The notes under the pieces: generated by a model
Told to the model about the DNA's origin: nothing
The model's input: only the letters and a program-made list of their open reading frames with translations
The model's database searches: none
Made by a program: the position numbers and the translations under genes
From: Pseudomonadota bacterium
GTDB lineage: Bacteria; Desulfobacterota; Anaeroferrophillalia; Anaeroferrophillales; Tharpellaceae
Reading direction: 5' to 3'
Assembly (NCBI GenBank): GCA_034659215.1
Contig: JAYEGS010000244.1
Span: 12,659 to 76,658 of the forward strand
DNA: 64,000 nt
In this document: positions 1-64,000 of the stretch, in pieces
Position numbering within the stretch: the first letter of the stretch is position 1
How the letters are laid out: each line of letters begins with the position of its first letter

Positions 1-92
1 GGAAAAGCACCTCTTCAACCAGCCTGCCGCTTTCACGATCGATGTAGTGGTGTCCCGGCCGCCCAGATGATGGGTTGCGTTTCTGCATCACT

Positions 93-2465
93 TCAGATGA
101 GGGTTGACAATTGTAACAGGGTTGCGAGTTTTTCGGTGGTAATCGTGTCATTTACGAGCTCCGGCTGATGACGGGCAAAGTAGTCTTGAGGGGTTGTGTT
201 TTCCGGGAGAATTTCTTTAAAAGCCTGATCACTCTCCGACGACTCAGATGATTTGTGCGAATATTCGGTAAATTTTTTCTCAATTTCATAAAGTGCTTCC
301 TGATAATGTTTTGCTTTCAGATCTTTGCGATAGTAACTCTCCGCCAGACGATTAAACTCTTCAGCTCTCAGGCTCATCGGGGTTGACCCTGGAAGATCAT
401 GCATTATTGCCCGGCTCAATCGGGCACTGGTTCCGGCTTCCGGGTTACTGACTCTCTCTTTGAGATCGGCAATGGTCTCTTCCAGGTTCATAATCTCTAT
501 CAGATCACCGCCATCATCCTCTAAAACCCTGATAAGAGCCTTACGAAATTCGCTTTGCTGAAGACGCATATATCCGTGATAGCGGCCACTGGATCGAATT
601 TTGTCGGTTTTTTTTAAAATTTTTTGCATAAAGAGATTCGGACTCCCCTTGCGCACAAAGAAGGTCGGAAGACCTATTGCCGCACCAAAAAAGATCTGCC
701 GTCTCTCGCTTTCGATAGAGGGAGTATCCGGAATGTCATGATGGCGGATTTCCCCTTTTATTATATATCTATACGCCAGAGCCGTAATCAGAAGCTGGAG
801 GTCGGCAGCGTTGGCGAAATCGTTTTTAAAATCATAAAAAAGGCTGTAGTAACGCCCTTCAAAGCCCGAAAAACCGATATCTTCAAAACGCCGCATTTTA
901 TAGAGCAGGTAAAGAGACATCGAAGAGTCAAAAACCCCCTGGCTGGCGAGATCCTTTAAAGTACGCCGGTCATTACCAGGTATACCGTCCAACGCCGGAT
1001 TACTATCAGTGCTCATCAACGCCACCAGATAATCGAGTAGACGCTGGTCCGGAACAAAGTCACCTTTTAATCTGAAAATATGACTCAAAACCCGATCCAG
1101 CTGCTCCGGACCGAATGGCGTAAGCGGCTGCCCCAAGATACTGATGTTAGCCTTCTTTTTCCAACGCCGCCAGATCATTCGCAGATGAGTGTAATCGAGT
1201 TCGTGAGGAAGAAAACCCAAGACTTTTTCGGGATGAAAATCGGCAAAAGCCAGACGCCAGGGTGCGGCGCTGTAGGTACCGACAAAGAGAGAGAGGAAGT
1301 GTTCGCTGATTTTTATCACCAGATCTCCCGCCCATTTTTCATGCCGCTGCGTAAAACAAGGATGTTTCTCCGCCAGAAGCCGGGTCAATTTTTGGCTGCC
1401 CAGACTTAAATGAGTTCCATTATTGGCAAGGCTTATATTTGATGTATTAGGCATTATAACCAGATTGCTGGTTATAATGCCGGCATCCTTTAACTTCTTC
1501 ATCGCGTTAAGCCGGCTCCGCGACAGAACCTGGTGACATAAGATCATATATTTATGCTTTGCTTCTCCCTGATCCCAACCGGAAAGGCAGGGATTCATAA
1601 AGAGCTCACGATAAAAACTGTCCGGAACAAGATCGTTGAGCTGGTTCTGACGCCGGGGAGAGGTCGGCGCAAAATAGACCTCAGCTTTCTGACCATGCCG
1701 GTCGAGCTTGAAAACCCGGTTGGCATACTGGATCAGCATCTGAGTGAAAGCATAACGGCGTGCCATCTCGGCTGCCGTATTCTGCCCGAGACTTAAATCA
1801 CTGTCGGCTCGGCTCAATTCGAATGAAAAGGTTTCAGGGGAGGTGTTGTCACTCAAATAGTGCGCCATGAGCCGCTGCGCATTTTTTTTAACCACTTCCG
1901 GCGTATCCGAAGAGCTGACAGACTGAGCCAGAGCCAATTTGAAAAGATAGCTGATCGGTACCCTGAGCCAGGTTTCACCATCCTGAGTGAAGGTAAATTT
2001 ATCGGAATCAGAGCGCTGCAAACTCCCGATCAAGTGTTTATTGTCCTTAAGATCACCTGTAAAAATCTTTAAAGCATAAGAACTTAGGTAGGCAACCGGA
2101 AAGCGGACCCAACTGTTCTCCCAGGCTTGCATCTGATCATCATCGTCAAGGTAGCTGTTCAGATCAGCAAGTCGGGACCTGGGCATATCACCGGAATTAA
2201 CCCGACGCATCAAGTTTGTGTAAAAATCAGAATTCCTGATGCTTAAGGGGAGGTCTACGTTTAAAGCGGTGCCGGAGACTGCCGTCTGGAGTTCATTTTC
2301 AGTACCGGCAGTGGCATCACCGGCAATAAAGGGGAGTTTTTCCGGGTCGGGTTTGCGACGATCATTTATTTGAAGAGCGCGACACAGATCTAAGCCACAA
2401 GCTTCTTCTGCGACCTGATCAAGGGATTCGTTCAATTTAATAATTGTGGGCGGTTTTGACATCAA
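93..2465 (-). CDS. large conserved hypothetical protein (790 aa)
   Basis: Long uninterrupted ORF, tail-to-head with the GT4 and PHP genes on the same strand. I cannot assign a catalytic motif. Confidence 0.5.
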   Translation of the reverse strand: MMSKPPTIIKLNESLDQVAEEACGLDLCRALQINDRRKPDPEKLPFIAGDATAGTENELQTAVSGTALNVDLPLSIRNSDFYTNLMRRVNSGDMPRSRLADLNSYLDDDDQMQAWENSWVRFPVAYLSSYALKIFTGDLKDNKHLIGSLQRSDSDKFTFTQDGETWLRVPISYLFKLALAQSVSSSDTPEVVKKNAQRLMAHYLSDNTSPETFSFELSRADSDLSLGQNTAAEMARRYAFTQMLIQYANRVFKLDRHGQKAEVYFAPTSPRRQNQLNDLVPDSFYRELFMNPCLSGWDQGEAKHKYMILCHQVLSRSRLNAMKKLKDAGIITSNLVIMPNTSNISLANNGTHLSLGSQKLTRLLAEKHPCFTQRHEKWAGDLVIKISEHFLSLFVGTYSAAPWRLAFADFHPEKVLGFLPHELDYTHLRMIWRRWKKKANISILGQPLTPFGPEQLDRVLSHIFRLKGDFVPDQRLLDYLVALMSTDSNPALDGIPGNDRRTLKDLASQGVFDSSMSLYLLYKMRRFEDIGFSGFEGRYYSLFYDFKNDFANAADLQLLITALAYRYIIKGEIRHHDIPDTPSIESERRQIFFGAAIGLPTFFVRKGSPNLFMQKILKKTDKIRSSGRYHGYMRLQQSEFRKALIRVLEDDGGDLIEIMNLEETIADLKERVSNPEAGTSARLSRAIMHDLPGSTPMSLRAEEFNRLAESYYRKDLKAKHYQEALYEIEKKFTEYSHKSSESSESDQAFKEILPENTTPQDYFARHQPELVNDTITTEKLATLLQLSTLI

Positions 2466-2482
2466 TTAGAGCTAACCCATAC

Positions 2483-3562
2483 CTATAAAGACTGAGGAAG
2501 GGGCAGGAATGAATCCGCCCTGGGATTACACTTGACCGCTGAAGCCGATTTTAAATCATTCTGCAAAGCCAGGTTTGCAAGAAAAATCTCTGCTGTCTTC
2601 TGCCAGGTAAACTCTTCTGCATACCTGCGGCAAACTGCGGGGTCGAGATCCAACGCGGCCAGAGCCGCCTTGCGCAGGTCCCTGTCAACATAGCCGGTCT
2701 TTCCGGGTTTGATTACATCGATGGGACCGGTCTCAGGAAAGGCTGCAACCGGTAGACCACAGGCCATCGCCTCGAGCATAACCACGCCAAATGTGTCACT
2801 TTTCGAAGGAAAAACAAAGACATCACCACTGGCAACATGTTGCGCCAGCTCTTCTTCCTGTTTAAAACCACACCAGAAAACCTTATCGTAAAGCCGGCTA
2901 AGGCGTTTGCGATCGGGACCATCGCCTACGACCACCTTGCTGCCGGGGAGATCGAGTTTGAGAAAAGCATCGAGATTTTTTTCCCGGGCAACCCGGCCAC
3001 AATAGAGGAAAACCGGTCGGGGCAAAGCGGAAAATTTTCTATCTCCTTTTTTTAGCGGCTTGAACTTTTCCGTATCTACCCCCCTGGTCCAGGTTACAAG
3101 ATTTCTAAATCCCCGGCCGACCAAAGTCTGCTTCAGAGATTCTGTCGGGACCAGAGTAGTTTTTGCGGCCCCATGAAAGTGCCGCAAAAAAGAGTAGGTC
3201 AAAGCTTCAGGAACCGCGGCGTACTCTTTGAGATAGATCGGAAACTGAGTATGATAAGAGGAGCTGAACGGAAAGCTGTTTTTTAAGCACCAGCGCCTTG
3301 CGGCTCTGCCGACAGGGCCTTCAGTGGCAATATGGACAGCGTCAGGTTCAATTTTTTCGAGGAGTTTCGCAACCCTTTTGTAAGGGCGAAAAGCGAGTCT
3401 TATCTGAGGGTATCGGGGGCAGGCAAAGGTCGGCCCGATACCGGGATGTATAACCTCCAGTTGATGCCCCTCTATTTGCAGTATTTGACCAGTTCTGGTC
3501 CAGGTGGTAACAACACCGTTAATCTGCGGAAGCCAGGCATCACTGCAGAGAGCTATCTTCAT
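2483..3562 (-). CDS. glycosyltransferase family 4 (GT-B, group 1)
   Basis: Typical GT4 layout, with an N-terminal ...DAWLPQINGVVTT... domain and a C-terminal GDGPDRKRL / E-x7-E-like region. 21 nt separate it from the upstream PHP gene. Confidence 0.75.
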   Translation of the reverse strand: MKIALCSDAWLPQINGVVTTWTRTGQILQIEGHQLEVIHPGIGPTFACPRYPQIRLAFRPYKRVAKLLEKIEPDAVHIATEGPVGRAARRWCLKNSFPFSSSYHTQFPIYLKEYAAVPEALTYSFLRHFHGAAKTTLVPTESLKQTLVGRGFRNLVTWTRGVDTEKFKPLKKGDRKFSALPRPVFLYCGRVAREKNLDAFLKLDLPGSKVVVGDGPDRKRLSRLYDKVFWCGFKQEEELAQHVASGDVFVFPSKSDTFGVVMLEAMACGLPVAAFPETGPIDVIKPGKTGYVDRDLRKAALAALDLDPAVCRRYAEEFTWQKTAEIFLANLALQNDLKSASAVKCNPRADSFLPLPQSL

Positions 3563-3585
3563 TCTATTTTTTCCTTATAAATTTA

Positions 3586-5466
3586 TCAGGCAGCCGCTGC
3601 ACTTTTCTGCAAGCGACAGGAGTTGCGGTTAAAAACTATTTTCTCAGGCGCAATCCCCTTACTGACCAGATGTTGTTTGTCATGCTTATTGTCAACAATA
3701 ATAAGATCGGCCAGAGAAGCACTCCAGTCAATAAAGCGCTCCAGAAGCCGCCCCAGATCACTCTCATGCCAGAGCCTTTGTGAAGTTTTAATAAAACTTC
3801 GTTGATAGAGAAATGTGGATTTGATATTGAGAAGATGGGCCCCCGCCAGAACTGCTATTCCCATGGAGTTGGGAATTGATACGATGACCCTTTCCGCCTG
3901 AAGCTCTTCCAGACTGCGAAAAACTTCCAGAAAAGGGGGCAGCGGCAGCTCAAAAGCTGCTCCCTTGCCAAGCTTGACATAAGAAACCGGTTTAAAGTTG
4001 ACAATATCTGGGTCATTTTCAGCCTGATTCGGGTCACAGGTCATAGTTACAACCGAATAAAATTCACCAGCAGCAGCAATGGAATCACAAGAGGTATTTA
4101 TAATCCCGTTTAGCTGAGGCCTGAGTTTGCGGCCCGCAACAACAACACTCCGGGGAGATGTCTGAGGGAGGTCAAGTTCAGTTGCCAACTCTTTTAGAAA
4201 TAGATCGTCCTTGTGCTGGGTCGAGAAAGCGGCAAGATAGGGCGCTATCGCCAAAGCCACCGGCCCCAGAGCGGTGATTGTCTGCAAGGCATCAAACAGG
4301 TTTCCATGACGAAGGTGCCTAAGAAACTGCTCGACAAAACGCCAACTCAAGTGGTGGCAGATTTTACAGGAAGCCGCAAAAGATCTCTCCTGCGCCAGCT
4401 GATCGTCGAGGGCACTATTAAGCGACCTCGTAAAGAGCTGACCAATCTCATCAACAATCACTCTTTCGATCGGGGAAAACTGACGCTTTTTTCCGGCCCA
4501 GCATATTTTATCGACAAACAGTTTGTAACGACTCGGCCAGCTTTTCGGTTTATCGTCGTTCGGTGAAAGCAGATTCTGTAAAAAAGCTCCCAGCAGATCA
4601 TTGCTGATTTTTTTGTCAACCCCGAAACGGTCTTTATAATAACTGTAGGCAATTTTATAGAAGCTATGCGCAAGTTTCAGTGAATTGCCGGAACTGCCGC
4701 CCGGAAAACAGCGACCATTCGCAATATTTATAAGGTACTCAGACAAGTTTTCACCGGCAGAAGTTTCTGTCCAAGCCGTAGCTATAAAACTTCCGCTATG
4801 GTCATCACTGCCGCCGGTAAATGTTTTCAGCCAGGGCTTATAACCAATCGGCAAAAGATCATGTTTTGCCGACAGATCGTCAATCAGTTGCGGGGTCAGA
4901 GAACTGCAGATCAGCTTAAAGAGATCAGCTGCCCGAGGATCACGACTACCGTTGATAGCTTCAAAATGGGTAAACAGGAGGAGAAGTTTTTCGAGATGTT
5001 CCCGGTCAAGCCGGTCATCAACCCGAAAAAGAGGATGGGCTACCGAGTGAATGATTCTCTCCCTATCGATGTACCCCTTAAGATCGTAAACATTTTTTCG
5101 CAGATAGCTCAACTCAGCAAACTGTTTTTCTGAAATATCATACACCAGAATATGCAGTTTAGCCGGCACTTCGGGAAAATAGGTGGTAAGTTCGCAACTT
5201 AAAAAAGTATCGGCAAGATGCGAGATTTCCAGCGCACCTTCAATTTTATTATGGTCGGTTATCGTAACATAGTCCATACCTGAAGACTTTGCCTTGCGAT
5301 ATATCTCAAGCGGCTCAACATAACTTTCCGGTGCTCCAATCCGTCTGAGAAACCATTCACTGGGGCGATTTGAATATTTGCTGTGAACGTGTAAATCGAC
5401 TCTGGTGGTCATATCTTTCTCAAAAAATTGTTTTTTCCAGGTTGGCCTGACTTCATCAACGCCCAT
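3586..5466 (-). CDS. PHP (polymerase/histidinol-phosphatase) domain-containing protein
   Basis: N-terminal DLHVHSKYS...ITDHN metal-binding histidine motifs typical of the PHP fold. The long C-terminal region is unassigned. Confidence 0.6.
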   Translation of the reverse strand: MGVDEVRPTWKKQFFEKDMTTRVDLHVHSKYSNRPSEWFLRRIGAPESYVEPLEIYRKAKSSGMDYVTITDHNKIEGALEISHLADTFLSCELTTYFPEVPAKLHILVYDISEKQFAELSYLRKNVYDLKGYIDRERIIHSVAHPLFRVDDRLDREHLEKLLLLFTHFEAINGSRDPRAADLFKLICSSLTPQLIDDLSAKHDLLPIGYKPWLKTFTGGSDDHSGSFIATAWTETSAGENLSEYLINIANGRCFPGGSSGNSLKLAHSFYKIAYSYYKDRFGVDKKISNDLLGAFLQNLLSPNDDKPKSWPSRYKLFVDKICWAGKKRQFSPIERVIVDEIGQLFTRSLNSALDDQLAQERSFAASCKICHHLSWRFVEQFLRHLRHGNLFDALQTITALGPVALAIAPYLAAFSTQHKDDLFLKELATELDLPQTSPRSVVVAGRKLRPQLNGIINTSCDSIAAAGEFYSVVTMTCDPNQAENDPDIVNFKPVSYVKLGKGAAFELPLPPFLEVFRSLEELQAERVIVSIPNSMGIAVLAGAHLLNIKSTFLYQRSFIKTSQRLWHESDLGRLLERFIDWSASLADLIIVDNKHDKQHLVSKGIAPEKIVFNRNSCRLQKSAAAA

Positions 5467-5626
5467 AATTTATCTGTCCAAAGTTAAATTAAGTTAAAGA
5501 AAATATTAATTATTTTTAAAGAAAAAATATTTAGCAAGACAAAAAATTTATCTTATCTTAACGATTTCAAGTTATGAACTAGCCTTGATGCAATCCAATC
5601 AGGCCTAAAAAAGGAGGAAAACAATA

Positions 5627-6169
5627 ATGGCTTTTGTTAACAAGCAGGAGTTTGGTCTGACTTTCGGGGAAACCGATAGCCTGGTCAGCGAAATTGTTGA
5701 GCTCCTCAAAAAACATCATGTTTTCGACGAGGGCTATCCTGGTCGAGATCTGGTCGAGGCGGAGAAGGTAAAACTCTCTTTTCGCAAGAAGGAAGATGTT
5801 TCCAAAGTAAAACTCCAACTTCAATTCCCGGAAAAGTTCGAGTATAATCCGAAAAGTGAAAGGGAATTACTTGAAAATCCCAAACTTAAATACAGTAAGT
5901 TAAAAAAAATGATGAAAAAATCCTATGCCGAACTCTGCCGGGCAGTTCAGGATGATATTTTGCCGCCGGCAGATCTGGTTGGAAACTTCATTAATCAATC
6001 GGCAAAAATGGTGACCTACGGCGGCCGTGGTGATGAGCACTACGACCGATATTCCGACGCCTGTTTCAATTTCAAGCAGGCCTATGATGATGGCGACCAG
6101 GAAAAAATGAAGGCAGCTCTGGCACGGGTGCAGAAGATAAAAAAAGAGTGCCATGAGCACTACAAATAG
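5627..6169 (+). CDS. GAK-cluster small protein, possible XXXCH-domain protein
   Basis: RBS AAGGAGG 7 nt upstream. The C-terminus ends ...KKECHEHYK. It is the first gene of a co-directional cluster with ATP-grasp, HprK-like kinase, amphi-Trp and CofD-like genes. The domain assignment comes from memory of the TIGRFAM description. Confidence 0.4.
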   Translation: MAFVNKQEFGLTFGETDSLVSEIVELLKKHHVFDEGYPGRDLVEAEKVKLSFRKKEDVSKVKLQLQFPEKFEYNPKSERELLENPKLKYSKLKKMMKKSYAELCRAVQDDILPPADLVGNFINQSAKMVTYGGRGDEHYDRYSDACFNFKQAYDDGDQEKMKAALARVQKIKKECHEHYK

Positions 6170-6184
6170 AGAAACGGAGTCAAT

Positions 6185-7345
6185 ATGGGCATAGCCGACA
6201 GCCTGAAAATCGTACCGGTTTCAGGCAACCTTCCGGAAGTAGATCAAGATATCTGCGAAGCGGACGAAAAAAGATTTTTCAAAGTTGTATCTACTAAATT
6301 GAATGATCTCGAAACTCAACGAATAACTACGCCCGAAGAGGTGTACAAAAGAGAGGAGGAGGTGCTGGCAGTTCATTGGCACCCTGAGTTTATTCCTCTT
6401 GATCTGATTACCGAAAGAATCGAAAAACTCTACCCCAATCGCCGCCGTGAGCTGATCATCCCCACCCAGCACAACGTCATGCTGGATTACAACGGCTACT
6501 CCGGGGTGGAGGTTGATTGTTATTCAAGCGGATTTAATCGCAAGGTCCAGCTGTTAATTCACTTCAACTCCAGCTTAGTGCGCGACAAGGAGTGCGGGGT
6601 TTTCGAAAACATTCTCGAGCATACTTTCAAGTACCGCTCATCCCAGCTCTTCAGCTTCATGGGAGCCCTGACCAAGCCCAAGCAAGAATGGCTGGAAAAA
6701 GCGGCCCGCGAAACCGGCGCCCGACCGGAGCTGATCGATTTCATCGCCTCTCATGTTAAAAAAATAGAGTCTTTAATTGAACTTCACTACGATCACATAC
6801 CCAGAGCCAGCATCAAAAACAAACTTTTACGAAACTATTTTTATGAGCTTGCCGACACTCTTGATGAAGCTGTAATCATACGGATTCAGGCTTTTCTAAA
6901 GAGCCTCAAAGAGATTGTTAAGAAAAATTTTTCCCTGAAATTCTTCTATCGAACTTCAGAAATAATCGAGGAAGCCCGATCTCTGGGGGCAGGTATTGTA
7001 ATTCCTCACCCGGAACAGTTCTGGCCCATTCTGATGGCTGATTATGATGTCGATGGCTACGAAATCTGGAACCCTCAATCCCGTGAATACACAGAGTTCC
7101 TAATTTCGGTCTTAAATCGACGCAACTCCAACCATAAGGGTCGCAGACTCCTGGCATTCATGGGTGACGACACTCATTTTGGTGAAAAAATCAAACACCC
7201 TGATGAAAGAAAAAAAGAGAAAGGCGACCGGGAGATCGGACTGCAACCGGCTTGGAATGATCTTGCTATCAGTAAAGAGTTGATTAAAGCCGGTCTCAGC
7301 AAAACTCAGGTCATGGCCGAATACAGAGCTCGCCTGGACGGCTGA
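6185..7345 (+). CDS. hypothetical protein (GAK cluster member)
   Basis: ORF 16 nt after the previous gene, on the same strand. No recognisable motif. Confidence 0.5.
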   Translation: MGIADSLKIVPVSGNLPEVDQDICEADEKRFFKVVSTKLNDLETQRITTPEEVYKREEEVLAVHWHPEFIPLDLITERIEKLYPNRRRELIIPTQHNVMLDYNGYSGVEVDCYSSGFNRKVQLLIHFNSSLVRDKECGVFENILEHTFKYRSSQLFSFMGALTKPKQEWLEKAARETGARPELIDFIASHVKKIESLIELHYDHIPRASIKNKLLRNYFYELADTLDEAVIIRIQAFLKSLKEIVKKNFSLKFFYRTSEIIEEARSLGAGIVIPHPEQFWPILMADYDVDGYEIWNPQSREYTEFLISVLNRRNSNHKGRRLLAFMGDDTHFGEKIKHPDERKKEKGDREIGLQPAWNDLAISKELIKAGLSKTQVMAEYRARLDG

Positions 7346-7361
7346 AACTGGAGAAAAATTT

Positions 7362-7628
7362 ATGGATTCCAAAAAGTTCTCGCACATCTCAATTCAGGAT
7401 ACTGAAGCTGTTAAACTTTATCTTAAATCTCTAATTGAGGCCCTTGAAAAGAAACAGATCACTTTATCCTCCGGTAAAGAAAAAATGGAGATGACTGTAG
7501 GGGATTTATGCCGTGTCTCAATCCAGGCAAAGAAAAAAGGGCCTGAAAACAAACTCTCGATCAAGCTTAACTGGAAGGAAAACGGCAAACTGATGGAACT
7601 TTCGGAAGATGATGTCGAAATACTCTGA
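7362..7628 (+). CDS. amphi-Trp-like small protein, paralog 1
   Basis: 88 aa. It parallels the 85-aa ORF at 12653: acidic N-terminus, then K-rich, then a conserved Trp in KLNWKEN versus KLSWKQE. Confidence 0.5.
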   Translation: MDSKKFSHISIQDTEAVKLYLKSLIEALEKKQITLSSGKEKMEMTVGDLCRVSIQAKKKGPENKLSIKLNWKENGKLMELSEDDVEIL

Positions 7629-7646
7629 ACATCAAGGTATCGATAA

Positions 7647-9317
7647 TTGAGTAACGAATTTTACGAGATCCAGAATCTCGAAGATAATTTCAGCCTGCTC
7701 CTAACCGAAACTTCCAGTCAGGTGGAGCGCTCGTTCACGTTCATAGAGACTTTTTCGCAAGATCTTTACGAAAAGGTCGTCCAACGCGACGACTACATCG
7801 ACAACCTCAAGCTGACCATTGAAAATCAATGTTTTGACTCACTGCGTAAACTTACCAGTAAAAACAAAGAAGAGATGTCTCAGATTCGGGCGCGTCAGAT
7901 TATCTGCGTTAACCTGGAAAAGATCGCCGATTTCTGCGTCAATATCTGCAAGCAGGTTGAGTTTATCCACGATAAGGATTTCTGGCTACAATTCAGTTTT
8001 CAACCAATGTGCCGAATGATAGAGGAGAACCTCAAGCAAATCGAAGCTACCCTTAGCGAGAAAAGTGTGGCCAAAGCCATGATCATCTGCCGGTCGGAGT
8101 GTGAACTTGACGATCTCTTCAAGGAAAATTTTGACCAGATAATGCTTTTTCTCCGGACCGGAGAGCAGGTCGATACCTGCGTGACCACCCTCTTCATCTT
8201 CCGCTATCTCGAACGTATGGGGGACTCTCTGCTTAATATCGGAGAAGCAATACTGCTGGCAATACTGGGTGATAAAATAAAGATCCGTCAGTTTGAAGCG
8301 ATGCAGCAGAGCCTTGATCAATCAGGCATGGAGATTCCACCGGAAAAACTTGAAGTAAACTCATTTCTGGGAACCCGTTCCGGCTGCAATATAAGCCGAC
8401 TGGCAAACGAAGTTAACCAGGGTTTAAGCGATGAACGTCGGGAGGGTCTGTTTAAATCGGGAAACCCCGAGAAAATCGAGCGGGAAAAGGATAATATTGA
8501 AGAGTGGTCAAGGATAAAACCGGGCCTTGTGCCAAAGATATTCTCCTTCCAGAAAGAGCCGGACCGCAGTTCAATGCTGGTGGAATTTCTATCTGGCCAG
8601 ACACTTGAAGCTACGATAGTCTCCTGCAGCTGGCTGGAAATTGACCAGATTATGAATGAACTCAAGGCAAACATTGTTGAGATCTGGAAAAAAACCGCGA
8701 TCAGGAAACCGACTCCCACTAACTACATGGACCAGCTTTTAAAAAGAACTGAGGCGATCAGGACAATCCACCCTGATATCATGTCGGATGGTCAGATTAT
8801 TGGCGGAGTTGAAATCCCCTCGGCAGAAACTCTGGTAAAAAATTGCCGCCACTGGGAGAGCCGGACACCAGCCCCCTTTTCAGTCTTTGGTCACGGCGAT
8901 TTCAATGTTAACAATGTTCTCTATGATTTTGAGAAACAGGCCCTTCACTACATCGACCTCTACCGCTCACATCGGGCTGACTACCTGGAAGATGTTGCGG
9001 TTTTTCTGGTTTCCAACTTTCGCCTGCCGATTTTTGACCGGGAGACCCGTAAAAAAATCAACAAAACGATTATCAGCTTTTACGATTTTGCCCACGATTT
9101 TGCTCAAAAGAACAAGGATCAGACCTTTGCCCTGCGCCTGGCTCTGGCACTGGCAAGATCCTTCATGACTTCAACCAGATTTGAACAAAAACGAAAATTC
9201 TCCCGGGAGATGGGATTGCGCTCAACCTATCTTTTAGAAAGAATTGATCGACATTTGAGCAGCAATGGTTCACCGGTTGATTTTTCTTTCCCCAGGAGTA
9301 TACTTATCTTGCCCTAA
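7647..9317 (+). CDS. PhoU-like domain fused to a protein-kinase-like/APH-fold phosphotransferase
   Basis: N-terminus has PhoU signatures: DDYIDNLKLTIENQ and RYLERMGDSLLNIGE (compare ERIGDHATNIAE). C-terminus has HGDFNVNNVLYD, a kinase-like HGDxxxxN catalytic loop, and DLYRS (DxD-like). Confidence 0.55.
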   Translation: MSNEFYEIQNLEDNFSLLLTETSSQVERSFTFIETFSQDLYEKVVQRDDYIDNLKLTIENQCFDSLRKLTSKNKEEMSQIRARQIICVNLEKIADFCVNICKQVEFIHDKDFWLQFSFQPMCRMIEENLKQIEATLSEKSVAKAMIICRSECELDDLFKENFDQIMLFLRTGEQVDTCVTTLFIFRYLERMGDSLLNIGEAILLAILGDKIKIRQFEAMQQSLDQSGMEIPPEKLEVNSFLGTRSGCNISRLANEVNQGLSDERREGLFKSGNPEKIEREKDNIEEWSRIKPGLVPKIFSFQKEPDRSSMLVEFLSGQTLEATIVSCSWLEIDQIMNELKANIVEIWKKTAIRKPTPTNYMDQLLKRTEAIRTIHPDIMSDGQIIGGVEIPSAETLVKNCRHWESRTPAPFSVFGHGDFNVNNVLYDFEKQALHYIDLYRSHRADYLEDVAVFLVSNFRLPIFDRETRKKINKTIISFYDFAHDFAQKNKDQTFALRLALALARSFMTSTRFEQKRKFSREMGLRSTYLLERIDRHLSSNGSPVDFSFPRSILILP

Positions 9318-9320
9318 ACT

Positions 9321-9329
9321 AAATAACCT
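9321..9329. repeat. 9-bp target-site duplication AAATAACCT (left copy)
   Basis: Identical 9-mer at 10646..10654, immediately outside the IS inverted repeats. Confidence 0.7.
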
Positions 9330-10645
9330 CAGTGTTGTCCGGTTAGGAATTTGCATGTAAAAAATATAGAAGAAAATTGAAAATAATGTCATTTTTTACT
9401 TGACATTCGAGCAATAGTGCGCGCGCGATTTTACCTGTAATATCAACTACTTACAGGGGGAATTGTAAATGCCGCGCACTTTGTCACCAAAAAAATTTGG
9501 TCGATTACCATCGTTTAAATCAGTCCTCTTTCCGCTTACTGGAGCATCTTGTGGCGTTCCAGAATTAATATCTGGAAGTAATAGAGATTTGAAAATGACA
9601 TTTGAAGATCAACTTAAAGTTATGGTCTACTTCCATTTGAAAGATTTTAAGTCTGGTTGCCACCTGCTACAAGATCTACAGGAAGATGACTTTGCAAAAG
9701 AGTTTATAGCCCCCAATGGTGGAATCGGTAAAAGTACATTTTTTGATTCGCTAAACGAACGTGGCCTCGAACAATTCTTACACGTTTTTCAAAATCTGTT
9801 TAAACAAGCGAGTAATCAGATACCTAAAGAATTTTCTGAACTGGGAGATCTGGTTGCCATTGATGGTTCCCTGATCGATTCGGTTCTCTCCATGGTCTGG
9901 GCCGACTATCGCAAAGGGTCAAAAAAAGCAAAAGTCCATTTTGGGTTTAACGTTAATTGCTCTATTCCACAAAAGGTTTTTTTAACCGATGGCAATGGAG
10001 CCGAACGGCCTTTCGTTCAAAAAATTGTGGAACCAGGTCAAACAGGCATAATGGATAGGGGTTATCAAAGTCACGACCTGTTTGATCAATGGCAAGAAAA
10101 TGACGTCCATTTTGTCTGCAGAATCAAAGGCAATACTCAAAAAACTTGTATTAAAGAGCTTCCTTTTGAAACCGGGGGCGACATCTTCTATGATGCAGTG
10201 GTTCGCCTGGGTCAACCTGGCGTAAATGAGACTAAAAAGGATCTACGCCTGGTTGGTTATAAAATTGGCGACAAAAAATATTGGGTTGCGACCGACAGGT
10301 TTGATCTAACGGCTGAGCAGGTCGCCTTAATCTACAAACTGCGTTGGAACGTGGAATCTTTTTTTGCCTGGTGGAAACGCCATATGCGAGTATATCATTT
10401 AATTTCAAGAAGTAAGCATGGGTTAATGGTTCAAATATTATCAGGTCTTATCACATACCTGTTGCTCGCCATTTATTGTAACAATGAATTTGGCGAAAAA
10501 GTTAACATTAAGAGAGTGCGTGAATTACAAATAAAAATAGCCAATGAGATTCGCCAGCTGGATCAGGAACCTCCAGATTTTGATCCGGTGGAAGAAAACT
10601 GGACAGAACCATTATTGCAAGCAAATCTCTAACCGGACACCACTG
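9330..10645 (+). mobile_element. IS4-family insertion sequence (1316 bp), intact
   Basis: Left inverted repeat CAGTGTTGTCCGGTTA at 9330..9345. The right one at 10630..10645 reads CAGTGGTGTCCGGTTA as reverse complement, a 15/16 match. It is flanked by the 9-bp direct repeat and holds a single DDE transposase ORF. Confidence 0.8.
9469..10632 (+). CDS. IS4-family DDE transposase
   Basis: DDE residues lie in VAIDGSLID, IMDRGYQS and YKLRWNVESFFAWWKRH (the Y-x2-R-x3-E-x6-K IS4 signature). The stop codon overlaps the right inverted repeat. Confidence 0.85.
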   Translation: MPRTLSPKKFGRLPSFKSVLFPLTGASCGVPELISGSNRDLKMTFEDQLKVMVYFHLKDFKSGCHLLQDLQEDDFAKEFIAPNGGIGKSTFFDSLNERGLEQFLHVFQNLFKQASNQIPKEFSELGDLVAIDGSLIDSVLSMVWADYRKGSKKAKVHFGFNVNCSIPQKVFLTDGNGAERPFVQKIVEPGQTGIMDRGYQSHDLFDQWQENDVHFVCRIKGNTQKTCIKELPFETGGDIFYDAVVRLGQPGVNETKKDLRLVGYKIGDKKYWVATDRFDLTAEQVALIYKLRWNVESFFAWWKRHMRVYHLISRSKHGLMVQILSGLITYLLLAIYCNNEFGEKVNIKRVRELQIKIANEIRQLDQEPPDFDPVEENWTEPLLQANL

Positions 10646-10654
10646 AAATAACCT
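10646..10654. repeat. 9-bp target-site duplication AAATAACCT (right copy)
   Basis: Matches 9321..9329. Confidence 0.7.
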
Positions 10655-10682
10655 CTTACTCAACCTATTGAGGAATCAATAT

Positions 10683-11576
10683 ATGAAAATTGGAGTAGTA
10701 GGAACTGCCGGCGGCTGGTCATCTGAACTTCTCGCCGATAGAGTCGCTGAAAAGACCGGCTCCCGTCTCCTGATCGAGATGGACAGAACCCGGCTCGATC
10801 TGCCGGCCGGAAAACTCTGGTTCAACGATGTTGACCTGACAACTCTCGATGCCCTGCTGATAAAAAAAATCGGGCAGCGTTACTCGCCTGATCTCCTGGA
10901 TCGCCTCGAAATGCTGCGGATCTTGTCTAAAAAAGATGTTTTAATCTGTTCCGACCCGCTTAAAATCCTGCGCGTTCTGGATCGTTTAAGCTGCACTGTA
11001 ACCCTGCAGGAGAACGAAATACCGATGCCGGAAACTTCGATCACGGAAAATGTTGAACTTGCCGCCGCCATAATCCGGGATTATGGCGAAGCCGTACTGA
11101 AACCCCTCTACTCAACCAAGGCAAGAGGCATGACGATAGTAAGCGACGGCCCAGACCTTATTAAAGTGCTGGAAAATTACAAAAAAGAGAATACGATTAT
11201 CTATATTCAGAAAAAGATCGACCTGGGCGAGTTTGACCTGGGGCTGGTTTTTCTGGGCGGCAAATATCTGACCACCTATGCCCGCTGCCGCCAGGATAAA
11301 ACGGCATGGAACACAACCACAGCGGCCGGCGGTAAATACGCCGCCATTGATCCCGAACCGGAAGTTATTGAGCTTGCCCGCCAGGCTCAGGCACCCTTCG
11401 GACTCGATTTCACCTGTGTCGATGTTGCTCTGACAGATGCGGGGCCGGTAGTTTTTGAAGTTTCTGCTTTTGGTGGTTTTCGCGGCATCCTTGAAGCTCG
11501 AGGTCTGGATGCTGCTGCTCTTTTAACTGACTATGTAATTGAAAAAGTGGACAACCATAATGACACAAACAGCTAA
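10683..11576 (+). CDS. ATP-grasp enzyme (RimK/GshB-like), GAK-system type
   Basis: ATP-grasp fold motifs (LKPLYSTKARGM, IYIQKKIDLGEFDLGLVFLGGKY, ...FEVSAFGGF). Preferred start is the ATG at 10683 with GAGGA 8 nt upstream. The ORF-track TTG is at 10668. Confidence 0.7.
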   Translation: MKIGVVGTAGGWSSELLADRVAEKTGSRLLIEMDRTRLDLPAGKLWFNDVDLTTLDALLIKKIGQRYSPDLLDRLEMLRILSKKDVLICSDPLKILRVLDRLSCTVTLQENEIPMPETSITENVELAAAIIRDYGEAVLKPLYSTKARGMTIVSDGPDLIKVLENYKKENTIIYIQKKIDLGEFDLGLVFLGGKYLTTYARCRQDKTAWNTTTAAGGKYAAIDPEPEVIELARQAQAPFGLDFTCVDVALTDAGPVVFEVSAFGGFRGILEARGLDAAALLTDYVIEKVDNHNDTNS

Positions 11577-12651
11577 AAGTCTGAATCAACTGGCAGAAGA
11601 GTTTTTAAGTGGCGTTAGTCTTACGCAAACGCTATCTTTAAAATTTGAAGATTATCTCATCGGCATCCAGAGCAACTCTCACTCTTTGATTGAAAATTTG
11701 CGGCACTATTTCGCAGACTTTGTGGTTGAGGGTAGTGCGCCTGCACTTCTGGTGACAGCTATCGAGATGGAGCAACCTAAGTTTGACCTCCACTTTGAGA
11801 TCAAGGTTCCGGACCCCGGAAAAACTAAAATCAAGGAAGAATTTGTTAATATCGAAGGCGGCAGGATAGTCAGGAAACGCTTGACCGGCATGAGCTTTCT
11901 CTTCGGTGGCTCTATAAACCTGGCGCTTGGTCCATGCCGGGCAAACTCAAACCAGGTAATAAACTTTATCAACAACCGGTTTATCTCCTACAAACTTAAT
12001 CAGGGCTGCCTCCTCGGTCATGCTGCCGCTGTAACTGCAAACGGCAGAGGTCTGGCGCTGGCAGGATTTTCCGGGATGGGAAAATCAACCCTGGCCCTGC
12101 ACCTGATGAGTCGCGGCGTGAAATTTGTCAGTAACGACCGGCTCCTGGTTGACGCTGAGAGAAAAGATGAATTGAAAATGTACGGGGTTGCCAAGCTGCC
12201 GCGGATTAATCCGGGAACCGCTCTCAACAACCCCGACCTCGTCAAAGTTCTACCGGTCGATGACTACAAACGTTTCTCTCTGATTGAACAGGATGAGCTC
12301 TGGCAGGTCGAGCATAAATACGATGTTTTCATCGACGACTGCTTCGGCCCCGATCGTTTTCAGATTAAAGCTCAAATGAGCGCTCTGGTAATCCTTAACT
12401 GGCAACATAACGCTCCTGAAACCTTAATCAAACAAGCTGATCTCTCCCGACGACTGCAGATCCTGCCGGCTTTCATGAAGACCGCCGGCCTCTTTTATCT
12501 CGATGAGAGCAACCGAAACGAAGAGATGGAGAGGGTTGATTTTTACCAGGAACAACTCTCCTTATGCCCGATATATGAATTGAGTGGTAAAATTGATTTC
12601 AGCAAGGCGGCTGATTTGTGCATCTCATTATTAGAAGAGACGGAGCTATAG
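11539..12651 (+). CDS. HprK-related P-loop kinase
   Basis: LAGFSGMGKSTLALHLMSRGVKFVSNDRLLVD matches the HPr kinase/phosphorylase C-terminal P-loop pattern G-x-SG-x-GKS...DD. It overlaps the ATP-grasp gene end, consistent with translational coupling. Confidence 0.65.
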   Translation: MKKWTTIMTQTAKSLNQLAEEFLSGVSLTQTLSLKFEDYLIGIQSNSHSLIENLRHYFADFVVEGSAPALLVTAIEMEQPKFDLHFEIKVPDPGKTKIKEEFVNIEGGRIVRKRLTGMSFLFGGSINLALGPCRANSNQVINFINNRFISYKLNQGCLLGHAAAVTANGRGLALAGFSGMGKSTLALHLMSRGVKFVSNDRLLVDAERKDELKMYGVAKLPRINPGTALNNPDLVKVLPVDDYKRFSLIEQDELWQVEHKYDVFIDDCFGPDRFQIKAQMSALVILNWQHNAPETLIKQADLSRRLQILPAFMKTAGLFYLDESNRNEEMERVDFYQEQLSLCPIYELSGKIDFSKAADLCISLLEETEL

Positions 12652-12652
12652 T

Positions 12653-12910
12653 ATGTCTGAAAAAAAAGTGGACTTTACAACAAAGGGTGAAAACCAGGAG
12701 GTGGTTAACTATCTCTCCTCTCTGATTCAGGGTTTTGAAAAAAAGCGTCTTATCCTGACTCATGCCGATGATGAAGTTGTCCTCTACCCCGATGACGAAA
12801 TCACTTTCAAAGTCAAAGCCCGTCTCAAAAAAGGTGAAGCCCGGGTGGAACTGAAACTCTCCTGGAAACAGGAGGCAGAATCTGGTAAAGAGATCTTAAT
12901 CAGCAATTGA
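12653..12910 (+). CDS. amphi-Trp-like small protein, paralog 2
   Basis: 85 aa, paralogous to 7362..7628. Starts 2 nt after the kinase stop. Confidence 0.5.
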   Translation: MSEKKVDFTTKGENQEVVNYLSSLIQGFEKKRLILTHADDEVVLYPDDEITFKVKARLKKGEARVELKLSWKQEAESGKEILISN

Positions 12911-12981
12911 GATCACAGTTATTAACTGGATGGATATTCTCCGACGCAACTACTACTGTCTGAAAGCTTAAAAATGTTCAA

Positions 12982-14208
12982 TTGAGAATGAAACACAAAC
13001 AGTCCGAACCTAACACAAAGATTCTTATCAACCGGGAATTTTCGATTCCCGACCCGGAAAAACTGGAACTCTACCGCTCCAACCCTTCTCTTGGCCCGCG
13101 AATTCTTTTTTTCAGCGGGGGCTCGGCAATCCGCCAGCTCAGCACCAGGCTTATCAACTACACCTGGAACTCAATCCATTTAATAACCCCTTTTGACTCA
13201 GGAGGCAGTTCTGCCGTTTTAAGAGAGGCTTTTCGCATGCCGGCAATCGGCGACATTCGCAATCGTCTTATGGCCCTGGCGGACCAGTCAGTACTCGGCA
13301 ACCCTGAAATTTTCCGGCTCTTTGCCTACCGTTTACCAACTGCCGCTTTAGAAGATGATCTTCTAAATGAGTTTACCAGCATTCTCGAAGGCCGGCATGA
13401 GTTGGTTGCTGCCGTCTCATCACCGATGCGTAAGATCATCAGGCATCATCTTAAACTTTTCTCTGAACTAAAGCCGGAAAAGTTCAATCTCGCCGGTGCC
13501 AACATCGGCAACCTGGTCCTGACAGCCGGCTACCTTGAGAACCGCCGTCATCTTGACCCAACCATTTATATTTATTCGAAATTAGCCGAAGTGCGGGGAG
13601 TTGTCAGACCGGTTGTCAGCGTAGACTGTCACCTCGGCGCTGAACTTAACAATGGAGCAAGGATTATCGGTCAGCACCTTATCACCCGACAGAACAGAGC
13701 TAAAGCAAAGCAGCGAATAGAGAAAATATTTTTACTTGAGGCTGGAAATCCGGTTTCAGACATCAGTGATGAAATCTCTATACGTCCCAAAGTTGCTGAA
13801 CTGATCAATAAAGCGTCCATTATCTGCTACCCGATGGGAAGCTTTTTCACCAGTCTGATTGCCAGCCTGCTGCCTTCGGGGATTGGTTCGGCGCTAGCGC
13901 GAAGCCGAGCGCCGAAAATATACATTCCCAATACGGGAGATGATCCGGAAAGCTTTGGTTTAGACTTGATGGATCAGATCGATACCCTTTTAAACTATCT
14001 GAAGAGAAACAATTCCACCCTAGATGATAAACAACTGCTTAATTTCGTTTTACTTGACAGCAACGAAAAAAATTATACCGGCAAGCTCAATCCGGCAGAT
14101 CTTGAAGAGCGCGGCATCAGAATCATCCGCCGCAATTTAATCTCTGCCGCAAGCAAGCCATTGATCGATGCCGACCTTCTAACTGAAACCCTCCTCTCCC
14201 TCAACTGA
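12982..14208 (+). CDS. CofD-like / UPF0052 (YvcK-like) family protein
   Basis: ILFFSGGSAIRQL...ITPFDSGGSSAVLRE...IGDIRNRL matches the CofD/YvcK N-terminal signature. Confidence 0.7.
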   Translation: MRMKHKQSEPNTKILINREFSIPDPEKLELYRSNPSLGPRILFFSGGSAIRQLSTRLINYTWNSIHLITPFDSGGSSAVLREAFRMPAIGDIRNRLMALADQSVLGNPEIFRLFAYRLPTAALEDDLLNEFTSILEGRHELVAAVSSPMRKIIRHHLKLFSELKPEKFNLAGANIGNLVLTAGYLENRRHLDPTIYIYSKLAEVRGVVRPVVSVDCHLGAELNNGARIIGQHLITRQNRAKAKQRIEKIFLLEAGNPVSDISDEISIRPKVAELINKASIICYPMGSFFTSLIASLLPSGIGSALARSRAPKIYIPNTGDDPESFGLDLMDQIDTLLNYLKRNNSTLDDKQLLNFVLLDSNEKNYTGKLNPADLEERGIRIIRRNLISAASKPLIDADLLTETLLSLN

Positions 14209-14372
14209 CAATGGCCGGACAAAAGTTAACTAAATTCTTCTGCTACCATCTTGAAGATAATTTGATCGGCATTTTTCATCAAGCTCTCCCTCTCACCGAA
14301 TCAACCGAATCCGCTTTTTCTAAAGCAAACAGAGCCTGTTTGGGGCCAGCAACCCCTTTCTGTGCAGCCTCA

Positions 14373-14750
14373 TTAACGCTCTTGGTCCGTATGGTGCGCT
14401 GCATAACTGATTGCGCAATTTCCCCCGCACCACAGAACGTGCCATCTCCAGGGTAAAGAGCTCATCTTTAACCGATTTGAACTGTTTTTGCCGTAAAAAA
14501 CATTTTTCCCGGAGGCAAAGGCAAATTTACCGTTAAACTTTCCGTTTCGATGGAGAAAAACCGTATCGATCTGGTGCCGCATCAAAAGGTTAATCGCGGC
14601 ACTGGTAATCTCGATACGACCGACAATCACCAACTGCTCGGTCTTAAAGGGAAAGATCGACTTTAAAAGATCATCCCCTTTGCGCAGTTGCAGAACATCG
14701 CCCCTTTTTACCAGGCGCCCGTAATCAGAAACCACATAAATGATCGACAC
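14373..14750 (-). pseudogene. cas1: cas1 N-terminal remnant (truncated, ~90 aa Cas1-like then out of frame)
   Basis: MSIIYVVSDYGRLVKRGDVLQL...TEQLVIVGRIEITSAAINLLMRHQIDTVFLHRNGKFNGKFAF matches the Cas1 N-terminal beta-sandwich pattern (v-x-i-x-G-x-v-x-iT-x2-A-x2-L-x4-IP-v-x-Fl-x3-G-x-y-x-G). The ORF stops after 125 aa, whereas Cas1 is about 300 aa. No CRISPR array nearby. Confidence 0.5.
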
Positions 14751-15083
14751 ATTTTCACCTCAGCCAAAAAGGACAATACCAATACCTGCAAAAAAGTTAT
14801 CATGTCCAACCGATAGTGAAGCTTCATCATCAAGCAACAAGAGAATAGAGACTATCAGTTCATCCCGACTTTGGTCATCAACAATGAAAACCCCAAGAAC
14901 ACTGCATAGCTCTCTGAGTTCACCGTTTGACATCACTTCAAGCTGCTGCCGCCAATTCATGATTTCCATCTCCTCCTTCGCATCTACAACCAACCATTTT
15001 CTTCAGAAGGCTTTTTCCATCACAAGGGGAAAGAAGCAACGATTATTGAAGCCAGAAGGTCTCAATCCTTTTTTTCAGGTAAC

Positions 15084-15653
15084 TTGCTTGAACTCAAGGC
15101 ACAAATAGAAGCTGGGAGGAGCGAACTCACAAAATCGGCGCAAAGAAAAATTGAGAAGTACTTGGTTTGCTCGAAAAAAGGACGGGGCGGGCAGTTGAAA
15201 ATAGGCTTTGATGACAAGGCTATAGCCAAAGCAAAGAAGTACTTCGGCTATTTTGTGCTCGTCAGTAACCAGACCATGGACACGTTTGTCGCGCTAGAAA
15301 ACTATCGATTGCGAGAAAAAATAGAAGAACTGTTTGCTGTACAAAAGGGAGGGCTTGACGGTGCACGGCCACGCACATGGTATCCCGACAACCTGCGAGG
15401 AAGACAATTTGTGCAGTTTGTATCACTGGGCTACCATTGTTTCCTGACGAAGAAAATAAAAGAAGTACGGGCTAGACTTGGAAGGAATGAAAACGGAAAG
15501 ACTAAGGCTCTCATCAAACTCGAAAAGAAACTGGATCAATGGATTGAGCAACGCTCTCTTGCCCAAATTCTAGACTGGTTCGACTGTATTGAAACAACCA
15601 CCGTGCAGACTGCTATGGGCAACTATCGAATCGATGGTCTACCGAATCAGTAG
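15084..15653 (+). pseudogene. IS4/IS1634-superfamily transposase C-terminal fragment
   Basis: KKYFGYFVLVSNQTMD...YRLREKIEELFAVQK....ARPRTWY is the C-terminal E-containing block (Y-x2-R-x2-IE-x2-F) of IS1634-like transposases. The N-terminal DD region is absent. Confidence 0.5.
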
Positions 15654-15719
15654 CCAGAGATCGGTTGTTTTTAGAATATTTGGGGATGACAAATAAATAG
15701 TGTACGCTTTATCCGACTT

Positions 15720-16322
15720 TCAGGGGAGTCTCGACTTAAAAAGCTTTTCGGCCTTGTCACGGTCCTGAAAGAGGGGCCGTTTTTTGATCTTTTTCTTGGC
15801 TCGTGGAGAGCCCATTATTTTTTCGGAAATTGTATTAAAGTCGGATTGCAGATAGATGACGCGTCCGATGTCGTTTAAATTATCTACTCCAATAAAACCA
15901 CCACCCGTGGAAATGACTGTATTTTTTACGGAATGTGCCAGCCAGTCAGCAACTTTTTGTTCAAGGTTGCGGAAATAAGCTTCCCCTTTCTCTTTGAATA
16001 TATTTCTAATTGTTCTGTTTTCCAAGCTTTCAATCAGATCATCTGTGTCAATGGCAAAGTAATCTGTTTGTCTAGCCAATTCTCTGGCCAATTTGCCCTT
16101 GCCGACACCCATAAAGCCGATTAGGAGAATATTGTTCGATTTAATCTGGACAGAATCTTTTTTTCGGTCTATGCTGGTGGTACCGGGAACAATCTTTTGG
16201 GTTTGATCCCGGCTGGCTGCTACCGGGCATTTGCGACAAAATTTTCCCTTTTTTTTAAATTTACGGCAACATTTTTTCTTTATTTTTTTCTTTTCCATGC
16301 GACGATTTCCTTTGGGAAGCAA
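15720..16322 (-). CDS. aroK: shikimate kinase with Lys/Cys-rich N-terminal extension
   Basis: ILLIGFMGVGKGKLARELA...FAIDTD...ISTGGG are shikimate kinase Walker A and LID motifs. The N-terminal 40 aa (KKKIKKKCCRKFKKKGKFCRKCP) are unusual. Confidence 0.7.
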   Translation of the reverse strand: MLPKGNRRMEKKKIKKKCCRKFKKKGKFCRKCPVAASRDQTQKIVPGTTSIDRKKDSVQIKSNNILLIGFMGVGKGKLARELARQTDYFAIDTDDLIESLENRTIRNIFKEKGEAYFRNLEQKVADWLAHSVKNTVISTGGGFIGVDNLNDIGRVIYLQSDFNTISEKIMGSPRAKKKIKKRPLFQDRDKAEKLFKSRLP

Positions 16323-16459
16323 TCGTTTTTTAGTCTATTGGCTGAAAGTGGGTGTGCTGGATGGAGCATGGTAGTTTATGAGATTACCTATACGAATAAT
16401 GGACACTTTTCTAAAAGTCAACGACAATACCTTGTAATTAGGTGCTTACTTTCTAATTT

Positions 16460-17266
16460 ATGCAGATATTCGTCAATGAACATAGTTGTCAAGTTGAGGC
16501 GGAAACCCGGCTGTATGAGCTCCGAGATCGTCAGAAGCCGAATGCTGACCTGTTGATTGTCAACGGTTATCCGGTTAGTGAGGATCAACAACTTAAAGGT
16601 GGCGACCGGGTGGTGCTGATTCGGCGTGGTAAACAGCCGACGAGCGCTGATCTTGAAGCCCTGATGAGGGCTCGTCATACACCGGGCGTGCATGAGAAAA
16701 TTAAAAATAGTTGCGTCGGGATCGCCGGCGTTGGTGGGTTAGGTTCCAGTATCGCAATAGCCTTGGTTCGGGTCGGGGTCGGCAAGCTGGTGGTTGCTGA
16801 TTTCGACCTGGTCGAGCCTTCCAACCTGAATCGGCAGCACTATTTTATCGATCAGATTGGGTTGCCGAAAGTGCTGGCCTTGCAGGAAAGTTTACAGCGG
16901 ATCAATCCCGGCGTGCAAGTTGAAACAATTCAAGAGAGAATTACTCCGAAAAATCTGCTCATCCATTTTTCCACAGTTGATGTGATGGTTGAAGCCTTTG
17001 ATGCAGCCGATCAAAAAACGATGCTGATCAGCCACTTTTTGCGTGATTGTCCGCAAATACCGTTAGTCGCAGCCTCGGGGATGGCCGGCTATGCTCCCTC
17101 TAACAGTATCACAACGCGCAAGGCGGCTAACAATCTCTACCTTTGTGGTGATGGTATCACCGCAGTACTGCCGGGGCAAGGTTTGATGGCACCCCGGGTC
17201 GGAATTGCGGCGCACCATCAGGCCAATGCGGTCTTAAGGTTACTGCTTGGCGAAGAGCCGGAATAA
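16460..17266 (+). CDS. thiF: ThiS-like ubiquitin-fold domain fused to ThiF/MoeB-type E1-like adenylyltransferase
   Basis: N-terminus MQIFVNEHSCQVE...GGDRVVLIRRG is a ThiS/MoaD-like beta-grasp. After it comes the ThiF nucleotide-binding motif GIAGVGGLGS...DFDLVEPSNLNRQ. Confidence 0.7.
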   Translation: MQIFVNEHSCQVEAETRLYELRDRQKPNADLLIVNGYPVSEDQQLKGGDRVVLIRRGKQPTSADLEALMRARHTPGVHEKIKNSCVGIAGVGGLGSSIAIALVRVGVGKLVVADFDLVEPSNLNRQHYFIDQIGLPKVLALQESLQRINPGVQVETIQERITPKNLLIHFSTVDVMVEAFDAADQKTMLISHFLRDCPQIPLVAASGMAGYAPSNSITTRKAANNLYLCGDGITAVLPGQGLMAPRVGIAAHHQANAVLRLLLGEEPE

Positions 17267-17280
17267 GGAATTAAAAATTT

Positions 17281-17481
17281 ATGGATTTATGTGTCAACGG
17301 TCAGAATAGAGAATTTCCCCAACCGCTCAATGTCGAGCAGTTGCTTGAACATCTGGAGCTGAAGCCGGAGCGGATTGTGGTTGAACTGAACCGGGAGATC
17401 TTGACTATCGACAGACATGCCGACATTCAGCTCCAGGATGGCGACACGCTGGAGCTGATCCAGTTTGTTGGCGGTGGTTAG
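17281..17481 (+). CDS. thiS: sulfur carrier protein ThiS
   Basis: 66 aa ending in GG, with a MoaD/ThiS-like sequence. Sits just upstream of thiG. Confidence 0.7.
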   Translation: MDLCVNGQNREFPQPLNVEQLLEHLELKPERIVVELNREILTIDRHADIQLQDGDTLELIQFVGGG

Positions 17482-17559
17482 CAACTTATTCTTGAACTTC
17501 TGCCAAAAAAACCGCAAAGTACACACTAACTTTAGTTTCTTAAATGGGATATTATTATC

Positions 17560-18333
17560 ATGGATAAATTAATAATCGCAGGACGTTCCTTCAACTCACG
17601 GTTGCTGGTCGGTACGGGCAAATTTGCCTCGAACCAGGCGATGGTCGCGGCCATGGAGAACTCCGGTTCTGAAATCGTTACGGTGGCTCTACGCCGGGTT
17701 GATATTGACAATCCTGCGGATTCGCTGCTCTCCCATATCGACCGAAACCGTTATCTGTTATTGCCGAATACCAGTGGGGCCCGCGATGCTGAAGAGGCGG
17801 TACGCTTGGCCCGGCTGGCTCGGGCGGCGGGCTGTGAACCCTGGATCAAGTTGGAAGTTACACCCGATCCTTACTACCTGCTCCCGGATCCGATTGAAAC
17901 CCTGAAAGCGGCGGAAATCATGGTTAAAGACGGTTTTATCGTGCTTCCCTACATGCCGGCGGATCCGGTTTTGGCCAAACATCTGGAAGAGGCTGGAGTC
18001 GCAACTTTGATGCCGCTTGGAGCGCCGATCGGCACCAATCGGGGGGTTCGCACTCGCGATCTCATTGCGATTATTATTGAGCAGGCGACGGTGCCGGTGG
18101 TTGTTGATGCCGGTCTCGGGGCACCCTCCCACGCAGCCGAAGCGATGGAGATGGGGGCGGATGCGGTTTTAGTAAATACCGCACTTGCTGATACTCCCGA
18201 TCCTGCGGCTATGGCCCGGGCTTTTTGCAAAGGGGTTGAAGCCGGACGTGAAGCCTATCTTGCCGGGCTCGGGCCGCAGCGCCAAAAAGCGGAAGCCTCC
18301 AGCCCTTTGACCGGTTTTTTAAGGAATAACTGA
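17560..18333 (+). CDS. thiG: thiazole synthase
   Basis: [22 protein letters not shown]...[13 protein letters not shown]... is a typical ThiG TIM-barrel sequence. Confidence 0.85.
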
Positions 18334-19457
18334 TGAATTTTTTGTCACAATTGCAACAATATCCACAAAGCCAATTGCGCGAGCAAATTCTCTCCACAAC
18401 CGCATCGCAAATTGACCAGGCCTTGCGGCGGCAACGTTTAAGTCTGGAGGATTTTGCCTGTCTGCTTTCACCGCAGGTCAACGATGATCAGCTTGAGCAG
18501 ATGGCAAATCTGGCGCATCGGATTACGAGCCAACGTTTTGGCCGGATTATCCAACTTTATGCACCACTTTATCTCTCTAACGAATGTTGCAACGGCTGTA
18601 AGTATTGCGGTTTTAACGCCGACAATGATCTACCCCGCAAAACCTTATCGCTAGATGAGATTGAAAAAGATGCGAAAGTCCTACGCAAACAGGGCTTTCG
18701 TCACCTTCTGCTCTTGACCGGAGAGGCGCCGAAAGTGGCCGGAGTTGACTTTCTGGAAGCAGCCGTTAAGCGGATTAAACCGCTTTGCGGATCAATTTCG
18801 ATCGAAGTTTTTCCCATGGATAGGGACGGCTACACGCGGATGGTGGCGGCCGGGGTCGATGGTTTGACCGTCTATCAGGAAACCTACGATGCCGAGCTTT
18901 ATCGTGAACTGCATCCCTATGGGCCGAAAAGCAATTACAACTTTCGTCTTCAGGCACCGGAAGCGGCAGGAGAAGCCGGATTGCGGCGGATTGGTGTCGG
19001 TGCGCTGCTCGGGTTGGGAGATTGTCTGGCCGATGTGTTTTACACTGGTTTGCATGCTCTCTATCTGGCCCGACGTTTCTGGCGCACCCAAGTTACGATC
19101 TCTTTTCCCCGGTTGCGTCCGGCGGAAGGAGGTTTTCAGCCGCGCAGTCTGGTTTCCGACCGGCAACTGACCCAATTTATTTGTGCTCTGCGGCTCCTGA
19201 TTCATGATGCCGGGCTGATTCTTTCAACCCGCGAAAGTGCTGCGTTACGTGATAACCTGCTGCCGCTGGGAATCACTCAGATGAGCGCCGGTTCCTGCAC
19301 CGCCCCCGGCGGTTATAGTGACGATAGTAATGAAGGCGAACAATTTTCGATCAGCGATCACCGAAGCCCGGCCGAGCTGGCCGAACTTCTCGCGGCTCGC
19401 GGCTATGAAGCGGTCTGGAAGGATTGGGATAACGCCTTCCTCGAACAAGCTTCTTAA
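18333..19457 (+). CDS. thiH: 2-iminoacetate synthase (radical SAM)
   Basis: CNGCKYCGF radical-SAM cysteine motif and ThiH-like length. Overlaps the thiG stop. Confidence 0.8.
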   Translation: MNFLSQLQQYPQSQLREQILSTTASQIDQALRRQRLSLEDFACLLSPQVNDDQLEQMANLAHRITSQRFGRIIQLYAPLYLSNECCNGCKYCGFNADNDLPRKTLSLDEIEKDAKVLRKQGFRHLLLLTGEAPKVAGVDFLEAAVKRIKPLCGSISIEVFPMDRDGYTRMVAAGVDGLTVYQETYDAELYRELHPYGPKSNYNFRLQAPEAAGEAGLRRIGVGALLGLGDCLADVFYTGLHALYLARRFWRTQVTISFPRLRPAEGGFQPRSLVSDRQLTQFICALRLLIHDAGLILSTRESAALRDNLLPLGITQMSAGSCTAPGGYSDDSNEGEQFSISDHRSPAELAELLAARGYEAVWKDWDNAFLEQAS

Positions 19458-19496
19458 AAGTCTTATTTACACGAAAAGTAAAAAGGAGATAACATC

Positions 19497-21422
19497 ATGG
19501 CCGTTGACCCGGGAATAAAAATTTTGCTGGTCGAAGATGCCGGTACGATGCGGAAGATGGAAGTTCGCATTTTGAATCAGTTGGGTTTTATTAATGTTGT
19601 CGAGGCTGTAGATGGAAAAAATGCGGTTGAAAAACTGGAGCAGGAGGCGGGGATTCAACTGGTTATCAGCGATTGGGCGATGCCCGAGATGGACGGTCAT
19701 GAACTGTTGTGTTGGATGCGGCAGCAGACGTCATTCAAAGATATTCCTTTTCTTATGGCCACCGGACACGGTGATAAGGCATACACTGCCCAGGCGCTGG
19801 AAAGCGGGGCTAACGGGGTAGTGCCCAAGCCTTTTAGTCCTGACGAATTGCGTACCCATATTGACAAGACGTTCGGTATCGAGGAAGAACCAGCCCCTAC
19901 GCTTGAAACTCGTCCGAAAATCAGTGCTGCCGGTAAAGTGCATCTGAAGATGGCCCATATTCAAATTACCGACCACCTTACACTCGGGGTTGCGCAACAC
20001 CTGATCAAAACGGGAAAGAGTTCGCCTGAGCATTTCGATCTTGAGACTTTGTGTATGCCGAGTTGGAATCCGGTTCAGGCCGCTCTCGAAAATGGCGAGG
20101 TTGACGGTGCCTTTATTCTGGCCCCTATGGCGATGGATCTTTTCAGCTATGGGGTGCCGATTCGCATGGTTTTACTGGCCCACCGCAACGGCAGTATTAT
20201 GGTGCGCAATAAAGCGATTAAATACAATAAACCCTACCAGCAGTTTTTCAAGCACAAAGCCTTTTTTATTCCCCATAAAATGTCGATTCACAATATGCTC
20301 AGCCATATGTATTTTACCCAAATGGGGTTGCGGCCCGGCGTCGCCGGGAATGAAGCGGTTAATGTGCTGTTTGATGTGGTGCCGCCGGTTCAGATGCCGA
20401 ATTTTCTGTCCGAGAGTCTGGATGCCAGCGGTTTTATGGTGGCTGAGCCGATCGGCTCTCGGGCCATTGCCGCAGGTATTGCCGAACGCCAGCTCCTTTC
20501 GAGCGAACTTTGGGACAACCATCCTTGCTGTGTGGCGGTTTTTCGCCAAGAGTTCATTGATGAGTATGGGCACGCGGTGCAGGAATGTGTCAACCTGCTG
20601 GTCGAGTCCGGTAAATTTATCCGGGACAACGTGGATACAGCGGCGCAGATTGCGGTCGGTTTTCTCGATCCCAAGAAAGAGCTTGGGCTTAAAGAGGCGG
20701 TTCTTAAAAACGTACTTTCCGATCCCAAAGGGATCAAGACCGACAATCTCTATCCCGTCATCGAGGAACTTAATACTATTCAGGAGTACATGACCTCTAA
20801 AATGGGGGTCGGACGAATTATTGATCTGCATAAATTTGTCGACATGAGATTTGCCGATATTGCTTGCAAAGATGATCTTAAGGGCCGGGCTGCGGGGGAA
20901 GGCGCGAGTGTCGGGGCTCAGCGTTTGCCTGCATTTGAGTCCGGTGGCGCCAAAAAAGTTCGCGAAGGGAAATATCTGACTTTCGATCTCGGGGATGAGT
21001 GTTACGGCATTAATATTATGGATATTCGGGAGATTGTCGGGTTGCTGCCGATTACGCAACTGCCGCAAATGCCTGCCGCCTTTATGGGGGTGGTTAAACT
21101 TCGAGATAAAGTTATTCCGGTGATGGACATGCGGAAAAAGTTCGGTTTGGAAGAGACGGACTACCACGCCCGTACCTGCATCGTCATCATTGAGGTGTCC
21201 GGTCTTTCCGGTTCAACCCTTATGGGCGGCATCGTTGATTCCGTCTCTGAAGTGCGTCAGATTATGGATAAGGATATTGAAGATCCTCCCAAAATTGGCA
21301 CTAGTCGTGAAGGCGGGTTTATTCTCGGTATAGCTAAAACGGGAAAAAAAGTGACTATTCTCTTAGAGATCGACCGGATTCTACACGCCCAGGAGGTTGT
21401 CCAACTCGCCCAGGCGGGGTGA
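19497..21422 (+). CDS. response-regulator receiver - NMT1/ThiY/SsuA-like binding-protein-fold domain - CheW domain fusion
   Basis: REC domain: ILLVEDAGTMR...VISDWAMPEMDG...KPF. The middle ~330 aa resemble NitT/TauT-THI5 periplasmic-binding-like proteins. C-terminal CheW: KYLTFDLGDECYGINIMDIREIV...VIPVMDMRKKFG. Confidence 0.65.
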   Translation: MAVDPGIKILLVEDAGTMRKMEVRILNQLGFINVVEAVDGKNAVEKLEQEAGIQLVISDWAMPEMDGHELLCWMRQQTSFKDIPFLMATGHGDKAYTAQALESGANGVVPKPFSPDELRTHIDKTFGIEEEPAPTLETRPKISAAGKVHLKMAHIQITDHLTLGVAQHLIKTGKSSPEHFDLETLCMPSWNPVQAALENGEVDGAFILAPMAMDLFSYGVPIRMVLLAHRNGSIMVRNKAIKYNKPYQQFFKHKAFFIPHKMSIHNMLSHMYFTQMGLRPGVAGNEAVNVLFDVVPPVQMPNFLSESLDASGFMVAEPIGSRAIAAGIAERQLLSSELWDNHPCCVAVFRQEFIDEYGHAVQECVNLLVESGKFIRDNVDTAAQIAVGFLDPKKELGLKEAVLKNVLSDPKGIKTDNLYPVIEELNTIQEYMTSKMGVGRIIDLHKFVDMRFADIACKDDLKGRAAGEGASVGAQRLPAFESGGAKKVREGKYLTFDLGDECYGINIMDIREIVGLLPITQLPQMPAAFMGVVKLRDKVIPVMDMRKKFGLEETDYHARTCIVIIEVSGLSGSTLMGGIVDSVSEVRQIMDKDIEDPPKIGTSREGGFILGIAKTGKKVTILLEIDRILHAQEVVQLAQAG

Positions 21423-21486
21423 TGCCTGAGGTGAAAGTGGCCCTGTTTACTGTTTTCTTAGTTGGCTCAGGGAGGCCACAAGCCTT

Positions 21487-23247
21487 CTAGTCTATCTCCA
21501 ATGGCACCAGTGAGCGTTTACGGACATCAAAAAGCCCTTTGTCGGTTAGGCGCAGGAAGGGGAGGCCGGTAAAGGCTAAAGTCTGGTAGTGGAAGAAGGG
21601 GTTGTCAAGTTTTGAGCCGAGAGTGGTTAAAGCCTCGACAATCTGTTCTTCACGGGTTAGAATTTCGCGCAAACCCAGATCTGCCATGATTCCGCCAATC
21701 GGTAGCGGGAGTTCGGCCAGGATCCGGCTTTTCTCAACCACAACAATTCCACCCTTTATTTCAAGCAGGCGATTAAAGGCGCATGCCATCTCCTCCTCGT
21801 TACAGCCGATGACGGTTGGCTGATAACATTCCCAGTTTAATGTCGAAGCCCAGGCCCCACGTTGGATTCCGGTACCGGCGAGAAAACCGCGAGCGATGCG
21901 CTTGCTGCCGTAACGGTCAAACACGACATATTTAATTATGTCTTGAAGCGGGTCGGCGAGAATATTGCCCTGTTCGATTTTCAGGGTTGGGGTTACTTCG
22001 TGGGTCACCATACTGCCGATTTCCGGTTTGATCGCCCGCACCTTGACCTGGTTACTTTTGGCTGTCGGATAGAGAAAGGTTGCCGCCGTAACCGGTTTTA
22101 AGGGGAGCGAGTTGTACGCCGCCGGCGGGTAACTGTAAGGCGTGTAACTTGCGGTATTTTTTAATTCGCCCTGGTCGGCGCGAACCTCTCCTCGGCAGAG
22201 AACCACCCGTGGCGTAAATTTTTCCAGTTGCGGGACAATCAGAATGTCGGCCCGCCGCCCCGGTGCCAGAGCCCCAATATCCTGGCGCTGAAAGGCTTCG
22301 GCGGCATTTAAGGTCAGCATCTGAACCACCGTAAGTGGATCGAAACCTAAACTTACCGCCTTTTGTCCCAAGCTGTCGAGATGGCCTTCGTTAAGCAACC
22401 ATGAAGGGGTGACGCCGTCGGTTGAGATGCTCATCCGGCGGCTTTCCCGGGTCAGCTCTTTTACCGGGGCAACCCCGGCGAGATCACGGCGGATGCTGCC
22501 TTCTCGGATCATCAGATGGAGGCCGAGACGCAGGCGGTCAAGGGCTTGTTCGGGATTGATCGGTTCATGGCAGGAGCTGATACCGGCGGCGACAAAGGCG
22601 TTGAGTTGCGCTTCTTTGGCTCCGGCCGAATGGCCTTGAACCGGTTTATTGTAGTGGTGGGCCAGAGCGAGAAGTTCTAAAGTGCGCTCATCGGCCGCTA
22701 AAATATCGGGCCAGTAGGCTTCGCCGATTCCGGCAATTTTTTTATTTTGAAAAAGTTCTTCGTACTCGGTCAAAGATATCGCGTAAGTGCTCTCAAAATC
22801 GGGATAGGTGGGAGAGAAGCAGGGGGCCGTGAAATTGAGATCTAAGGGCAGGCCGGCCGCCTCTTCCAGGAGCCAGCTTAAACCACGGCGTCCGAGACTA
22901 TTGCCGAGTTCGGTCGCTTCACTGAAAACCGTGGTCGTCCCATGCGGCAGAACTGCGGCGCAGAAATCGTGCAGACGAAAAACGTTGGCGATGTGGGTGT
23001 GGGTCTCGATGTAGCCGGGTAGGACAAAATCTCCTCTGGCATCAATGATTATGGTCTCCGGCCCGAGAGCCCCTGGGGGCAGTGTGCCGATACTGGCGAT
23101 TTTTCCATTACTGACCGTAATCGTGCTTTGCGGTTGAATCTCGGTGGTAAAAACATTTACCAGATTGGCATTGACAACGGCCAAGTCAGCCGCCTGTCGG
23201 CCCAGAGCCGTAGCGATCAGTTTTTTGGTTGTTTCGGTATCTTGCAT
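21487..23247 (-). CDS. ade: adenine deaminase (amidohydrolase superfamily)
   Basis: GYIETHTHI, HGTTTVFSEA and the ~586 aa length match the adenine deaminase family layout. Confidence 0.7.
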   Translation of the reverse strand: MQDTETTKKLIATALGRQAADLAVVNANLVNVFTTEIQPQSTITVSNGKIASIGTLPPGALGPETIIIDARGDFVLPGYIETHTHIANVFRLHDFCAAVLPHGTTTVFSEATELGNSLGRRGLSWLLEEAAGLPLDLNFTAPCFSPTYPDFESTYAISLTEYEELFQNKKIAGIGEAYWPDILAADERTLELLALAHHYNKPVQGHSAGAKEAQLNAFVAAGISSCHEPINPEQALDRLRLGLHLMIREGSIRRDLAGVAPVKELTRESRRMSISTDGVTPSWLLNEGHLDSLGQKAVSLGFDPLTVVQMLTLNAAEAFQRQDIGALAPGRRADILIVPQLEKFTPRVVLCRGEVRADQGELKNTASYTPYSYPPAAYNSLPLKPVTAATFLYPTAKSNQVKVRAIKPEIGSMVTHEVTPTLKIEQGNILADPLQDIIKYVVFDRYGSKRIARGFLAGTGIQRGAWASTLNWECYQPTVIGCNEEEMACAFNRLLEIKGGIVVVEKSRILAELPLPIGGIMADLGLREILTREEQIVEALTTLGSKLDNPFFHYQTLAFTGLPFLRLTDKGLFDVRKRSLVPLEID

Positions 23248-23331
23248 ATTTGTTCTCTTTTATCTTTGTGTTAGCACTAAATGAGAAATAACACAGAAAA
23301 ACCCCGCTGGCAACCATCTATCATTTTTATG

Positions 23332-23360
23332 TTGACAAAGATAATCTTGTTTAGTATGAA
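23332..23360 (+). promoter_or_regulatory. candidate sigma70 promoter for rubrerythrin (TTGACA-17-TATGAA)
   Basis: TTGACA at 23332..23337, a 17-nt spacer, then TATGAA. An imperfect palindrome TTAATGATCAAATTAA follows at 23388..23405 and may be an operator. Confidence 0.35.
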
Positions 23361-23423
23361 TTTGGCATGATTTACAGACGATACTATTTTTAATGATCAA
23401 ATTAATTTGTAAAGGAGATGATA

Positions 23424-23927
23424 ATGGGAAAGACACTGGAAAATTTACAGGCGGCATTTGCCGGAGAGAGTCAGGCCAATCGTAAATATCTTGCTTATGC
23501 GACCAAGGCTGATGCCGATGGTTTTTCACAGATTGCCAAGCTCTTTCGGGCTGCGGCCGCCGCTGAGACGGTGCATGCTCTTGGTCATTTCAAAGCGATG
23601 GACGGGGTTAGTGATACGGGTGCCAATTTGCGTGATGCGGTGGCTGGTGAAAGCCATGAGTTTAAGAATATGTATCCCGAATTTATCGCGACCGCCAAAG
23701 AAGAGGGTAACAAAAAAGCTTTGCGGATGTTTGAGTGGGCCAATACGGTTGAAGAGATTCACTTTGGTCTCTACGAGGAAGCATTGGCTACCTACGAGAA
23801 GGGTGGTGATTTGCCGGCAGATGATATTTGGGTTTGCAGCGTCTGCGGTAATACTGAGAGTGGTGATTGTCCGGACAAATGTAGCGTCTGCGGCGTTCCG
23901 GGGAGCAAGTTTAACAAAATTGACTGA
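23424..23927 (+). CDS. rbr: rubrerythrin
   Basis: N-terminal ferritin-like diiron motifs (E..ANRKYL, ...E..H). C-terminal rubredoxin-like CSVCGN...CSVCG. The ATG at 23424 sits 6 nt after AAAGGAG. Confidence 0.85.
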   Translation: MGKTLENLQAAFAGESQANRKYLAYATKADADGFSQIAKLFRAAAAAETVHALGHFKAMDGVSDTGANLRDAVAGESHEFKNMYPEFIATAKEEGNKKALRMFEWANTVEEIHFGLYEEALATYEKGGDLPADDIWVCSVCGNTESGDCPDKCSVCGVPGSKFNKID

Positions 23928-23957
23928 TTGGTTATAGGTCTATGAAAGTTATTTTTT

Positions 23958-23996
23958 AAAAAAGAGGGGGTGCTTACTGGCCCCCTCTTTTTTGTG
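23958..23996 (+). terminator. rho-independent terminator after rubrerythrin
   Basis: AAAAAAGAGGGGGTGCTTACTGGCCCCCTCTTTTTTG: a GC stem of 8-9 bp followed by a T-run. Confidence 0.7.
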
Positions 23997-24048
23997 CGAG
24001 ACATATGGGGGGGAAGTCATGAATGGTGAGCTGAAAAAAACTGGAAAT

Positions 24049-24807
24049 ATGCGGCTACGTTTGTTGGTGGCCCTTGGGGTTTTGGCACTCTCTTTTATCT
24101 TAAGCGGCAACCTCTTTGCCGGTAACAGTTTAATGGAGAGTGGCAAAAGTCTGCTTAACCAATTTGGTAAGTCGTCGGTTTCCGGGAAGACATTTGGTGG
24201 GCTCTCCGAGACAGAAATCGGGGCGGGATTGAAAGACGCTTTACGGGTGGGGAGTGAGACGGTGGTCGCACAACTCGGAAAAACGGATGGTTTTAATGCC
24301 GATTCGTTGATTCATATTCCGCTCCCGGAAAAACTTCAAACAGTGAAAAACGCGTTGGCGAAAGTCGGTTTATCGGATATGCTCGACGATCTTGAGTTGA
24401 AACTCAACCGGGCCGCCGAAGCGGCCACCCCGAAGGCCAAGGAACTGTTCGGCAATGCAATTGCCGAGATGTCTATAGATGATGTCCAGGCTATCTATTC
24501 CGGGCCGGAAGATGCCGCAACCCAATATTTTCGCAGCAAAATGACTCCGGAGTTGACCCGGGAGATGGTACCGGTGGTCGAAGAGAGTTTGTCTCAAGTG
24601 GGTGCGATTAAAGCCTATGATGAGGTGATGGGTCAGTATAAAAATATTCCCTTCATGCCCGACATTAAAGAGGATTTGAACGGCTATGTTGTTGAGAAAG
24701 GGATGGATGGAATTTTTTATTACCTGGCCCGCGAAGAGGCGGCGATTCGCTCTGACCCATTAAAACAGTCGACTGCGCTTCTTAAACGTCTCTTCGGGAG
24801 CCGGTAA
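24049..24807 (+). CDS. secreted DUF4197-like protein
   Basis: Signal peptide MRLRLLVALGVLALSFILSGNLFAG. The start is moved to 24049 because the ORF-track start overlaps the terminator hairpin. Confidence 0.5.
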   Translation: MRLRLLVALGVLALSFILSGNLFAGNSLMESGKSLLNQFGKSSVSGKTFGGLSETEIGAGLKDALRVGSETVVAQLGKTDGFNADSLIHIPLPEKLQTVKNALAKVGLSDMLDDLELKLNRAAEAATPKAKELFGNAIAEMSIDDVQAIYSGPEDAATQYFRSKMTPELTREMVPVVEESLSQVGAIKAYDEVMGQYKNIPFMPDIKEDLNGYVVEKGMDGIFYYLAREEAAIRSDPLKQSTALLKRLFGSR

Positions 24808-24861
24808 TATTTTCAGTAACTTTCAGCGTAATTAGAGAAGCTCTATGTATTGATAAAATTG

Positions 24862-24962
24862 ACTGATTTTCATATATCTCAGTTTCCTCATATCTTGCCC
24901 GGCGTATAGAGATAATTCTGGTGTTTTCACTGTGATACGTGATGACGGCTCGACAGCCTGTT
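24862..24962 (-). pseudogene. remnant of a brnT-brnA junction (BrnT C-terminal ~30 codons plus brnA start)
   Basis: About 100 bp are ~85% identical to 57440..57560. The encoded ...ITYHSENTRIISIRRARYEETEIYEN parallels ...ITYRGENTRIISVRRARYEEIKIYES. Confidence 0.6.
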
Positions 24963-25248
24963 GGCTCTGCCCTGACATAGTTACATAATAGAAGACCGGG
25001 AAGAGATTTTTCCCCGGTCTTCTCCATCCTTGATTACCATTTCCCCCTCCCCTGTTTTCATCTCAGTTTTTCTGATACCATCAAATTTGTTTTAATGCTG
25101 TAGGTTATTTCGGGCTCACTATTGACATACTGAAATAATCAAGTATAATAGTTCACATACAGTAATGAATGTCATTCATTTTTAGAAATACAAAAATAAT
25201 CGTCGATCATTGTCTTTCCACCTGTTCATTAGTCGAGGAGGTATTTTG

Positions 25249-26565
25249 ATGAAGACTGCAATAAAAGATCGCGCAATAACTGTAGTGCTGGCCGGCATAG
25301 GAATTAATTTGGCCTTGGGTATTCTTTATACCTGGAGTATCTTTAAAGGGGCAATTAAAGATTCAATAGTTAAAGGAGGGTCAACGGCTTTTGATTGGGA
25401 CATTGCTTCTCTCAACGATCCCTATGCCGTTTGTTGTTTGGTTTTTGCTTTTGTCATGATTCTGGCCGGTAAAATTCAGGATAGATTTGGACCACGGTTT
25501 ACGGCAACCATTGGTGGTCTATTGGTCGGCATAGGCTTTATCTGGGTGTCTCAGACAACGCAGTATGTTAGTTGGATTCTCGGGTTTGGTATCCTTGTTG
25601 GTGCGGGGATAGCTTTTGGTTACTCTTCAACTACTCCGGCGGCCATGAAATGGTATCCCCCAGATAAAATCGGCAAGGTAGCCGGAGTCGTAGTTGCAGG
25701 ATTTGGTTTAGCCTCAGTTTATATTGCACCCTTGGCTGACTACCTTCTCAATCACTGGGGATTACAGAAGGCCATGCTATTTTTTGGTATTGCTTTCATT
25801 TTAGTTGTGACTCTTCTGGCCACGTTTTTAGTGAATCCCCCTAAAGGTTTTAGTTGCCGCCGGGAAAGCGCCAATAAATATTACCGGACAAAAGTTGTTG
25901 GCAAAGAAGTGCCGCCACTGGAGATGATCAAAACCCCGGTTTTTTGGATGCTTTGGTTGCTGTATTTTGTCGGGGCTGGGGCCGGGCTGATGGTTATCGG
26001 TAGTGTGGCTGGTATGGCTAAGAATAGTTTGGGAACTAATGCTTTTCTGGCGGTGGCGATGCTGGCTGTCGGCAACGCGGCAGGAAGGGTAGTCGCGGGC
26101 ATTCTTTCCGATAAAATTGGTCGCAGAAAAACCCTCGGCCTTATGTTGTCTTTTCAGGCGGTGCTCATGTTTCTGGCCATTCCGGTTATTGGAAACAGTG
26201 ATTCAAATCCCTTCCTACTCGTGCTGCTGACCACCTTTATCGGATTTAATTATGGGTCAAATCTGGCTATTTTCCCCTCTTTCACCAAGAATCTTTGGGG
26301 GCTGAAAAATTTTGGTGTGAACTATGGTATTCTCTTTACCTCTTGGGGCGTTGGTGGCTTTGTGATGAGTCGGGTTTCTCAGGTTCTGATGAGTAAAACC
26401 GGCAGTTATGAGTCGTCATTTATTGCTGCCGGGCTGCTGCTGATAGCTGGTATAATCATGACGATATTGATAAAAAATAAGAAAGGTGAGGCTCGAAAAA
26501 AAGTACAGAGACCGGACAAGGCTACGGCAACTGGAGTTGTTCCCGTTTTGCGCTACAATAAATAG
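25249..26565 (+). CDS. MFS transporter (oxalate/formate antiporter-like)
   Basis: 12 predicted TM segments with the MFS loop motif GKIQDRFGPR. GGAGG lies 9 nt before the ATG at 25249. Confidence 0.7.
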   Translation: MKTAIKDRAITVVLAGIGINLALGILYTWSIFKGAIKDSIVKGGSTAFDWDIASLNDPYAVCCLVFAFVMILAGKIQDRFGPRFTATIGGLLVGIGFIWVSQTTQYVSWILGFGILVGAGIAFGYSSTTPAAMKWYPPDKIGKVAGVVVAGFGLASVYIAPLADYLLNHWGLQKAMLFFGIAFILVVTLLATFLVNPPKGFSCRRESANKYYRTKVVGKEVPPLEMIKTPVFWMLWLLYFVGAGAGLMVIGSVAGMAKNSLGTNAFLAVAMLAVGNAAGRVVAGILSDKIGRRKTLGLMLSFQAVLMFLAIPVIGNSDSNPFLLVLLTTFIGFNYGSNLAIFPSFTKNLWGLKNFGVNYGILFTSWGVGGFVMSRVSQVLMSKTGSYESSFIAAGLLLIAGIIMTILIKNKKGEARKKVQRPDKATATGVVPVLRYNK

Positions 26566-26655
26566 TGCGCGGCCGAAAACCGCCAATTTCCTCGATTGCG
26601 GCGACCATCGGGAGTGCCGGCAGTGCGTTAGGCTCAAATTTTAATCCTCAAAATA

Positions 26656-26691
26656 CTTAATCACAGGGTCAGTTCTGACCCTGTGATTAAG
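26656..26691. repeat. perfect 17-bp palindrome CTTAATCACAGGGTCAG-TT-CTGACCCTGTGATTAAG
   Basis: Read directly from the sequence. No T-tract follows on either strand. Confidence 0.8.
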
Positions 26692-26699
26692 TTTCTCGC

Positions 26700-26770
26700 T
26701 ATCCTTGCATGCCCGACGTTAAAGAGGATTTGAACGGCTATGTTGTTGAGAAGGGAATGGATGGAATTTT
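26700..26770 (+). repeat. ~70-bp duplicate of the 3' part of the DUF4197 gene (copy of 24655..24727)
   Basis: CCCGACGTTAAAGAGGATTTGAACGGCTATGTTGTTGAGAAGGGAATGGATGGAATTTTTAT matches 24658..24722, then diverges. Confidence 0.75.
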
Positions 26771-26779
26771 TATTGACTG

Positions 26780-27427
26780 CTATCTGGAACTGGGGAAGGC
26801 GGGCATATTTCCGCCTTCCGACATCCCCTGCATATTGCCCATTCCCTCCATGCCGGGAATTTGGGGCATAGCAAATTTCCGGTAGCCGGATGGGATTTGA
26901 AAGAGATGATCCGGCTGTTTACCGGTGTTGATGTTGCGGTAGTTGACTTCGGTTTCAGGGGTAAGGATACGAATGGCCATTCCCTCTTTTACCGCAATCC
27001 AGTAGGTTATTGTTTCACCTTCATCAGTGATCTCATATTTATCACATTTAATCCCGTTTACGGTTTCACGGCCCAGCTTTTTCCCCTCTTTTTCCAGTAG
27101 CGGTTTCCAGTTGTCGGGCATGATTTCATCATCATCATCATCCAAATCAATAGCCATCTCAAGATAACTTTTCCCTTGCGGCATCAAAGTCCAGACGACG
27201 CCTTTGTCGGGGCGGCTGATCAAAATTATCTCGCGGCCCCCTTGATTCATCTCATTGCGGCTCTGATTACCCTTTATAAAAAACTTGCCTTTGGCAACGA
27301 CATGTCCTTGTGAACGGGTCTCCATCTCCGCACTGTACTCCGCCGCCTGCAGAGAGGACAGAAAGCCGAGGCTGATAATGAAAACGATGGTTAGCGCAAT
27401 GCTTAAGCCTGTTTTTTTCAAGTTCAT
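26780..27427 (-). CDS. periplasmic/secreted hypothetical protein
   Basis: Signal peptide MNLKKTGLSIALTIVFIISLGFLSSLQAAEY. There is an acidic DDDDDE stretch and a Met/Gly-rich C-terminus. Confidence 0.45.
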   Translation of the reverse strand: MNLKKTGLSIALTIVFIISLGFLSSLQAAEYSAEMETRSQGHVVAKGKFFIKGNQSRNEMNQGGREIILISRPDKGVVWTLMPQGKSYLEMAIDLDDDDDEIMPDNWKPLLEKEGKKLGRETVNGIKCDKYEITDEGETITYWIAVKEGMAIRILTPETEVNYRNINTGKQPDHLFQIPSGYRKFAMPQIPGMEGMGNMQGMSEGGNMPAFPSSR

Positions 27428-27454
27428 GATAGTTCCTCCATTTGATGTTGAATA

Positions 27455-27730
27455 ATTATAATGTCACTTTGTAACTATTCTGCTAACCCGAAAATTCAGG
27501 GGACATATATCAATATATGTTACATCGTAACTATTCAGCGTAATGTACTCTTCAAACTATCTCGATACGGGGACATTGCTCCAGGCGGCGGCTGCTAAGC
27601 CTTTATGCCGGTCTGAGCTGCGCTGTGAGCGAAGCGAGGAAGTACTCTTGGGGTGTGTCCCCCTCGAAGCCGGGCGAAGCCAATGTTCGCACCATTTGCA
27701 GTGGCTTTAAGGTAATCACGCTGAATAGTT
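27455..27730. repeat. MITE-like element, family A core flanked by 15-nt TIRs GTAACTATTCAGCGT / ACGCTGAATAGTTAC
   Basis: Left TIR at 27527..27541 and right TIR, its exact reverse complement, at 27711..27725. An extra partial left end is at 27463..27480. The core is shared with 41021.., 46036.. and 57985... Confidence 0.65.
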
Positions 27731-28766
27731 ACGTCACTTTTTCTAGCAACTTTTCCAATTCCTTTACCCGTTTTTCGAGATTTGCCAGACGTCCGCGATC
27801 TTTGGGCAGGTGGGTGGCGGCCATCATCTGGCGCAGGGCTTGTTTGACCGGAATTGCCGGAATGCCGCCGTAATCTTGATCTCCGGGAAGAGATTTGGCC
27901 GCTGAGGTGCCGCCCATCAGGCGGGCCCGGTCGCCGATTGTTATATGGTCGACCATGCCGACCCTGGGGCCCAGCATCACCTGATTGCCGATCCGGACAC
28001 TGCCGGAGATGCCGACCTGGGCGCACATGATTCCTTCATGACCAACTTTAACCCCGTGGCCTAAGTGGACGTGGTCGTCGATTTTGGTGCCGCGGCCGAC
28101 GACGGTTTCATCCATCGCTGCCCGATTGACGGTCGAGAGAGCGCCAATTTCGACATCATCTTCAATAATGACCCGGCCGATCTGGGGGATTTTAACATTG
28201 CAGCCGCCAACCTGAAAAAAACCGAAACCATCCGAGCCGATGACCGAATTTGGATGAATCATGACCCGGTCGCCAAGACAACAATTTTCGCGAATCACGA
28301 CTCCGGGATAGAGGTGGCAATCGGAACCGATTTTTACCCTTCTGCCGATGTAGGTGTTGGCATAGATACGACAGTTATCACCGATAACCGCATCATCGCA
28401 GATAACCGCTCCGGGTCCGATATGCAGGTTATCACCCAAGGAGACATTCTCACCGATAGCTGCCGTTTGATCAATTCGGTAATCGACCATCTGGGCGGCT
28501 TTGTCGATCTCCATCATTATAAGACCCGCGGCCCGGAAGGGCTGGTCACAGATAATCAGGGCTTGTGGTAGATTCTCTACTTTTCTGGGAACGAGCAAAG
28601 CTCCGGCTTTTGAGGCGGCAGCTTTTTCGAGAAATTTCTCTTCGGCAAAGGAGAGTTCATCAACTGAAGCCGCCTCCAGACTGTTGATACCGGTCACCAC
28701 CAGATTTTCATCCCCGACAACCTCACCACCAACCTTGTCGGCAATTTGAGCAAGAGTGTAACGCAT
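27729..28766 (-). CDS. lpxD: UDP-3-O-acylglucosamine N-acyltransferase
   Basis: Typical LpxD N-terminus (MRYTLAQIADKVGGEVVGDENLVVTGI), hexapeptide repeats throughout, and a coiled-coil C-terminus. Confidence 0.8.
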   Translation of the reverse strand: MRYTLAQIADKVGGEVVGDENLVVTGINSLEAASVDELSFAEEKFLEKAAASKAGALLVPRKVENLPQALIICDQPFRAAGLIMMEIDKAAQMVDYRIDQTAAIGENVSLGDNLHIGPGAVICDDAVIGDNCRIYANTYIGRRVKIGSDCHLYPGVVIRENCCLGDRVMIHPNSVIGSDGFGFFQVGGCNVKIPQIGRVIIEDDVEIGALSTVNRAAMDETVVGRGTKIDDHVHLGHGVKVGHEGIMCAQVGISGSVRIGNQVMLGPRVGMVDHITIGDRARLMGGTSAAKSLPGDQDYGGIPAIPVKQALRQMMAATHLPKDRGRLANLEKRVKELEKLLEKVT

Positions 28767-28890
28767 TCATGAGTCCTTTATTTTTGTTTTTGCAGGGAAA
28801 TTAAGCCTTCCCGGTTGACTTTAAACAAGTTAACACATATAGAATAAATCTTCTAGAATAAAGATTGTTAGTTTTTTATCAGGAGAGAAG

Positions 28891-29670
28891 ATGGAGCGGA
28901 AATCGGTTTTTTTACTGGCGGGATTTTTGTTGGTTTTCTGTTTGGGATCGGTGCCGGTTGCGTTTTCGGCATCCCCTTATTCGCGGCAGAAAATTGATGA
29001 GACCGTGAAAGAGACGGTGGTGGTGCAAAAAGAGACCACAACTCTGCAGCAGGCGTGGGAGCAGGAGCGCCGGGAGCTGGATGATTCAACCCACGCCCTG
29101 GAACTTGAGTTCAAACTGCTTGAAGCTCGCCACCTGAAATTGAAAGGTTATTGTCAACAGCGTCGGCAAGAGATTTTAAGACTTGAAACCGGGCTTAATG
29201 ATATGGCTGAAATCGGTATCCGACTGGAGCCCTTTCTCGATGAAATGGTAGGCCGGATTGGAGAATTTACGGCGGCGGATCTGCCCTTTTCTGCGGTCGA
29301 AAGAGAGCGCCGTCTGGCCGATCTGGGTGATGCTTTAAAGAGTTACGATGCCGATCTGGCCGAGAAATTGCGCCGGGTTATGGAGGTGCTTAAAATCGAA
29401 GCCGGTTTTGGCCGGGGTTTTGAGGTCAGTGAGGAGTTTTTGACTCTTGACGGGGCCGAAACCACAGTTAGGATGCTGCGTCTGGGCCGGGTCGGACTCT
29501 ACTATCTCTCACTTGATGGTGATCGGGGGGGCTGGTTTAATCGTGTAAGCAAGAGTTGGGAACCCTTGTCTGGAGCCTCGCACGATGCGGTTAAAGATGC
29601 TTTGCGCATGACCCTTAAACAGCGAGCTTTCGATCTTGTCTGTTTGCCGGTGGTCGGGGGGCAGCCATGA
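28891..29670 (+). CDS. DUF3450-like periplasmic coiled-coil protein (TonB2-system associated, TtpB-like)
   Basis: Signal peptide then coiled-coil. It sits immediately upstream of a TtpC-like/ExbB/ExbD/TonB set, as in TonB2 systems. Confidence 0.5.
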   Translation: MERKSVFLLAGFLLVFCLGSVPVAFSASPYSRQKIDETVKETVVVQKETTTLQQAWEQERRELDDSTHALELEFKLLEARHLKLKGYCQQRRQEILRLETGLNDMAEIGIRLEPFLDEMVGRIGEFTAADLPFSAVERERRLADLGDALKSYDADLAEKLRRVMEVLKIEAGFGRGFEVSEEFLTLDGAETTVRMLRLGRVGLYYLSLDGDRGGWFNRVSKSWEPLSGASHDAVKDALRMTLKQRAFDLVCLPVVGGQP

Positions 29671-31112
29671 GAAGCCGCACTTTTTTTGTTATAATATTGA
29701 GTCTGTTTTTAGCTCTTTTCTTATCTCTGTCGGGTTTTGCCTCGGAGTCGCCGGCGGCGGCCGCTGAGCAAGATGGTTCCGGCTTATTAAAACGGGCTGT
29801 AGTTCAGGTTGAGCAAGAGCAGCAAGCGGCGGAGACTGAAAATCGTCTCAATAAAGCCGAAATTGCCGCCTTGCGCAAATCGGCCAAGGCCGCCAAAGCT
29901 GATGCCGCCCGGCGGGTGAGCAAGATCAATGCGGCGATTGCGGCCCAGGAAAAAGAGCTTGATAAACTTGTCCTGGAGCAGCAAATTGTTGAGAAAAAAA
30001 GTCGTCGGGCGCTGCTTAAACTCAATGAATTGGCGGGTGTGGTGCGTACCAGTGCGCGTGATTTGTCCACATTGCTGGAGAATTCTCCGGTCTCCGGGGA
30101 TCAGCCCGGCCGGCTTGAACCATTACGTAAGATTCTTAAAGAGACGGCGTATCCGGGGATGGCTGAAATTGCCACAATTGCCGATCTCTATTTCGCTGAG
30201 ATGCGGGCCAGTGCTGAAATTAAACGTTCGCAGGCCTCTTTTATCGGGCTTGACGGTCGCCGGGCGGCGGGACAGGTTGTGCGTTTAGGGGCTTTATCGA
30301 CCATCTATCAAGATGATGCCGACAAAAGTTGCGGTTATGCCGTTTACGGGCCCGAAAATGACGCCTTGCTGGCGGTCTCGCAACCGGGCTGGCGGGTGAG
30401 CAAAAATTTGCAGAAATTTATCGCGCAAAAGAGTCAGGCGGTCTATCTCGATTTCTCCGGCGGCGACGCGGTTCGGCGTCTCGCCTTAACCCCGTCAACC
30501 TGGGAACGCTTGCGCTCGGGCGGGATTCTGGTCTGGCCTATCCTGCTGGTTGGTTTTATCGCCCTGATTTTCAGTCTTGAACGCTTTCTCTTTTTAAGTC
30601 GGGTTAAAAGTAATACCGACAAGGTGATGAGCAAAATTATTCAACTTGTGGCGGCCGGTGATTTTCAGAGCAGTCTGGAACTGCTGGAGAATAAAAAAGG
30701 CCCGGTTTTTCGGGTTTTGGCGGCGGGTCTAGGGGCGCGCCGGGCGGCCCGTGATATTTTAGAGAATGTTCTCGAAGAGGCGATTCTCAAAGAGTTGCCC
30801 CGCCTCGAAAAGTTTCTGCCGACGCTCCAGGTTTTAGCGGCCATCGCCCCGTTATTGGGCTTGCTCGGAACCGTAACCGGTATGATTAACACTTTTCAAG
30901 TGATTACGGTTTATGGTGCCGGTGACCCCCGGATGATGTCGGGCGGTATCTCCGAGGCGCTGATTACAACCAAACTCGGGCTGACCGTAGCGATTCCGAT
31001 TATCTTGCTCCATACCTGGTTTGCCCGTCGGGTTGACGTTATAATCGGCGATATGGAAGAGAAATCGATAAGTTTGAGTATCGCACTGCAAAGGGTTAAG
31101 GGTGAAGGGTGA
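29667..31112 (+). CDS. MotA/TolQ/ExbB-family proton channel with long N-terminal periplasmic coiled-coil domain (TtpC-like)
   Basis: The C-terminal ~180 aa are ExbB-like (ISEALITTKLGLTVAIP). The N-terminal ~300 aa are a signal peptide plus a Q/A/E/K-rich coiled coil. Confidence 0.6.
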   Translation: MRSRTFFVIILSLFLALFLSLSGFASESPAAAAEQDGSGLLKRAVVQVEQEQQAAETENRLNKAEIAALRKSAKAAKADAARRVSKINAAIAAQEKELDKLVLEQQIVEKKSRRALLKLNELAGVVRTSARDLSTLLENSPVSGDQPGRLEPLRKILKETAYPGMAEIATIADLYFAEMRASAEIKRSQASFIGLDGRRAAGQVVRLGALSTIYQDDADKSCGYAVYGPENDALLAVSQPGWRVSKNLQKFIAQKSQAVYLDFSGGDAVRRLALTPSTWERLRSGGILVWPILLVGFIALIFSLERFLFLSRVKSNTDKVMSKIIQLVAAGDFQSSLELLENKKGPVFRVLAAGLGARRAARDILENVLEEAILKELPRLEKFLPTLQVLAAIAPLLGLLGTVTGMINTFQVITVYGAGDPRMMSGGISEALITTKLGLTVAIPIILLHTWFARRVDVIIGDMEEKSISLSIALQRVKGEG

Positions 31113-31123
31113 GTATCTGACCC

Positions 31124-31720
31124 ATGCAGATTTTTTTCGATATTCTTGATTACTTTTACCGGGGCGGTGTCTTGATGGTGCCGATTATGCTGGTCTCAGT
31201 CGTCATGTGGGTTCTGATTTTGCTTAAATTGCAGTCGGTCTGGGCTGTAAATCAGCGTGATATGGGGTTGGTCGAGGCTCTGGAAGTGGTGCGGGAGCGC
31301 CGTCTGGTAAATGATTTCTTCGGTACGCCGCTCTGCCATGTTGTCGGCCATTTTATTGAATCAATGAGTTCGGTGCGCCGTGACAACCTGGCCCTCTTGA
31401 ACTCCTTGATCGCTCAGGAGACCGAGCGTCTCGGCAGCAATATTAACTATATCTACGCGCTTGCTTCAATTGCGCCGTTGCTTGGCCTGTTGGGCACCGT
31501 GCAGGGGATGATTTCTACTTTTGATGCGATCTCGATTTATGGTACCGGTAATCCCCGGGCGCTGGCCAACGGAATTGCCGAAGCCTTGATTACGACCCAG
31601 AGCGGTCTTTTTGTTTCGATTCCCGGTCTTTTTATGGCCGGTTTTTTGCGCCGTCGCATCTTTCGCATTTCGCAGAGATTAGAAGAATTTCGCGCCGGAG
31701 TTATGAAGGAGCTTATATGA
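31124..31720 (+). CDS. exbB: ExbB/TolQ proton channel
   Basis: GIAEALITTQSGLFVSIP is the ExbB/TolQ signature. It has three TM segments. Confidence 0.7.
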   Translation: MQIFFDILDYFYRGGVLMVPIMLVSVVMWVLILLKLQSVWAVNQRDMGLVEALEVVRERRLVNDFFGTPLCHVVGHFIESMSSVRRDNLALLNSLIAQETERLGSNINYIYALASIAPLLGLLGTVQGMISTFDAISIYGTGNPRALANGIAEALITTQSGLFVSIPGLFMAGFLRRRIFRISQRLEEFRAGVMKELI

Positions 31721-32136
31721 TTAATGTGCGGGCCCGTTTGCGGCGTGAGCGCAAAGCGGCTCAGATCGATATGGCGCCGATGCTTGACATGGTCTTTATC
31801 CTGCTGATCTTTTTTCTTGTGACCACAACGTTCGTGCGCGAATCCGGGGTCGAGGTCAATCGCCCGGCGGCCCTGACTGCCGAAGAGACCCGGCAGAGCG
31901 GTTTGCGCTTAGGAATCAGTGCCGAGGGCCAGATCTATGTTGATGGTCAGCAGATCGATCTGCGCAGTATCCGGGCCGTAACCGAGCGTTTTCTGGCTCA
32001 GAACCCGGATGGCAGTATCGTGATTGTAGCCGATAAAACTGTGACGACCGGTTTGACCGTAAAAGTTCTCGACCAATGTCGTCTGGCCGGAGCCCAGCGC
32101 ATCGCGGTTGCCGCCGAAGCTCCATCGAGTCGGTAA
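31717..32136 (+). CDS. exbD: ExbD/TolR
   Basis: IDMAPMLDMVFILLIFFLVTTTF is the typical ExbD N-terminal TM segment. The start overlaps the exbB stop. Confidence 0.7.
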   Translation: MINVRARLRRERKAAQIDMAPMLDMVFILLIFFLVTTTFVRESGVEVNRPAALTAEETRQSGLRLGISAEGQIYVDGQQIDLRSIRAVTERFLAQNPDGSIVIVADKTVTTGLTVKVLDQCRLAGAQRIAVAAEAPSSR

Positions 32137-32141
32137 ATTTT

Positions 32142-32831
32142 ATGTCATGTGATCATCATCGGAGGCGGGATGTGCCCCTGGCGCTGGCCGGGGCGCTGCT
32201 CATTAATCTGCTAATTATGGCCTTGATTCCCTGGCTTTTTCGCGGCGACGGGGAGCAACGGCAATTGCCCCGCTTAATCAAAGAACCGATTTTTTTAGAG
32301 CAGACCGAACCCGATCAGGAGCAATCGCAAGCCACTCGTGAACTTGAACCCCGGCCCGAACTTGAGCTTCCCAAACCTCCGCCCGAGGTTATCAAACCTC
32401 TTTCGCCGATACCGGAAATAAATCCCGAAATTGAGCTCTCTAAGGTGATGCTTGAGGCTCGAATTGAAACTGATTTTAAACTCCAACCCTTGCCGGAAAC
32501 TCCGATAACCCCGGTTCCGACCCTTTCCCGACCCGATTTTTATCGAATCGGCGAAGTTGACCGCGAACCCTTGAGTGCGACTCGAATGGAGCCGGTCTAC
32601 CCCTTTCTCGCCCGCCGTCGCGGGATTGAGGGGTCGGTTAATATCCGCTTTTTCGTTACCCGTCAGGGACGGGTCGAAGGGGTTAAAATTATCAAGGCTG
32701 AGCCCCCCGGTTACTTTGAAAAAGCGGTACATGAAACGGTCGCAAACTGGCGTTTTCAACCCGGTATGGTCGATGGCGCCCAAGTCAAAACCCTGGTTGA
32801 GACTACTATCGTTTTTAAACTCGGTCGTTAA
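32142..32831 (+). CDS. tonB: TonB energy transducer
   Basis: N-terminal TM segment, a Pro-rich spacer (PELELPKPPPEVIKPLSPIPEINPEIE) and a C-terminal TonB domain (YPFLARRRGIEGSVNIRFFV). The start is trimmed to the ATG at 32142. Confidence 0.65.
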   Translation: MSCDHHRRRDVPLALAGALLINLLIMALIPWLFRGDGEQRQLPRLIKEPIFLEQTEPDQEQSQATRELEPRPELELPKPPPEVIKPLSPIPEINPEIELSKVMLEARIETDFKLQPLPETPITPVPTLSRPDFYRIGEVDREPLSATRMEPVYPFLARRRGIEGSVNIRFFVTRQGRVEGVKIIKAEPPGYFEKAVHETVANWRFQPGMVDGAQVKTLVETTIVFKLGR

Positions 32832-32844
32832 CCCAGACTTACTG

Positions 32845-34065
32845 ATGCCAAAAAGTAATCCCTACCTATCTATCCCGGCGTTTTTTTTGCTGGTTTTATC
32901 TCTTCTCCTGATCTCTCCGGCGACCGTGTCGGCTCGGGAGGCTTCATTTTATCAAAAAGAGCTCTCTCCGGCATCGGTTCGTCTTCTTTTTGAAATGCAG
33001 GAGTTCAATCGCAGTGGGGATTATCAGAAAGGTTTAGAGCGTTTTGCGGCGTTTTCCGCCAGTCGCAAAAAAGAGCCTCCAGCCCTTTTAAATTTTATTG
33101 CGGCGAACCTCAATTTTCAGTTGGCCCGCTACCCGGAATCGGTGCAACTCTATCGCTTAGTGCTTAAGCAGGCGTCGGAGTTTTATACTGTCTATGAAAA
33201 TCTCGGCATGGCCCTGATGATGACGGAAAACTACCGGCAGGCGGCGGAAATTTTGCTTAAAGCTGCGGTCGTACTACCCGAAAAACGTCAGAAACTTAAA
33301 TATCAGGCCGCTATCGCTTATCTCTATGGTGAAGATTTCAAAAAATCCCGCTCGCTTTTGCACGAGTTGTTGGCCGCTAATCCAGAGCCGCCGGCCGATT
33401 GGCTTAAAGCTTTGATTCAGGCGCATTGGCGGCTCGATGAAAGCAAGGCCGCATTAGAGGTTGGCGGTCGGCTGGTTGACAGCTATCCTGAGACTATCGA
33501 GCACTGGCGTCTGTATGGTCAACTGGCACTTTCGACCGGAGAGTACCAAACCGCTTTGAGTGCTTATAAAGTTTTGCAATCAAGCGGCCGGATTACAGTT
33601 AAAGAGCAAAAACTGATGGCTCGCATCTATCAGCAGCTTCAGTTACCGAAAGCCGCGGCGGCGGCTTGGGAGAATGTTTTCACGAAAGATGCGCCTTCCC
33701 GGCAGGAACTTGAGACGCTGGTAGTTCTTTATCGGCAGAGTGGGCAGGTGGAGAGAGCTCTGGAAACTCTGGATCGTTTACAAAAACTTGCTCCGGAATC
33801 CGCTACCGCTTTTGATGTCGATTTCAGACGAGGTAAAATTCTTTACTATGCCGGTCGCTATCAGGAAGCTTATGACATTTTTACAAAACTTGAAACTATT
33901 ACCGAAGAGGATGGTTATCAGCATCTTTTGGCCGGTTACTGCGCCTGGAATGAGAACAATTTTCCCGCTGCCGCCGCATCCTGGCAAAAAGCGGCCAACT
34001 ATCCCGTCTGGCGCGAACGTTCCCTCAATCTGCTGCGTACCCTGGAACCTTTTAATTCTGATTAA
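32845..34065 (+). CDS. secreted TPR-repeat protein (TtpD-like)
   Basis: Signal peptide MPKSNPYLSIPAFFLLVLSLLLISPATVSA. The start is trimmed from the ORF-track 32575, which overlaps tonB out of frame. TPR-like helical repeats. Confidence 0.55.
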   Translation: MPKSNPYLSIPAFFLLVLSLLLISPATVSAREASFYQKELSPASVRLLFEMQEFNRSGDYQKGLERFAAFSASRKKEPPALLNFIAANLNFQLARYPESVQLYRLVLKQASEFYTVYENLGMALMMTENYRQAAEILLKAAVVLPEKRQKLKYQAAIAYLYGEDFKKSRSLLHELLAANPEPPADWLKALIQAHWRLDESKAALEVGGRLVDSYPETIEHWRLYGQLALSTGEYQTALSAYKVLQSSGRITVKEQKLMARIYQQLQLPKAAAAAWENVFTKDAPSRQELETLVVLYRQSGQVERALETLDRLQKLAPESATAFDVDFRRGKILYYAGRYQEAYDIFTKLETITEEDGYQHLLAGYCAWNENNFPAAAASWQKAANYPVWRERSLNLLRTLEPFNSD

Positions 34066-34104
34066 CTTATTAATTTCTTTGCTTTCTTTAAGGAGGAGAT
34101 CAAC

Positions 34105-34551
34105 ATGAATGAAAAAGTAAAAATTGGTATAATTATCTGCGACCGCTATCGTCGCTGTGCCGGTGGAAAATGTTTCAGGTCATTGCGCAATCGAGAAGGT
34201 GCGTTTAGTCGATACAAGGATATGGAGGTTGAAGCTGTTGGCTATACCTCATGTGACGGGTGTCCCGGCGGCAATGTTGAATATGCGGTGGAGGAGATGA
34301 AGGCCAATGGTGCCACGGTGATACATCTTGCGACCGGATTAGTGGTCGGCTATCCCCCATGTCCTCATATCACCTATTTTAGTGATTTTATCAAAACAAG
34401 ATATGGCCTTGAAGTTGTTTATGGCACTCATCCGATACCGCAAAAGTATCTCAATATGCACGATCAGTTGGGAACTTGGGAAACTCCTGAGTGGCAAAAG
34501 ATTATTCAACCGACTTTAGTGAACCGGGAAACTCGTTTGTCTTATGACTGA
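34105..34551 (+). CDS. CGGC-domain protein
   Basis: RRCAGGKCF...CDGCPGG cysteine motifs. Confidence 0.5.
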   Translation: MNEKVKIGIIICDRYRRCAGGKCFRSLRNREGAFSRYKDMEVEAVGYTSCDGCPGGNVEYAVEEMKANGATVIHLATGLVVGYPPCPHITYFSDFIKTRYGLEVVYGTHPIPQKYLNMHDQLGTWETPEWQKIIQPTLVNRETRLSYD

Positions 34552-34554
34552 CCT

Positions 34555-35169
34555 ATGTTCAAACTGACCGTAACCGGCCTCATTTATCATCATCTCGGCC
34601 CTTTTGATCTGACTATTGGAGCCGGTGAAACAGTCTCTCTTTCGGGGCCTTCGGGTGCCGGGAAGAGTTTGCTTTTACGAGCTCTGGCTGATCTTGATCC
34701 CCATGAAGGTGAGGTTCTTCTGGATGGTCAACCATCGCAAATCTGGCCCGCTCCCCAATGGCGGCGACGGGTGGCCTTGCTTCCGGCCGAAAGCCAGTGG
34801 TGGCATGATACGGTAGGCGAACATCTGCAAAAACCGGTGGCCCCGGAAATGTTAGCCGCCTTAGGTTTTGAGAACCAGGTTATGAGCTGGTCTATTACCC
34901 GGCTTTCGTCGGGTGAAAAACAACGGCTGGCGATTTTACGTCTGTTGCAGAACCAGCCTGAGGTTTTGTTGCTTGATGAACCGACAGCTAACCTTGATCC
35001 GGAGAATGCAAAACGGGTTGAGAACCTTTTCCTCAATTACCAGCGTGAGCAGGGTGCCGCGATTCTCTGGATTACCCATGATCTTGATCAAGGCCGCCGC
35101 CTCGGCGGGCGCCACTACCGGATCGAAGATGGTCGACTCGATCTGATTGCCGCAGGAGAGAAACCATGA
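34555..35169 (+). CDS. ABC transporter ATP-binding protein (YbbL/FetA-like)
   Basis: Walker A GPSGAGKS, ABC signature LSSGEKQR and Walker B LLLDEP. Confidence 0.65.
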   Translation: MFKLTVTGLIYHHLGPFDLTIGAGETVSLSGPSGAGKSLLLRALADLDPHEGEVLLDGQPSQIWPAPQWRRRVALLPAESQWWHDTVGEHLQKPVAPEMLAALGFENQVMSWSITRLSSGEKQRLAILRLLQNQPEVLLLDEPTANLDPENAKRVENLFLNYQREQGAAILWITHDLDQGRRLGGRHYRIEDGRLDLIAAGEKP

Positions 35170-35957
35170 ACGTTATCCCGCTGACTCCATTCGATCTTCT
35201 TCTGACCTCTCTGCTGGTTATAGCCCTGGCCCTTTTATCCCTGCCTCTGCGTCTTGAAGTTGCCGGGCAGATTATGGTCGCAGCTTTTCGCACGACGATT
35301 CAACTTCTGCTTATCGGCTTTATTCTCAAGTGGCTTTTTACAACGGCTGGGCCGATTTGGATCGCCATCTTAAGTTTTTTCATGCTCCTCAACGCCGGTT
35401 GGGAGGTTTCACGCCGTCAGAAGCGTCATTTTAAAGGTCTATGGGGTTTTGGCATCGGTACCCTGTCGATGTTTCTGACCTCTTTCCCGATGCTCATTTT
35501 TACGCTGACCGTGGTCATCAACAACCAGCCCTGGTATGAGCCTCGCTACGCCATTCCTCTGCTCGGGATGTTACTGGGTAATACCATGAATGGCGTCTCC
35601 TTAGGCTTTGACCGGCTTCTGCATAATGTCTGGCAACAGCGCCAAATCATAGAAAATCGCCTGATGCTGGGAGAGACCTGGTTTGAGGCTTTGACTGAAA
35701 TTCGCCGCGAAAGTATTCGCTCCGGCCTGATGCCGACGATCAACGCCATGATGGCGGCCGGTATCGTTAGCCTGCCGGGCATGATGACCGGCCAGATTCT
35801 GGCCGGTAGTCCGCCTCTGGAAGCGGTCAAATATCAGATCATGATCATGTTTCTGATCGGCGCCGGCAGTGGTTTTGGAACTATTGCCGCAGTTTCACTG
35901 GGCGCCCGCCGCCTCTTCGATAGCCGCCAGCGTCTGCGACTCGAAAGGTTAAATTGA
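35166..35957 (+). CDS. ABC transporter permease, UPF0014 (YbbM/FetB-like)
   Basis: Multi-TM protein whose start overlaps the ATPase stop. Confidence 0.55.
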   Translation: MNVIPLTPFDLLLTSLLVIALALLSLPLRLEVAGQIMVAAFRTTIQLLLIGFILKWLFTTAGPIWIAILSFFMLLNAGWEVSRRQKRHFKGLWGFGIGTLSMFLTSFPMLIFTLTVVINNQPWYEPRYAIPLLGMLLGNTMNGVSLGFDRLLHNVWQQRQIIENRLMLGETWFEALTEIRRESIRSGLMPTINAMMAAGIVSLPGMMTGQILAGSPPLEAVKYQIMIMFLIGAGSGFGTIAAVSLGARRLFDSRQRLRLERLN

Positions 35958-35975
35958 GCTTAACAGGAGGTTTTC

Positions 35976-37067
35976 ATGATCATCGGCATCCCACGAGAAA
36001 TCAAAAAGGACGAATATAGAGTAGCGCTGCTCCCGGTAGGGGCTCAATTGTTGGTTGAAGATGGCCATACGGTTTTGGTCGAAAAAGGGGCCGGGCGCGG
36101 TTGTGGCTACGATGATGCTGACTATGTCGGAGTCGGAGCCGAGCTCGTCGACACGGCAAGCGAAATTTATCGTCAAGCCGAAATGGTTGTTAAAGTCAAA
36201 GAGCCGCAACCTATAGAGATTGCCGAACTGAAAGAGAACCAGATTGTCTTCTGTTATTTCCATTTTGCCGGCTCCCGTGAACTTACCGAGGGCTGTTTGA
36301 GAAAAGGTATTGCCGCGGTTGCCTATGAAACCCTGACCGACGAAAAGGGTCGTCTTCCTCTGCTCACGCCGATGAGTGAAGTGGCCGGCAAAATGTCAAT
36401 CCAGGAGGGTGCCAAATGTTTGGAAAAACCGATGATGGGTCGCGGCATTCTGCTGGGCGGCGTGCCCGGGGTCGAACCCGCCAATGTCCTGATCATCGGG
36501 GCCGGGGTTGTCGGCAGCAATGCGGCTCAGGTTGCGGCCGGTCTCGGGGCCAACGTCATTATCATGGATATCAATCTGGATCGGCTCCGCCATCTTGATG
36601 AGATCATGCCCGCCAATGTTACTACTATCTATTGTGATCCCCAGGCGATAGCAGATTATGTCATCAAAGCCGATCTTGTTATCGGTGCGGTTCTGATCCC
36701 CGGAGCCAAGGCTCCGGTCTTAATTGACCTGCCGCTTTTACGGAAAATGAAAAAAGGGGCGGTCATCGTTGACGTTTCAATTGACCAGGGAGGTTGTTGT
36801 GTCGCCAGCCGACCAACTACCCACAGCGACCCGGTTTTTGTCGTCGAAGAGATCGTCCACTACTGCGTCGCCAATATGCCGGGCGCGGTCGGCCGAACCA
36901 GTAGTCAGGCGCTTTGCAATGCCACGCTGCCCTATTGTCGTAAACTGGCAAACCTGGGACTTGATGGATTTATCAAAGAAAACCAGGGTCAGGCCGCAGC
37001 TCTTAATTTGAGAGCCGGAAAAATTATCTGCCCGGCCGTGGCCGCAACTTTTCCCGATCTGGTTTGA
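35976..37067 (+). CDS. ald: alanine dehydrogenase
   Basis: MIIGIPREIKKDEYRVALLP and the Rossmann motif IIGAGVVGSNAA match the Ald family. Confidence 0.8.
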   Translation: MIIGIPREIKKDEYRVALLPVGAQLLVEDGHTVLVEKGAGRGCGYDDADYVGVGAELVDTASEIYRQAEMVVKVKEPQPIEIAELKENQIVFCYFHFAGSRELTEGCLRKGIAAVAYETLTDEKGRLPLLTPMSEVAGKMSIQEGAKCLEKPMMGRGILLGGVPGVEPANVLIIGAGVVGSNAAQVAAGLGANVIIMDINLDRLRHLDEIMPANVTTIYCDPQAIADYVIKADLVIGAVLIPGAKAPVLIDLPLLRKMKKGAVIVDVSIDQGGCCVASRPTTHSDPVFVVEEIVHYCVANMPGAVGRTSSQALCNATLPYCRKLANLGLDGFIKENQGQAAALNLRAGKIICPAVAATFPDLV

Positions 37068-37254
37068 GAGATTTTCACAATCGAAAAACTTTTCACTGAA
37101 ATTACTCGCTGTTTAACGGCGTTTAAAATATATTCTTAAATGTTGGTACCCCCCCCATTTAATTCGAGAACTAACAACGAGTTTGTATCAAACTAATTTC
37201 TTTGCTCAGTCGAAAAGATTTTCTGTCCGACTGTAAGGGTTGTTTATTTTAAAA

Positions 37255-37400
37255 CGTTTTAAATGCGTATTCGGGCGTATTCCGCGTGGTATTCGAGGTA
37301 TTCCGGGGACACCATACTTAACTATTATTAAATATGGAACAATTATTGTAACTTTTTATCTAACCCGCAAACTCAGGCTACACAATCTCGATTTTCTTCG
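37255..37400. repeat. intergenic repeat modules (D: GTATTC tandem + ATTCCGGGGACACC; B-like TTGTAACT..TAACCCG..TCAGG)
   Basis: D matches 55040..55095 and the reverse complement of 57925..57975. The B-like part matches 27463..27495. Confidence 0.6.
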
Positions 37401-37429
37401 GAGAATCTGTCATAGTGTTGAGTTTTGCT

Positions 37430-37798
37430 TCACCCTCCGGCACGTTTGACATTGTAACCCTGCTTGCCCAGCTCATTTTCGAGCATATCTCGGTGGTCGC
37501 CCTGTATTTCGATGACTCCATCTTTCAGGGTGCCGCCACTGCCGCACTTTTGTTTAAGGGATTTTGCTAGCTTTTTCAGTTCATCCTTATTTAAGGGGAT
37601 GCCGGTTATCAAGGTTACGCCTTTTCCTTTTCTTCCTTTTGTTTCCCGCATTAATCTGACAATGCCATCATTTTTAGGGGGCGATTGGTTTTTGCGGCAA
37701 CTACATTTCGTTGTTGGTTTATTGCAGCCAGGACACATTTTGCCAAACTCGGTCGAGTAAACCATGCCGGAATTTTTATTTTGAGTTTTTATGGTCAT
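37430..37798 (-). CDS. yciH: translation initiation factor SUI1/YciH homolog
   Basis: A CPGC...C zinc-ribbon-like N-terminus and a SUI1-fold C-terminus. Confidence 0.6.
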   Translation of the reverse strand: MTIKTQNKNSGMVYSTEFGKMCPGCNKPTTKCSCRKNQSPPKNDGIVRLMRETKGRKGKGVTLITGIPLNKDELKKLAKSLKQKCGSGGTLKDGVIEIQGDHRDMLENELGKQGYNVKRAGG

Positions 37799-37804
37799 AT
37801 TGTT

Positions 37805-37935
37805 TACCTGTCTCGGCTGGGGTCATTTCTTGACACTTGGCGGCCGTAAGGTTCGCGTTAAACCAAAATTTTAATCCGCCATTTGTCAAGATGTGACCCC
37901 GTTAATGGGGGCGAAGCAAATTTCACTCTAACTTC
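37805..37935. repeat. intergenic repeat module E (hairpin-forming)
   Basis: ~75% identical to 57782..57905 (GGCGG.TGTAAGGTTCGCGT...CCGCCATTTGTCAAGATGTGACC). Confidence 0.6.
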
Positions 37936-37972
37936 AGCCACTTAATTGGGTCGTGCGCAAAGCCCGTACTAT

Positions 37973-39076
37973 CTACTTTTTCTGCATGCACTTGATGCCT
38001 TTGCCTTTGAAAGCTGGAATGAAGCAGCGGTTGCAGGAGGTGCAGGTGGCCGGTTCCTCGCGGCCGTTTTGCCATTGATTGATAAGATCCGGTTCTTTGA
38101 TCAGGGGGCGGCTGAGGGAGATCAGAGAGACGCCTTTGTTGAGTAACTCTTCCACTGTTTCTCGTGAACGGATGCCGCCGACGGCGATCACCGGGATGGG
38201 TAAAGCCTCGGCAAAGGCGTAGATCTCATCGGCAAAAGGGAGTTCGTTTTCTCCAGCCTTAATCGCTTTCGGTATCGGTGTCAGAGGGTCGGATATCTGG
38301 TTGCCGCCGCTGACTTCGATAGCATTGATGCCGAGTTCGGCCAACTCCTGGGCTATAATCAGGCTGTCATTACATTCCAGGCCGTTTTCAAAATAGTCGG
38401 AGCCGTTGATTTTGGCGGTAATCATGAAATCGTGGCCGACATATTCCCTGATTTTTTTATAGCAGTCGATCAGTATTCGAGCCCGGTTTTCGCGGTTGCC
38501 GCCATAGTCATCGTTGCGTTGATTGGAGAAGGGTGAAAGAAATTGGCTGATCAGATAGCCATGGGCGGCATGAATCTGGACGCCATCGCAGCCCGCCTCC
38601 CGGGCTCGGGCGGCGCTTTCGCCAAAATCGGTGATGATGGTCTCGATCTCATTTTTAGTTAATGCTTGCGGGATCTGTTCGAAAAGCGGGTGTTCAACCG
38701 CACTCGGGGCGGCTACTGGTAGGAGGCTGACACTAGAATCAGCCAGACCGCCGCAATGGACGAGTTGAGCCTGGATGCAGGTGTCATGGTTTTTTGCAAC
38801 CTCGATGACTTTAGAGAAGGATTGCTGCTGTTTGCGGTTGCCGAGCATGTTTTGTTCCCGGTTACGGCGTCCCTGCTGGTTTATGCCAATATAACCGGTA
38901 GTTAAAAGAGCCGCGCCGCCGGCACTTAATCGTTGGTAAAGTTCAACTTGGGCCGGGCTGAAGAGACCGTCACTAAAACTCATTCCGTCCCAGGTCGCGG
39001 AGCGAACAAAACGGTTTTTAAGAGTAAGTGGGCCTAATGTGATGGGGGAGAAAGGGTCATTGCTATTATTATTCAT
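37973..39076 (-). CDS. NADH:flavin oxidoreductase, Old Yellow Enzyme family
   Basis: OYE TIM-barrel motifs (HAAHGYL..QF, GGNRENR). Cys-rich C-terminal tail. Confidence 0.65.
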   Translation of the reverse strand: MNNNSNDPFSPITLGPLTLKNRFVRSATWDGMSFSDGLFSPAQVELYQRLSAGGAALLTTGYIGINQQGRRNREQNMLGNRKQQQSFSKVIEVAKNHDTCIQAQLVHCGGLADSSVSLLPVAAPSAVEHPLFEQIPQALTKNEIETIITDFGESAARAREAGCDGVQIHAAHGYLISQFLSPFSNQRNDDYGGNRENRARILIDCYKKIREYVGHDFMITAKINGSDYFENGLECNDSLIIAQELAELGINAIEVSGGNQISDPLTPIPKAIKAGENELPFADEIYAFAEALPIPVIAVGGIRSRETVEELLNKGVSLISLSRPLIKEPDLINQWQNGREEPATCTSCNRCFIPAFKGKGIKCMQKK

Positions 39077-39087
39077 GTTAAAATTCC

Positions 39088-40632
39088 TTAGAACGTTATG
39101 CGGCGATCGAGTGAGCGAAACTGGATCGCTTCGGCGATGTCGGCGCTGTTGATTTCGGGTCTTGTTTGCAGATCTGCGATAGTGCGGGCCACCTTTAAGA
39201 TCCGGCTGTAGGCTCGCGCACTTAAACCGAGTCGATCCATAGCCGTTTGCAAGAGGTTACGGCACTCTTGATCAAGATGGCAGAATTTTTTTAGATCACG
39301 GTCACTTAAGGCGGCGTTATTGCGGCGTGAGTGGTTTTTCAGGCGTTGCCGTTGGATTTTTTGCGCTTTTATAACCCGATTACGGATCTTTTTTGAACTG
39401 TCTCCGGTTTGGGCTTGGTTCGGGTTGATAAGTTCGGTGGTCGGCACTGCCGGAACTTCGATATGGAGGTCGATGCGGTCGAGCAATGGGCCTGAGATTT
39501 TATGGCGATAGCGTTGGATTTGCGAGGCGCTGCAAGTACATTCATGAAAAGGGTCGCCATAGTGGCCGCAAGGGCAGGGGTTCATGGCGGTGATGAGAAT
39601 GAAATCGGCCGGGAAAACGGCCTGAGCCTGAGCCCGGGCGATGGTGATTTGGCGGCTTTCTAAGGGTTGGCGCAAAACTTCGAGAGCGGAACGGCGAAAC
39701 TCGGGGAATTCATCGAGAAACAGGACGCCGTTATGGGCCATCGTGACTTCGCCGGGTCGGGGCTGGGAGCCGCCGCCGATCAGGGCAACATCGGAGATCG
39801 TGTGGTGGGGTTGGCGAAAGGGACGATTTTTGATCAGGCCTTGACCTGAGCCAATGAGACCGGCGACGCTGTGAATGATCGTGGTTTCCAACGCCTCTTC
39901 AAATGTCAGCGTCGGCAAGATTGAGGGCAGACGCCGGGCGAGCATGGTTTTCCCGCTGCCGGGCGGGCCGACAAAAAGGAGGTTATGGTTTCCGGCCGCG
40001 GCGATCTCTAAGGCTCTTTTGGCTTGGCTTTGCCCTCGGACATCGGCAAAATCAAGTTGATCATCGGTCTTTTTTTTACTTTGTGAAAAAGTTTCGGGAC
40101 GGCTTGGCCGGGGACATTTTTCAAGGATGATATCCAGGGTTTCGAGCAGGTTCTCGACCGCTATAATCTCGATTTCAGTAATTGCTGCGGCTTCGGCGGC
40201 ATTGGCGCGGGGTAAGAAAATGCCTTTACAGCCGCTTTCACGGGCGGCCAGAGCGATCGGTAAGGCGCCGCGAATCTCTTTGACCCGGCCATTCAATGAA
40301 AGCTCACCGCAGAAAAGATAGTCATTAAAAATTGAAGTTTTTTGCAGCTCTTTATGGTCGCCAGTGATAATACCTAAGGCGGCCGGCAGATCGAGGGCGG
40401 TGCCCTCTTTGCGGAGGTCGGCCGGAGCCAGGTTAACGGTGATCCGGCGGGCGGGAAATTTGAAACCGCAATTTTTAATCGCCGAGCGGATCCGTTCCTT
40501 GCTCTCCTTAATGGCGTTGTCAGCCAGGCCGACGACGACAAAGTTGGGCAGGCCGCGCGAAACATCGACCTCAACCTCAACCGGAAGGGCTTTAATGCCT
40601 GCCAGAGAAGCACTTTTAATGGTTGTAAACAT
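39088..40632 (-). CDS. comM: Mg-chelatase-like AAA ATPase YifB/ComM
   Basis: MFTTIKSASLAGIKALPVEVEVDVSRGLPNFVVVGLADNAIKESKERIRSAIKN plus Walker A GPPGSGKT. Confidence 0.8.
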   Translation of the reverse strand: MFTTIKSASLAGIKALPVEVEVDVSRGLPNFVVVGLADNAIKESKERIRSAIKNCGFKFPARRITVNLAPADLRKEGTALDLPAALGIITGDHKELQKTSIFNDYLFCGELSLNGRVKEIRGALPIALAARESGCKGIFLPRANAAEAAAITEIEIIAVENLLETLDIILEKCPRPSRPETFSQSKKKTDDQLDFADVRGQSQAKRALEIAAAGNHNLLFVGPPGSGKTMLARRLPSILPTLTFEEALETTIIHSVAGLIGSGQGLIKNRPFRQPHHTISDVALIGGGSQPRPGEVTMAHNGVLFLDEFPEFRRSALEVLRQPLESRQITIARAQAQAVFPADFILITAMNPCPCGHYGDPFHECTCSASQIQRYRHKISGPLLDRIDLHIEVPAVPTTELINPNQAQTGDSSKKIRNRVIKAQKIQRQRLKNHSRRNNAALSDRDLKKFCHLDQECRNLLQTAMDRLGLSARAYSRILKVARTIADLQTRPEINSADIAEAIQFRSLDRRITF

Positions 40633-40744
40633 TAGATATTATGGTTCATTTGTTAAAGGGTTTGAGACTGGCTGAATTTGCGTTACTTTATCTCTTGACT
40701 GTGCAATAATGTCAAGGCTAAAAAAGGTTTAAACCACTACCGGG

Positions 40745-40935
40745 CGTTCAGGCGCTTGTCTCTCCACTTCTTACGTAAAATTTCTGTTTTTCCAGCGCTC
40801 ATTACGCTGAAATTGAAGAACTCGCTCGTGCCTCGCTCAAACAGCTTCAATTTCAGGCGCGTAATTTATGCCCTTTGGGTATTCGCTGGGAAAAACGACG
40901 AAATTTTTCGAGACGTTCCGAGAAACCGCCTGACC
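40745..40935. repeat. repeat family C copy 1: ~190-nt imperfect long hairpin
   Basis: TTTTTCCAGCG pairs with CGCTGGGAAAAA, and CTGAAATTGAAG with CTTCAATTTCAG. A second copy lies at 54855..55025. Confidence 0.65.
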
Positions 40936-41020
40936 GCCCTCTGGGCTGAGTAGTTACAAAAAAAGTTTGTTGACTTGTTACTGGAAACTTATTAAGGCTG
41001 ACGGCTTCGTGAAAACTCCA

Positions 41021-41235
41021 CACTATCTCGGTGTGGGGTCAGACCTCCAGGCGCCGGCTGTAAGCCGGTTGCCGATCTGAGTTTGCGCCCTGAGCGATAG
41101 CGAGGAAGTGCCCTTGGGGTAACCGTCCTCGAAGCCGGGCGAAGCCAAAATAACAACTTTGCCGCTTTTAACTTAATGCGGTTGGCGCGAACATCACTTT
41201 GCCCTCTTCTAAGGGGTCTGACCTCCAGGCCGAAG
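41021..41235. repeat. repeat family A copy 2 (with internal duplication of the GGGGTCxGACCTCCAGGC head)
   Basis: It shares CTATCTCGGTG.GGGG.CA.ACCTCCAGGC...CTGAGC...TCCTCGAAGCCGGGCGAAGCC with the other A copies. Confidence 0.65.
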
Positions 41236-41266
41236 TTACAATTGAATTTTACAGGCTTATAAAAAA

Positions 41267-41692
41267 ATGGAAGTGCTGGGTCGACATCTGTTGGTGGAAC
41301 TTTTCTCCTGCGACGAAGAGGTTCTTGATAATCTTGAGAAGATTGAGGCGTTAATGATGGTGGCGGCTCGGGCTTCCGGGGCGACTATTGTTCAGTCGGT
41401 CTTTCATCGTTTTCAGCCGCATGGGATTAGTGGGGTGGTTGTGATTGCCGAGTCGCACCTGGCGATTCACACTTGGCCCGAACATGGTTATGCCGCAGTC
41501 GACTTTTTTACCTGTGGAGCGGATATCGACTATTGGCAGGCTCACGATCTTCTCAAAGAGGCTTTCGCGGCGGGCGATTCTGAAGTTCGGGAGCTTTTTC
41601 GTGGTGGTGAGCGTGATGCTGCGGGTAAATTGGGTCGGAAAAATAGTGATTTGGTAAATAGTGAGTCGAAAAAAATGAGTCGGGAAAAATAG
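41267..41692 (+). CDS. speH: S-adenosylmethionine decarboxylase proenzyme (SpeH type)
   Basis: VIAESHLAIHTWPE is the processing-site region of the SpeH type. Confidence 0.7.
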   Translation: MEVLGRHLLVELFSCDEEVLDNLEKIEALMMVAARASGATIVQSVFHRFQPHGISGVVVIAESHLAIHTWPEHGYAAVDFFTCGADIDYWQAHDLLKEAFAAGDSEVRELFRGGERDAAGKLGRKNSDLVNSESKKMSREK

Positions 41693-41694
41693 TT

Positions 41695-42981
41695 ATGCAT
41701 GTTGACCGTCATTATAACGATCTGATTAACCGGGATGCCGAAGTTCTCTGGCACCCCTATTCGGCCGCTCCGGCGCCGATTCCTCCTTATGCCGTAAAGT
41801 CGGCTTCCGGAACCCGGCTGACTCTGCATGACGGTCGCCAACTGATTGACGGAATGTCTTCATGGTGGGCCGTGATTCACGGCTATAATCATCCTGTTCT
41901 TAATGCCGCGATGACCAGCCAACTTGATGACATGGCGCATGTTATGTTTGGCGGTTTGACGCATGAACCGGCGGTTCTTTTGGCCGAAAAACTGCTGGCC
42001 ATGGCGCCGCCGGGGCTGGCCCGAGTATTTTTTAGTGATTCCGGGTCGGTGGCCGTCGAAGTCGCCATCAAGATGGCGCTTCAGTACTGGTTCTCGTTGG
42101 GGCGGCCCGCTAAAAAGCGCCTCTTGACGATTCGCCAGGGTTATCACGGCGATACCTTTGCGACCATGTCGGTTTGTGACCCGGTTAACGGGATGCACCA
42201 TCTCTTTAGTGATCTGTTGATGCCGCAGCTTTTTGTTAAGGCTCCGCAAATTCCTTTTGCCGGGATTTGGAACGAGTCTGAAATGGATGAAATTACAGAA
42301 CTTATTAAAACCCGGCATGAGGAGTTGGCGGCGATTATTTTAGAGCCGATTGTCCAGGGGGCCGGGGGGATGCGTTTTTATCATCCTCAATATTTAAGGC
42401 GAGTCAGGGCGTTGTGCGATGAGTACGACCTGCTTCTGATTGCCGATGAGATTGCGACCGGTTTTGGTCGTACCGGGGAACTTTTTGCCTGTAATCATGC
42501 CGGCATTACGCCGGATATTCTCTGTCTTGGTAAAGCTTTGACCGGTGGTTATATGAGTTTTGCTGCGACTCTGACTAAAGCTTTTGTCAGTGAGGTGATT
42601 TCGCAAAAAGGGCCGGGTATGTTGATGCATGGGCCGACCTTTATGGCCAACCCGTTGGCCTGCGCCGTGGCTCTGGCCAGTATCGACCTGCTTGAAAACT
42701 CTCCTTGGCGGGAACGGGTTGCTGAAATAGAGGGCCTTTTGCAAGAAGGTCTTGAACCTTGTCGAGAGCTGCCGGGGGTCAAAGATGTTCGGGTTTTGGG
42801 GGCTATCGGAGTGGTTGAGACCAAAGCCCCGGTAGATGTTAAAAAGATTCAGGAGAGGGTCGTGGAGCGCGGTGTCTGGTTGCGGCCTTTTGCTAATCTT
42901 TGTTATACTATGCCCCCTTTTATTGCCGGGGCCGACGAAGTTAAACAGATAACATCAGCTATTTATGAAGCCTTATCATGA
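41695..42981 (+). CDS. bioA: class-III aminotransferase, BioA-like (adenosylmethionine-8-amino-7-oxononanoate aminotransferase)
   Basis: WHPYS near the N-terminus. The PLP-lysine region is ...DEIATGFGRTG. Confidence 0.55.
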   Translation: MHVDRHYNDLINRDAEVLWHPYSAAPAPIPPYAVKSASGTRLTLHDGRQLIDGMSSWWAVIHGYNHPVLNAAMTSQLDDMAHVMFGGLTHEPAVLLAEKLLAMAPPGLARVFFSDSGSVAVEVAIKMALQYWFSLGRPAKKRLLTIRQGYHGDTFATMSVCDPVNGMHHLFSDLLMPQLFVKAPQIPFAGIWNESEMDEITELIKTRHEELAAIILEPIVQGAGGMRFYHPQYLRRVRALCDEYDLLLIADEIATGFGRTGELFACNHAGITPDILCLGKALTGGYMSFAATLTKAFVSEVISQKGPGMLMHGPTFMANPLACAVALASIDLLENSPWRERVAEIEGLLQEGLEPCRELPGVKDVRVLGAIGVVETKAPVDVKKIQERVVERGVWLRPFANLCYTMPPFIAGADEVKQITSAIYEALS

Positions 42982-43178
42982 TTGTTTTACAAGAATTTAA
43001 CTCGATTACGGTTTTAGTTGCTTTGCCCGGCACCTTTATAGTATAAACTGCGCCGATTAATATTCTGAGGCTTTTTTCAAGGGCGGATCTTTTTGCAATA
43101 CGGGTAGTGGTCTGCCCCAAGTAAAGTAAGTGGTCTTGTGTAGATACAGGACGATCTAAAGAATAATGGAGACCTGAA

Positions 43179-43544
43179 ATGGATGCTGAACAACTTGAAT
43201 ATTTTCGCCAAATTCTGCTGGAAAAAAAGAAAGATGTTGAAGTGCGGGTAGAACAGCTTAAAAATGGAGATATCCATACCAATAAGGACGATCTCTATGA
43301 TGATGTTGATGCCGCTACCGTTGATGCTGATCATAGTCTGCTTTTCAGGATTCGTGGTCGTGAAGCGCATTTGATCAAAAAAATCAATGAAGCTTTGGAT
43401 CAGATTGATGCTGGTACTTACGGTATCTGTGCCGAGTGTGGTGAGAATATTAATATCGAACGGCTCAAAGCCCGGCCGGTAGCACCCTTGTGTATTGCCT
43501 GTAAAGAAGAGCAGGAAAAGATGGAAAAACGTAAAGGTCGATAA
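43179..43544 (+). CDS. DksA/TraR-family C4 zinc-finger protein
   Basis: CAECGENI...CIAC four-Cys finger and a coiled-coil N-terminus. Confidence 0.6.
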
Positions 43545-43548
43545 AAAG

Positions 43549-46038
43549 ATGAACCCTGAATATAATCCCCATGCGCTGGAAAAAAAATGGCAGGCCCGCT
43601 GGCTTGCAGAGAAGACTTTTGCCACCGGAAAAGGCGGCGAGAAGTATTATCTGCTTGAGATGTTCCCATATCCCTCGGGAAAGATTCATATGGGTCATGT
43701 CCGCAACTACTCGATTGGTGATGTTGTGGCTCGCTATAAGCGGATGCAGGGGCGTGATGTACTTCACCCGATGGGCTGGGATGCCTTTGGTATGCCGGCG
43801 GAAAATGCGGCGATTGCGCACGATGTTCATCCGGCGGCCTGGACGAGCCGCAATATTGATGAAATGCGTACCCAATTACAGCGTATGGGTTTCAGTTATG
43901 ACTGGGATCGCGAGTTAGCGACCTGTGACCCCTCCTACTATCGTTGGGAACAGCTCTTTTTTACCCAGATGTTGGAAAAAGGGCTGGTTTACAAGAAAAA
44001 ATCCAAAGTCAACTGGTGTGAAGCGTGTCAGACGGTGCTCGCCAATGAACAGGTTGAAGACGGCTGTTGCTGGCGTTGCGGCCAGGAGACCGAAGACAAA
44101 GATCTCAGCCAGTGGTTTTTCAAAATAACCGCTTATGCCGAAGAGTTGCTTGCCGGTTGCGATGATTTGCAGGGCGGCTGGCCCGAGCGTGTCATTACCA
44201 TGCAGAAAAACTGGATTGGTAAGAGCGTCGGGGCCGAGATCGATTTTGCCGTAGCTGATCGGGATTGTAAAATTTCTGTTTTTACGACCCGCCAGGATAC
44301 CCTTTTTGGTGCCACTTTCATGAGTCTGGCACCCGATCACCCCCTGGCCGCAGAACTTGCTCAAGGAACCGGTCAGGAAGCCGCAGTTGCCGCTTTTATC
44401 GAGAAGATGCGCCTCCAGGAGGCGCCCAGTGACCGTGATGCGGCCAAGTTGGAGAAAGAGGGCGTCTTTACCGGGAGCTACAGTATTAATCCGTTGACCG
44501 GTCGCAAAATGCCGATCTATCTCGCCAATTTTGTCCTTTCCGGTTACGGAACCGGGGCGGTGATGGCGGTTCCGGCTCATGACCAGCGCGATTTCGAATT
44601 TGCCAAAATGTATGATCTGCCGATTGTGGTTGTCATTCAGCCCGAAGGTGAACTGTTTGATCCGGCCCTGATGAGTGAAGCATACACGGGTGAGGGGCGG
44701 CTGATTAACTCGGCTGAATTTGATGGTTGTGAAAACCGCAAAGCGCTGGATCTGATTGCAGCTCATTTGAGCGAAAAAGGGCTGGGCAACAAAGCGGTAA
44801 CCTACCGTCTGCGGGATTGGGGCGTATCGCGACAGCGCTATTGGGGGACGCCGATTCCGGTGATCTATTGTGACGTTTGTGGAATTGTTCCGGTTCCAGA
44901 AAAAGATCTGCCGGTACGCCTGCCCGAGGATGTTGAACTCGGCGGTAGCGGCGGTTCACCGCTTGAGAAAGTAGAGAGTTTTGTCAATGTTGCTTGTCCG
45001 CGTTGCGGAGCCCCGGCTCGACGCGAGACCGATACCATGGATACGTTTGTCGAATCCTCCTGGTATTATATGCGTTATGCCTGCGCTGATTATGAAGATG
45101 GCCCTCTGGAAAAAGCCGCAGTTGATCGCTGGCTGCCGGTTGATCATTATATCGGCGGGATTGAGCATGCTATTTTGCATCTCCTTTATTCACGTTTTTT
45201 TACCAGGGTCTTACGGGATCTTGGTTATATCGATTTTTCCGAGCCCTTTACCAGGCTTCTGACCCAGGGGATGGTCATTAAAGACGGGGCCAAGATGTCA
45301 AAATCAAAGGGTAACGTTGTCGATCCCAATGCCCTGATTAAGCGCTATGGGGCCGATACAGCTCGTATATTCAGCCTCTTTGCTTCGCCGCCGGAACTTG
45401 ATCTGGAGTGGAATGACCAGGGGGTTGAAGGGGGCTATCGTTTTCTCAATCGTCTCTGGCGTATCGTTCATGCCCTGTTGCCGGCCTTAAACGAGGTTGA
45501 GGCTTTTGCCGGAACTATGGCCGAGGTACCGTCGGCCTATAGCGCTTTGCGGCGTAAAACCCACCAGACGATTGACCGCGTACGAACCGATATTGAGAAA
45601 CGTATGCATTTTAATACGGCGATCAGTGCGGTTATGGAACTGGTCAATGAACTGAAAAATTATGACCTTGAAGCGGCTCAGGCGGATAAGATCTTGGCGG
45701 CTCTACTTCGGGAAGCGGTTGAAACCGTGGTTCTGTTGCTGGCTCCGATTGTGCCCCATATCTGTGAAGAACTTTGGCAGGAACTCGGCCATGAGCAGGG
45801 CGTAAGCTACGTTCCGGTGCCGGTTGTCGATGCCGCCTCACTGATTGAAGATACGGTCTTGGTAGTTGTCCAGATTAACGGCAAAGTCAGGGAACGTTTG
45901 ACCGTAGCTCGTGATATAGCCCAGGATGAGATCAAAAAACTTGCCCTTGCCAGTGAAAAAGTGCAAAAGCATATCAGTGGTAAAGAGCTGCGTAAAGTCA
46001 TTGTCGTGCCCAATAAGTTAGTCAACATTGTTGTTTAA
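43549..46038 (+). CDS. leuS: leucyl-tRNA synthetase
   Basis: HMGHVRNY (HIGH motif) and KMSKSKGN (KMSKS motif). The start is trimmed to [15 protein letters not shown]. Confidence 0.9.
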
Positions 46039-46175
46039 AAATTCGTAACTATTCAGCGTAGTATCGTCTTCAAGCTATCTCGGTGCGGGGACATACCTCC
46101 AGGCCGGGCTTTAGCCCGTGACGAGCTGAGCTGTGTCCCCCTCGAAGTGGGCGAAGCGATGTTCGCATCATTTGT
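46036..46175. repeat. repeat family A copy 3 with left TIR only
   Basis: CGTAACTATTCAGCGTAGTATCGTCTTCAAGCTATCTCGGTGCGGGGACATACCTCCAGGCC... Confidence 0.6.
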
Positions 46176-46217
46176 TGCTTCTTGATGGTGGTGGGTGCGC
46201 TAGCAGGAGAAAAATTG

Positions 46218-46751
46218 ATGCCCACAAGGCAGAAAAAATATTTTACCTTTTTGATCTTGATTCTGTTGTTCTCGGTTTTTTTTGTCTCCGGTTGTGGTTA
46301 CCGTTTGCGCGGCCATCAGGAGCTGCGAGAAGATCTGCAAAAAGTGGCGATTCTCTCCTTTGCCAATAAGACCTTTGAAAGTCGGATTGAAGATGATCTT
46401 TTTAATGCTCTGGTTGAAGAATTTGCCCGGAGTAAAAACTTGAAAGTGGTTGCGGCAAAAGATGCCGATCTTCTGGTTAACGGAACCATCAGAACTGTTG
46501 AGAGCTATTCAATCTCCTATTCACCAGACGATAAAACCTATGAATATCGAGTTGTTATGACTCTTGATGTCGAGGTTACCGAAGCTCGCACCAAACAGGT
46601 TTTCTGGCGGCGCTCGGCGATGCAGGAGGTTGAAGAGTATAAGGCAAGTCTTGAGCCGCTCACCATTGACCGGCGTAAACAAGCGGCCCTAAAGCGTCTT
46701 TGTCGGGTGTTGGCCGAGAATATACATGATGGCCTATTTACCGATTTTTAA
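46218..46751 (+). CDS. lptE: LPS-assembly lipoprotein LptE
   Basis: Lipobox then GCGYRLRG, in the conserved leuS-lptE-holA synteny. Confidence 0.6.
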   Translation: MPTRQKKYFTFLILILLFSVFFVSGCGYRLRGHQELREDLQKVAILSFANKTFESRIEDDLFNALVEEFARSKNLKVVAAKDADLLVNGTIRTVESYSISYSPDDKTYEYRVVMTLDVEVTEARTKQVFWRRSAMQEVEEYKASLEPLTIDRRKQAALKRLCRVLAENIHDGLFTDF

Positions 46752-46760
46752 TTTGAGCTC

Positions 46761-47765
46761 ATGTTAAAATCTCTGGAAAAGGCTTTAACACAGGCCGTTG
46801 ACAGTAGCGCTCCCTTTGGATGCTGTCTGCTCTATGGCGAAGAACGTTATCCCCATGAATTCTTAAATCGGGGTTTGGCCCGTCTGGTTGAACTCGGACA
46901 TACGCTTGAAGTCTACGATTGTGCCCAAATTTCGTTTCAGGATTTTCTGGTTACCGCTGTCGCTCCCTCCCTCTTTGCTCAACGTAAAATAGTCCATCTC
47001 CACAATCTTAACAGCTATCAGAAAGCGGATTACGAAAAACTTCTGGCTTTGGTTGAGAGCTTAACTCAATCCGGGGTCATAACCTACCTTTTTTTGAGCA
47101 CGTTCAAACTGGACGGGCGCTCTATTTTGGTCTCCAGACTCAAAAAAAAATTTGTTGTTGTAAAAAGTGATAAATTACGACCTGCTGAAGTGAGCCAACG
47201 CTTGTATAAACGGGCTCAGGCGGCAAAGATTGCTCTTGACTCAAGAGTGGTCGACTCTTTGGTTCATCTGCATGAAGCCAACCTGCCTCTGTTAGAGCAG
47301 GAGTTTGAGAAGATGATACTCTATGTCGGCCCCGGCGGCCGCATCGATCAGGCCGTGGTTGATCTTCTCGGGGTTGATGGCGGGGGCGGCAATATTTTTG
47401 CTTTTAGTGATGCGGTTTGCGAAGGTCGCGGAGTGAGGGCGCTTACCATCTTGGATGGCTTATTGAGGGCGAGGACGGAAGCCCTGCTTATCGTGGCGAT
47501 GGTGGCTCGGCAATATCGCCTTTTGAGTCGCGCCGCCTCGTCGGAGTATCGCGGAGCCGCCTCTTCCACGTTGGCAAAAGCCTTGAAGGTGCCACCCTTT
47601 GTCGCCAAAAAACTGGTCAATCAAGCCAAAAGATTGAACCCGCCGAGCTATGCCACAGCCTTTGCCATTTTGCGAGATAGCGACCTCGCTATAAAAACTT
47701 CACGTTTACCCAAAACGATAATTCTCGAACGTATGGTTCTTAAATTGGCCGGGTTACGACCGTAA
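46761..47765 (+). CDS. holA: DNA polymerase III delta subunit
   Basis: Position after lptE and a ~330-aa length. Sequence match alone is weak. Confidence 0.55.
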   Translation: MLKSLEKALTQAVDSSAPFGCCLLYGEERYPHEFLNRGLARLVELGHTLEVYDCAQISFQDFLVTAVAPSLFAQRKIVHLHNLNSYQKADYEKLLALVESLTQSGVITYLFLSTFKLDGRSILVSRLKKKFVVVKSDKLRPAEVSQRLYKRAQAAKIALDSRVVDSLVHLHEANLPLLEQEFEKMILYVGPGGRIDQAVVDLLGVDGGGGNIFAFSDAVCEGRGVRALTILDGLLRARTEALLIVAMVARQYRLLSRAASSEYRGAASSTLAKALKVPPFVAKKLVNQAKRLNPPSYATAFAILRDSDLAIKTSRLPKTIILERMVLKLAGLRP

Positions 47766-47769
47766 ATTT

Positions 47770-48327
47770 ATGAATATTCCTGATTATAATACTTGTTGTG
47801 AATTGCTTGAGCGTTACGAGGTACCTGAACACATTATTGATCACAGTCGTCAGGTGGCACTTATCAGCCTCTGCTTGCGAGAAGGCTTGATTGTTCAAGG
47901 GTTAGAGCTTGATCGGGGGCTCCTCTTAAGCGCTGGTCTGTTGCATGATATTGCCAAAATGGCCTCGATTGAGAACGGTCATGATCATGCCGAGCTTGGG
48001 GGTGAGTGGCTTGATAATGAAGGTTACCCGGAGATTGCCGAAATTGTTCGTAATCATGTTCGGCTCAATACCGATCTTGCCGGAGCCATAGTTGCCAAGG
48101 AGATTATCTATTATGCTGATAAACGGGTACGCCATGTCGAGATTGTTTCGGTTGTGGAGAGATTAGCTGATTTGCGGCAACGCTATGGGCTGAATTCTCC
48201 CTCTTTGACCCGGTTAGCAGATCTTGAAAAATTGACTCTGGCCGTGGAAAAAAAGATTTTTAGTTATCTTGATTTTCCACCCGAAGAGATTTTGCAACGT
48301 TGTCATGGTAAAAACTTATTGACATAA
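47770..48327 (+). CDS. HD-domain phosphohydrolase (YqeK-like)
   Basis: LLHDIAK and YYADK HD motifs. Confidence 0.55.
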   Translation: MNIPDYNTCCELLERYEVPEHIIDHSRQVALISLCLREGLIVQGLELDRGLLLSAGLLHDIAKMASIENGHDHAELGGEWLDNEGYPEIAEIVRNHVRLNTDLAGAIVAKEIIYYADKRVRHVEIVSVVERLADLRQRYGLNSPSLTRLADLEKLTLAVEKKIFSYLDFPPEEILQRCHGKNLLT

Positions 48328-48474
48328 ATGGCTTGAAGCAATATAAAGACCGTTCTGCCTCGCGACCCAGGCCTTTTGATGAGGCTAGGCTTGCGTCTAT
48401 TGTCTGACAGGTGTCTATAAAACCCCGCATACGGGATATAAATATTTAATATTACAGAGAAAGAAGGGAATTAG

Positions 48475-48666
48475 ATGGAAATCAAGGTAATCGACAATGA
48501 TGTCGAAAAGGCGATTAAGATTCTCAAGAACAAGCTCAACAAATCGGGTCTGTTCCGTGAACTGAAAAAAAGACGGCACTATGAGAAACCGAGTGTGCGT
48601 AAAAAAAAGAAACATGCTGAAGCATTGAAGCGGCAGGCCAAGAAGAGACGTTTTGGTATGCGCTAA
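48475..48666 (+). CDS. rpsU: 30S ribosomal protein S21
   Basis: MEIKVIDNDVEKAIKILKNKLNKSGLFRELKKRRHYEKPS is a typical S21 sequence. Confidence 0.85.
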   Translation: MEIKVIDNDVEKAIKILKNKLNKSGLFRELKKRRHYEKPSVRKKKKHAEALKRQAKKRRFGMR

Positions 48667-48689
48667 GTAAGATTGGTAAAAATAATTAA

Positions 48690-48733
48690 AAAAAGCCCCT
48701 TTACTGTTTGTGCAGTAAAGGGGCTTTTTTTGT
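48690..48733. terminator. bidirectional rho-independent terminator (rpsU / panD)
   Basis: AAAAAAAGCCCCTTTACTG-tttgtg-CAGTAAAGGGGCTTTTTTT: a 13-bp stem with an A-run on one side and a T-run on the other. Confidence 0.8.
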
Positions 48734-48751
48734 GTAAGCTACGGTCTTAAA

Positions 48752-49114
48752 TTATTTGACGGATTGGTTGACAATGCGGTTGTCGGCGTCAACCAGAATG
48801 GCTTTGGGGGTAAAGTTTTTTGCCTCATCTTCACTCATCGTGGCGTAGGCCGCAATAATTACCATATCACCTTTACGGGCCATCCTCGCCGCCGCCCCAT
48901 TGATACAAATTTCACCATTATTACTTTCGCCTTCAATAGTGTAGGTGGTGAAACGGGCACCGTTGGTCAGGTTGTAGACCTGAACCTGTTCGAAGGGCAG
49001 AATACCGGAGGCCTCAAGCAGGGTTTTGTCAATCGTGATACTGCCTTCGTAGGAGAGATTGGCGTCGGTAACCGTCGCCCGATGGAGTTTCCCTTTAAAC
49101 ATATTTAGTAGCAT
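48752..49114 (-). CDS. panD: aspartate 1-decarboxylase
   Basis: [29 protein letters not shown] includes the GS processing site. Confidence 0.85.
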
Positions 49115-49144
49115 AGTTGTAATCCTTTAATATTTATACCAATT

Positions 49145-49993
49145 TTAAAGTTGCAAGTTGTCAATTAAACGGGTTCCGCTCAGGTGAACTGCGATCAGCA
49201 TTACCGCCGGTGTCGTGATCGGCCCGTTGATTTCGGTCAGGTTGAAGGCGTCGTAGACTTTGATATATTCAACTTGATAGGGACTTTCAAATTTTTCTTC
49301 AAGTTGGTTGAGAACAGCCCGGCAGAGTTGATCGCTCTCCCTGTTGCCTTGTTCATACAAGGATTTGGCCTGAGAGAGAGCCTGATAGATGTTAGCTGCC
49401 TCTTTTCGTTCTCGGGTTGGCAGGTTGGTGTTTCGAGAGCTCATAGCCAAGCCATCACTCTCTCGAACAATCGGCACTCCGATAATTTCAATGGGGAAGT
49501 TTAAATCGATGACCATGCGACGAATAACGGCCAGTTGCTGAAAATCCTTTTCCCCGAAAAAGGCTACGTTCGGCAAGGTCAGGTTGAAAAGCTTACTGAC
49601 GACCGTGGTGACCCCCTGAAAGTGGCCCGGTCGGCCGGCCCCGCAAAGACCTTTGCTGATCTCTTTAACATCGACCGAGGTTTGAAAGAGGTCGGGATAG
49701 AGGTCTTCATTGGTCGGAGTGAAAACGACATCAACCCCGACTGCACGGCATTTGGCGAGATCCCCTTCAAGATCCTGCGGGTAACGATCAAGATCTTCGT
49801 TGGGGCCGAACTGAATTGGATTGACGAAGATTGAGACGATCACCAGGTCAGCTTTTTCCCGTGCCTTTTTCATCAGCATCAGGTGTCCGTCATGGAGGTA
49901 ACCCATGGTTGGAACCAGGGCTATAGTTTTGCCTGCACGACGACTCTCAAGGGCAAAATCCTGAATTTCTTTAATCTGTTTTATCTGTTGCAT
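49145..49993 (-). CDS. panC: pantoate--beta-alanine ligase
   Basis: VPTMGYLHDGH HIGH-like motif. The start is trimmed to MQQIKQIKEIQ. Confidence 0.85.
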   Translation of the reverse strand: MQQIKQIKEIQDFALESRRAGKTIALVPTMGYLHDGHLMLMKKAREKADLVIVSIFVNPIQFGPNEDLDRYPQDLEGDLAKCRAVGVDVVFTPTNEDLYPDLFQTSVDVKEISKGLCGAGRPGHFQGVTTVVSKLFNLTLPNVAFFGEKDFQQLAVIRRMVIDLNFPIEIIGVPIVRESDGLAMSSRNTNLPTRERKEAANIYQALSQAKSLYEQGNRESDQLCRAVLNQLEEKFESPYQVEYIKVYDAFNLTEINGPITTPAVMLIAVHLSGTRLIDNLQL

Positions 49994-50006
49994 AAAATTA
50001 TCCGAT

Positions 50007-50798
50007 TTAACTAAATGAGTGTTCCGCCCCCGGAAAGGTGCCCTCTTTGACTTCGCGGCTGTAGTTCTCAAGAGCTTTTCTGGTTTCCAGGCCTAAATCC
50101 GCATACTGTTTGACAAAAGATGGGCGGAAACGGTCAAAGAGGGTGAGCATATCGTGGAGCACCAGAACCTGGCCGTCGCAGCCGGGACCGGCACCGATAC
50201 CGATAGTTGGGATCTCAAGGGATTGACTGATTTCGGTGGCGATGTCGGTTGGGACGCACTCAATAACCACGGCAAAGGCTCCGGCTTCGGCGACTGCCTG
50301 GGCATCTTTAAGTAGACGTTCTTTTTCACGTTGGACTTTGAAGCCGCCGAGTTGGTTGACCGCCTGCGGGGTTAAGCCGATATGGCCGCAGACCGGAATG
50401 CCGATGTCGACCAACGCTTTGATCGTCGCTCGCATGCTGACCCCGCCTTCGAGCTTGACCGCTCCGGCGCCGGTCTCTTTCATGATCCGTCCAGCCTGGA
50501 GTTTGGCATCTTCGATGCTGATTTGGTAGCTCATAAAGGGGAGATCAATAATTACCAGGGCATGTTCGGTGCCGCGGACAACCGCCCGGCCGTGATAGAT
50601 CATCTCGTCAACGGTTACCGGCAGGGTATCCTTGTAGCCGGCCACCACGACCCCGACTGAATCTCCAACCAAAATAGTGTCGATTTGGCTTTGGTCAAGG
50701 AGGCGGGCGAAGGGATAGTCGTAGCCGGTGACCATGGTGATTTTTTCACCATTTTTTTTCATTTCGGTAAGGCTGGTTGTAGTTACTGTTTTAGCCAT
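50007..50798 (-). CDS. panB: 3-methyl-2-oxobutanoate hydroxymethyltransferase
   Basis: KITMVTGYDYPFARLLD...LVGDSVGVVV is the typical PanB N-terminal sequence. Confidence 0.85.
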   Translation of the reverse strand: MAKTVTTTSLTEMKKNGEKITMVTGYDYPFARLLDQSQIDTILVGDSVGVVVAGYKDTLPVTVDEMIYHGRAVVRGTEHALVIIDLPFMSYQISIEDAKLQAGRIMKETGAGAVKLEGGVSMRATIKALVDIGIPVCGHIGLTPQAVNQLGGFKVQREKERLLKDAQAVAEAGAFAVVIECVPTDIATEISQSLEIPTIGIGAGPGCDGQVLVLHDMLTLFDRFRPSFVKQYADLGLETRKALENYSREVKEGTFPGAEHSFS

Positions 50799-50807
50799 AA
50801 AATTATT

Positions 50808-50890
50808 CCTTTAAAAATAAAAAAAGCCCGCTTCGTCAAGAGAAGGCGGGCTTAACAGTACGGATCGCTAACACCGATCCGTACTGTAAT
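50808..50890 (-). terminator. tandem hairpins then a T-tract on the minus strand: terminator for 51006..51683
   Basis: CAGTACGGATCG-ctaacac-CGATCCGTACTG (12-bp stem) and AGCCCGCCTTC...GAAGCGGGCT. On the minus strand TTTTTTATTTTTAAA follows. Confidence 0.55.
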
Positions 50891-51005
50891 AATGGTTTAA
50901 GTCCGGCCGTCTCAGTCTTCAGATTTTAGAAGATCCAAGCGGGGTCGAGATTCAGTTGTCTGAAGCTCGACGGGATTATATGTCAATCTGTTGAAATTCT
51001 TTCAA

Positions 51006-51683
51006 TTACGAACAGAGAGCGGCAAGCCACTCTACAGCCTTATCGTCGCTGACCCGGCTGGTGTTGATCACGACATCGTAAAGGTTTTGGTCGCTCCAAT
51101 CCTGTTTGAAGTAGAACTTGATATATTCGCGGCTCTTTTTATCTTTTTCATCAATTAGTTTTTGCGCCTGAGCGTTATTTAAATCGGAATTTGCGATCTG
51201 AAGACGGGCGATGCGATCAGCCATGGAAGCGATAATTCTAACGTTGATAACCGCAGATTGATCGCGCAAAATACATTGGCCGCCACGACCGACAATCATG
51301 ACATTGGGGCGTTGCCCTAATTCTGAAATAACCTTGCAGATCATCTCCCGGTAGATATCGCTGTCGATCCATCCTTGTGTGTCAAGAGAGTAGGGGATCT
51401 TGTCGCGCTCATCATAGGTCGTTTCCGTTTCTTCAACTTCATCCTGTTTGTGAGACTTTTTGAAGATATCGAGATCAATGATGCGTGAGAGGTAAGCCTT
51501 GACATTGATATGGCCCTCTTCCTCAAATTCCATGACTTCCTGGTGCGATACCTTGGCCTGATCAGCTACCTGTTTGACGATATCTTTGTCAAGATAGTCA
51601 TAGTCAATTTTTTGGGCCAGGCGTTTGGCAATCTCCAGGCCTCCTGAAGCGAACTCTTTGGAAATCGTAATAACCGGCATCAT
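51006..51683 (-). CDS. cytidylate kinase-like family protein
   Basis: MMPVITISKEFASGGLEIAKRLAQKIDYDYLDKDIV matches the Cytidylate_kin2-type N-terminus. Confidence 0.5.
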   Translation of the reverse strand: MMPVITISKEFASGGLEIAKRLAQKIDYDYLDKDIVKQVADQAKVSHQEVMEFEEEGHINVKAYLSRIIDLDIFKKSHKQDEVEETETTYDERDKIPYSLDTQGWIDSDIYREMICKVISELGQRPNVMIVGRGGQCILRDQSAVINVRIIASMADRIARLQIANSDLNNAQAQKLIDEKDKKSREYIKFYFKQDWSDQNLYDVVINTSRVSDDKAVEWLAALCS

Positions 51684-51950
51684 CTACTCCTTAAAGTAAA
51701 GGGGACAAAGTATCCCCTTAATATGTTAAGGGGATGGGCTCTTTCGTCTTAAATATTGCAGGGCCTTCATAAACAATTTTTTCGGTCATGTCAAACGAAA
51801 ATCATTATTTTCACGAGGGAAATTAATTCTTCCTCGGTCGTCGCCATGCTTTTTGGTGGACATGATCGCGGTGAATTGTTATATCCGGCTGTCTGTTTTT
51901 CTCTGACATTTAACGCAAAATGGTCAATACTTTATCATTGGTCACAAAAT

Positions 51951-51999
51951 ACACGAAAGCACACAAAAAAAATCGTGCTTTTTTCGTGTGCTTTCGTGG
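51951..51999. promoter_or_regulatory. 13-bp inverted repeat ACACGAAAGCACAC ...GTGTGCTTTCGTG enclosing A8/T6 runs, upstream of the radical-SAM gene
   Basis: Read directly from the sequence. It lies 70 nt upstream of the 52073 start codon and is not a terminator of the neighbouring minus-strand gene. Confidence 0.4.
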
Positions 52000-52072
52000 C
52001 TAATGAGTGAGACCGAATTATTTGGATAACCTGTATGGTTCCGGTTGTGCCGGATTAGGGTAGGTATTTTTT

Positions 52073-53332
52073 ATGATTATTGAAACCTTTATGACAAAAT
52101 TTCTTCGTTATCAGAATCAACGTTATCTGACTTTTGATGACTTTACGGAGCAAAAATTGGCGCGCGGTAACCGGGATCGCGAATATCTTCTCTATGTTCA
52201 TATCCCTTTTTGTGAAGAGCTATGCCCTTATTGCTCTTTCAACCGCTACAAATTTCAAGAAGATCGGGCTCGGCGCTACTTTGCCGCCCTGCGCCGGGAG
52301 ATTAAACTTTATAGTGAGCGTGATTTCAAATGTTCCGGGGTCTATGTCGGGGGCGGCACTCCGACGGTTCTGCCCGAAGAGTTGGCTGAAACTTTGCACC
52401 TGATTCGTGAGAGTTTCCCGGTACGCGAGGTTTCGGTTGAAACCAACCCCAATCACTTGACCGATGAGATCGTCACGATTCTCAAACAGGCCGGTGTCAA
52501 TCGTCTATCGGTTGGGGTGCAGAGTTTTGATGACTCTCTCTTGAAATCCATGGAGCGTTACCATAAATATGGCAGCGGGGCTGAGATGGAGGCTAATATT
52601 AAGCGTTATACGGGGAGTTTTGATACGCTTAATATTGATATGATCTTTAACTTTCCGTTACAATCATTAGAATCTTTGCAACGTGATCTAGAGATTATCA
52701 AGGGTATTCCGGCCGACCAGGTGACTTTTTATCCCCTGATGGTCTCGACTGCAACTGAGAAGATTATTAAAAAGACCCTGGGTAAGGTCGATTATCGACG
52801 GGAAAAGCTCTACTATCAGGAGATCTTCAAACAGCTTGAAGGCGATTATCGGCCGGGTTCGGCTTGGTGTTTTTCCCGTCAGAAGGCGATGATCGATGAG
52901 TACATCGTCGATTTTGATGAGTATCTGGGGGTCGGCAGCGGCTCTTTCAGTTATCTGAATGGAAAAATTATGGCCAATACCTTCTCGATTGAAGACTACT
53001 GTGACAAACTTGAACATGACCAGCCGGCAGTTGCTTTTTGTAAAGATTTTTCTCTGATTGAGAGGATGCGTTACGATTTTATGATCAAACTTTTTGGTAC
53101 GAGTATCGACATGGCCGAGATTCGGAAGCGTTACGGAAATCTTTTTGCCGAGGGTCTCTGGAAAGAGTTGGCTCTTTTTAAAGGGCTTAAGGCGCTTAAA
53201 GAGGATGGTAACCAGCTCTCTCTGACTCCCAAAGGTTACTATTACTGGGTCATCATGATGCGCGAGTTTTTTATCGGGGTCAACAATTTTCGTGATATCT
53301 GTCGTGATCAGGTCAAAGGCAATAAGGAGTAG
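52073..53332 (+). CDS. HemN-like radical SAM oxidoreductase (oxygen-independent coproporphyrinogen III oxidase family)
   Basis: LLYVHIPFCEELCPYCSF is the CxxxCxxC radical-SAM motif, followed by YVGGGTP. Confidence 0.7.
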   Translation: MIIETFMTKFLRYQNQRYLTFDDFTEQKLARGNRDREYLLYVHIPFCEELCPYCSFNRYKFQEDRARRYFAALRREIKLYSERDFKCSGVYVGGGTPTVLPEELAETLHLIRESFPVREVSVETNPNHLTDEIVTILKQAGVNRLSVGVQSFDDSLLKSMERYHKYGSGAEMEANIKRYTGSFDTLNIDMIFNFPLQSLESLQRDLEIIKGIPADQVTFYPLMVSTATEKIIKKTLGKVDYRREKLYYQEIFKQLEGDYRPGSAWCFSRQKAMIDEYIVDFDEYLGVGSGSFSYLNGKIMANTFSIEDYCDKLEHDQPAVAFCKDFSLIERMRYDFMIKLFGTSIDMAEIRKRYGNLFAEGLWKELALFKGLKALKEDGNQLSLTPKGYYYWVIMMREFFIGVNNFRDICRDQVKGNKE

Positions 53333-53337
53333 AGAAA

Positions 53338-54810
53338 ATGCCAAAAAAACCTGAATCGCAAAAATCGGATCTGCGAGACCTGCGAAAACCGAAACATAAA
53401 TCTGATCTGCAACTCAGGCTGGCCGAAATGCCGGCGGTTGATGAACTCCTCCATGAAGCTTCCCGGCGGGGATTGTTGCCTCATTTTCCCCGCACTCTGG
53501 TCGGGGAGTTGCTTCGTTCACAGCTTAAAACTATTAAAGATCGGGTGGTCAGGGAAAATCTGCAGGTCAAAGAACTTTTTTCACCAGAGACTTTCTGGCC
53601 TGCAATCGAAAGTTCCCTGGAAGAGTTTTTAGCCCCTAGTCTCAAAGTGGTGATCAATGCGACGGGGGTGGTTATCCATACTAATTTGGGACGTTCACCG
53701 TTGTCGGCCGCAGCTGCCGACCAAATTGCGGCCGTTGCCGGGCGTTACTCTAATCTGGAGTATGATCTTGAAACCGGTTCCCGCAGTATTCGCTATGCCA
53801 ATGTTGAAGATCTGCTTTGTCGTCTGAGCGGGGCCGAGGCGGCGATGGTGGTCAATAATAATGCCGGAGCCGTATTGCTGGCGCTTTCGGCCTTGGCCGA
53901 CGGCCGTGAGGTGGTGGTTTCTCGAGGCGAGTTAGTTGAGATCGGCGGCGCATTCAGAATTCCGGAAATTGTCGTTCAGGGCGGGGCGATTTTGCGTGAA
54001 GTCGGGGCGACCAACCGGACTCACCTTAAAGACTATGAGGCGGCAATAAATGAAGAGACCGCACTCTTGTTGAAAGTTCATACCAGTAATTATCGTTTAC
54101 TCGGGTTTACCGGACAACCTGAAGTGCGGGAGTTGGTGGCGCTGGGGCGAAAACACGAAATCCCGGTGATTGAAGATCTGGGCAGTGGTAATTTACTTGA
54201 TCTTAAAGCCTATGGTCTGCCTGATGAGCCGACAGTGCGGGAAGTTATGGCGAGCGGGGTTGACTTGGCTACATTCAGCGGCGACAAACTCCTGGGCGGC
54301 CCCCAGGCGGGAATCGTGGTCGGGCGTAAAGATCTGATCGAGAAGTTAAAGAAGCATCCCCTTAACCGGGCTTTGCGCATCGACAAAATGACGCTGGCCG
54401 GGCTTGAGGCGGTGCTTAAATGTTTTCTCGACCCGCTGACCGTCGTCGATAAGATTCCGACGTTGAAGATGCTGACGTTGACCGAAGCCGAATTAAAGAA
54501 ACGGGCCCAAAACCTGCGTCGAACCATCATCCGCCATTGCGGAACCGATAGTGAATTACAACTTAAAATCGAGCCGAGCACCTCCCGGGCCGGAGGCGGC
54601 ACCATGCCCATGGTCGAACTCCCAACGTTTTGCCTATTCCTGCGAATCCCGGGAAAAAGCTCCGCCGCATTGGAGAAATACCTGCGTAGCCGCTCCCTCC
54701 CAATCGTCGCGCGGATTGTCGACGACTGGCTGGTTTTCGACCCCCGCACAATCTTTCCCGACGAATTTCCAGAGATAGCCCGGGCTTGTCAGGAGTTGGT
54801 GGACTTGTAA
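53338..54810 (+). CDS. selA: L-seryl-tRNA(Sec) selenium transferase
   Basis: VINATGVVIHTNLGRSPL plus the PLP-Lys region FSGDKLLGGPQAG match the SelA family. Confidence 0.8.
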   Translation: MPKKPESQKSDLRDLRKPKHKSDLQLRLAEMPAVDELLHEASRRGLLPHFPRTLVGELLRSQLKTIKDRVVRENLQVKELFSPETFWPAIESSLEEFLAPSLKVVINATGVVIHTNLGRSPLSAAAADQIAAVAGRYSNLEYDLETGSRSIRYANVEDLLCRLSGAEAAMVVNNNAGAVLLALSALADGREVVVSRGELVEIGGAFRIPEIVVQGGAILREVGATNRTHLKDYEAAINEETALLLKVHTSNYRLLGFTGQPEVRELVALGRKHEIPVIEDLGSGNLLDLKAYGLPDEPTVREVMASGVDLATFSGDKLLGGPQAGIVVGRKDLIEKLKKHPLNRALRIDKMTLAGLEAVLKCFLDPLTVVDKIPTLKMLTLTEAELKKRAQNLRRTIIRHCGTDSELQLKIEPSTSRAGGGTMPMVELPTFCLFLRIPGKSSAALEKYLRSRSLPIVARIVDDWLVFDPRTIFPDEFPEIARACQELVDL

Positions 54811-54854
54811 AAAAACAGTTGTATTCAGCTAGAAGAAAGTAACCCGGGATATCG

Positions 54855-55025
54855 GGTTACTTTCTTCCACTTCTTACGCAAAATTTTTGTTTTTCCAGCG
54901 CTCATTACGCCAAAATTGCGAAACTCACTCGTACCCCGTTCAGACAGTCGCAATTTTTTTGGCTTCTTTCGCTGGGAAAAACGACAAAATTTTGCGAGAC
55001 GTTACAGAAAACAACCCGATATCCC
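54855..55025. repeat. repeat family C copy 2 (long hairpin, covaries with copy 1)
   Basis: CCACTTCTTACGCAAAATTTTTGTTTTTCCAGCGCTCATTACGCCAAAATTGCGA...TCGCAATTTTTTTGGC...CGCTGGGAAAAACGACAAAATTTTGCGAGACGTT. Confidence 0.65.
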
Positions 55026-55039
55026 TAGAATTCATCTAA

Positions 55040-55100
55040 GCAAAGTTACCTCTAATTCCGGGGCTCGGAATTCCGGGGACACCTTACTTATCTTTCACAA
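55040..55100. repeat. repeat module D (tandem AATTCCGGGG(A/C)...) plus a solo TIR fragment at 55153..55170
   Basis: CTAATTCCGGGGCTCGGAATTCCGGGGACACCTTACTTA. GCTGAATAGTTGCG at 55156 resembles the family-B TIR. Confidence 0.55.
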
Positions 55101-55172
55101 TTGAAAACTGCCCCCCCCTCTCAAAAAAAAACGGCAAAAAGAAGGAATACAGGGGCAGCTGAATAGTTGCGT

Positions 55173-56282
55173 TTATTTAACCTGATTGTAGGCCCACTCA
55201 AGCCAAGGCATAAATGTTTCAAGATCGCTCTTTTCTACGGTTGCACCACACCAGATACGCAGACCTGAAGGCGCATCGCGGTACGCGCCGATATCCAGAG
55301 CTACATTCTCATCGGCAAGGAGTTTGATCAGCGCTTTTACCTTGTCGGCTTCCAGATCAAGAATCAGGCAGACACTGGTATTTGAACGCTCCTTCTCTTC
55401 TTTGGCGAGGAAGTTGATCCACTCGTTGGCAGCGACAAAATTACTGATTACAGCCAGATTGCTTTCACTTTTTTTGATCGAAGCTTCCAATCCGCCGATC
55501 TCTTCGATCCAGTTCAAGGCATCAAGATAGTCGGCTACGGCCAGCATGGAAGGGGTGTTAATGGTTGCACCGGTAAAAATGCCGTCAATCAGCTTGTTGC
55601 CTTTGGTCATCCGGAAAATTTTGGGCATCGGCCAGTTTGGGGTATAGGACTCAAGGCGGGCGACCGCACGTGGGCTTAAGATAAGCACCCCATGGCCGCC
55701 TTCACCGCCAAGGACTTTCTGCCAGCTGAATGTGGTGACGTCGAGTTTTTCCCAGGCCATCGGCATGGCGAAAACTGCTGAGGTGGCATCGCAGAAAGTC
55801 AAACCTTCACGAGAATCGCTGATCCAGTCAGCATCGGGAACCTTGACGCCGGAGGTGGTGCCGTTCCAGGTAAAGACGATGTCCTTTTTTTGATCGGCCC
55901 GGCTCAAATCCGGGAGTTGACCATAATCCGCAGTATGGGCGGTGACGTCAAGTTTCAGTTGATTTTTTATATCTGACAGCCAGCCGCTGCCGAATGATTC
56001 CCAAGCGAAAACATCAACCGCACGCTCACCCAGCATCGACCACATCGCCATCTCCATGGCTCCGGTATCGGAAGCCGGCACGATACCCACTTTGTAATCG
56101 GCGGGAATCTTAAGGATGGCTTTGGTTTGCTCGATGGCGTCACGCAAAGCCTTTTTGCCCACGGCGCTGCGATGGGAGCGGCTGAGAGTTTCAAGTTGAA
56201 GATTGCTGACATCGTAACCCGGACGTTTTGCGCATGGGCCGGAAGAAAAGTAGGGACGTAGAGGTTTTTTTTCTGGTTGCAT
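55173..56282 (-). CDS. serC: phosphoserine aminotransferase (short SerC subfamily, class V aminotransferase)
   Basis: [14 protein letters not shown]-terminal motif and a ~370-aa length match the short SerC type. Confidence 0.6.
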
Positions 56283-56557
56283 AACGGTTTCCTTATCTCT
56301 TAAGTTTGGGGGTTGTGCAGGAAAAATGTTCTGTAAAAATGATTAATTGTGACTAGGAGCCTGTCTGAGAATGTCTTTTTTTCCCATATCTGCGTTATGC
56401 TCAAAAAATTATCCTCGGAATACTTAATGTATGCCTGCGGTAATTTTCTTCGCATGCCTTGATCTGAGAAAAAAATCCTATTCTCGGACAACCTCCTATG
56501 TAGGGCTCTATATCAGAAAATGATGAAAAATGCATATAAAATCATTTTGGGTCTGGC

Positions 56558-56586
56558 TTGACTTTTATGGGTTGTCAGTATATACT
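56558..56586 (+). promoter_or_regulatory. sigma70-like promoter TTGACT-17-TATACT with direct repeats ATATACTAT x2 (likely antitoxin operator)
   Basis: Read directly from the sequence. It lies 45 nt upstream of the antitoxin ATG. Confidence 0.45.
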
Positions 56587-56628
56587 ATTTACATATACTA
56601 TAATGAACTATTATAAGGGGGTCTTTTA

Positions 56629-56859
56629 ATGAAAACTATCTCGTTGAAACTTGATGATTCTATCTTTGGTGAGACCGAAGATATTATTGGCCGGTTGAAA
56701 CAATCCCGCAACCGATATATCAATGAAGCGGTAGATTACTATAACAAAATTCAAAAACGCAAAAAACTGGAGCAGGCATTGCAAAAAGAGTCTTTGGTGG
56801 TTAAAGAAGATTCTATGTCAGTTCTAAAAGAGTTTGAGGTTTTTGAATATGAAAGTTAA
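56629..56859 (+). CDS. antitoxin (RHH/MazE-like) of the MazF-family toxin
   Basis: 76 aa, overlapping the downstream PemK/MazF gene by 26 nt. Confidence 0.5.
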   Translation: MKTISLKLDDSIFGETEDIIGRLKQSRNRYINEAVDYYNKIQKRKKLEQALQKESLVVKEDSMSVLKEFEVFEYES

Positions 56860-57196
56860 ACAATTTGAGATCTGGCTTGCCGATTTAAACCCGCAAACTG
56901 GAACTGAACCCGGTAAAACCAGACCCGTCCTGGTTGTTCAGACAAACTTGCTCAACCAGGTTTCACATCCATCATCCCTGGTTTGCCCCCTGACAACCAA
57001 CATCAAGTTGAAATCTGAAATTTTACGAGTTCATATCGGATCTGAAGGTTCCGGCCTGAAAGAGAAGAGTGACGTAATGATTGATCAGATTCGGGCGATT
57101 GATAATCAGAGGCTTACCCGGAAAATCGGCCATTTACCGGAAGGATTGATAGGTAAATTAAAAGAAAATCTGATGATTATTCTGGATTTGGATTAA
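56834..57196 (+). CDS. mazF: type II toxin, PemK/MazF family endoribonuclease
   Basis: FEIWLADLNPQTGTEPGKTRPVLVVQTN...CPLTT matches the MazF/PemK family pattern. Confidence 0.75.
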   Translation: MRFLNMKVKQFEIWLADLNPQTGTEPGKTRPVLVVQTNLLNQVSHPSSLVCPLTTNIKLKSEILRVHIGSEGSGLKEKSDVMIDQIRAIDNQRLTRKIGHLPEGLIGKLKENLMIILDLD

Positions 57197-57215
57197 AATG
57201 GCATTCAGGTTAACA

Positions 57216-57494
57216 TTACTTGCGGGCAGCGCTTGCGTTGGGTTGAGTCAATTGTGAGGTTTGCTGTAATCTATCTGCAAGCCAGAGCTTGATAATTGAT
57301 TGTCGGGGCACACCGAGTCGCCTGGCTTCTTTATCCAGAGACTGGATCATCCAGAGTGGGAAATCAACATTTACCCTTTTTTGTTCCTGTTTAGGTCTTC
57401 TGGATTTTGCGAGATCAAGTTGTTTGAGAACACTCTTTCCCTCATCAAATTTGTGGTCAAAATCTTCAGCTTTCATATATTTTAATCTCCTCAT
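57216..57494 (-). CDS. brnA: BrnA-type antitoxin
   Basis: NVDFPLWMIQSLDKEARRLGVPRQSIIKLWL resembles the BrnA C-terminus. Overlaps the brnT stop by 29 nt. Confidence 0.6.
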   Translation of the reverse strand: MRRLKYMKAEDFDHKFDEGKSVLKQLDLAKSRRPKQEQKRVNVDFPLWMIQSLDKEARRLGVPRQSIIKLWLADRLQQTSQLTQPNASAARK

Positions 57495-57840
57495 ATCTTG
57501 CCCGGCGTACAGAGATAATTCTGGTGTTTTCTCCGCGATACGTGATGATACCTGACCAGTGTTTTTCAGCTATCTTGCCAACAACTAAAAACCTCTCTTC
57601 GTCTGTTGTTCTGGCCGGGATCTCCAATAGGTAGGAATCTTCCCAGAGTGCCTGGGCCTCAATAAAATCAATTCCATGTTTCTTTTTGTTGATGTATGAT
57701 TTGGAGGGGTCGAATTCGAATTTCATAGTATAATTATTATACCTAATAGATGTATTATTGTCAATAGTTTGAAGTTGAAGAAGGGGCAGGTCTTGAAATA
57801 GTTGGCGGTTGTAAGGTTCGCGTAAAGCCAGAACTTTCAC
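57466..57840 (-). CDS. brnT: BrnT-type ribonuclease toxin (DUF497)
   Basis: FEFDPSKSYINKKKHGIDFIEAQALWED...RIISVRRA matches the BrnT family. Confidence 0.6.
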   Translation of the reverse strand: MKVLALREPYNRQLFQDLPLLQLQTIDNNTSIRYNNYTMKFEFDPSKSYINKKKHGIDFIEAQALWEDSYLLEIPARTTDEERFLVVGKIAEKHWSGIITYRGENTRIISVRRARYEEIKIYES

Positions 57841-58075
57841 CCGCCATTTGTCAAGATGTGACCTCGATAGTGGTCGCGAAGCAAAGTTCGCGGTTGCTCG
57901 CTTCTACCTTTCATGGCAGGTTTTTCTGAGTTAGGTAAGGTGTCCCCGGAATTCGGTGTCCCCGGAATTCGGAAAACTTCACTCTTGCTCGGTGTGGGGA
58001 CAGACCTCCAGGCGCCGGCTGCAAGCCGGTTGCCGCTCTGAGCTCTGTCCCCTTCGAAGCCGGGCGAAGCCCATA
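57782..58075. repeat. composite of repeat modules E (57782..57905), D inverted and tandem (57925..57975) and A copy 4 (57985..58075)
   Basis: Matches 37805.., 55056.. (reverse complement) and 27561.. / 41021.. respectively. Confidence 0.6.
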
Positions 58076-58244
58076 TCAAAACTAACCGGTTTTAACTTAA
58101 CAGTGAGACGTTAACCGGGAATTTTCGATTAATTGATGATCCCCATGAACCCCATTAATTTAAAAAATAAGTTGAAAAATGGTTGGATTATTCGATAAAG
58201 AGGATTATGGTGGAAGAAATGAAATTTCAGGGATTGGGGAAGTT

Positions 58245-59183
58245 ATGTGGAGAAGTAGAAAATTTTTAGTTGTTTGCTTGGTAATAGTTGCGGTTTTGAT
58301 GCCGTTATTGGGTTGGGCCTGGGTGATTGGCGGGTTTGAGGTGCCGGCGAAGCCGGTGAAGGTGAAGCCCAATCCGCAGGCAGTTGTTGGTTCAGGTTCG
58401 GGGCGTTCAGGCGGGGGCTCGGTTCCAGCTTCGCAAAATGGTGCAGGTGCAGGCTCAAATTTTACTGATCCGGTAACCGGGATGGAGTTTATCTGGGTGC
58501 CGCAGGGCTGTTTTCAGATGGGAAGTCCGTCGGGAGAAAAGGGTCGAGATAGTGATGAAGGTCCGGTACACCGGGTTTGTCTTGATGGTTTTTGGATGGG
58601 GAAATATGAGGTAACGCAAGGTCAGTGGCAGAAGATTACGGGTAATAATCCGTCGAGGTTCAAGAAGGGTAATAACTATCCGGTGGAAAAGGTTTCCTGG
58701 AATGATTGTCAGGAGTTTATCAAAAAGCTCAATCGCCGGAGCGGTAAAAATTTCCGTCTGCCGACCGAGGCTGAATGGGAGTACGCCTGCCGGGCGGGGA
58801 CGACGACACCGTTTAGTTTCGGTTCGACGATTTCAACTGATCAGGCTAATTATGATGGCAACTACACTTATGGCCGTGGCCGCAAAGGGGTTTATCGGAA
58901 GTCGACTGTTTCGGTTGGTAGTTTTCGCCCCAACGCTTTTGGCTTGTATGATATGCATGGTAATGTCTGGGAGTGGTGCTCAGATTGGTATGATAGTGGT
59001 TATTATAAAAACAGTCCTGAGCAAAATCCGCAGGGTGCCAGTTCTGGTTCGAGCCGCGTTTTTCGCGGCGGCTGCTGGAGCAGCAGCCCGTGGTGCGTGC
59101 GTTCGGCTAATCGCGGCTGGCTCAGGCCGGGCAGTTACTTCAACATCCTTGGGTTCCGGCTGGTCTCCCCAGGACGGCGGTAG
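58245..59183 (+). CDS. DGR target (variable) protein: membrane-anchored FGE-sulfatase/C-type-lectin-fold domain protein
   Basis: TM segment, Gly/Ser-rich linker, then FGE-domain motifs (RVCLDGFWMGKYEVTQGQW, RLPTEAEWEYACRAGT, GLYDMHGNVWEWCSDWY). The C-terminal 42 codons are the VR. Confidence 0.75.
   Translation: MWRSRKFLVVCLVIVAVLMPLLGWAWVIGGFEVPAKPVKVKPNPQAVVGSGSGRSGGGSVPASQNGAGAGSNFTDPVTGMEFIWVPQGCFQMGSPSGEKGRDSDEGPVHRVCLDGFWMGKYEVTQGQWQKITGNNPSRFKKGNNYPVEKVSWNDCQEFIKKLNRRSGKNFRLPTEAEWEYACRAGTTTPFSFGSTISTDQANYDGNYTYGRGRKGVYRKSTVSVGSFRPNAFGLYDMHGNVWEWCSDWYDSGYYKNSPEQNPQGASSGSSRVFRGGCWSSSPWCVRSANRGWLRPGSYFNILGFRLVSPGRR
59056..59180 (+). other. DGR variable repeat (VR)
   Basis: 125 nt that align with 60976..61100. 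All 22 mismatches but one fall where the template copy has A. Confidence 0.8.
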
Positions 59184-59418
59184 CCGGGTTAGTAAGAAAG
59201 AGAGAAAAAGCAAGCCAGATAATGGAACGAAGCTTACAGTCAGGGGCGTGGTGGTTGGCCGAGCCGGTAGGCGGGACAACCACAACGACCCGGACAGTAA
59301 GCGGAGTGGGCAAATCAGAAAGGAAATAGTTGTTGGAGAGGTTTTTGACGAGACCGCGAAAGCGGTCGAAAATTTTGAGTTTTTTATTTTTTTGTGATGT
59401 TGGATTTAGGTATATTGT

Positions 59419-59919
59419 ATGCAATATCGACTGTTTACAATCCCCTGTTATGATGGCGAAGCTGAACTTGAAGAGCTTAATCGGTTTTTACGTTCGGTCA
59501 AGGTTCTTCAAGTTGAGCGTCAATTTTTTTCCCAAGATCGGGTCTGGCAGATGATGGTTGAGTATCAGGAGGGCGCTGATGGCGGCTCATCAGCCGTTCG
59601 TGGGGGACAGAAAAAAGTGCGGATCGATTATCGTGAGGTTTTGGAGCCGGATCAGTTTGCGCTTTTTGATCGCTTGCGGAGTTGGCGTAAAGAGCAGGCG
59701 GAAGTTGAAAAAATTCCGGCTTACGTGATTTTTACTAATGAACAGCTTGCAGCAGTTACCCGCCTGGATAAGGTTGGTTATGCCGCTCTTGAATCAATAG
59801 ATGGGATTGGTAAGGCCCGGCTGGAGAAATATGGAGCTCAAATCCTGGAAATTTGGCAAAATCAGACAGAGGGCGCGTATAATGAGGCGGTTGTAGACAA
59901 TGGTGCGGCGAGCCGGTAA
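59419..59919 (+). CDS. DGR accessory protein with C-terminal HRDC domain
   Basis: FALFDRLRSWRKEQAEVEKIPAYVIFTNEQLAAVTRLDKVGYAALESIDGIGKARLEKYGAQILEI fits the HRDC fold pattern. It lies between the target gene and the RT. Confidence 0.65.
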   Translation: MQYRLFTIPCYDGEAELEELNRFLRSVKVLQVERQFFSQDRVWQMMVEYQEGADGGSSAVRGGQKKVRIDYREVLEPDQFALFDRLRSWRKEQAEVEKIPAYVIFTNEQLAAVTRLDKVGYAALESIDGIGKARLEKYGAQILEIWQNQTEGAYNEAVVDNGAASR

Positions 59920-60916
59920 TCTCTACGAAAAAATTGCCGACCCGGATAATCTGCGTTCAGCTTATCTTAAGTCCCGGCGCGGCAAAGCGGCGCGGCCGGC
60001 GGTGCTTGATTATGCTCTCGATCTTGATAATAGTTTAAATAATCTGCGCCGTGGTTTACTTTCTTCGGCACAGTTAGAGCTGGGCGATTACCGTTATTTT
60101 ATGGTTTATGATCCCAAACCACGAATGATTTGTGCGGCCTCCTTTAATGAACGGGTTCTGCATCACGCCGTGATGAATGTTTGTGAACCGGCCTTTGAAA
60201 GTTACGCAATTTTTGATTCTTATGCCTGTCGCAAAGGTAAGGGTGGTGAACGGGCCGTAAAACGGGCGCAATATTTTTGCGGGAAATATCCCTGGTATCT
60301 AAAACTCGATATTCGTAAATATTTTGACTCGATTTCACATCAGGTTTTGCAGAAAAACCTGAGCCGGCGGTTTCGTGAAAAGCGCTTGCTCGATCTCTTT
60401 GCGGAAATCCTGGCAACCTATGAAACTTTTCCCGGTAAGGGTTTGCCGATTGGTAATTTGATCTCACAGCATCTGGCAAATTTTTATCTTGGCCGTTTAG
60501 ATCATTGGCTGCAAGAGAAGGTCGGGGTTAAGGGGTATCTTCGTTATATGGACGATTTTCTCATCTTCTCTCAAGATAAACAGGTTTTAAAGGGGTGGTG
60601 GACGCTTATTGAAACTTTTCTGGCGGCGGAACTGGGTTTGCGGGTAAAGAGTAATGGTCAGCTTAACCGCACGTCGTGTGGGATTCCTTTTCTCGGCTAT
60701 CGCATATTTGCGCAGAAGTTACGCCTTGGCTCACTTTCACGGCGGCGTTTTCAGTATAAATTCAAACTTTATGAAAAGTTCTATGAGAAAGGTGTCTGGG
60801 ATGAAACTGCATTACAAAAGCATGTTGAACCTTTGCTGGCTTTTGTGAGAAAGGCCGAAACCACGGGATTGCGATGTCGGGTGCTTGAGAATTCCGGGTT
60901 ATGTGACAATTACTGA
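59900..60916 (+). CDS. DGR-type reverse transcriptase
   Basis: Motif 4 GLPIGNLISQ (DGR-specific IGxxxSQ), motif 5 YMDDFLIF, motif 2-like RKGKGGERA, and a ~340-aa length. Confidence 0.85.
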   Translation: MVRRAGNLYEKIADPDNLRSAYLKSRRGKAARPAVLDYALDLDNSLNNLRRGLLSSAQLELGDYRYFMVYDPKPRMICAASFNERVLHHAVMNVCEPAFESYAIFDSYACRKGKGGERAVKRAQYFCGKYPWYLKLDIRKYFDSISHQVLQKNLSRRFREKRLLDLFAEILATYETFPGKGLPIGNLISQHLANFYLGRLDHWLQEKVGVKGYLRYMDDFLIFSQDKQVLKGWWTLIETFLAAELGLRVKSNGQLNRTSCGIPFLGYRIFAQKLRLGSLSRRRFQYKFKLYEKFYEKGVWDETALQKHVEPLLAFVRKAETTGLRCRVLENSGLCDNY

Positions 60917-60975
60917 ATTTTTGAGTTGCAAAGTAAGAGCTCTAACGCTATAAAAGTTACGGTCACTATTCATAA

Positions 60976-61100
60976 GGTTCGAACCGCGTTAATCGCGGCG
61001 GCAGCTGGAACAACAACCCGAGGAACGTGCGATCGGCTAATCGCAACAGGAACAGGCCGGGCAATCACAACAACAACCTTGGGTTCCGGCTGGTATCCCC
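60976..61100 (+). repeat. DGR template repeat (TR)
   Basis: A non-coding, AAC-codon-rich copy of the VR. The overlapping ORF 60926..61132 is a frame artefact. Confidence 0.8.
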
Positions 61101-61343
61101 AGCCCGGCGCAAGCGGTGATGGATTTCACTAAAGCGTCGTCCCGAATAGTGTCCGGTTCCGGTAACAGGCTTACATGGTATCTTTTTTGCCGGACAAAAT
61201 TGCTTGACCCCGAAACGGGTTGGTAGCTGGAGCCGGAGCCGGAGAAGCGGTCGGCGAAGATTCGTTTCGGGGGTTTGTTGACGAAAAGAGAACTCGAGTC
61301 AGAATTCTTCCTTTGGGAAGAGAGTAAAGAGAGAGGATATAAA

Positions 61344-63236
61344 ATGCGGAGTTTACGATGGGTAGTTAGAGCCGGGGTGTTGGTTTTATTTATTCTGATT
61401 TTTGCCGGCGGTGGGGTTTTTGCCGCCGACTACTGCGATATGGCGCGGGATATTGCGGAGCGGGCGGCGAAGACCTTTAACCGGGATCAGGAAAAAGGGA
61501 TCAAGCTTTTTATCAAGGCGCATAATCTTTGCAAAAAACCGCTCTATGCCTATAATCTCGGGATCGCCTATTTTGAGTATGGGAACCCGGCTGAGGCGGA
61601 GAAGTTTCTCGCCGAGGCGGTTAAGGGTGACGGCAGTCGGGCCAAGTGGCTTAATGACTATGCCGGGGTGATTCTGTTGCGCTCCGGTGATGCGAAAAAG
61701 GCACTCCAGATGGCGGAGAAAGCCTGGCGGTTGGCAAGCGATAGCAGCGGGTTGAAACCGGCGATCGCCGAGACTCTGGCTGAGGCGCAGATGCGAACCG
61801 GTCAAGGGCTTGTCGCCTTGAAAGGGATTAGATCGGCGGCGCTGAGTGCACCTTCTGAAAAACGGCTGCAAACCGCGATGCAGAAGATTGAGAGCCGTTA
61901 TATCCAGGCGGCCCTGCAACTGGTGCGTGAGGGGAAAAAGCGTGAAGGTTTTTTAGTTTTGGAGAAAGGGGCTGATTTTAGTGCCTTAACCGCGAAAACC
62001 TACTGTCTTGCCCTGGCCCGCGATGGAGCGGGTGAGAAGGCTTTGGCGGCGGCGGCGAAATTTGCCAGGCGTTATCCGGCTGAGCTTGATCAGGTCTGGA
62101 GTGAGGTGGTCGCGGCTGAGTGCGATCGGCTTTATCGCCGTTTTCAGGCGGGCGAGCGGGCGCAGGCGATGCAGATGGCGAAAGCTTTGCACGAAAAATA
62201 TGATTTTGATAAAGATTTCAAGGTGGCCTACGACAAACTTTTTGAGGCTTATCTTGCCGATGATGTGACGATTGCGGTGGCGCGGCCGCAAACCGGCAAA
62301 GCTTATGGCCGGGCCGCGTCCGGCGAGGTTGATCTGGAGCTGGCCCTGGCCTCGGCCTTTGGTGAAAAGAGTGAGTCCGGCGGGGAAAATATCAACCTTG
62401 GGACGGCCCTGGATCAGGATAAAAATATTCGTCAGGGCAAGCTTAAACGTAAACACGGAATCGCTCTGGTGATCGGGAATCAACATTACAAAGAGCACGG
62501 TTACGGGGTTCCTGACGTTAAATATGCCGGGCGCGACGTTGCGGTTATGAAAAAATATCTGATTAAGACCATGGGCTTTAAGGAAGATAATATCATTACT
62601 GCCCACGATGCCAGTTTCAGTAAAATGCGGAGTCTTCTGGGCACGCCGGAAAATCCGAAAGGCAAACTTTACAACTATGTTAAAGCTGAAAAAGGCCGGG
62701 CCGAGGTTTTTGTATATTATGTTGGTCACGGCTCACCCTCGGCAAAAAGTGGTGAGGCCTATCTGGTGCCGGTTGAAGCCGAGGTCGATTATCTTGAGAG
62801 CAGTGCCTATCCTCTAAGTCTTTTTTACCGCAATCTTGAATTTTTAGAGGCAAAATCGGTGATGGTCGTGCTTGACGCCTGTTTCTCCGGTGATTCCGCC
62901 GGCGGCACACTTTTTAAGGGGATCAGCCCGACAGTCTTGAAAAATGTTGAGCCGGTACGTGAACTCAAGCGAAACTCTTTTGTTTTGTGCGGGGCCGGTA
63001 AAAATCAGGTTTGTGCTTGGTATAAAGAGAAAAACCACTCGCTGATGACTTACTATTTTCTTGAGGCGCTGCAAGGTCGGGCCGATAGTAACGGTGATGA
63101 CAGTCTGAGTGTTGGCGAGGTTTATGAATATGTTCAGGATAAGGTTAGCAGTAAGACTCTGCGGGACTCCACCTCCCGTGAGCAGAACCCCAAAATTTTG
63201 GGTAATCTTGACCTTGTTCTGGCAGAGTTAGAATAG
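61344..63236 (+). CDS. secreted TPR-like / caspase (peptidase C14)-domain protein
   Basis: Signal peptide MRSLRWVVRAGVLVLFILIFAGGGVFAA. The C-terminal caspase-like dyad is YYVGHGSP (His) and VLDACFSGDS (Cys). The start is moved from TTG 61275 to the ATG at 61344, which has a GAGAGAGGA RBS. Confidence 0.6.
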   Translation: MRSLRWVVRAGVLVLFILIFAGGGVFAADYCDMARDIAERAAKTFNRDQEKGIKLFIKAHNLCKKPLYAYNLGIAYFEYGNPAEAEKFLAEAVKGDGSRAKWLNDYAGVILLRSGDAKKALQMAEKAWRLASDSSGLKPAIAETLAEAQMRTGQGLVALKGIRSAALSAPSEKRLQTAMQKIESRYIQAALQLVREGKKREGFLVLEKGADFSALTAKTYCLALARDGAGEKALAAAAKFARRYPAELDQVWSEVVAAECDRLYRRFQAGERAQAMQMAKALHEKYDFDKDFKVAYDKLFEAYLADDVTIAVARPQTGKAYGRAASGEVDLELALASAFGEKSESGGENINLGTALDQDKNIRQGKLKRKHGIALVIGNQHYKEHGYGVPDVKYAGRDVAVMKKYLIKTMGFKEDNIITAHDASFSKMRSLLGTPENPKGKLYNYVKAEKGRAEVFVYYVGHGSPSAKSGEAYLVPVEAEVDYLESSAYPLSLFYRNLEFLEAKSVMVVLDACFSGDSAGGTLFKGISPTVLKNVEPVRELKRNSFVLCGAGKNQVCAWYKEKNHSLMTYYFLEALQGRADSNGDDSLSVGEVYEYVQDKVSSKTLRDSTSREQNPKILGNLDLVLAELE

Positions 63237-64000
63237 ATGGGGAATTGTTTGCAAAATCTTGTTGCAATCTTGTTTTTGGGGTGCTTGTTACTTCTTGTCG
63301 GTTGTCATCCGGCGGCGGTTGAGACGCGGAGTCTTGGTGGTTTTAGCGACAGTTATGCCGAGGTCGTGCTTAAGCTTTGTCAAAGTAGTGTGAAAAAAGG
63401 TGAGATGGTTGCGGTCAGTGCCTTTTATGATGGTGATAACGGCGATTTTACCGCTTTGGGCGATCAATGGCGCGACCGGGCCGAGGCGGCGTTGGCCGGA
63501 GGTGATATTAAAGTTCGGGCGGTACGCGATATGGGCTTGATTCTTGATAGCCTGGAGAGTGCCGATAGCGACAGAGATTTTAACGAAAGTCAAATCTGGC
63601 GTGCAAGCGGCAGTGACTATCTTTTGGTTGGGCGTTACTATCTCTATGAGGGCGGCGATGAAAAAGAGCCGGACTATCTTGAGCTCAAGATAAATCTCTT
63701 GAAAAATTGTGATCGAACCGTAGTCAAAGCGACGACCTGGCGCACTAAATTGACGCCGGGCTGGCAATCGCGGGCGGCAGTTATTCGGGGCAATATTTAC
63801 CATAAAGCGATTGAGGTGGTGGGGCCGGGGTCTGCGAGTGCGGGGCCTGAACTTAAAGTTGAGCTGGATCGCAATCCTCCTTGCTACCCCGCCGGTGCGA
63901 GAATTTCGTTAAAGATTAAAAGTGAGCCCGGCGTCTATCTCTATATTTTGAATATTGCGGCCGATAATTCAGTAACCATCAATTATCCCAATCGCTTTTT
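63237..64000 (+). CDS. lipoprotein, 5' portion (runs off window end)
   Basis: The ATG directly abuts the previous stop (TAGATGG). Lipobox LLLLVGC. An open frame of more than 760 nt continues to the window edge. Not in the ORF track because it is incomplete. Confidence 0.4.
   Translation, partial: MGNCLQNLVAILFLGCLLLLVGCHPAAVETRSLGGFSDSYAEVVLKLCQSSVKKGEMVAVSAFYDGDNGDFTALGDQWRDRAEAALAGGDIKVRAVRDMGLILDSLESADSDRDFNESQIWRASGSDYLLVGRYYLYEGGDEKEPDYLELKINLLKNCDRTVVKATTWRTKLTPGWQSRAAVIRGNIYHKAIEVVGPGSASAGPELKVELDRNPPCYPAGARISLKIKSEPGVYLYILNIAADNSVTINYPNRF

Follow-up and report, generated by a model that had tools for sequence, protein, structure and literature searches.

The eight genes at positions 5627–14208 of the 64,000-nucleotide stretch of DNA analysed here (the window) almost certainly form a complete GAK-system operon that was recently split by an IS4-family insertion sequence in an intergenic spacer. 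Comparison of 80 related GAK loci from several phyla adds two core parts to this system, a PHP-fold protein and a PhoU–kinase fusion, and links the cluster to phosphate supply. The GAK system is a known kind of cluster that is widespread in bacteria, and the literature searched contained no paper on its functional characterisation.

The GAK operon and its IS4 insertion

The original prediction described eight co-directional genes and assigned them to the GAK system, and we found every open reading frame (ORF) on the forward strand at its predicted coordinates, separated by short gaps or overlapping. The two analyses proposed as checks of that assignment agree with it: profiles TIGR04354–TIGR04358 all hit far above cutoff within one co-directional cluster, and the order of the GAK genes is repeated in 80 loci. 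Because this order recurs in several phyla, a chance grouping is excluded. The list of GAK models given in the prediction, TIGR04352 through TIGR04358, stands for TIGR04354–TIGR04358 and fails for TIGR04352 (HprK-related kinase A), a model from another context that reaches 35.7 bits where 200 are required. Relative to the related locus L081, whose proteins are about 90–100% identical to the window copy, all eight window genes have dN/dS values of 0–0.17.

An IS4 element had been placed between the PhoU–kinase and ATP-grasp genes, and a transposase, inverted repeats and a target-site duplication confirm it. The insertion sequence spans about 1.3 kb on the forward strand (9329–10646) and carries a transposase ORF (9469–10632) that matches NF033592 (transpos_IS4_1) with 200 bits versus a cutoff of 115. 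Its ends are 35-nt imperfect inverted repeats (9329–9363 and 10612–10646) that are 83% complementary, and an exact 10-bp direct repeat of the target site, AAATAACCTC, is present at 9321–9330 and again at 10646–10655. In the IS-free locus L081, AAATAACCTC occurs once, within a 41-nt spacer that holds the corresponding empty site; the element is also absent from L082 and occurs as a single copy within the window. Insertion in the spacer leaves the coding sequence of the GAK genes undamaged. The element distinguishes the window copy from the catalogued GAK system, of which it is not a part, and it may lower the expression of the four genes that follow it. The flanks of the cluster differ between relatives, and the window copy is flanked by mobile-element debris.

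Core and accessory enzymes

To define the composition of the system we counted gene occupancy in the 59 well-covered loci of the comparison set, or for some genes in 64 loci. Gene order is fixed across all 80 loci, and the core consists of the PHP-fold protein, an amphi-Trp protein, the PhoU–kinase fusion, an ATP-grasp ligase and HprK-related kinase B (HprK-B), with occupancies of 56–58 of 59. The TIGRFAMs/NCBIfam catalogue names five GAK families; the PHP-fold protein and PhoU–kinase are added to the core here, whereas many lineages can dispense with two of the catalogued families, XXXCH and CofD-like. Family alignments show invariant catalytic motifs in all four recognised GAK enzymes.

The 386-amino-acid ORF at 6185–7345 (forward strand) was located correctly in the original prediction, which left it as an unknown; we now recognise it as a core component resembling PHP-fold metal-dependent phosphoesterases, present in 57 of 59 loci. 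Fold tests give a PHP barrel, interrupted by a helical segment of roughly 120 residues. By sequence position, the family invariants H64/H66, H96, E109, H126, H275 and D329/H331 lie after successive predicted strands and are candidates for the PHP metal ligands (HxH, H, E, H, H, DxH). Its best-ranking PHP matches, 3o0f and RNase AM, are phosphoesterases acting on nucleotides or short RNA. Pfam PHP (PF02811) matched none of 49 family members, and a profile search of PDB sequences recovered no PHP relatives. The protein thus differs from the PHP families with which we compared it (3o0f-type nucleotide phosphatases, RNase AM/YciV, the PHP domain of Pol III alpha and the CpsB/YwqE protein-tyrosine phosphatases) both in the helical insertion and in having no sequence-detectable similarity to them.

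The second added component is a 556-amino-acid protein (7647–9317, forward strand) that joins a PhoU region (residues ~1–225) to an APH/EcKL-type kinase domain (~230–556). Pfam PhoU matches in two stretches (85.5 bits versus 23.5), APH and EcKL match with 27 bits, the PhoU part has PDB homologues 1sum and 1t72, and the kinase-domain profile best matches APH(3′) 4feu (E = 1e-4). Invariant residues comprise H416-G-D418...N423 and I436-D437 together with acidic PhoU motifs. The fusion shares with the PhoU of pstSCAB-phoU operons a two-repeat domain with conserved acidic motifs, but canonical PhoU lacks the APH-like kinase domain. Assignment as PhoU proper was rejected (TIGR02135, 82.7 bits versus 130.25; 556 residues versus about 220 for stand-alone PhoU). 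The original prediction pointed out this fusion in the window copy; it is not special to it, being present in 58 of 59 loci.

Downstream of the insertion, the ATP-grasp ligase (10683–11576, forward strand; 297 residues from the ATG at 10683 in an ORF that opens at 10668) scores 432.1 bits against a TIGR04356 cutoff of 300 and occurs in 56 of 59 loci. It belongs to the same clade as RimK, LysX and MptN/CofF, the first two acting on S6 and LysW, and falls below the cutoffs for MptN (124 of 350 bits), the RimK family (81 of 143) and LysX (73 of 276); the CofF model is also detected. The nearest solved structures are LysX/ArgX (5k2m, 3vpd and 1uc8) and RimK (4iwx and 5zct), relatives that act on protein C termini. 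In the LysW system, an ATP-grasp enzyme and a kinase act on a small amino-group carrier protein.

The end of the ATP-grasp gene is overlapped by the gene for HprK-B (11539–12651, forward strand; by 4 nt in the L081 gene calls), a 370-residue P-loop kinase that scores 496.6 bits against a TIGR04355 cutoff of 200. The protein contains GFSGMGKSTLALHL...SNDRLLVD, matches the HprK/P C-terminal domain (2qmh and 1ko7) and has an invariant Walker A (G176–S183), H161 and N199-D200-R201. Like HprK/P and the HprK-like lasso-peptide kinases PadeK and PsmK, it combines a P-loop with a GxSGxGKS Walker A and a gene located beside that of a small protein. HPr kinase/phosphorylase proper was rejected, as TIGR00679 gives 33.5 bits versus 240 and the P-loop region alone aligns, and no HPr/PTS or lasso-peptide genes lie near the GAK cluster. 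All characterised HprK-family members known to us phosphorylate a serine on a small protein or peptide. HprK-like kinases, for instance, phosphorylate a serine of lasso-peptide precursors (PMC6993621).

The last gene encodes a CofD-like/YvcK-like protein (12982–14208, forward strand) that exceeds both TIGR04357 (491.4 bits versus 340) and Pfam CofD (128 versus 30). Its ORF has 408 codons, with a probable start at ATG 12988 that gives 406 residues as in L081. The protein is encoded in 45 of 64 loci and missing from about 30%. Its nearest solved structures are the YvcK-type UPF0052 proteins 2ppv, 2o2z and 2hzb, although the subfamily model TIGR01826 (112.9 bits versus 196) does not support its identity as YvcK/GlmR. 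CofD is the F420 2-phospho-L-lactate transferase, and YvcJ, the partner of YvcK, is a P-loop NTPase; the GAK protein has the CofD fold and is likewise paired with a P-loop protein, HprK-B. F420 genes, whiA and glmS are all absent from the vicinity of the cluster. YvcK/GlmR binds UDP-GlcNAc and switches partners, among them YvcJ (PMC7525490).

Amphi-Trp and XXXCH proteins

Two forward-strand genes of the window encode amphi-Trp proteins, a core position-1 copy of 88 residues with one Trp (7362–7628) and a position-2 paralogue of 85 residues (12653–12910), which score 58.7 and 58.1 bits, respectively, against the TIGR04354 cutoff of 31. The second gene, also pointed out in the original prediction, is not special to this copy: at least 25 of 64 loci have one, often with a long tail that is acidic or rich in Lys, Ala and Pro. 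Amphi-Trp proteins are small, non-enzymatic, nearly always stand-alone and strongly constrained, and the position-2 protein is 100% identical to that of L081 despite a dS of 0.12. The fold combines one helix with four strands. In the position-1 copy the helix is amphipathic and packs on the sheet, which has a basic face, and Trp71 is invariant. The amphi-Trp fold has no solved structural relative and no structural likeness to HPr, LysW or S6. Core copies carry an N-terminal motif, F-x-x-[ED]-S-phi-Q-D, in which the serine is Ser10, just before the helix. The E-S-x-Q-D part is near-invariant in core copies (Ser in 66 of 68) and missing from position-2 paralogues. It is kept whether or not a locus encodes CofD-like or XXXCH proteins, and therefore any enzyme acting on the motif would have to be a core enzyme. 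The C termini lack conservation, with VEIL and LISN as the final residues of the two window copies and Ser or Thr in last place in only 33 of 68 copies. C-terminal ligation of the RimK/LysX type is thus not supported, and amphi-Trp proteins differ from the substrates LysW and S6 in having an unrelated fold and no conserved acidic C terminus.

The first gene of the cluster (5627–6169, forward strand) encodes the 180-residue XXXCH protein, which scores 89.4 bits against a TIGR04358 cutoff of 40, ends in ...KKECHEHYK and is present in 32 of 59 loci. Its N-terminal domain (residues ~3–70) aligns with the amphi-Trp profile (hhalign probability 91%, E = 1.1e-6, 71 columns) and constitutes a third, divergent amphi-Trp-like domain of the window cluster. 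The C-terminal XXXCH domain (~89–180) includes the family invariants K93, K94, F121, M128 and H176 and the near-invariant C175, M96 and Y89. Judged from sequence, this domain resembles the last helices of cytochromes b562 and c′, with all matches below family thresholds: Cytochrom_B562 matches weakly in 15 of 34 members (best E = 5e-4) and Cytochrom_C_2 in 5 of 34 (19.3 versus a threshold of 26.5), and the family profile matches more than 20 cytochrome c′ chains (E = 0.02–0.1) in the C-terminal stretch ending CHxxYK, which aligns with their heme-binding C terminus. Met96 and His176 presumably occupy the positions of the b562 Met and His ligands. Unlike class II cytochromes, the protein has a single Cys and an XXXCH rather than a CXXCH motif, and no signal peptide is visible in it, making the usual periplasmic heme attachment unlikely.

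Phosphate-gene neighbours and candidate functions

Curated pstA/pstB/phoU or pstC/pstA/pstB/phoU genes directly adjoin the GAK clusters of L006 and L031; L008/L064, L039 and L075 likewise have pst/phoU genes beside the cluster. Neighbours of this type occur in 9–10 of 80 loci from at least five to six lineages, compared with a rough expectation of about 0.4 loci; 70 of the 80, including the window and L081, have no pst/pho neighbour. Some genomes, among them L006, L031 and L075, encode a separate canonical phoU besides the GAK PhoU–kinase. Pho boxes upstream of GAK operons are not above shuffled controls, for an E. coli-type consensus that may not suit these phyla, and a lone HprK-B within the Pho cluster of L070 has an in-frame stop. 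GT4 glycosyltransferases adjoin the GAK cluster in about 10 loci, this window included.

The functional idea of the original prediction, a phosphorylated small molecule or peptide with the amphi-Trp proteins as substrates or carriers, still frames the two leading readings. We tentatively favour one in which GAK, as a module linked to phosphate status, covalently modifies its amphi-Trp protein, with HprK-B and the ATP-grasp ligase writing the modification and the PHP enzyme erasing it. In this scheme the substrate of HprK-B would be the core amphi-Trp protein, with Ser10 in the E-S-x-Q-D motif as the likeliest site; known members of the kinase family phosphorylate serines of small proteins or peptides. 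The ATP-grasp enzyme may join an amino acid to one of the carboxylates of that protein, by analogy with RimK on S6 and LysX on LysW, and the PHP-fold enzyme would take the phospho-modification off again. Through its PhoU domain, the second, APH-like kinase would be coupled to the status of phosphate or metal. The CofD-like protein, through nucleotide-sugar binding or phospho-transfer, would be a frequent, dispensable add-on, and XXXCH would be another, combining an amphi-Trp-like handle with a putative heme- or metal-binding four-helix domain. We count against this reading the lean of several GAK enzymes to small-molecule chemistry (MptN, APH(3′), 3o0f/RNase AM and CofD), as well as the unconserved amphi-Trp C termini, the missing HPr, LysW or S6 fold match, the 70 loci that lack a pst/pho neighbour, the unenriched Pho boxes and the L070 stop.

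Nearly as likely as amphi-Trp modification is a small-molecule pathway that builds or recycles a phosphorylated, amino-acid-conjugated metabolite, either cofactor-like or resembling a phosphate-storage compound or compatible solute. The kinases might then produce phospho-intermediates, the CofD-like protein a phosphodiester from a nucleotide-activated donor, and the ATP-grasp enzyme, like MptN and CofF, might attach an amino acid such as glutamate, with the PHP enzyme trimming phosphate and the amphi-Trp proteins serving as scaffolds, regulators or non-covalent carriers. Such chemistry fits MptN as the best characterised HMM neighbour of the ATP-grasp ligase, APH(3′) as the closest relative of the fused kinase domain, best PHP matches that are nucleotide or short-RNA phosphoesterases, the GT4 neighbours and the unconserved amphi-Trp C termini; moreover, the sole CofD-family catalysis known to us is phospho-transfer to a small molecule. 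A pathway of this kind would, however, give no role to the amphi-Trp-type domains, although each cluster has two or three of them under strong constraint, and the conserved gene set includes no nucleotidyltransferase, transporter or further pathway enzyme. The absence of the CofD-like protein from some loci means that a phosphodiester step cannot be essential, and characterised HprK-family members act on proteins or peptides (PMC6993621 and general knowledge).

Far less probable is a conflict or natural-product system, either an anti-phage defence island or a RiPP cluster, with amphi-Trp as a long leader domain whose variable C-terminal tail becomes the exported, modified peptide. A conserved N-terminal domain followed by a hypervariable tail does resemble long-leader RiPP precursors, HprK-like kinases are known from lasso-peptide clusters (PMC6993621), and mobile-element debris surrounds the window copy. 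Yet amphi-Trp conservation is strongest in the domain and not the tail, the mobile elements belong to this window and not to its relatives, none of 10 proteins matched a PADLOC anti-phage defence model, and the 80 loci have no conserved protease, cyclase or exporter in common. The GAK proteins might alternatively form a non-covalent regulatory complex, a sensor or switch that reads phosphate, nucleotide-sugar or redox status in the manner of PhoU–PstB/PhoR and YvcJ–GlmR(YvcK)–GlmS, with amphi-Trp proteins as adaptors and the enzymes having as main targets one another or housekeeping proteins encoded elsewhere in the genome. We consider this unlikely, although the PhoU domain and recurrent pst/phoU/phoB neighbours point in its direction, as do the likeness of the HprK-B and CofD-like pair to YvcJ and YvcK/GlmR (PMC7525490) and that of the XXXCH domain to ligand-binding four-helix cytochromes. 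The cluster has no conserved DNA-binding or output domain, and the invariant catalytic residues of four or five enzymes suggest real turnover beyond binding.

Identity and gene content of the GAK locus

Eight open reading frames and an IS4 transposase gene lie at the coordinates originally predicted (5627-14208), all on the + strand and separated by gaps of 1-70 nt or overlapping. The genes encode, in order, an XXXCH protein, a 386-aa protein, amphi-Trp, a 556-aa PhoU-kinase fusion and, beyond the IS4 element, an ATP-grasp enzyme, HprK-related kinase B (HprK-B), a second amphi-Trp and a CofD-like protein. Assignment of this cluster to the GAK system is borne out by five TIGRFAMs-derived NCBIfam models that score far over their curated cutoffs: XXXCH (TIGR04358, 89 bits versus 40), both amphi-Trp proteins (TIGR04354, 58.7 and 58.1 bits versus 31), GAK ATP-grasp (TIGR04356, 432 bits versus 300), HprK-B (TIGR04355, 497 bits versus 200) and GAK CofD-like (TIGR04357, 491 bits versus 340). 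TIGR04352, also named as a GAK model, is a separate family (35.7 bits versus 200). The window contains a genuine and complete GAK locus with a recent IS4 insertion, and is a further example of a catalogued system, of value less for any oddity of its own than for the picture it helps to give of that system.

The IS4 element ends in imperfect 35-nt terminal inverted repeats (9329-9363 and 10612-10646), and an exact direct repeat, AAATAACCTC, is found on both of its sides (9321-9330 and 10646-10655). L081, a metagenomic relative, has all eight genes but lacks the IS, and encodes proteins 90-100% identical to those of the window; its 41-nt spacer between PhoU-kinase and ATP-grasp equals the window sequence minus the IS and one repeat copy. 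This empty site and the direct repeats indicate that the insertion is recent and intergenic, with coding sequence intact. Values of dN/dS between the window and L081 are 0-0.17 for all eight genes, and the two sides of the IS do not differ; the eight GAK genes are under purifying selection, and the bulk of the divergence between the two loci is probably older than the insertion. Promoter and terminator scans around the IS performed no better than shuffled controls and are therefore uninformative on polarity over the four downstream genes.

Searching HprK-B against one genome per species yielded at least 318 relatives, and we examined 80 loci, mostly from Desulfobacterota but also from Nitrospinota, Planctomycetota, Zixibacteria, Ignavibacteria, Spirochaetia, Coatesbacteria and one Actinomycetota metagenome-assembled genome (MAG). 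The synteny expected in related genomes holds across these 80 loci, in the order XXXCH, 386-aa protein, amphi-Trp, PhoU-kinase, ATP-grasp, HprK-B, (amphi-Trp), CofD-like, (amphi-Trp). Counting only loci with sufficient flanking DNA (59 or 64), PhoU-kinase is present in 58/59, the 386-aa protein in 57/59, and ATP-grasp and the position-1 amphi-Trp in 56/59 each. The PhoU-kinase fusion, originally taken as a trait of this instance, and the 386-aa protein are therefore core components. CofD-like (45/64) and XXXCH (32/59), though named GAK families, are accessory, and a second amphi-Trp occurs in at least 25/64 loci. No further conserved gene family surrounds the GAK clusters in the 80 loci, and the revised parts list comprises five core and two accessory proteins. 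In the literature searched we found no paper on the GAK system or the HprK-related kinase.

Protein families of the GAK system

The 386-aa family comprises 1620 clusters at 90% identity, all annotated as hypothetical and all lacking Pfam domains; the window protein has no match in Pfam or NCBIfam, and the family profile has none in PDB sequences or Pfam. This protein has a PHP fold. Its invariant residues (H64-x-H66, H96, E109, D111, H126, H275, E277, D288, D290 and D328-D329-x-H331) are placed behind consecutive predicted strands in the manner of PHP metal ligands, and we infer that they may form an active site of PHP-like geometry, in a barrel interrupted by a helical insertion of ~120 residues (roughly 129-250).

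Catalytic and nucleotide-binding motifs of the recognised enzymes are invariant across their families. The ATP-grasp protein falls in the RimK/LysX/MptN clade, with LysX/ArgX and RimK as closest solved structures and MptN as closest characterised HMM; HprK-B aligns to HprK/P around the P-loop only; and the closest solved structures to the CofD-like protein are YvcK-type. In the 556-aa fusion, a PhoU domain (Pfam 85.5 bits) precedes an APH/EcKL-type kinase region closest to APH(3') (E 1e-4). In Maridesulfovibrio-type genomes, another CofD/YvcK-like gene lies on the - strand ~8-10 kb downstream of HprK-B, with 35-40% identity to the GAK CofD-like protein (related loci L004, L011, L012, L013, L017, L020, L024 and L049). 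This gene may be the housekeeping YvcK, in which case the GAK CofD-like protein would be an extra, dedicated paralogue.

Core amphi-Trp proteins (position 1; 7362-7628 in the window) share a motif, F-x-x-[ED]-S-phi-Q-D, directly before the helix, with Ser conserved in 66/68, Gln in 65/68 and Asp in 64/68 sequences, and position-2 paralogues (12653-12910 in the window) lack it. The tails of amphi-Trp proteins are variable, with a phi-x-phi motif ~15 residues past the Trp; the last four residues are VEIL or VRIV in the window copy and in its nearest relatives, and position-2 tails are often long and acidic or Lys/Ala/Pro-rich. We rejected a RimK/LysX-style ligation to the amphi-Trp C-terminus, since this end is variable and Ser or Thr is the final residue in only 33/68 sequences. 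An exhaustive HMM search recovered 2066 family representatives, the best 150 of which are all small proteins (76-223 aa), most of which have the domain N-terminally and none of which is fused to an enzyme. Dissulfuribacter thermophilus has an amphi-Trp protein in the top 20 of its proteome by abundance (PMC13490349).

By profile-profile comparison, the N-terminal half of XXXCH is homologous to amphi-Trp (hhalign probability 91%, E 1.1e-6; ~1% from the single window sequence), so that the cluster carries three amphi-Trp-type domains with C-terminal extensions that are all different. In XXXCH, the C-terminal domain has invariant K93, K94, F121, M128 and H176 and near-invariant Y89, M96 and C175. 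Pfam cytochrome b562 is weakly matched by 15/34 members and cytochrome c' by 5, and the family profile matches over 20 chains of cytochrome c' (E 0.02-0.1), the best match in every case spanning the C-terminal stretch up to the heme-binding motif (...KkeCHakYK in the family, ...CKACHDAYK in c'). These matches are individually sub-threshold yet mutually consistent, and we hypothesize that XXXCH may bind heme or a metal. No signal peptide is apparent in XXXCH by eye, making canonical periplasmic heme attachment unlikely.

Phosphate genes and possible functions

Genes for phosphate uptake and its control recur beside GAK clusters. In locus L006, curated models recognise pstA, pstB, phoU and a PhoB-like regulator immediately upstream of the GAK genes and in the same orientation; in L031 they recognise pstC, pstA, pstB and phoU upstream, and in L075 two phoU genes downstream, beside which similarity to the verified genes puts a pst operon and a PhoR-like kinase. 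By similarity search, pst/phoU genes flank 9/80 loci from at least 5-6 separate lineages, and L007 adds a regulator only; the number expected in the 628 kb of flank surveyed, crudely estimated at 1-2 pst operons per ~4 Mb genome, is ~0.4 loci. The pst/phoU neighbourhood is thus recurrent. Counting against a phosphate link, 70/80 loci, the window included, are without pst/pho neighbours. Pho boxes upstream of 62 GAK operons showed no excess over shuffles or coding controls with an E. coli-type consensus that may not suit these phyla; a phosphate-limitation study of D. alaskensis G20 makes no mention of GAK-type genes; and a literature search for GAK expression returned nothing.

As the best explanation we tentatively propose a phosphate-linked module that covalently modifies amphi-Trp. 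The candidate site would be Ser10 of the core copy, the Ser of its conserved motif, phosphorylated by HprK-B by analogy with HprK/P and the HprK-like kinases PadeK/PsmK (PMC6993621). ATP-grasp would attach an amino acid to the same amphi-Trp protein, the PHP-fold enzyme would take off the phospho-mark, and the PhoU domain would tie the second kinase to phosphate status. Such a system would constitute a new small-protein modification cycle and a phosphate-linked regulatory layer in sulfate reducers and nitrite oxidisers.

A small-molecule pathway, in our view only slightly less probable, would fit the affinities of ATP-grasp to MptN, of the kinase to APH, and to CofD, as well as the top PHP matches of the 386-aa protein, which we take to be nucleotide and short-RNA phosphoesterases; it would point to an unknown phosphorylated metabolite. 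Against it, no other pathway gene is conserved with the cluster and the CofD-like protein is dispensable. We consider it improbable that the proteins instead form a non-covalent regulatory complex, as PhoU or YvcJ-GlmR (PMC7525490) would suggest by analogy, and a defence or RiPP system is very improbable indeed, given 0 PADLOC matches among 10 proteins and the lack of a protease or exporter.

Extending the proposal of covalent modification, we suggest more speculatively, and with real doubt, that amphi-Trp, a fold without a solved relative, represents a new class of small modified protein serving as dedicated substrate or carrier of an unrecognised post-translational pathway. Two kinases (one HprK-type, one PhoU-coupled), a RimK/LysX-type ligase and a PHP-fold eraser would set and remove phospho- or aminoacyl marks by phosphate status, and optional amphi-Trp handles would bring in a heme-binding four-helix domain or polyanionic or polycationic tails. 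If true, this would reveal a form of phosphate signalling or storage, widespread in anaerobic sediment bacteria, with no relation to PhoR/PhoB. New here are the revised parts list, a fold for the last unassigned enzyme, the candidate site Ser10, a possible heme or metal module and a comparative-genomic phosphate link, which together give a sharper, testable view of the GAK system.

Neighbouring genes in the window and related loci

Directly downstream of the GAK genes, a 125-aa ORF (14373-14750, -) matches only the first ~85 residues of Cas1 (Pfam Cas_Cas1 E 6e-12; TIGR00287 44.5 bits versus cutoff 71.7), and looks like an orphan remnant because the whole 64-kb window is free of CRISPR-like tandem repeat arrays. 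The interval 14001-15000 has a strongly negative GC skew (-0.24). A 189-aa fragment (15084-15653, +) matches an IS1634-family transposase over its C-terminal third (94.9 bits versus cutoff 100; model positions 305-455 of 483), and together with the Cas1 fragment it marks this DNA as decayed mobile-element debris. At the corresponding position L081 has a PIN/VapB toxin-antitoxin pair.

Two upstream genes, transcribed away from the GAK operon, encode a 626-aa protein (3586-5466, -) with a weak N-terminal PHP match and a C-terminal GT4-like region (the PHP-GT protein) and, beside it, a GT4/GT1 glycosyltransferase (2483-3562, -). A 790-aa ORF (93-2465, -) has no Pfam or NCBIfam match at E <= 0.001. 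Kinship of the PHP-GT protein with the GAK PHP-fold family was rejected (hhalign probability 0.2%). The PHP-GT/glycosyltransferase pair or fusion adjoins GAK or HprK-B in only ~10/80 loci (including L022, L057, L063, L067, L073, L056 and L061), and we therefore set it outside the GAK system. In L067 (181-6980), which comes from a Desulfonatronovibrio MAG, HprK-B stands alone, with an 808-aa glycosyltransferase on one side and a group of GT4, DUF2334 and sulfotransferase genes on the other; the 808-aa protein has Pfam GT4/GT1 in its C-terminal half, and its N-terminal part resembles the window PHP-GT protein. This arrangement hints that HprK-B can partner sugar-modifying enzymes outside GAK.

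An HprK-B homologue also occurs with no other GAK gene in L070, a locus from a Nitrospirota MAG (7996-9108, +), within a full Pho cluster (flanks 1845-13618) of phoU, pstB, pstA, pstC, pstS, an O/P porin, phoX and a PhoB/PhoR-like two-component pair. It contains one in-frame stop (…FLIA*ITAK…), which could mean a pseudogene or an error in the assembly, and we gave it less weight for the phosphate link because of that stop.

Further downstream in the window, a shikimate kinase domain (15720-16322, -; Pfam SKI E 3e-25) follows an unusual ~60-residue Lys/Cys-rich N-terminal extension (MLPKGNRRMEKKKIKKKCCRKFKKKGKFCRKCP...). The region 16460-17481 (+) encodes a fusion of a ThiS-like ubiquitin-fold domain with a ThiF-family E1-like enzyme (268 aa) and then a separate 66-aa ThiS-family protein; these genes probably serve thiamine or sulfur-carrier chemistry with no relation to GAK. 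A 641-aa protein (19497-21422, +) that combines a response-regulator receiver with NMT1-like binding and CheW domains belongs to a family that recurs in the flanks of 22 loci and is probably a generic signalling family.

Follow-up and report, generated by a model that had tools for sequence, protein, structure and literature searches.

PhoU, the phosphate signalling complex protein (PF01895; TIGR02135; PDB 2i0m, 1t72, 1sum and 4q25), has to our knowledge been studied so far only as a free protein, and how it senses phosphate and transmits the signal is still debated. Several reports describe control of the kinase PhoR by PhoU according to phosphate status (PMC9239213, PMC13577022, PMC4423584), with PhoU binding the PhoR PAS domain and suppressing autophosphorylation (PMC13577022, PMC9239213). 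PhoU is not always a standalone protein, as the initial annotation of the locus described here had supposed it normally to be: Na+/Pi cotransporter-PhoU fusions (PF02690 + PF01895, YjbB-like) place PhoU in cis with a phosphate-handling effector. Two further groups bear on this locus, the APH/choline kinase/MTR kinase/fructosamine-3-kinase superfamily (PF01636 and relatives) and the GAK system, with its five named NCBIfam families (TIGR04354-TIGR04358). An amphi-Trp protein is among the 20 most abundant proteins of one proteome (PMC13490349). We found no literature on the GAK operon, despite its presence in more than 400 species, among them environmentally dominant sulfate reducers and sulfur-oxidising symbionts, and no relevant paper on amphi-Trp, on the HprK-related kinase or on PhoU-kinase or PhoU-ATP-grasp-CofD combinations; a fitness study of D. 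alaskensis under phosphate limitation mentions canonical phoU alone.

We analysed a stretch of 64,000 nucleotides (the window), which carries a GAK cassette containing a PhoU-kinase fusion gene, here termed PhoU-APH (Table 1). All five named GAK families are present above their cut-offs in one co-directional cluster, bearing out the GAK context proposed earlier. The open reading frame of the fusion lies where it had been placed, as do the motifs quoted for it: DDYIDNLKLTIENQ (aa 48-61), RYLERMGDSLLNIGEAILLAI (aa 186-206), HGDFNVNNVLYD (aa 416-427) and DLYRSH (aa 437-442). Unlike described PhoU proteins, its N-terminal half is covalently fused to a kinase, falls below the cut-offs of the PhoU equivalogs (TIGR02135, 82.7 versus 130.25 bits; NF008332, 49.5 versus 342 bits) and has first-repeat acidic residues that are dispensable in a sister clade; nor is this 556-aa protein a standalone one of ~220-240 aa in a pst operon. 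In the Na+/Pi cotransporter fusions the effector is a membrane transporter and PhoU is C-terminal, whereas here the effector is a soluble kinase. PhoR offers a functional analogy: there PhoU controls a histidine kinase in trans, whereas the PhoU domain of PhoU-APH would exert its control in cis, and over a kinase of the unrelated ELK fold. Compared with the APH superfamily, PhoU-APH is an isolated family of ~330 representatives with an arginine-rich C-lobe, an N-terminal PhoU domain and a low-complexity insert before beta3, and it resembles that superfamily in sequence at the catalytic loop alone (E 4e-6; PDB profile 0.008). Neither PhoU-APH nor the PHP-like phosphoesterase of the cassette has a GAK family model.

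Table 1. Features of the PhoU-APH gene and its cassette, in window coordinates.
Feature	Position	Strand	Remarks
GAK-system XXXCH-domain protein, 180 aa	5627..6169	+	first cassette gene; TIGR04358, 1.6e-25
PHP-fold metal-dependent phosphoesterase, 386 aa	6185..7345	+	helical insert; no family model exists
amphi-Trp protein, 88 aa	7362..7628	+	TIGR04354, 5.2e-16; stop codon 18 nt before PhoU-APH start
PhoU-APH fusion gene	7647..9317	+	556 aa; TTG start
PhoU domain, aa 1-207	7647..8267	+	six-helix bundle, two three-helix repeats
Linker helix, conserved, aa 208-234	8268..8348	+	from PhoU bundle to kinase N-lobe
APH/ELK-fold kinase domain, aa 235-556	8349..9314	+	helical C-lobe
Catalytic loop H416-G-D418-F-N420-V-N-N423 (HGDxxxxN)	8892..8915	+	aligns with catalytic loop of APH profile
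Metal-binding Asp motif D437-L-Y-R440-S-H	8955..8972	+	DFG-equivalent; 'IDLxRS' of APH(3')-type enzymes
Arginine helix, R497, R504, R511	9135..9179	+	spacing i, i+7, i+14; one face of helix 494-512
IS4-family insertion sequence	9321..10655	+	in PhoU-APH/ATP-grasp spacer, just downstream of PhoU-APH
GAK-system ATP-grasp enzyme, RimK/MptN/LysX-like	10668..11576	+	TIGR04356, 8e-130, 432 bits (cut-off 300); true start likely ATG at 10683
HprK-related kinase B	11539..12651	+	TIGR04355, 3.8e-149
Second amphi-Trp protein, 85 aa	12653..12910	+	TIGR04354, 8e-16
GAK-system CofD-like protein	12982..14208	+	TIGR04357, 2e-147

That a PhoU helical bundle and an APH-fold phosphotransferase are truly joined in one gene product is confirmed, both halves matching Pfam profiles above cut-off and well outside what chance would give. 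A weak Shine-Dalgarno sequence, AAGG, lies 9 nt before the start codon. The AF2 model of the whole protein has a pLDDT of 89.6, but its placement of the PhoU domain relative to the kinase is only moderately confident (pTM 0.69; linker pLDDT 56-69). In the linker (consensus GEKIKIxQFxALQQTL), G208 and K212 are invariant, and residues 213-226 are modelled as a helix, with pLDDT 57-81 around it.

The PhoU half matches Pfam PhoU in two stretches (E 3.4e-24; 85.5 bits, cut-off 23.5) and NCBIfam phoU_full over aa 7-204 (E 2.7e-23), and it forms a six-helix bundle as in PhoU crystal structures; the PhoU-like motifs noticed at the outset thus align with both profiles and structures of the family. Its acidic motifs are D48-D49-x-x-D52-N53, E91-x3-D95, E151-x3-D155 and E189-R-x-G-D193, together with N197 and E200. 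Within the Desulfobacterota clade D48/D49/D52, E91/D95, E151/D155 and E189/D193 are all invariant. Only the last motif, E189-R-x-G-D193...E200, is invariant in both clades, conservation of the first-repeat motifs being lost in the gammaproteobacterial clade. Two homologues, P0475 and P0502, keep a PhoU-like helical N-terminus from which the ExxxD acids and the Pfam PhoU match have gone. Ligand sensing through the ExxxD motifs is therefore not universal in the family.

The C-terminal half is bilobal in the AF2 model, as the earlier kinase assignment required, and its elements follow the canonical kinase order through the hinge, the catalytic loop and the metal-binding Asp. In the N-lobe these are beta1, a Gly-loop (G242-x-R-S-G-C247), beta2, an insert, beta3 with K270, alphaC with E280, beta4-5 and a hinge at ~aa 313-317. 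The insert before beta3 is variable and of low complexity. Only 10 residues separate the D437 motif from the next helix in the model, so that there is no activation loop. Among sequence models, Pfam APH is matched at 27.2 bits (cut-off 23.2), Pfam EcKL at E 3e-6 and NCBIfam APH_3p over aa 275-454 (E 1.5e-8); homologues score higher against Pfam APH, P0401 for instance with 50.1 bits. In sequence and profile searches of the PDB with the kinase half, the catalytic loop alone aligned (E 0.008-0.4), so that the fold is assigned from the AF2 model. All of its best structural neighbours are small-molecule kinases, and they do not point to a particular substrate. Of the 'eukaryotic-like/APH-fold' label first given to this half, the APH/choline-kinase type stood, whereas a Hanks-type eukaryotic-like protein kinase did not: PhoU-APH has no match to the Pkinase profile and no activation segment.

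Conservation of the catalytic Asp and Asn, proposed earlier as a check on the kinase assignment, was found for D418 and N423 and also for the metal-binding D437. In a comparison of 74 sequences, which takes in a clade with just 30-33% identity to the query, these three residues are invariant together with K270, E280, H416, G417, N420 and R440, as are D449, D491, S509 and five arginines of the C-lobe (R459, R468, R497, R504 and R511). The Gly-loop is likewise invariant among ~70 homologues, down to 30% identity. The catalytic residues are, judging from this invariance, under purifying selection. With the Gly-loop, K270, E280, HGDxxxxN and D437 all invariant, we read the kinase half as an active enzyme rather than a pseudokinase, and it is apparently a phosphotransferase of the APH fold.

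Homologues of the fusion comprise more than 1,500 clusters at 90% identity and occur in 419 GTDB species, spanning Desulfobacterota and a sister clade in sulfur-oxidising Gammaproteobacteria. The view that a PhoU-kinase fusion was undescribed holds for the literature but not for the databases, where it is abundant under automatic names only, for example 'phosphate uptake regulator/aminoglycoside phosphotransferase'; the entry identical to the present protein (P0001, 100%) is called 'PhoU domain-containing protein'. The kinase half gave 330 matches at E<=1e-3 among 1.84 billion representatives, nearly all of them ~545 aa long with the kinase at ~aa 228-545. The kinase is thus essentially restricted to the PhoU fusion, and we regard the fusion as obligate. 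The one short kinase-only match examined, P0361, is truncated at the end of its contig, with genes for the ATP-grasp enzyme and then HprK-related kinase B after it, so that short matches are no evidence of a standalone kinase; we take the remaining ones to be fragments of the same kind. Genomes bearing the fusion also retain a canonical phoU (locus L001, for example).

The cassette has a fixed gene order: PHP-like phosphoesterase, amphi-Trp, PhoU-APH, ATP-grasp, HprK-related kinase B and CofD-like protein. We searched outward from 81 PhoU-APH loci, taking as denominators the loci with the relevant flank. The ATP-grasp gene was found in 64/67 and the HprK-B gene in 62/67, while the amphi-Trp gene was present in 65/71, in each case directly upstream of PhoU-APH with gaps mostly of 1-14 nt, and the PHP-like gene in 66/71. 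Gene offsets around PhoU-APH are constant across loci. In the reverse direction the sample was small, at least 14 true HprK-B relatives from a metagenome scan for which one search pattern was the P-loop; among the matches listed, each of the 10 HprK-B loci that had enough flank upstream showed the order PhoU-APH, ATP-grasp, HprK-B. These three genes are the sole triad retained in both clades; in the gammaproteobacterial clade a NUDIX gene lies upstream of PhoU-APH and amphi-Trp is found ~3 kb downstream. PhoU-APH and the PHP-like phosphoesterase are as constant in the cassette as the named GAK families. PhoU-APH is a constant GAK member, and we propose that the GAK definition be extended to it. 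As a fixed core member, it is tied to the GAK system much more strongly than had first been guessed.

Several neighbours of the cassette are concerned with phosphate. The gene upstream of amphi-Trp has the PHP fold, and the sister clade replaces it with NUDIX, HisPhos-NUDIX or Metallophos genes. P0401 is a Metallophos-PhoU-APH triple fusion, whose N-terminus matches the Metallophos protein of the cassette at 42% identity (1e-89). The pstSCAB-phoU genes adjoin the cassette in ~11/82 loci, from two taxonomic orders, which is a minority pattern; no pst genes were found among the cassette neighbours at positions 1-22,000 of the window, the rest of which was sampled. At locus L094 a Na/Pi-cotransporter-PhoU gene and PPK1 adjoin the cassette.

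We propose, with a probability of about 60%, that PhoU-APH is a PhoU-gated O-kinase that forms the phosphorylating arm of a phosphate-linked GAK pathway, its substrate being predicted only as anionic. The folds, the invariant motifs, the gene order, the fusions and the phosphate-gene neighbours on which the proposal is based are observed; enzymatic activity, PhoU gating and the anionic nature and identity of the substrate are what we infer from them. The enzyme would be an O-phosphotransferase of the APH/choline-kinase (ELK) fold, predicted to be competent, with the PhoU six-helix bundle as a built-in regulatory module. The Gly-loop, K270 and E280 would hold ATP in place between the two lobes, N423 and D437 would hold Mg2+, and D418 would deprotonate the substrate hydroxyl. 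The substrate pocket would be formed by the helical C-lobe, where the five invariant arginines suggest a ligand that is probably anionic, either phosphorylated or carboxylate-rich; the arginine helix may take part in binding it. Through the conserved helix to the N-lobe, the PhoU bundle may couple kinase activity to phosphate or metal-phosphate status, a cis counterpart of free PhoU restraining the PhoR kinase. PhoU-APH is an obligatory core subunit of the cassette, alongside the ATP-grasp enzyme, HprK-related kinase B, the CofD-like protein and amphi-Trp, and would be opposed by dedicated phosphoesterases; these are of PHP type here, whereas the sister clade has NUDIX, histidine-phosphatase and metallophosphoesterase types.

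An alternative, corresponding to the 'regulatory kinase' of the initial annotation, is that PhoU-APH is a protein kinase acting on the amphi-Trp protein encoded directly upstream, for instance at the near-invariant Ser10 of KFxxESxQD, or on another cassette protein. We consider this unlikely, since the gammaproteobacterial clade does not keep the gene pair together, the closest structural matches are small-molecule kinases and an activation loop is absent. Moreover, the amphi-Trp consensus is for the most part basic, which fits poorly with the anionic ligand that the invariant arginines favour, and the cassette includes an HPr-kinase-like enzyme, which as a protein-Ser kinase would suit an 88-aa protein better; HprK-related kinase B is at least as good a candidate as PhoU-APH for acting on a protein substrate. 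An analogy to LysW-type carriers, which combine a small protein with an ATP-grasp enzyme and a kinase, was considered but is kept as no more than a remote idea, amphi-Trp ending in I-x-S/T/A and not in an acidic Glu. Instead of sensing phosphate or metal, the PhoU half might serve for structure, dimerisation or docking, for instance by tethering the kinase to an ATP-grasp/HprK-B complex, and leave the kinase constitutive. The loss of first-repeat acids in the gammaproteobacterial clade, the helical N-termini that P0475 and P0502 retain after losing all ExxxD acids, and the dimerisation and protein contacts of free PhoU proteins described in one report (PMC11705898) are consistent with such a role. 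It is nevertheless quite improbable, in view of the second-repeat motif kept in both clades, the recurrence of phosphate-transport, polyphosphate and phosphoesterase genes near the cassette, and the occurrence of other PhoU fusions on phosphate transporters.

A pseudokinase or scaffold is hard to reconcile with the invariance of every catalytic residue, and a true aminoglycoside-resistance APH with an incidental PhoU domain fares no better; both seem highly improbable. The top sequence-level kinase matches are indeed APH(3') models, and we take the IDLxRSxRADxxxD motif to resemble that of APH(3') enzymes such as APH(3')-IIIa. However, the APH(3') aminoglycoside O-phosphotransferase equivalog NF033068 scores 34.5 bits against a cut-off of 205, aminoglycoside-binding sites are acidic whereas the C-lobe here is arginine-rich, and PhoU-APH is a chromosomal core-operon gene of more than 400 species and no mobile resistance gene. 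No matches to defence models in PADLOC-DB were found for seven cassette proteins (0 matches), and a defence role is therefore unsupported.

In a natural PhoU-kinase fusion, phosphotransfer would provide a directly measurable output, so that what a PhoU bundle senses and how it controls a kinase would become testable in one polypeptide. As a conserved, never-studied GAK core gene, the fusion is a good handle on the role of the operon, and we regard it as the most informative entry point to the cassette. To the existing picture of the GAK system the present analysis adds a second kinase, giving two rather than one, a dedicated phosphoesterase of a PHP family that had no earlier model, and recurrent phosphate-homeostasis neighbours. 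A broader and rather doubtful extension is that the kinase, gated by phosphate, pyrophosphate or metal-phosphate, switches an uncharacterised pathway for the synthesis and turnover, by the GAK cassette, of a new metabolite or protein modification that is phosphorylated, perhaps also glutamylated, and borne by amphi-Trp proteins; such a pathway might be specific to bacteria with APS/PPi-linked dissimilatory sulfur metabolism, the sulfate reducers and sulfur-oxidising Gammaproteobacteria. On this extended reading PhoU-APH would give the first case of a PhoU domain that senses in cis for a kinase other than a histidine kinase.

No RNA family was detected by Rfam in the whole window, and promoter and terminator counts from 5300 to 15200 were no higher than in shuffled sequences. 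The IS4-family element of the window has a transposase at 9469-10632 and inverted repeats at 9329-9363 and 10612-10646, and is flanked at both ends by the 10-bp direct repeat AAATAACCTC. It is absent from 82/82 related loci, in which ~1650 nt separate the start of PhoU-APH from that of the ATP-grasp gene. Its insertion may uncouple the downstream cassette genes in the source genome.

The gene for the PhoU-APH fusion, a PhoU helical bundle followed by an APH-fold kinase, was recovered exactly as the initial annotation described it, with the four motifs cited there at residues 48-61, 186-206, 416-427 and 437-442. A weak AAGG Shine-Dalgarno sequence lies 9 nt upstream of the start codon, which is 18 nt from the stop of the preceding gene. 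The product matches Pfam PhoU in two repeats (E 3.4e-24, 85.5 bits, cut-off 23.5), as well as Pfam APH (E 4e-6, 27.2 bits, cut-off 23.2) and EcKL (E 3e-6). The NCBIfam full-length PhoU model covers residues 7-204 (2.7e-23) and the APH(3') model residues 275-454 (1.5e-8); both scores fall far under the equivalog cut-offs, and the protein is therefore neither a canonical PhoU nor an aminoglycoside-resistance enzyme.

Features of the GAK cassette region in the window; GAK genes were identified by NCBIfam models scoring over cut-off
Feature	Position	Strand	Remarks
XXXCH	5627-6169		NCBIfam above cut-off
386-aa PHP-fold phosphoesterase	6185..7345	+	
amphi-Trp, first copy	7362-7628		NCBIfam above cut-off
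PhoU-APH ORF	7647..9317	+	TTG start, 556 aa
IS4-family insertion sequence	9321-10655		in PhoU-APH/ATP-grasp spacer
DDE transposase of IS4 element	9469-10632		4e-25
ATP-grasp	10668-11576		NCBIfam above cut-off
HprK-related kinase B (HprK-B)	11539-12651		NCBIfam above cut-off
amphi-Trp, second copy	12653-12910		NCBIfam above cut-off
CofD-like	12982-14208		NCBIfam above cut-off

An AF2 model of the fusion, built from a 67-sequence alignment, has a mean pLDDT of 89.6 and a pTM of 0.69. Residues 235-556 run in canonical kinase order through beta1, Gly-loop, beta2, beta3, alphaC, beta4-5, hinge and helical C-lobe, so that the kinase half proposed initially does have a bilobal fold, just as the PhoU half aligns with both PhoU profiles. 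There is no activation loop, the next helix beginning only 10 residues after D437, and a conserved helix joins the complete PhoU bundle to the kinase.

The catalytic residues of the kinase are all under strong constraint. Among 67 Desulfobacterota homologues (42-47% identity to the query), the Gly-loop residues G242, R244, S245, G246 and C247, K270 of beta3, E280 of alphaC, and H416, G417, D418, N420, N423, D437 and R440 are invariant. When members of a clade just 30-33% identical to the query were added, K270, E280, the HGD triplet, N420, N423, D437 and R440 remained so, and D449, R459, R468, D491, R497, R504, S509 and R511 were likewise invariant. R497, R504 and R511 follow an i, i+7, i+14 spacing along helix 494-512 and thus share one face of it. 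This pattern of sequence conservation suggests an active phosphotransferase with a basic, anion-binding substrate site. All of these family-invariant residues are present in the window copy, which is intact. The PhoU half has four acidic motifs, all invariant within the Desulfobacterota clade; across the whole family invariance is limited to E189-R-x-G-D193 and E200. Two representative proteins, P0475 and P0502, retain the PhoU-like helical N-terminus and have lost the ExxxD acids and the Pfam hit. Some members, these two included, carry a 60-80-residue low-complexity insert rich in Lys, Ser, Asp and Asn between Gly-loop and beta3.

The query matches at least 1,518 clusters at 90% identity, and all of the matches listed are about 545 aa long with both domains. 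In the GTDB species-representative genomes, 419 matched stretches encode a relative; of the 80 loci listed, Desulfobacterota account for nearly all, including Desulfovibrio, Desulfomicrobium, Desulfonema, Desulfococcus and Desulfurivibrio, and one is a MAG labelled Eisenbacteria. A gammaproteobacterial sister clade (1,910 clusters at E<=1e-10, searched with the protein of locus L094) includes Sedimenticola, Sedimenticolaceae and a Lamellibrachia tubeworm endosymbiont. The hosts are sulfate-reducing Desulfobacterota and sulfur-oxidising Gammaproteobacteria (Sedimenticola, tubeworm symbionts), and both groups run APS/pyrophosphate-linked dissimilatory sulfur pathways. Searched alone against 1.84 billion representatives, the kinase half matched just 330 proteins at E<=1e-3, of which 282 reach <=1e-10; nearly every one is about 545 aa long and matched over residues 228-545 or so. 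The one short match examined, P0361, is incomplete because of a contig end and has ATP-grasp and HprK-B genes after it. The kinase domain is therefore an isolated family found essentially only in the PhoU fusion.

Gene order and offsets were constant across 81 non-redundant loci retrieved via the fusion. Measured from its start, approximate positions are -1420 for the 386-aa gene, -280 for amphi-Trp, +1650 for ATP-grasp, +2530 for HprK-B and +3600 for CofD; the gap from amphi-Trp stop to fusion start is mostly 1-14 nt. Where flanks sufficed, ATP-grasp was present in 64/67 loci, HprK-B in 62/67, amphi-Trp in 65/71, the 386-aa gene in 66/71 and CofD in at least 37/58. Conversely, a metagenome scan seeded with HprK-B found PhoU-APH, ATP-grasp and HprK-B in that order in all 10 loci with upstream flank. 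This triad is the sole cassette part common to both clades. The window cassette is chromosomal, flanked by LeuRS, SelA, thiamine and other housekeeping genes, and matched no PADLOC model.

The 386-aa "hypothetical" upstream gene, a member of 1,620 clusters, had no hit in Pfam, NCBIfam or PDB sequences. Its product is modelled by AF2 at pLDDT 90.5, with H64-W-H66, H96, E109, D111, H126, H275, E293, N296 and D328-D-x-H331 invariant. The gammaproteobacterial clade has neither this gene nor XXXCH; its cassette comprises NUDIX, PhoU-APH, ATP-grasp, HprK-B, His-phosphatase+NUDIX, metallophosphoesterase and amphi-Trp, with a divergent CofD (metagenome/Logan loci L091-L095 and L147). L147 encodes an in-frame fusion of the metallophosphoesterase to PhoU-APH (P0401, 1,009 aa); the N-terminus is 42% identical (1e-89) to the separate enzyme, and the order is His-phosphatase, fusion, ATP-grasp, HprK-B, CofD, amphi-Trp. 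Since phosphoesterase genes occur in the cassettes of both clades and in this triple fusion, the kinase consistently has a dedicated phosphoesterase as its functional partner.

Genes for phosphate homeostasis turn up repeatedly at cassette borders. A genuine pstSCAB-phoU operon directly adjoins the cassette in about 11/82 loci, from Desulfobacterales and Desulfobulbales. At L094 the cassette is followed by a CBS pair, a Na/Pi-cotransporter-PhoU fusion and PPK1. In six loci MgtE comes after the cassette. Loci with phosphate-gene neighbours are L001, L017, L039, L040, L045, L048, L049, L008, L051 and L078, together with L094.

We favor, at a probability of roughly 0.6, a competent kinase acting on an anionic substrate, gated by PhoU and coupled to the phosphoesterase. 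D418 would be the catalytic base, N423 and D437 would hold Mg-ATP, and an anionic hydroxyl substrate would dock in the arginine-lined C-lobe, the PhoU bundle gating the kinase by phosphate or metal-phosphate status. Such gating would be a cis analogue of the restraint of the PhoR autokinase by PhoU, which binds the PhoR PAS domain according to two reports (PMC9239213, PMC13577022). Some Na/Pi transporters also carry fused PhoU domains, in parallel to the proposed arrangement. The main alternative is that the kinase phosphorylates the amphi-Trp protein, whose Ser10 is 97% conserved and whose gene is tightly coupled to that of the fusion. We consider this unlikely; the fold neighbors and the arginines incline us to a small-molecule substrate.

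Literature searches turned up no work dealing with the fusion or the GAK system (NCBIfam TIGR04354-TIGR04358), and neither the fusion nor its PHP-like partner has a family model. The initial remark that a described PhoU-kinase fusion was not known holds for the literature, but the two domains are each already known and the architecture is visible in automatic annotations, the only source of the cluster names ("PhoU domain-containing protein", "phosphotransferase", [quoted passage not shown]). The interest of the fusion, moderate to good, is that PhoU signalling could be studied within a single polypeptide, and that the gene gives access to a widespread, uncharacterised operon of sulfur-cycling bacteria.

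The IS4 element has inverted repeats of 35 nt and shows a 10-bp target duplication as a direct repeat (AAATAACCTC). It breaks no ORF and pushes apart the fusion and ATP-grasp genes, which adjoin without it in 82/82 related loci. The GAK genes beyond the insertion may be transcriptionally uncoupled in this genome.

Amphi-Trp proteins encoded upstream of the fusion (the first window copy and 70 orthologues) share a near-invariant N-terminal KFxxESxQD that includes Ser10 (97%). Trp71 is invariant among them, and their shared C-terminal motif is I-x-S/T/A. At position 9 the window copy has Ile where the motif has Glu; it also differs by an Ala at the second conserved S/T site and by ending in VEIL. 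The window XXXCH protein ends in KKECHEHYK, with a weak C-terminal cytochrome c' match (PF01322, E 0.002) where that family's haem-binding motif lies; a putative single-Cys haem site is possible in this cytoplasmic protein. Three divergent genes at 93-5466 (minus strand) encode proteins of 626, 359 and 790 aa, respectively a PHP+GT4 fusion, a GT4/GT1 glycosyltransferase and a product that matches no family. The set also adjoins GAK cassettes in Desulfomicrobium-like loci and L086, and may be an accessory module. Past the CofD-like gene, at 14211-15653, lie an 81-aa ORF and a pair of overlapping ORFs of 122 and 189 aa. None of the three matches Pfam or has an equivalent in related loci, and they may be what is left of another mobile element.

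Follow-up and report, generated by a model that had tools for sequence, protein, structure and literature searches.

The window (the whole 64-kb stretch of DNA that was analyzed) carries a cluster of eight genes of the GAK system, all of them full length, and a single copy of an insertion sequence (IS) that lies between the proximal and the distal half of this operon (Table 1). The encoded proteins pass all five NCBIfam models of the system (TIGR04354 to TIGR04358), with 432 bits for the ATP-grasp protein (TIGR04356; cutoff, 300), 497 bits for the HprK-related kinase B (TIGR04355), 491 bits for the CofD-like protein (TIGR04357), 58 bits for amphi-Trp (TIGR04354), and 89 bits for the XXXCH-domain protein (TIGR04358), all above their cutoffs. 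The gene order is that of two related contigs (L005 and L007, described below) and of Paucidesulfovibrio longus, and among the loci examined the cluster is interrupted by an IS in this lineage only. The ATP-grasp protein read from the ATG at 10683 is identical to MEA1923115.1, which belongs to a metagenome-assembled genome (MAG) labeled Pseudomonadota bacterium. The same ORF read from an upstream TTG start has no exact-sequence match on record, and a scan of genome contigs of GTDB representatives with the ATP-grasp protein returned no relative. No paper on the function of the GAK system was found in a full-text literature search. An Rfam search of the window gave no match, and the window contains no tRNAs.

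The insertion leaves the surrounding ORFs, stop codons, and ribosome-binding site (RBS) intact; the spacer that it occupies measures 32 to 41 nt in IS-free relatives. The stop codon of the kinase-fusion gene lies 12 nt ahead of the IS, and this gene is equal in length to its ortholog in L005. Transposase gene and operon are read in the same direction, and 51 nt separate the end of the former from the ATG of the ATP-grasp gene. The GC content of the IS is 39.9%, compared to 45 to 48% in the flanking operon.

Table 1 Coordinates in the window of the GAK genes, of the inserted element, and of the predicted structure in its transposase leader
Feature	Position	Strand	Remarks
XXXCH-domain protein	5627-6169		GAK cluster
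386-aa unknown protein	6185-7345		GAK cluster
Amphi-Trp	7362-7628		GAK cluster
PhoU-domain/APH-like kinase fusion gene, 556 aa	7647-9317	+	Last gene of the proximal half, intact
Left target-site duplication copy, AAATAACCT, 9 bp	9321-9329	.	Single-copy in IS-free L005, L006, and L007
Complete IS4-family insertion sequence, 1316 bp	9330-10645	+	Collinearity with L005 and L007 broken exactly here (blastn)
Left terminal inverted repeat (IRL)	9330-9363	+	Core 9330-9346, CAGTGTTGTCCGGTTAG, conserved in about 40 related copies
TTGACA hexamer, possible -35	9400-9405	+	TTGAC invariant in 25 related IS copies
Conserved transposase leader structure	9411-9485	+	MFE folds, covariance models
Leader outer helix	9411-9424 with 9471-9484		Pairs the G of AUG and codons 2 to 5
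Leader middle helix	9425-9431 with 9460-9466
Leader inner hairpin	9434-9440 with 9451-9457
Transposase gene, 387 aa, intact	9469-10632	+	DDE and YREK; TAA stop falls inside IRR
Right terminal inverted repeat (IRR)	10612-10645	-	Core 10629-10645, reverse complement CAGTGGTGTCCGGTTAG
Right target-site duplication copy, AAATAACCT	10646-10654	.
GAGGA RBS (10670-10674) and GAK ATP-grasp gene (ATG 10683), 297 aa	10670-11576	+	First distal gene, intact
HprK-related kinase B	to 12651		GAK cluster
Amphi-Trp	12653-12910		GAK cluster
CofD-like	to 14208		GAK cluster

The insertion sequence and its family

The left terminal inverted repeat (CAGTGTTGTCCGGTTA) matches the reverse complement of the right one (CAGTGGTGTCCGGTTA) at 15 of 16 positions and, with the next base included, at 16 of 17. 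The core of the right repeat carries a single G-for-T difference, both from the left repeat and from the relatives of the element, and in the output of a repeat finder the imperfect repeat reaches about 34 nt, with 28 matching positions. With up to 3 mismatches allowed, the motif is found at only two sites within the 64-kb window, and both are the ends of the IS. The target 9-mer is present four times in the window, against 0.75 expected, with only one pair of copies abutting inverted repeats. The match continues for one more base, a C, past the right-hand copy of the 9-bp duplication. Since about 40 related copies begin and end with CAGT...ACTG, this C is assigned to the IS on the left side, and the duplication is 9 bp long.

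The transposase is encoded by one ORF without a frameshift, and its length of 387 aa is shared with most close relatives. It scored 89.1 bits against Pfam PF01609 (DDE_Tnp_1; cutoff, 23) and 200.3 bits against NCBIfam NF033592 (transpos_IS4_1; cutoff, 115), with the NCBIfam models of IS701, ISH3, IS1634, IS5, IS982, and IS1380 all far under their cutoffs. In an alignment that included IS4Bsu1 and ISGme2, residues D132, D196, and E296 are invariant, as is the signature Y289-x2-R292-x3-E296-x6-K303. A sequence search of the PDB returned no solved relative of the transposase, and for this reason the assignment of the catalytic residues draws on motif and alignment rather than on a structure. The IS4 family as defined by De Palmenaer et al. 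in 2008 has an unframeshifted transposase, the YREK signature Y-(2)-R-(3)-E-(6)-K, and duplications of around 10 bp in length (PMC2266710). With about 8 to 13 bp taken as the range of IS4-family duplications, versus 4 to 6 bp in IS701, ISH3, and IS1634, the 9-bp duplications of this element and of 13 further copies from its clade fall within the range of the family. Membership of the IS4 family, proposed in the initial annotation, is thus confirmed at the level of sequence by profile scores, DDE/YREK residues, and duplication length. The same annotation had described inverted repeats matching at 15 of 16 positions, a perfect 9-bp direct repeat, and an intact transposase ORF with DDE and YREK, and these readings hold, the terminal alignment being no worse than it had stated. 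Positions 9330 to 10645 represent one complete IS that is apparently functional, and the element is probably still mobile, judging from the condition of its ends and its gene.

Within this family, the IS4Sa subgroup comprises elements of 1150 to 1750 bp with CA------T ends and direct repeats of 8 to 10 bp (PMC2266710, Table 1). The element in the window has a length of 1316 bp, ends CAGTGTTGT and CAGTGGTGT, which are of the CA------T type, and a 9-bp duplication. IS4Bsu1, which we take to be a representative of the same subgroup, is matched at about 27%. By its DNA features and this distant similarity to IS4Bsu1, the element fits IS4Sa. From family membership only, we infer that it would move by cut-and-paste transposition via a hairpin intermediate.

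Among named elements, the plasmid collection gave IS4Bsu1, ISTeha5, and ISGme2 as the best matches, at about 25 to 28% amino acid identity; in the alignment used for the catalytic residues, IS4Bsu1 and ISGme2 are 25 to 26% identical to the window transposase. The copy of IS4Bsu1 in Bacillus (NZ_CP026534.1, annotated as "IS4-like element IS4Bsu1 family transposase") is 1406 bp long, starts with CA, and is likewise flanked by a 9-bp duplication, ATATTTGAT. The DDE and YREK residues of IS4Bsu1 and ISGme2 align with those of the window transposase, whereas the terminal repeats of IS4Bsu1, ISGme2, and ISTeha5 are unlike those of the window IS. Different terminal repeats, together with 25 to 28% identity to named relatives, place the element in a separate clade that appears to be unnamed. 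Its nearest relatives share 93% amino acid identity with it and occur, without annotation, in a Thermodesulfobacteriota MAG and in JGI metagenomes; the complete Desulfosarcina widdelii PP31 genome has copies that are 60% identical. An exact-sequence lookup of the transposase gave no match, and a transposase scan of the genome contigs of GTDB representatives gave no identical copy. The transposase has more than 5000 homologues, and the clade is abundant in metagenomes of the sulfate-reducer type. As the named relatives found are only about 26 to 28% identical, the window IS is probably an unnamed one.

Perfect 9-bp duplications flank 14 of about 42 complete two-ended copies of the clade (the window included), among them all three in the D. 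widdelii PP31 genome and the two complete ones carried by a complete Latescibacterota chromosome. On average, A+T makes up about 73% of the 14 target sites, suggesting a loose bias towards AT-rich DNA of the type found in intergenic spacers. The flanks of the closest copies (L003, L008, and L022 to L025) do not match. Copies without matching flanks lie mostly on short metagenome contigs, and their unmatched flanks probably reflect chimeric metagenome assembly of a repeated element. The duplication length was read from complete genomes, with these closest copies set aside as uninformative.

Empty site and origin of the insertion

Contigs free of the IS were reached via two other members of the 90% cluster of the ATP-grasp protein, namely, L005 (ENA ERZ28505417), L006 (Logan ERR15087783), and L007 (Logan ERR15087767). 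All three carry the same eight-gene cluster with no IS, and their flanks are 92 to 94% identical to those of the window at the nucleotide level. The distance from the kinase stop codon to the ATP-grasp ATG is 41 nt in L005 and L006 and 32 nt in L007. The target is present once in each of these spacers, as AAATAAACCT in L005 and L006 (...CTGAACT AAATAAACCT TTCACTC...) and AAATAATCT in L007 (...GGAACT AAATAATCT CTGACTC...). With the IS and one copy of the repeat removed, the window is collinear with the IS-free contigs. In the blastn alignment, positions 20 to 3768 of L007 correspond to 5601 to 9330 of the window and positions 3759 to 7393 to 10646 to 14262, and the lone target of L007 (3759 to 3768) aligns to both of the duplicated copies. 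These contigs match almost letter for letter the empty site that the initial annotation had predicted (...CTAAACT AAATAACCT CTTACTC...), and the direct repeat, which is single-copy in all three, is not part of a longer native repeat. Their gene order also bears out that the IS splits the operon between the kinase-fusion and ATP-grasp genes, and the right duplication does end 16 nt before the GAGGA RBS of the latter, as had been noted. Reconstructed from the window itself, the empty site reads CTTATCTTGCCCTAAACTAAATAACCTCTTACTCAACCTATTGAGG.

In P. longus, whose ATP-grasp protein is 66% identical, the gene order is the same and a spacer of 20 nt separates the kinase and ATP-grasp genes. Because this distant species keeps both the order and the short spacer, the spacer is an internal junction of the operon and the insertion is the derived state. 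The comparison shows that the insertion happened after the split from relatives 6 to 8% divergent in DNA.

Could the IS instead be ancestral, its absence from the IS-free relatives being due to precise excision that left a single target behind? IS elements do excise precisely by way of short direct repeats, and the three lineages are roughly equidistant, so that the tree alone gives no polarity to the event. Such a history would nevertheless need at least two independent precise excisions, one in L005/L006 and one in L007, in place of one insertion. It also has to accommodate the adjacency of the kinase and ATP-grasp genes in P. longus and an IS that is undecayed and, at 39.9% GC, unlike its flanks. 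We regard it as very improbable.

Metagenome assemblies often misjoin at repeats, several related metagenome copies have nonmatching flanks, and the Logan contigs that carry the junctions (L001, L002, and L004) stop inside the IS, all of which would be compatible with a repeated IS wrongly joined into the contig. Against this, the left and right junctions were independently recovered at 99.97 to 100% identity in the Logan assemblies of SRR26901930 and SRR26901924, and recurrence in independent assemblies excludes a misjoin in the window contig. The flanks, moreover, are two halves of one conserved operon and carry the 9-bp duplication that a true insertion predicts. The probability of an assembly artifact is therefore close to nil.

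How old is the insertion? The initial annotation called it recent. This stands insofar as the event postdates the split from the 6 to 8% divergent lineages and the IS displays no signs of decay, with a perfect duplication, an intact ORF, and near-perfect ends; its absence from those lineages bounds the age only loosely. For SRR26901930 and SRR26901924, no contig on record combines an empty site with identical flanking proteins.

As an event, the insertion is real but ordinary, since insertions of this type are thoroughly known and hold no surprise for a specialist, and the specific IS appears to be unnamed. With its boundaries fixed, a 9-bp rule for an unnamed clade, and an empty site at hand, naming and masking of the element become possible, and annotations of the GAK operon should describe it as interrupted, not degraded. 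The interrupted allele is also a natural perturbation of an operon that has no described function.

The transposase leader

Within the leader of the transposase gene, the Shine-Dalgarno (SD) sequence GGGGGA (9456 to 9461) and the AUG (9469 to 9471) are both enclosed by a predicted structure. The fold of 9300 to 9520 has a z score of -2.8, and in it two nested helices enclose the SD, with 9416 to 9424 pairing with the G of the AUG and codons 2 to 4. The same architecture is found in the MFE folds of nearly all 25 distinct leaders of the clade, despite different paired sequences; the window, for example, has the outer arms AGUGCGCG/CGCGCACU, compared with UAUGCGGC/GCCGCAUA in L034. RNAalifold predicted no structure on a plain MAFFT alignment of the 25 leaders, because indels shift the arms out of register. 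The structure was assessed instead by per-sequence folds, by cognate and noncognate duplexes, and by covariance-model alignments. The duplex energy of the upstream arm with the start region was -12.25 kcal/mol for cognate and -9.13 kcal/mol for noncognate pairs (Mann-Whitney p = 5e-7, with copies that are not phylogenetically independent). In two covariance models (R1 and R2), whose alignments are fitted to the model and lean towards structure, 88 to 91% of cells were paired and 15 to 16 of the 27 pairs had compensatory (both-side) changes. None of 500 shuffles reached as high, and slid controls gave 33 to 48%.

According to these predictions, the leader probably hides the SD and start codon and keeps transposase translation low, especially on read-through transcripts. 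In IS10 and IS50, from the work of Kleckner and Reznikoff, fold-back of the mRNA is said to hide the transposase start and to block read-through transcripts selectively. In IS200, a leader hairpin sequesters the transposase SD (PMC4513863). Computationally, the leader in the window resembles those of all three elements in enclosing the transposase SD and AUG, but it has no detectable sequence relation to them. IS10 also makes 9-bp duplications (PMC2266710, Table 1).

Whether the block would be selective, as in IS10 and IS50, or constitutive, as in IS200, depends on where transcription starts. The TTGACA hexamer lies 6 nt upstream of the leader structure and has no canonical -10 at 16 to 18 nt, and the promoter scan did not call it. 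Used as a -35, this hexamer would imply initiation at about 9435, a position within the 5' arm of the structure. The promoter scan found no antisense promoter facing the transposase start.

A bolder reading makes the leader a dedicated, covarying RNA switch, which would shield the co-oriented IS from read-through activation, make host transcripts untranslated and Rho-sensitive, and rewire the distal GAK genes to an IS promoter. We put this forward tentatively and consider it rather unlikely as a whole. If it were true, the locus would be a natural "split-operon" allele that helps to dissect the two GAK halves. The covarying leader structure itself is only a mildly new item.

Probable consequences for the distal genes

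What does the insertion do to the second half of the operon? A DDE transposase brought the IS into the AT-rich, 32- to 41-nt spacer between the kinase-fusion and ATP-grasp genes, with staggered target cuts 9 bp apart giving rise to the AAATAACCT duplication. As no ORF, stop codon, or RBS is damaged and the transposase gene is co-oriented, operon transcripts must cross the IS, and those from the operon promoter would run through 1.3 kb of it before they reach the ATP-grasp, HprK-related kinase B, amphi-Trp, and CofD-like genes. An occluded transposase start would turn this segment into about 1.3 kb of untranslated RNA ahead of the ATP-grasp gene, open to Rho-dependent polarity, which such read-through RNA would favor. 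Transcripts initiated within the IS, for their part, would run out through IRR and supply part of the distal expression, since a scan detected no terminator-like site in the interval from the transposase stop codon to the start of the ATP-grasp gene. Most likely, the distal half is still expressed on balance, though at a lower level and partly uncoupled from the proximal half. The joint explanation, in which an IS4-family element inserted in the GAK spacer as a derived event, has an occluded leader, and leaves the distal half reduced and partly uncoupled, is very likely in our judgment.

A stronger effect is conceivable, in which the insertion is strongly polar and the distal GAK half is in effect off and drifting towards pseudogenes. 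IS insertions within operons are classically polar, the occluded start would leave about 1.3 kb untranslated on read-through, and a candidate native promoter-like site at 9277 to 9304 is now parted from the ATP-grasp gene. The state of the distal genes speaks against it. All four are full length, and when the codon changes confined to one of the three lineages are counted, N/S in the window was 0.36 for the distal and 0.61 for the proximal genes, compared with 0.40 to 0.49 in the IS-free lineages (distal genes versus IS-free lineages, Fisher p = 0.57). The distal genes thus give no sign of relaxed selection or of a nonsynonymous excess, in a test that would be weak for a very young insertion. 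There is no excess of intrinsic terminators either, and the co-oriented transposase gene ends close enough to the ATP-grasp ATG (51 nt) that IS-initiated transcripts should read out. We consider this strongly polar outcome unlikely.

At the other extreme, the IS could act as a mobile promoter, with an outward or hybrid promoter at its right end driving the distal genes and the insertion selected for that effect. Outward and hybrid promoters are well known in other IS families, and the orientation of the element and the intact RBS downstream are compatible with one. An outward promoter at this end had been considered in the initial annotation and found no backing: in the consensus scan, promoter-like and terminator-like sites were no commoner than chance would give, and neither the final 400 bp of the IS nor the right junction contained a site of the sigma-70 type. 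With the scan at chance and nothing at the right end, an outward promoter and an intrinsic terminator are both unsupported by the sequence, which shows neither of the two effects raised in the initial annotation, polarity or outward transcription. The only -35-like hexamer near the end, TTGCAA (10615 to 10620), has no -10 partner at 16 to 18 nt by eye, and the insertion is present in a single lineage only. Recruitment of the IS as a promoter is hence quite improbable, and reduced, partly uncoupled expression of the distal half remains the preferred reading.

Beyond the operon, the ORF at 15084 to 15653 scored 94.9 bits against NF033559 (IS1634; cutoff, 100) over profile positions 305 to 455 of 483, and it had no Pfam match. 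By this profile alignment it is a C-terminal fragment, probably of an IS1634-family transposase, in keeping with its earlier reading as IS debris. On the opposite strand to this ORF, 14373 to 14750 encodes an N-terminal fragment of Cas1. The two fragments past the end of synteny are suggestive of the insertion hotspot that had been proposed for this neighborhood, but two events establish none. Similarity to L005 ends at 14231, just past the CofD-like gene, and that to L007 extends to 14262, near the end of its contig. Since synteny ends and the transposase and Cas1 fragments lie here, the region downstream of the GAK operon is a variable one that bears debris.

Relatives of the GAK cluster and the IS leader

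The IS-free relative L007 (Logan ERR15087767) has an altered stop codon in its kinase-fusion gene, TAA to GGA, giving an ORF of 565 aa that is 9 codons longer and ends at a TAA within the sequence that serves as the IS target in the window (L007 3759-3767). A more distant GAK cluster, with an ATP-grasp protein 71% identical, is found in L071 and L072 (JGI Ga0212126_1000072; ENA ERZ27245514); there, three separate ORFs (164, 265, and 111 aa) are called in place of a single PhoU-kinase fusion (4254-5945), and a shortened CofD-like gene is present at 8217-9083. This locus may be decaying, or these calls may reflect frameshift errors.

Within the IS, the imperfect palindrome TGTCA-N9-TGACA is kept at the same position in several subclades of related copies (e.g., L003, L027, and L037). 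The palindrome could be a protein-binding site rather than a -35 element.

Downstream of the CofD-like gene

Similarity of another IS-free relative, L005 (ENA ERZ28505417), to the window stops at 14231, indicating that the lineages differ in everything downstream of the CofD-like gene. The ORF at 14373-14750 is a truncated cas1 remnant, with Cas1 similarity confined to the N-terminal ~85 residues (TIGR00287 profile positions 3 to 84 of 327). Repeat searches found no CRISPR array in the whole window. The transposase fragment that follows matches positions 305 to 455 of the 483 in NF033559, and the ORF adjoining it upstream (14740-15108) is without a family match. Thiamine-biosynthesis genes occupy 16460-19457; despite their presence, no TPP riboswitch was detected across the whole window at the Rfam gathering threshold.

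Coordinates, strands, and profile scores of window features
Feature	Window position	Strand	Remarks
Imperfect palindrome TGTCA-N9-TGACA	9385-9405		Overlaps invariant TTGACA of IS leader
Truncated cas1 remnant, 125-aa ORF	14373-14750	-	TIGR00287, 44.5 bits, below cutoff
IS1634-family transposase, C-terminal fragment	15084-15653	+	NF033559, 94.9 bits versus cutoff of 100
ThiF-like gene	16460-17266
ThiH gene	18333-19457
Dispersed repeat family	27525-27684, 41011-41149, 46043-46162, 57972-58074
Dispersed repeat pair	40763-40940 / 54866-55026
Dispersed repeat pair	37837-37924 / 57802-57889
Dispersed repeat pair	24868-24945 / 57471-57548
24- to 51-nt motif	37297-37323
24- to 51-nt motif	55043-55093	+
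24- to 51-nt motif	57929-57979	reverse complement
Tandem GGTGTCCCCGGAATTC x2	57939-57972

Dispersed repeats among housekeeping genes

Several families of dispersed repeats (60 to 140 nt, 80 to 93% identity) lie in intergenic gaps among housekeeping genes, such as those for LpxD, a ComM-like protein, LeuRS, and SelA, and have conserved blocks in common, e.g., CTCGGTGYGGGGACA..CCTCCAGGCGCCGGCTG..GCCGG and CCTCGAAGCCGGGCGAAGCC. They may be MITE/REP-like elements or structured RNA; no Rfam match was obtained, and the consensus fold, drawn from four copies only, contains no compensatory changes. Adjoining these repeats, a motif of 24 to 51 nt, GGTATTCCGGGGACACC...TTAACT, recurs in both orientations and looks like the terminal repeats of a small nonautonomous mobile element.

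Follow-up and report, generated by a model that had tools for sequence, protein, structure and literature searches.

The region from 14226 to 15653 of the analysed DNA, a stretch of 64,000 nucleotides that is called the window here, very probably represents a type III-associated CRISPR-Cas locus of which only a non-functional remnant is left. It contains pieces of a CRISPR array, of cas1 and of cad1 that have kept the order and orientation seen in intact relatives, which supports the interpretation as the scar of a lost CRISPR-Cas locus. The scar has at least four recognizable lesions, namely two large deletions, the loss of 1 nt and a deletion of 7 nt. An earlier note on this DNA had proposed a CRISPR-Cas locus that had decayed through IS-mediated recombination. 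The decayed locus was borne out by the array, cas1 and cad1 remnants and by intact relatives with the same repeat, whereas the IS-mediated recombination, as it had been stated, was not. The following features make up the scar:

14226-14297, minus strand: putative tail of cad1 (CARF-adenosine deaminase), last 23 codons and stop codon TAA at 14228-14226
14294-14750, minus strand: cas1 pseudogene, codons 1 to about 155 of about 356 (Pfam, blastn, tblastn, alignments)
14751-14986, minus strand: non-coding stretch of 236 nt between the array remnant and cas1
14987-15021, minus strand: degenerate cas1-proximal CRISPR repeat, 26/35 identical to the consensus
15022-15058, minus strand: single surviving spacer of 37 nt between the two repeat remnants
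15059-15078, minus strand: truncated CRISPR repeat, the first 20 of the 35 nt of the reverse-complemented repeat GTCTCAATCCTTTTTTTCAG/AAGGCTTTTCTCATC, cut at 15078/15079
15079-15653, plus strand: 3' fragment of an IS1634-family transposase gene, about residues 300-483 (NF033559)

On the left, the scar is flanked by a GAK cluster, which is interrupted by an intact IS4-family transposase gene. The right flank consists of a shikimate-kinase-like gene followed by thiF-thiS-(thiG-like)-thiH. The genes annotated on the left are:

5627-6169: XXXCH-domain protein (GAK cluster, left flank)
9469-10632: intact IS4-family transposase gene, interrupting the GAK cluster
10668-11576: ATP-grasp enzyme (GAK cluster)
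11539-12651: HprK-related kinase B (GAK cluster)
12653-12910: amphi-Trp protein (GAK cluster)
12982-14208: CofD-like protein (GAK cluster), convergent with the scar (TIGR04357, E 2e-147)

As a whole, the feature is a case of ordinary pseudogene decay, and the families are already known. With degenerate or orphan CRISPR-Cas loci it shares a residual array with a degenerate terminal repeat, broken cas genes and mobile-element debris. It does not differ from them in kind, and its particular feature is the fusion junction between cas1 and cad1, which has a counterpart with other breakpoints in one relative. The scar is of little importance in itself. It is a well-resolved case of CRISPR-Cas dismantling by illegitimate deletions that end in a repeat, an IS, cas1 and cad1, together with small frameshifts.

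Remnants of cas1, cad1 and the CRISPR array

Profile searches confirmed the Cas1 N-terminal domain that had been recognized in the ORF 14373..14750 (minus strand), the first 86 codons of which match Cas1 profiles. Residues 5-86 aligned with positions 2-83 of the 283 positions of the Pfam profile Cas_Cas1 (PF01867, E 6.3e-12, 45.7 bits, cutoff 22.3 bits), and the cas1 model TIGR00287 was matched with E 1.1e-11 and 44.5 bits, compared with a full-length cutoff of 71.7. The drift out of frame was likewise verified by profile search and tblastn. The second frame encodes the next 31 Cas1 residues (LRQKQFKSVKDELFTLEMARSVVRGKLRNQL, PF01867 profile positions 83-113, E 8.5e-4), and the third frame carries on with MQRTIRTKSVNEAAQKGVAGPKQALFALEKADSVDSVRG. 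When the Cas1 protein of the intact locus L093 was used as tblastn query (loci of relatives are denoted by L numbers), the three frames were matched by residues 1-85 with 95%, by residues 84-117 with 82% and by residues 117-157 with 54% identity. A DNA alignment with five relatives placed the two small lesions, the loss of 1 nt (a -1 frameshift) in the A-run at 14495-14500 (plus strand) and the 7-nt deletion at 14404/14405. The intact cas1 gene of L012 was 81.5% identical to window positions 14771-14294 (blastn), and the reconstructed window Cas1 was 86% identical to the intact L012 Cas1 of 356 aa.

The cas1 remnant spans the beta-sandwich domain at the N-terminus and reaches into the helical domain. 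In the protein alignment, homology stops at the 'RG' of the conserved RGxEG motif, at about residue 155-157 of 358. The rest is deleted, and a complete C-terminal alpha-helical catalytic domain in one frame is absent. The 125-aa ORF 14373..14750 therefore codes only for the non-catalytic N-terminal domain and an out-of-frame tail. The absence of cas2 from the window, also claimed before, was upheld by tblastn searches with both cas2 genes of L093, neither of which had a match. The window thus shares with the Cas1 proteins of PF01867/TIGR00287, in a clade found beside type III loci, the N-terminal domain, the first helices and the adjoining remnant of an array with the same repeat, but it has only about 155 of about 356 codons in three frames and lacks the catalytic domain and cas2.

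The translation of 14297..14226, GERESLMKNADQIIFKMVAEEFS followed by the stop codon, matches the C-terminus of the adenosine-deaminase ORF of L001, DEREVLMKSADNTIFKLVAREFS and stop, an ORF that contains the Pfam domain A_deaminase (E 1.8e-8). An alternative assignment of 14226-14297 as the continuation of cas1 in the RGxEG region was dropped, because the L001 adenosine-deaminase ORF has the same C-terminal peptide and stop. Residues 721-741 of the L093 Cad1 were 71% identical to the window tail (tblastn, E 1e-3), and a comparison with L010 gave 81% identity over 53 nt (blastn against a small database, E 2.6e-8). The assignment of 14226-14297 to the cad1 tail is credible, judged from 23 codons and mainly from their position, their orientation, the shared stop and the parallel in L001. 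The cad1 homology ends at the natural stop codon, 17 nt from the stop (14208) of the convergent CofD-like gene of the GAK cluster.

The CARF and catalytic domains of Cad1 are absent from the window, and the full architecture was seen in L093 and L013. Relative to L093, a deletion of about 3.4 kb joins cas1 codon ~155 to cad1 codon ~720 and has taken almost the whole of cad1, the two cas2 genes and the catalytic half of cas1. Its junction maps within about 14288-14297, in a short purine-rich stretch that is similar in both genes, and there is no IS at this junction. Cad1 is a type III CRISPR effector that is activated by cyclic oligoadenylate and converts ATP to ITP (Baca et al. 2024, PMC11645235). 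The full-length relatives of the window tail share the CARF and adenosine deaminase domains with Cad1 (PDB 9c67, 9ebt, 8z3k), whereas the window retains only the last 23 codons and the stop.

CRISPR repeats had been reported to be missing, but two remnants are present on the 5' side of cas1, at 14987-15021 and at 15059-15078. The latter is an exact match to 20/20 nt of the repeat and the sole one in the window, with 0.03 expected by chance. The former is identical to the consensus at 26/35 positions, compared with a maximum of 23/35 in 2000 shuffles of the region. Its half from 15003 to 15021 is identical at 17/19 positions, and its identity with the repeats of L012 and L093 is 84-87% over 31 nt (blastn). 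The two repeat starts are 72 nt apart, within the period of 70-78 nt of the intact array in L012. Only 1.6 array units, one of them degenerate, are left at this spacing, and the remnants are read as CRISPR repeats because relatives have arrays in which the same repeat occurs 17-21 times. No other repeat copies were found in the 64 kb, and TRF and direct-repeat scans revealed no other array in the window. The best candidate for a further decayed repeat in 14751-14986 had 16/35 identities, equal to the shuffled background. The 37-nt spacer matched neither the rest of the window nor the fetched loci, and it had no exact match in viral contigs.

The first part of the 236-nt stretch between cas1 and the array remnant, 14751-14867, shows homology to the sequence that precedes the cas1 stub of L001 (window 14512-14867 is 82% identical to L001, blastn), and only this part of the stretch is common to L001. 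A 77-aa ORF, 14760..14993 (minus strand), was considered as a real gene or as the end of an upstream cas gene and was rejected. It had no homologue but itself among 5.8 billion proteins, no Pfam or NCBIfam match, and no tblastn match with Card1 or the proteins of L004, L092 and L094. The ORF is probably spurious and should be dropped from the annotation, in which the label of pseudogene fragment is appropriate for both the 125-aa 'Cas1' and the 189-aa 'transposase'. The contig should not be counted as coding for CRISPR adaptation.

No further cas remnants were found elsewhere in the 64 kb by tblastn, and searches with the proteins of L004, L092 and L094 revealed no remnant of cas10 or of a RAMP gene (csm/cmr) in the window. 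Rfam searches yielded no family above threshold anywhere in the window.

Intact and broken loci in relatives

When the 143 N-terminal residues of the reconstructed window Cas1 were used as query in a protein search, all matches were short or broken Cas1 proteins. A metagenome scan, for which an alignment of the broken Cas1 proteins was used, and a genome scan with the repeat then revealed intact loci. Intact cas operons and arrays, which the earlier note had suggested looking for, are thus present in L012, L013 and L093. In L012, 21 identical repeats of 35 nt (GATGAGAAAAGCCTTCTGAAAAAAAGGATTGAGAC, period 70-78 nt) are followed after 64 nt by an intact cas1 gene of 356 aa and by two tandem cas2 genes (91 aa and 93 aa). 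L013 and L093 have the order array-cas1-cas2-cas2-cad1, with cad1 genes of 726 aa and 741 aa, respectively. The arrays of the same repeat in L012 and L093 comprise 17-21 copies, and at the contig ends of L094, which is Candidatus Tharpella aukensis, the runs are shorter. Arrays with this repeat thus occur in Candidatus Tharpella. Including two broken loci, L007 and L008, cas2 is present in L007, L008, L012, L013 and L093.

The full-length Cad1 relatives contain a CARF domain (Cas_NE0113, PF09623, E 4e-8) and an A_deaminase domain (PF00962, E 5e-31). Their best PDB matches were the Cad1 structures 9ebt, 9c67 and 8z3k with E values of 1e-37 to 1e-39, compared with about 1e-14 for the solved structures of ordinary adenosine deaminases. 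A PDB search with the CARF ORF of L007 gave only spurious sums from repeat proteins and, for the first 21 residues of CARF-ADA proteins, a weak match with E 0.018. The loci link Cad1-type effectors to a cas1-cas2-cas2 adaptation module in uncultured MAGs that are labelled Proteobacteria, Deltaproteobacteria or Desulfuromonadales.

In L094 and L092, arrays of the same repeat adjoin genes for RAMP proteins, Card1 (CARF and nuclease) and Cas_NE0113/Csm6-like proteins. The more distant L004 (67% identical) contains a csm (type III-A) locus with the order cas6-cas10-csm2-5-...-card1-cas1. From the intact loci L012, L013 and L093 and the type III genes beside the same repeat, we therefore infer an ancestral order (in cas1 sense) of type III effector and ancillary genes, array with the 35-nt repeat, cas1, cas2, cas2 and cad1. 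The assignment of the window locus to type III is one by association in relatives.

The broken loci have lost different parts of the module. Residues 1-80 of cas1 are left in L001 and residues 1-130 in L009. In L007, residues 1-147 are followed by cas2, and in L008, two cas2 genes come after a fusion of residues 1-65 to residues 281-358. The cas1 gene of L006 has two internal deletions and has lost its N-terminus, and a Phd/ParE toxin-antitoxin pair is located ahead of cas2. L001 resembles the window most closely in the kind of deletion, as its cas1 codon ~80 is fused to about the last 115 codons of cad1, and one solitary repeat is present. The endpoints of this fusion differ from those in the window, and thus, the two cas1-to-cad1 deletions were independent and the decay of the module is recurrent. 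The cas1-cas2-cas2-cad1 module is often broken in these MAGs.

Taking the near relatives with at least 77% Cas1 identity, different internal deletions were found in 6 of 8 loci (the window, L001, L006, L007, L008 and L009), and truncation also affects the Cad1 fragments of L010 and L011. Broken loci number about 3-5 of about 72 in the wider clade (at most 69% identity). The comparison of 6/8 with a few percent mixes search methods and may reflect ascertainment. We consider it rather unlikely that the module of this clade is unusually prone to deletion or actively selected against. If this were true, a fitness cost of the adaptation/Cad1 module, for example toxicity of the ATP-to-ITP conversion or autoimmunity, would drive its repeated loss. 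A second reading would be that the N-terminal Cas1 stub has been kept for a separate function, which is taken up below.

Deletion endpoints and the IS1634-family fragment

The C-terminal third of an IS1634 transposase that had been described at 15084..15653 was found as such. The ORF 15084..15653 (plus strand) matched positions 305-455 of the 483 positions of the NCBIfam model NF033559 (IS1634-family transposase, E 5.8e-27), with a score of 94.9 bits compared with a cutoff of 100, and a full-length DDE transposase is absent. It also matched an annotated IS1634 family transposase on plasmid NZ_CP043858.1 (tblastn). The TTG at 15084 is a start of the ORF finder only. The 5' two thirds of the transposase gene are gone. 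The C-terminal 190 residues thus agree with the transposase model of the IS1634 family (IS4 superfamily), but the left end of the element and the first two thirds of the transposase are missing from the window, and the fragment is not a functional IS. The right end of the element should be located in 15654-15719, and the searches yielded no closely related full-length copy.

The transposase gene is cut at about residue 300 of 483, and the cut directly abuts nucleotide 20 of the CRISPR repeat (15078/15079). The simplest reading of the scar is a series of illegitimate deletions and small indels, in which the IS was a passive deletion endpoint. An IS1634-family element would first have inserted within the array or somewhere beyond it. 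Everything between an endpoint in the IS (15079) and one in the repeat (15078) would then have been lost in a later deletion, namely the remaining array, any sequence beyond it and two thirds of the IS at its 5' end. The amount that was removed at this junction, and whether it included type III effector genes that once adjoined the array, can be suggested from the relatives only. The other large deletion, of about 3.4 kb, joins cas1 codon ~155 to cad1 codon ~720, and cas1 also carries the 1-nt homopolymer loss and the 7-nt deletion.

The alternative favoured earlier was an active removal of the CRISPR-Cas locus by the IS, either by transposase-driven adjacent deletion or by recombination between two IS1634 copies. 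The IS1634-family fragment does directly abut the array remnant, and IS activity in the region is real, as the intact IS4-family transposase gene at 9469..10632 is 4.5 kb away. However, after adjacent deletion by a transposase or recombination of two IS copies, the junction would contain a terminus of the IS or the entire element. The junction 15078/15079 is instead located inside the transposase gene, and this truncation of the IS within its own transposase gene argues for a passive endpoint. In addition, the cas1-to-cad1 deletion occurred without any IS, and no second copy of this IS1634-family element was found in the window or in the fetched loci. Removal by the IS is thus an unlikely explanation, and at these two junctions, illegitimate deletion is the preferred one.

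Alternative explanations of the cas1 stub

Another possibility is that the 125-aa ORF with the Cas1 N-terminal domain is a retained functional mini-protein and not debris. Several observations are in its favour. The start codon and an upstream GAGG motif, similar to a Shine-Dalgarno sequence, have been kept. Among five differently broken copies, dN/dS of codons 2-79 was 0.02-0.04 at a dS of 0.5-0.9. The value for the window copy compared with relatives was 0.03-0.04, and no relaxed constraint is visible in the stub. Downstream of the window frameshift, dN/dS was 0.15-0.33, compared with about 0.06 among in-frame relatives. However, this downstream excess is only about 1.7-fold over the intrinsic difference of the region, and the counts are small. 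The broken copies also keep different parts of the protein, as L006 has no N-terminus and L008 has residues 1-65 joined to a C-terminal tail. Moreover, intact full-length genes exist in the same clade (L012 and L093), and thus, the low dN/dS can be explained by recent, independent inactivation. We attribute it to this, although it would also fit a retained function. The argument that the stub must be functional when all close relatives are broken was weakened by the intact loci from the DNA-level scans. Overall, a functional mini-protein is very improbable, and the stub is best regarded as part of a decayed cas1 gene, with no function of the locus to be expected.

The frameshifts and junctions might also be assembly or sequencing artefacts, since the source appears to be a MAG and one of the frameshifts is located in a homopolymer run. 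This is hardly credible. Two independent Logan assemblies from different runs, SRR26901930 and SRR26901924, reproduced window positions 13927-15522 and 14125-15111, respectively, with 100% identity across all junctions, and therefore, the lesions are not artefacts of a single assembly. Furthermore, deletions of 7 nt and 3.4 kb are atypical of read errors.

An origin of the stub from a Cas1-carrying mobile element (casposon), which had been offered as a second possibility for an orphan cas1 fragment without cas2 beside transposase debris, can be rejected with near certainty: the cas1 genes most closely related to the stub are located between a CRISPR array and two cas2 genes, the window has kept remnants of the same array and of cad1, and in place of Cas1 and a family-B DNA polymerase within terminal inverted repeats, the annotated ORFs nearby include no family-B polymerase, no significant inverted repeats bracket the region, and the flanks contain GAK-system, shikimate-kinase-like and thiamine biosynthesis genes. 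The earlier note also took the scar as the boundary of an accessory island with the GAK cluster, which it may be; neither an exact-protein look-up nor a scan of genome contigs with the CofD-like gene found syntenic relatives of these flanks. Downstream of cad1, each of the examined relatives has different genes, as is expected for a mobile defence locus.

Deletions and insertions in the cas1-cas2-cas2-cad1 module of relatives

Among the near relatives of the module (L001 and L006–L011), most copies were broken: 6 of the 8 cas1 loci with at least 77% identity were broken by different internal deletions. In contrast, only about 3–5 of about 72 cas1 loci were broken in the wider clade, a difference to which ascertainment bias possibly contributes. 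The CARF-adenosine deaminase gene, cad1, was truncated in two of the relatives' loci. In L010, a CARF N-terminus is fused with the last 206 residues of the deaminase; in L011, cad1 is present as a 110-aa fragment. Another broken locus, L006, contains an insertion between the cas1 remnant and the cas2 start:

L006 1360–1891: Phd/YefM-ParE toxin-antitoxin pair

The final 32 nt of the L006 contig are identical to the cas2 start of L008.

In the intact loci, two tandem cas2 genes, both of which match PF09827, are placed between cas1 and cad1:

L012 2655–3214: tandem cas2 genes
L013 3027–3583: tandem cas2 genes
L093 3497–4056: tandem cas2 genes

The two genes, which encode 91 aa and 93–95 aa, respectively, are clearly different from each other.

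A CRISPR repeat shared across phylum labels

The 35-nt repeat that belongs to this module was found in identical form in L092 (MAG091, JAYEMC010000090.1) and in L094 (Candidatus Tharpella aukensis). The MAGs sharing this repeat bear different phylum labels, i.e., Pseudomonadota/'Deltaproteobacteria' versus Candidatus Tharpellota, and therefore, its occurrence suggests that either the CRISPR-Cas module has spread horizontally or the MAG taxonomy is inconsistent.

Flanks of the scar

The following gene is located on the right flank:

15720–16322, minus strand: shikimate-kinase-like ORF (PF01202, E 3e-25)

This ORF likewise has a hit to NF040667, which models homoserine kinase of the Desulfo type. 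In its listed form, the ORF carries about 60 additional N-terminal residues that are rich in Lys and Cys; this extension may simply be due to an upstream alternative start codon. Upstream of the thiF-thiS-thiH genes (16460–19457), no TPP riboswitch was detected with Rfam, and the whole window (1–64000) contained neither Rfam families above the gathering score nor tRNA genes.

On the left flank, the GAK-system cluster includes an apparently intact transposase gene:

9469–10632, plus strand: gene for a 387-aa transposase of the IS4 family (NF033592, E 4e-59)

It is neighbored by a PhoU/APH-like gene of 556 aa and the GAK ATP-grasp gene, and thus, a second IS family is present less than 5 kb from the scar.
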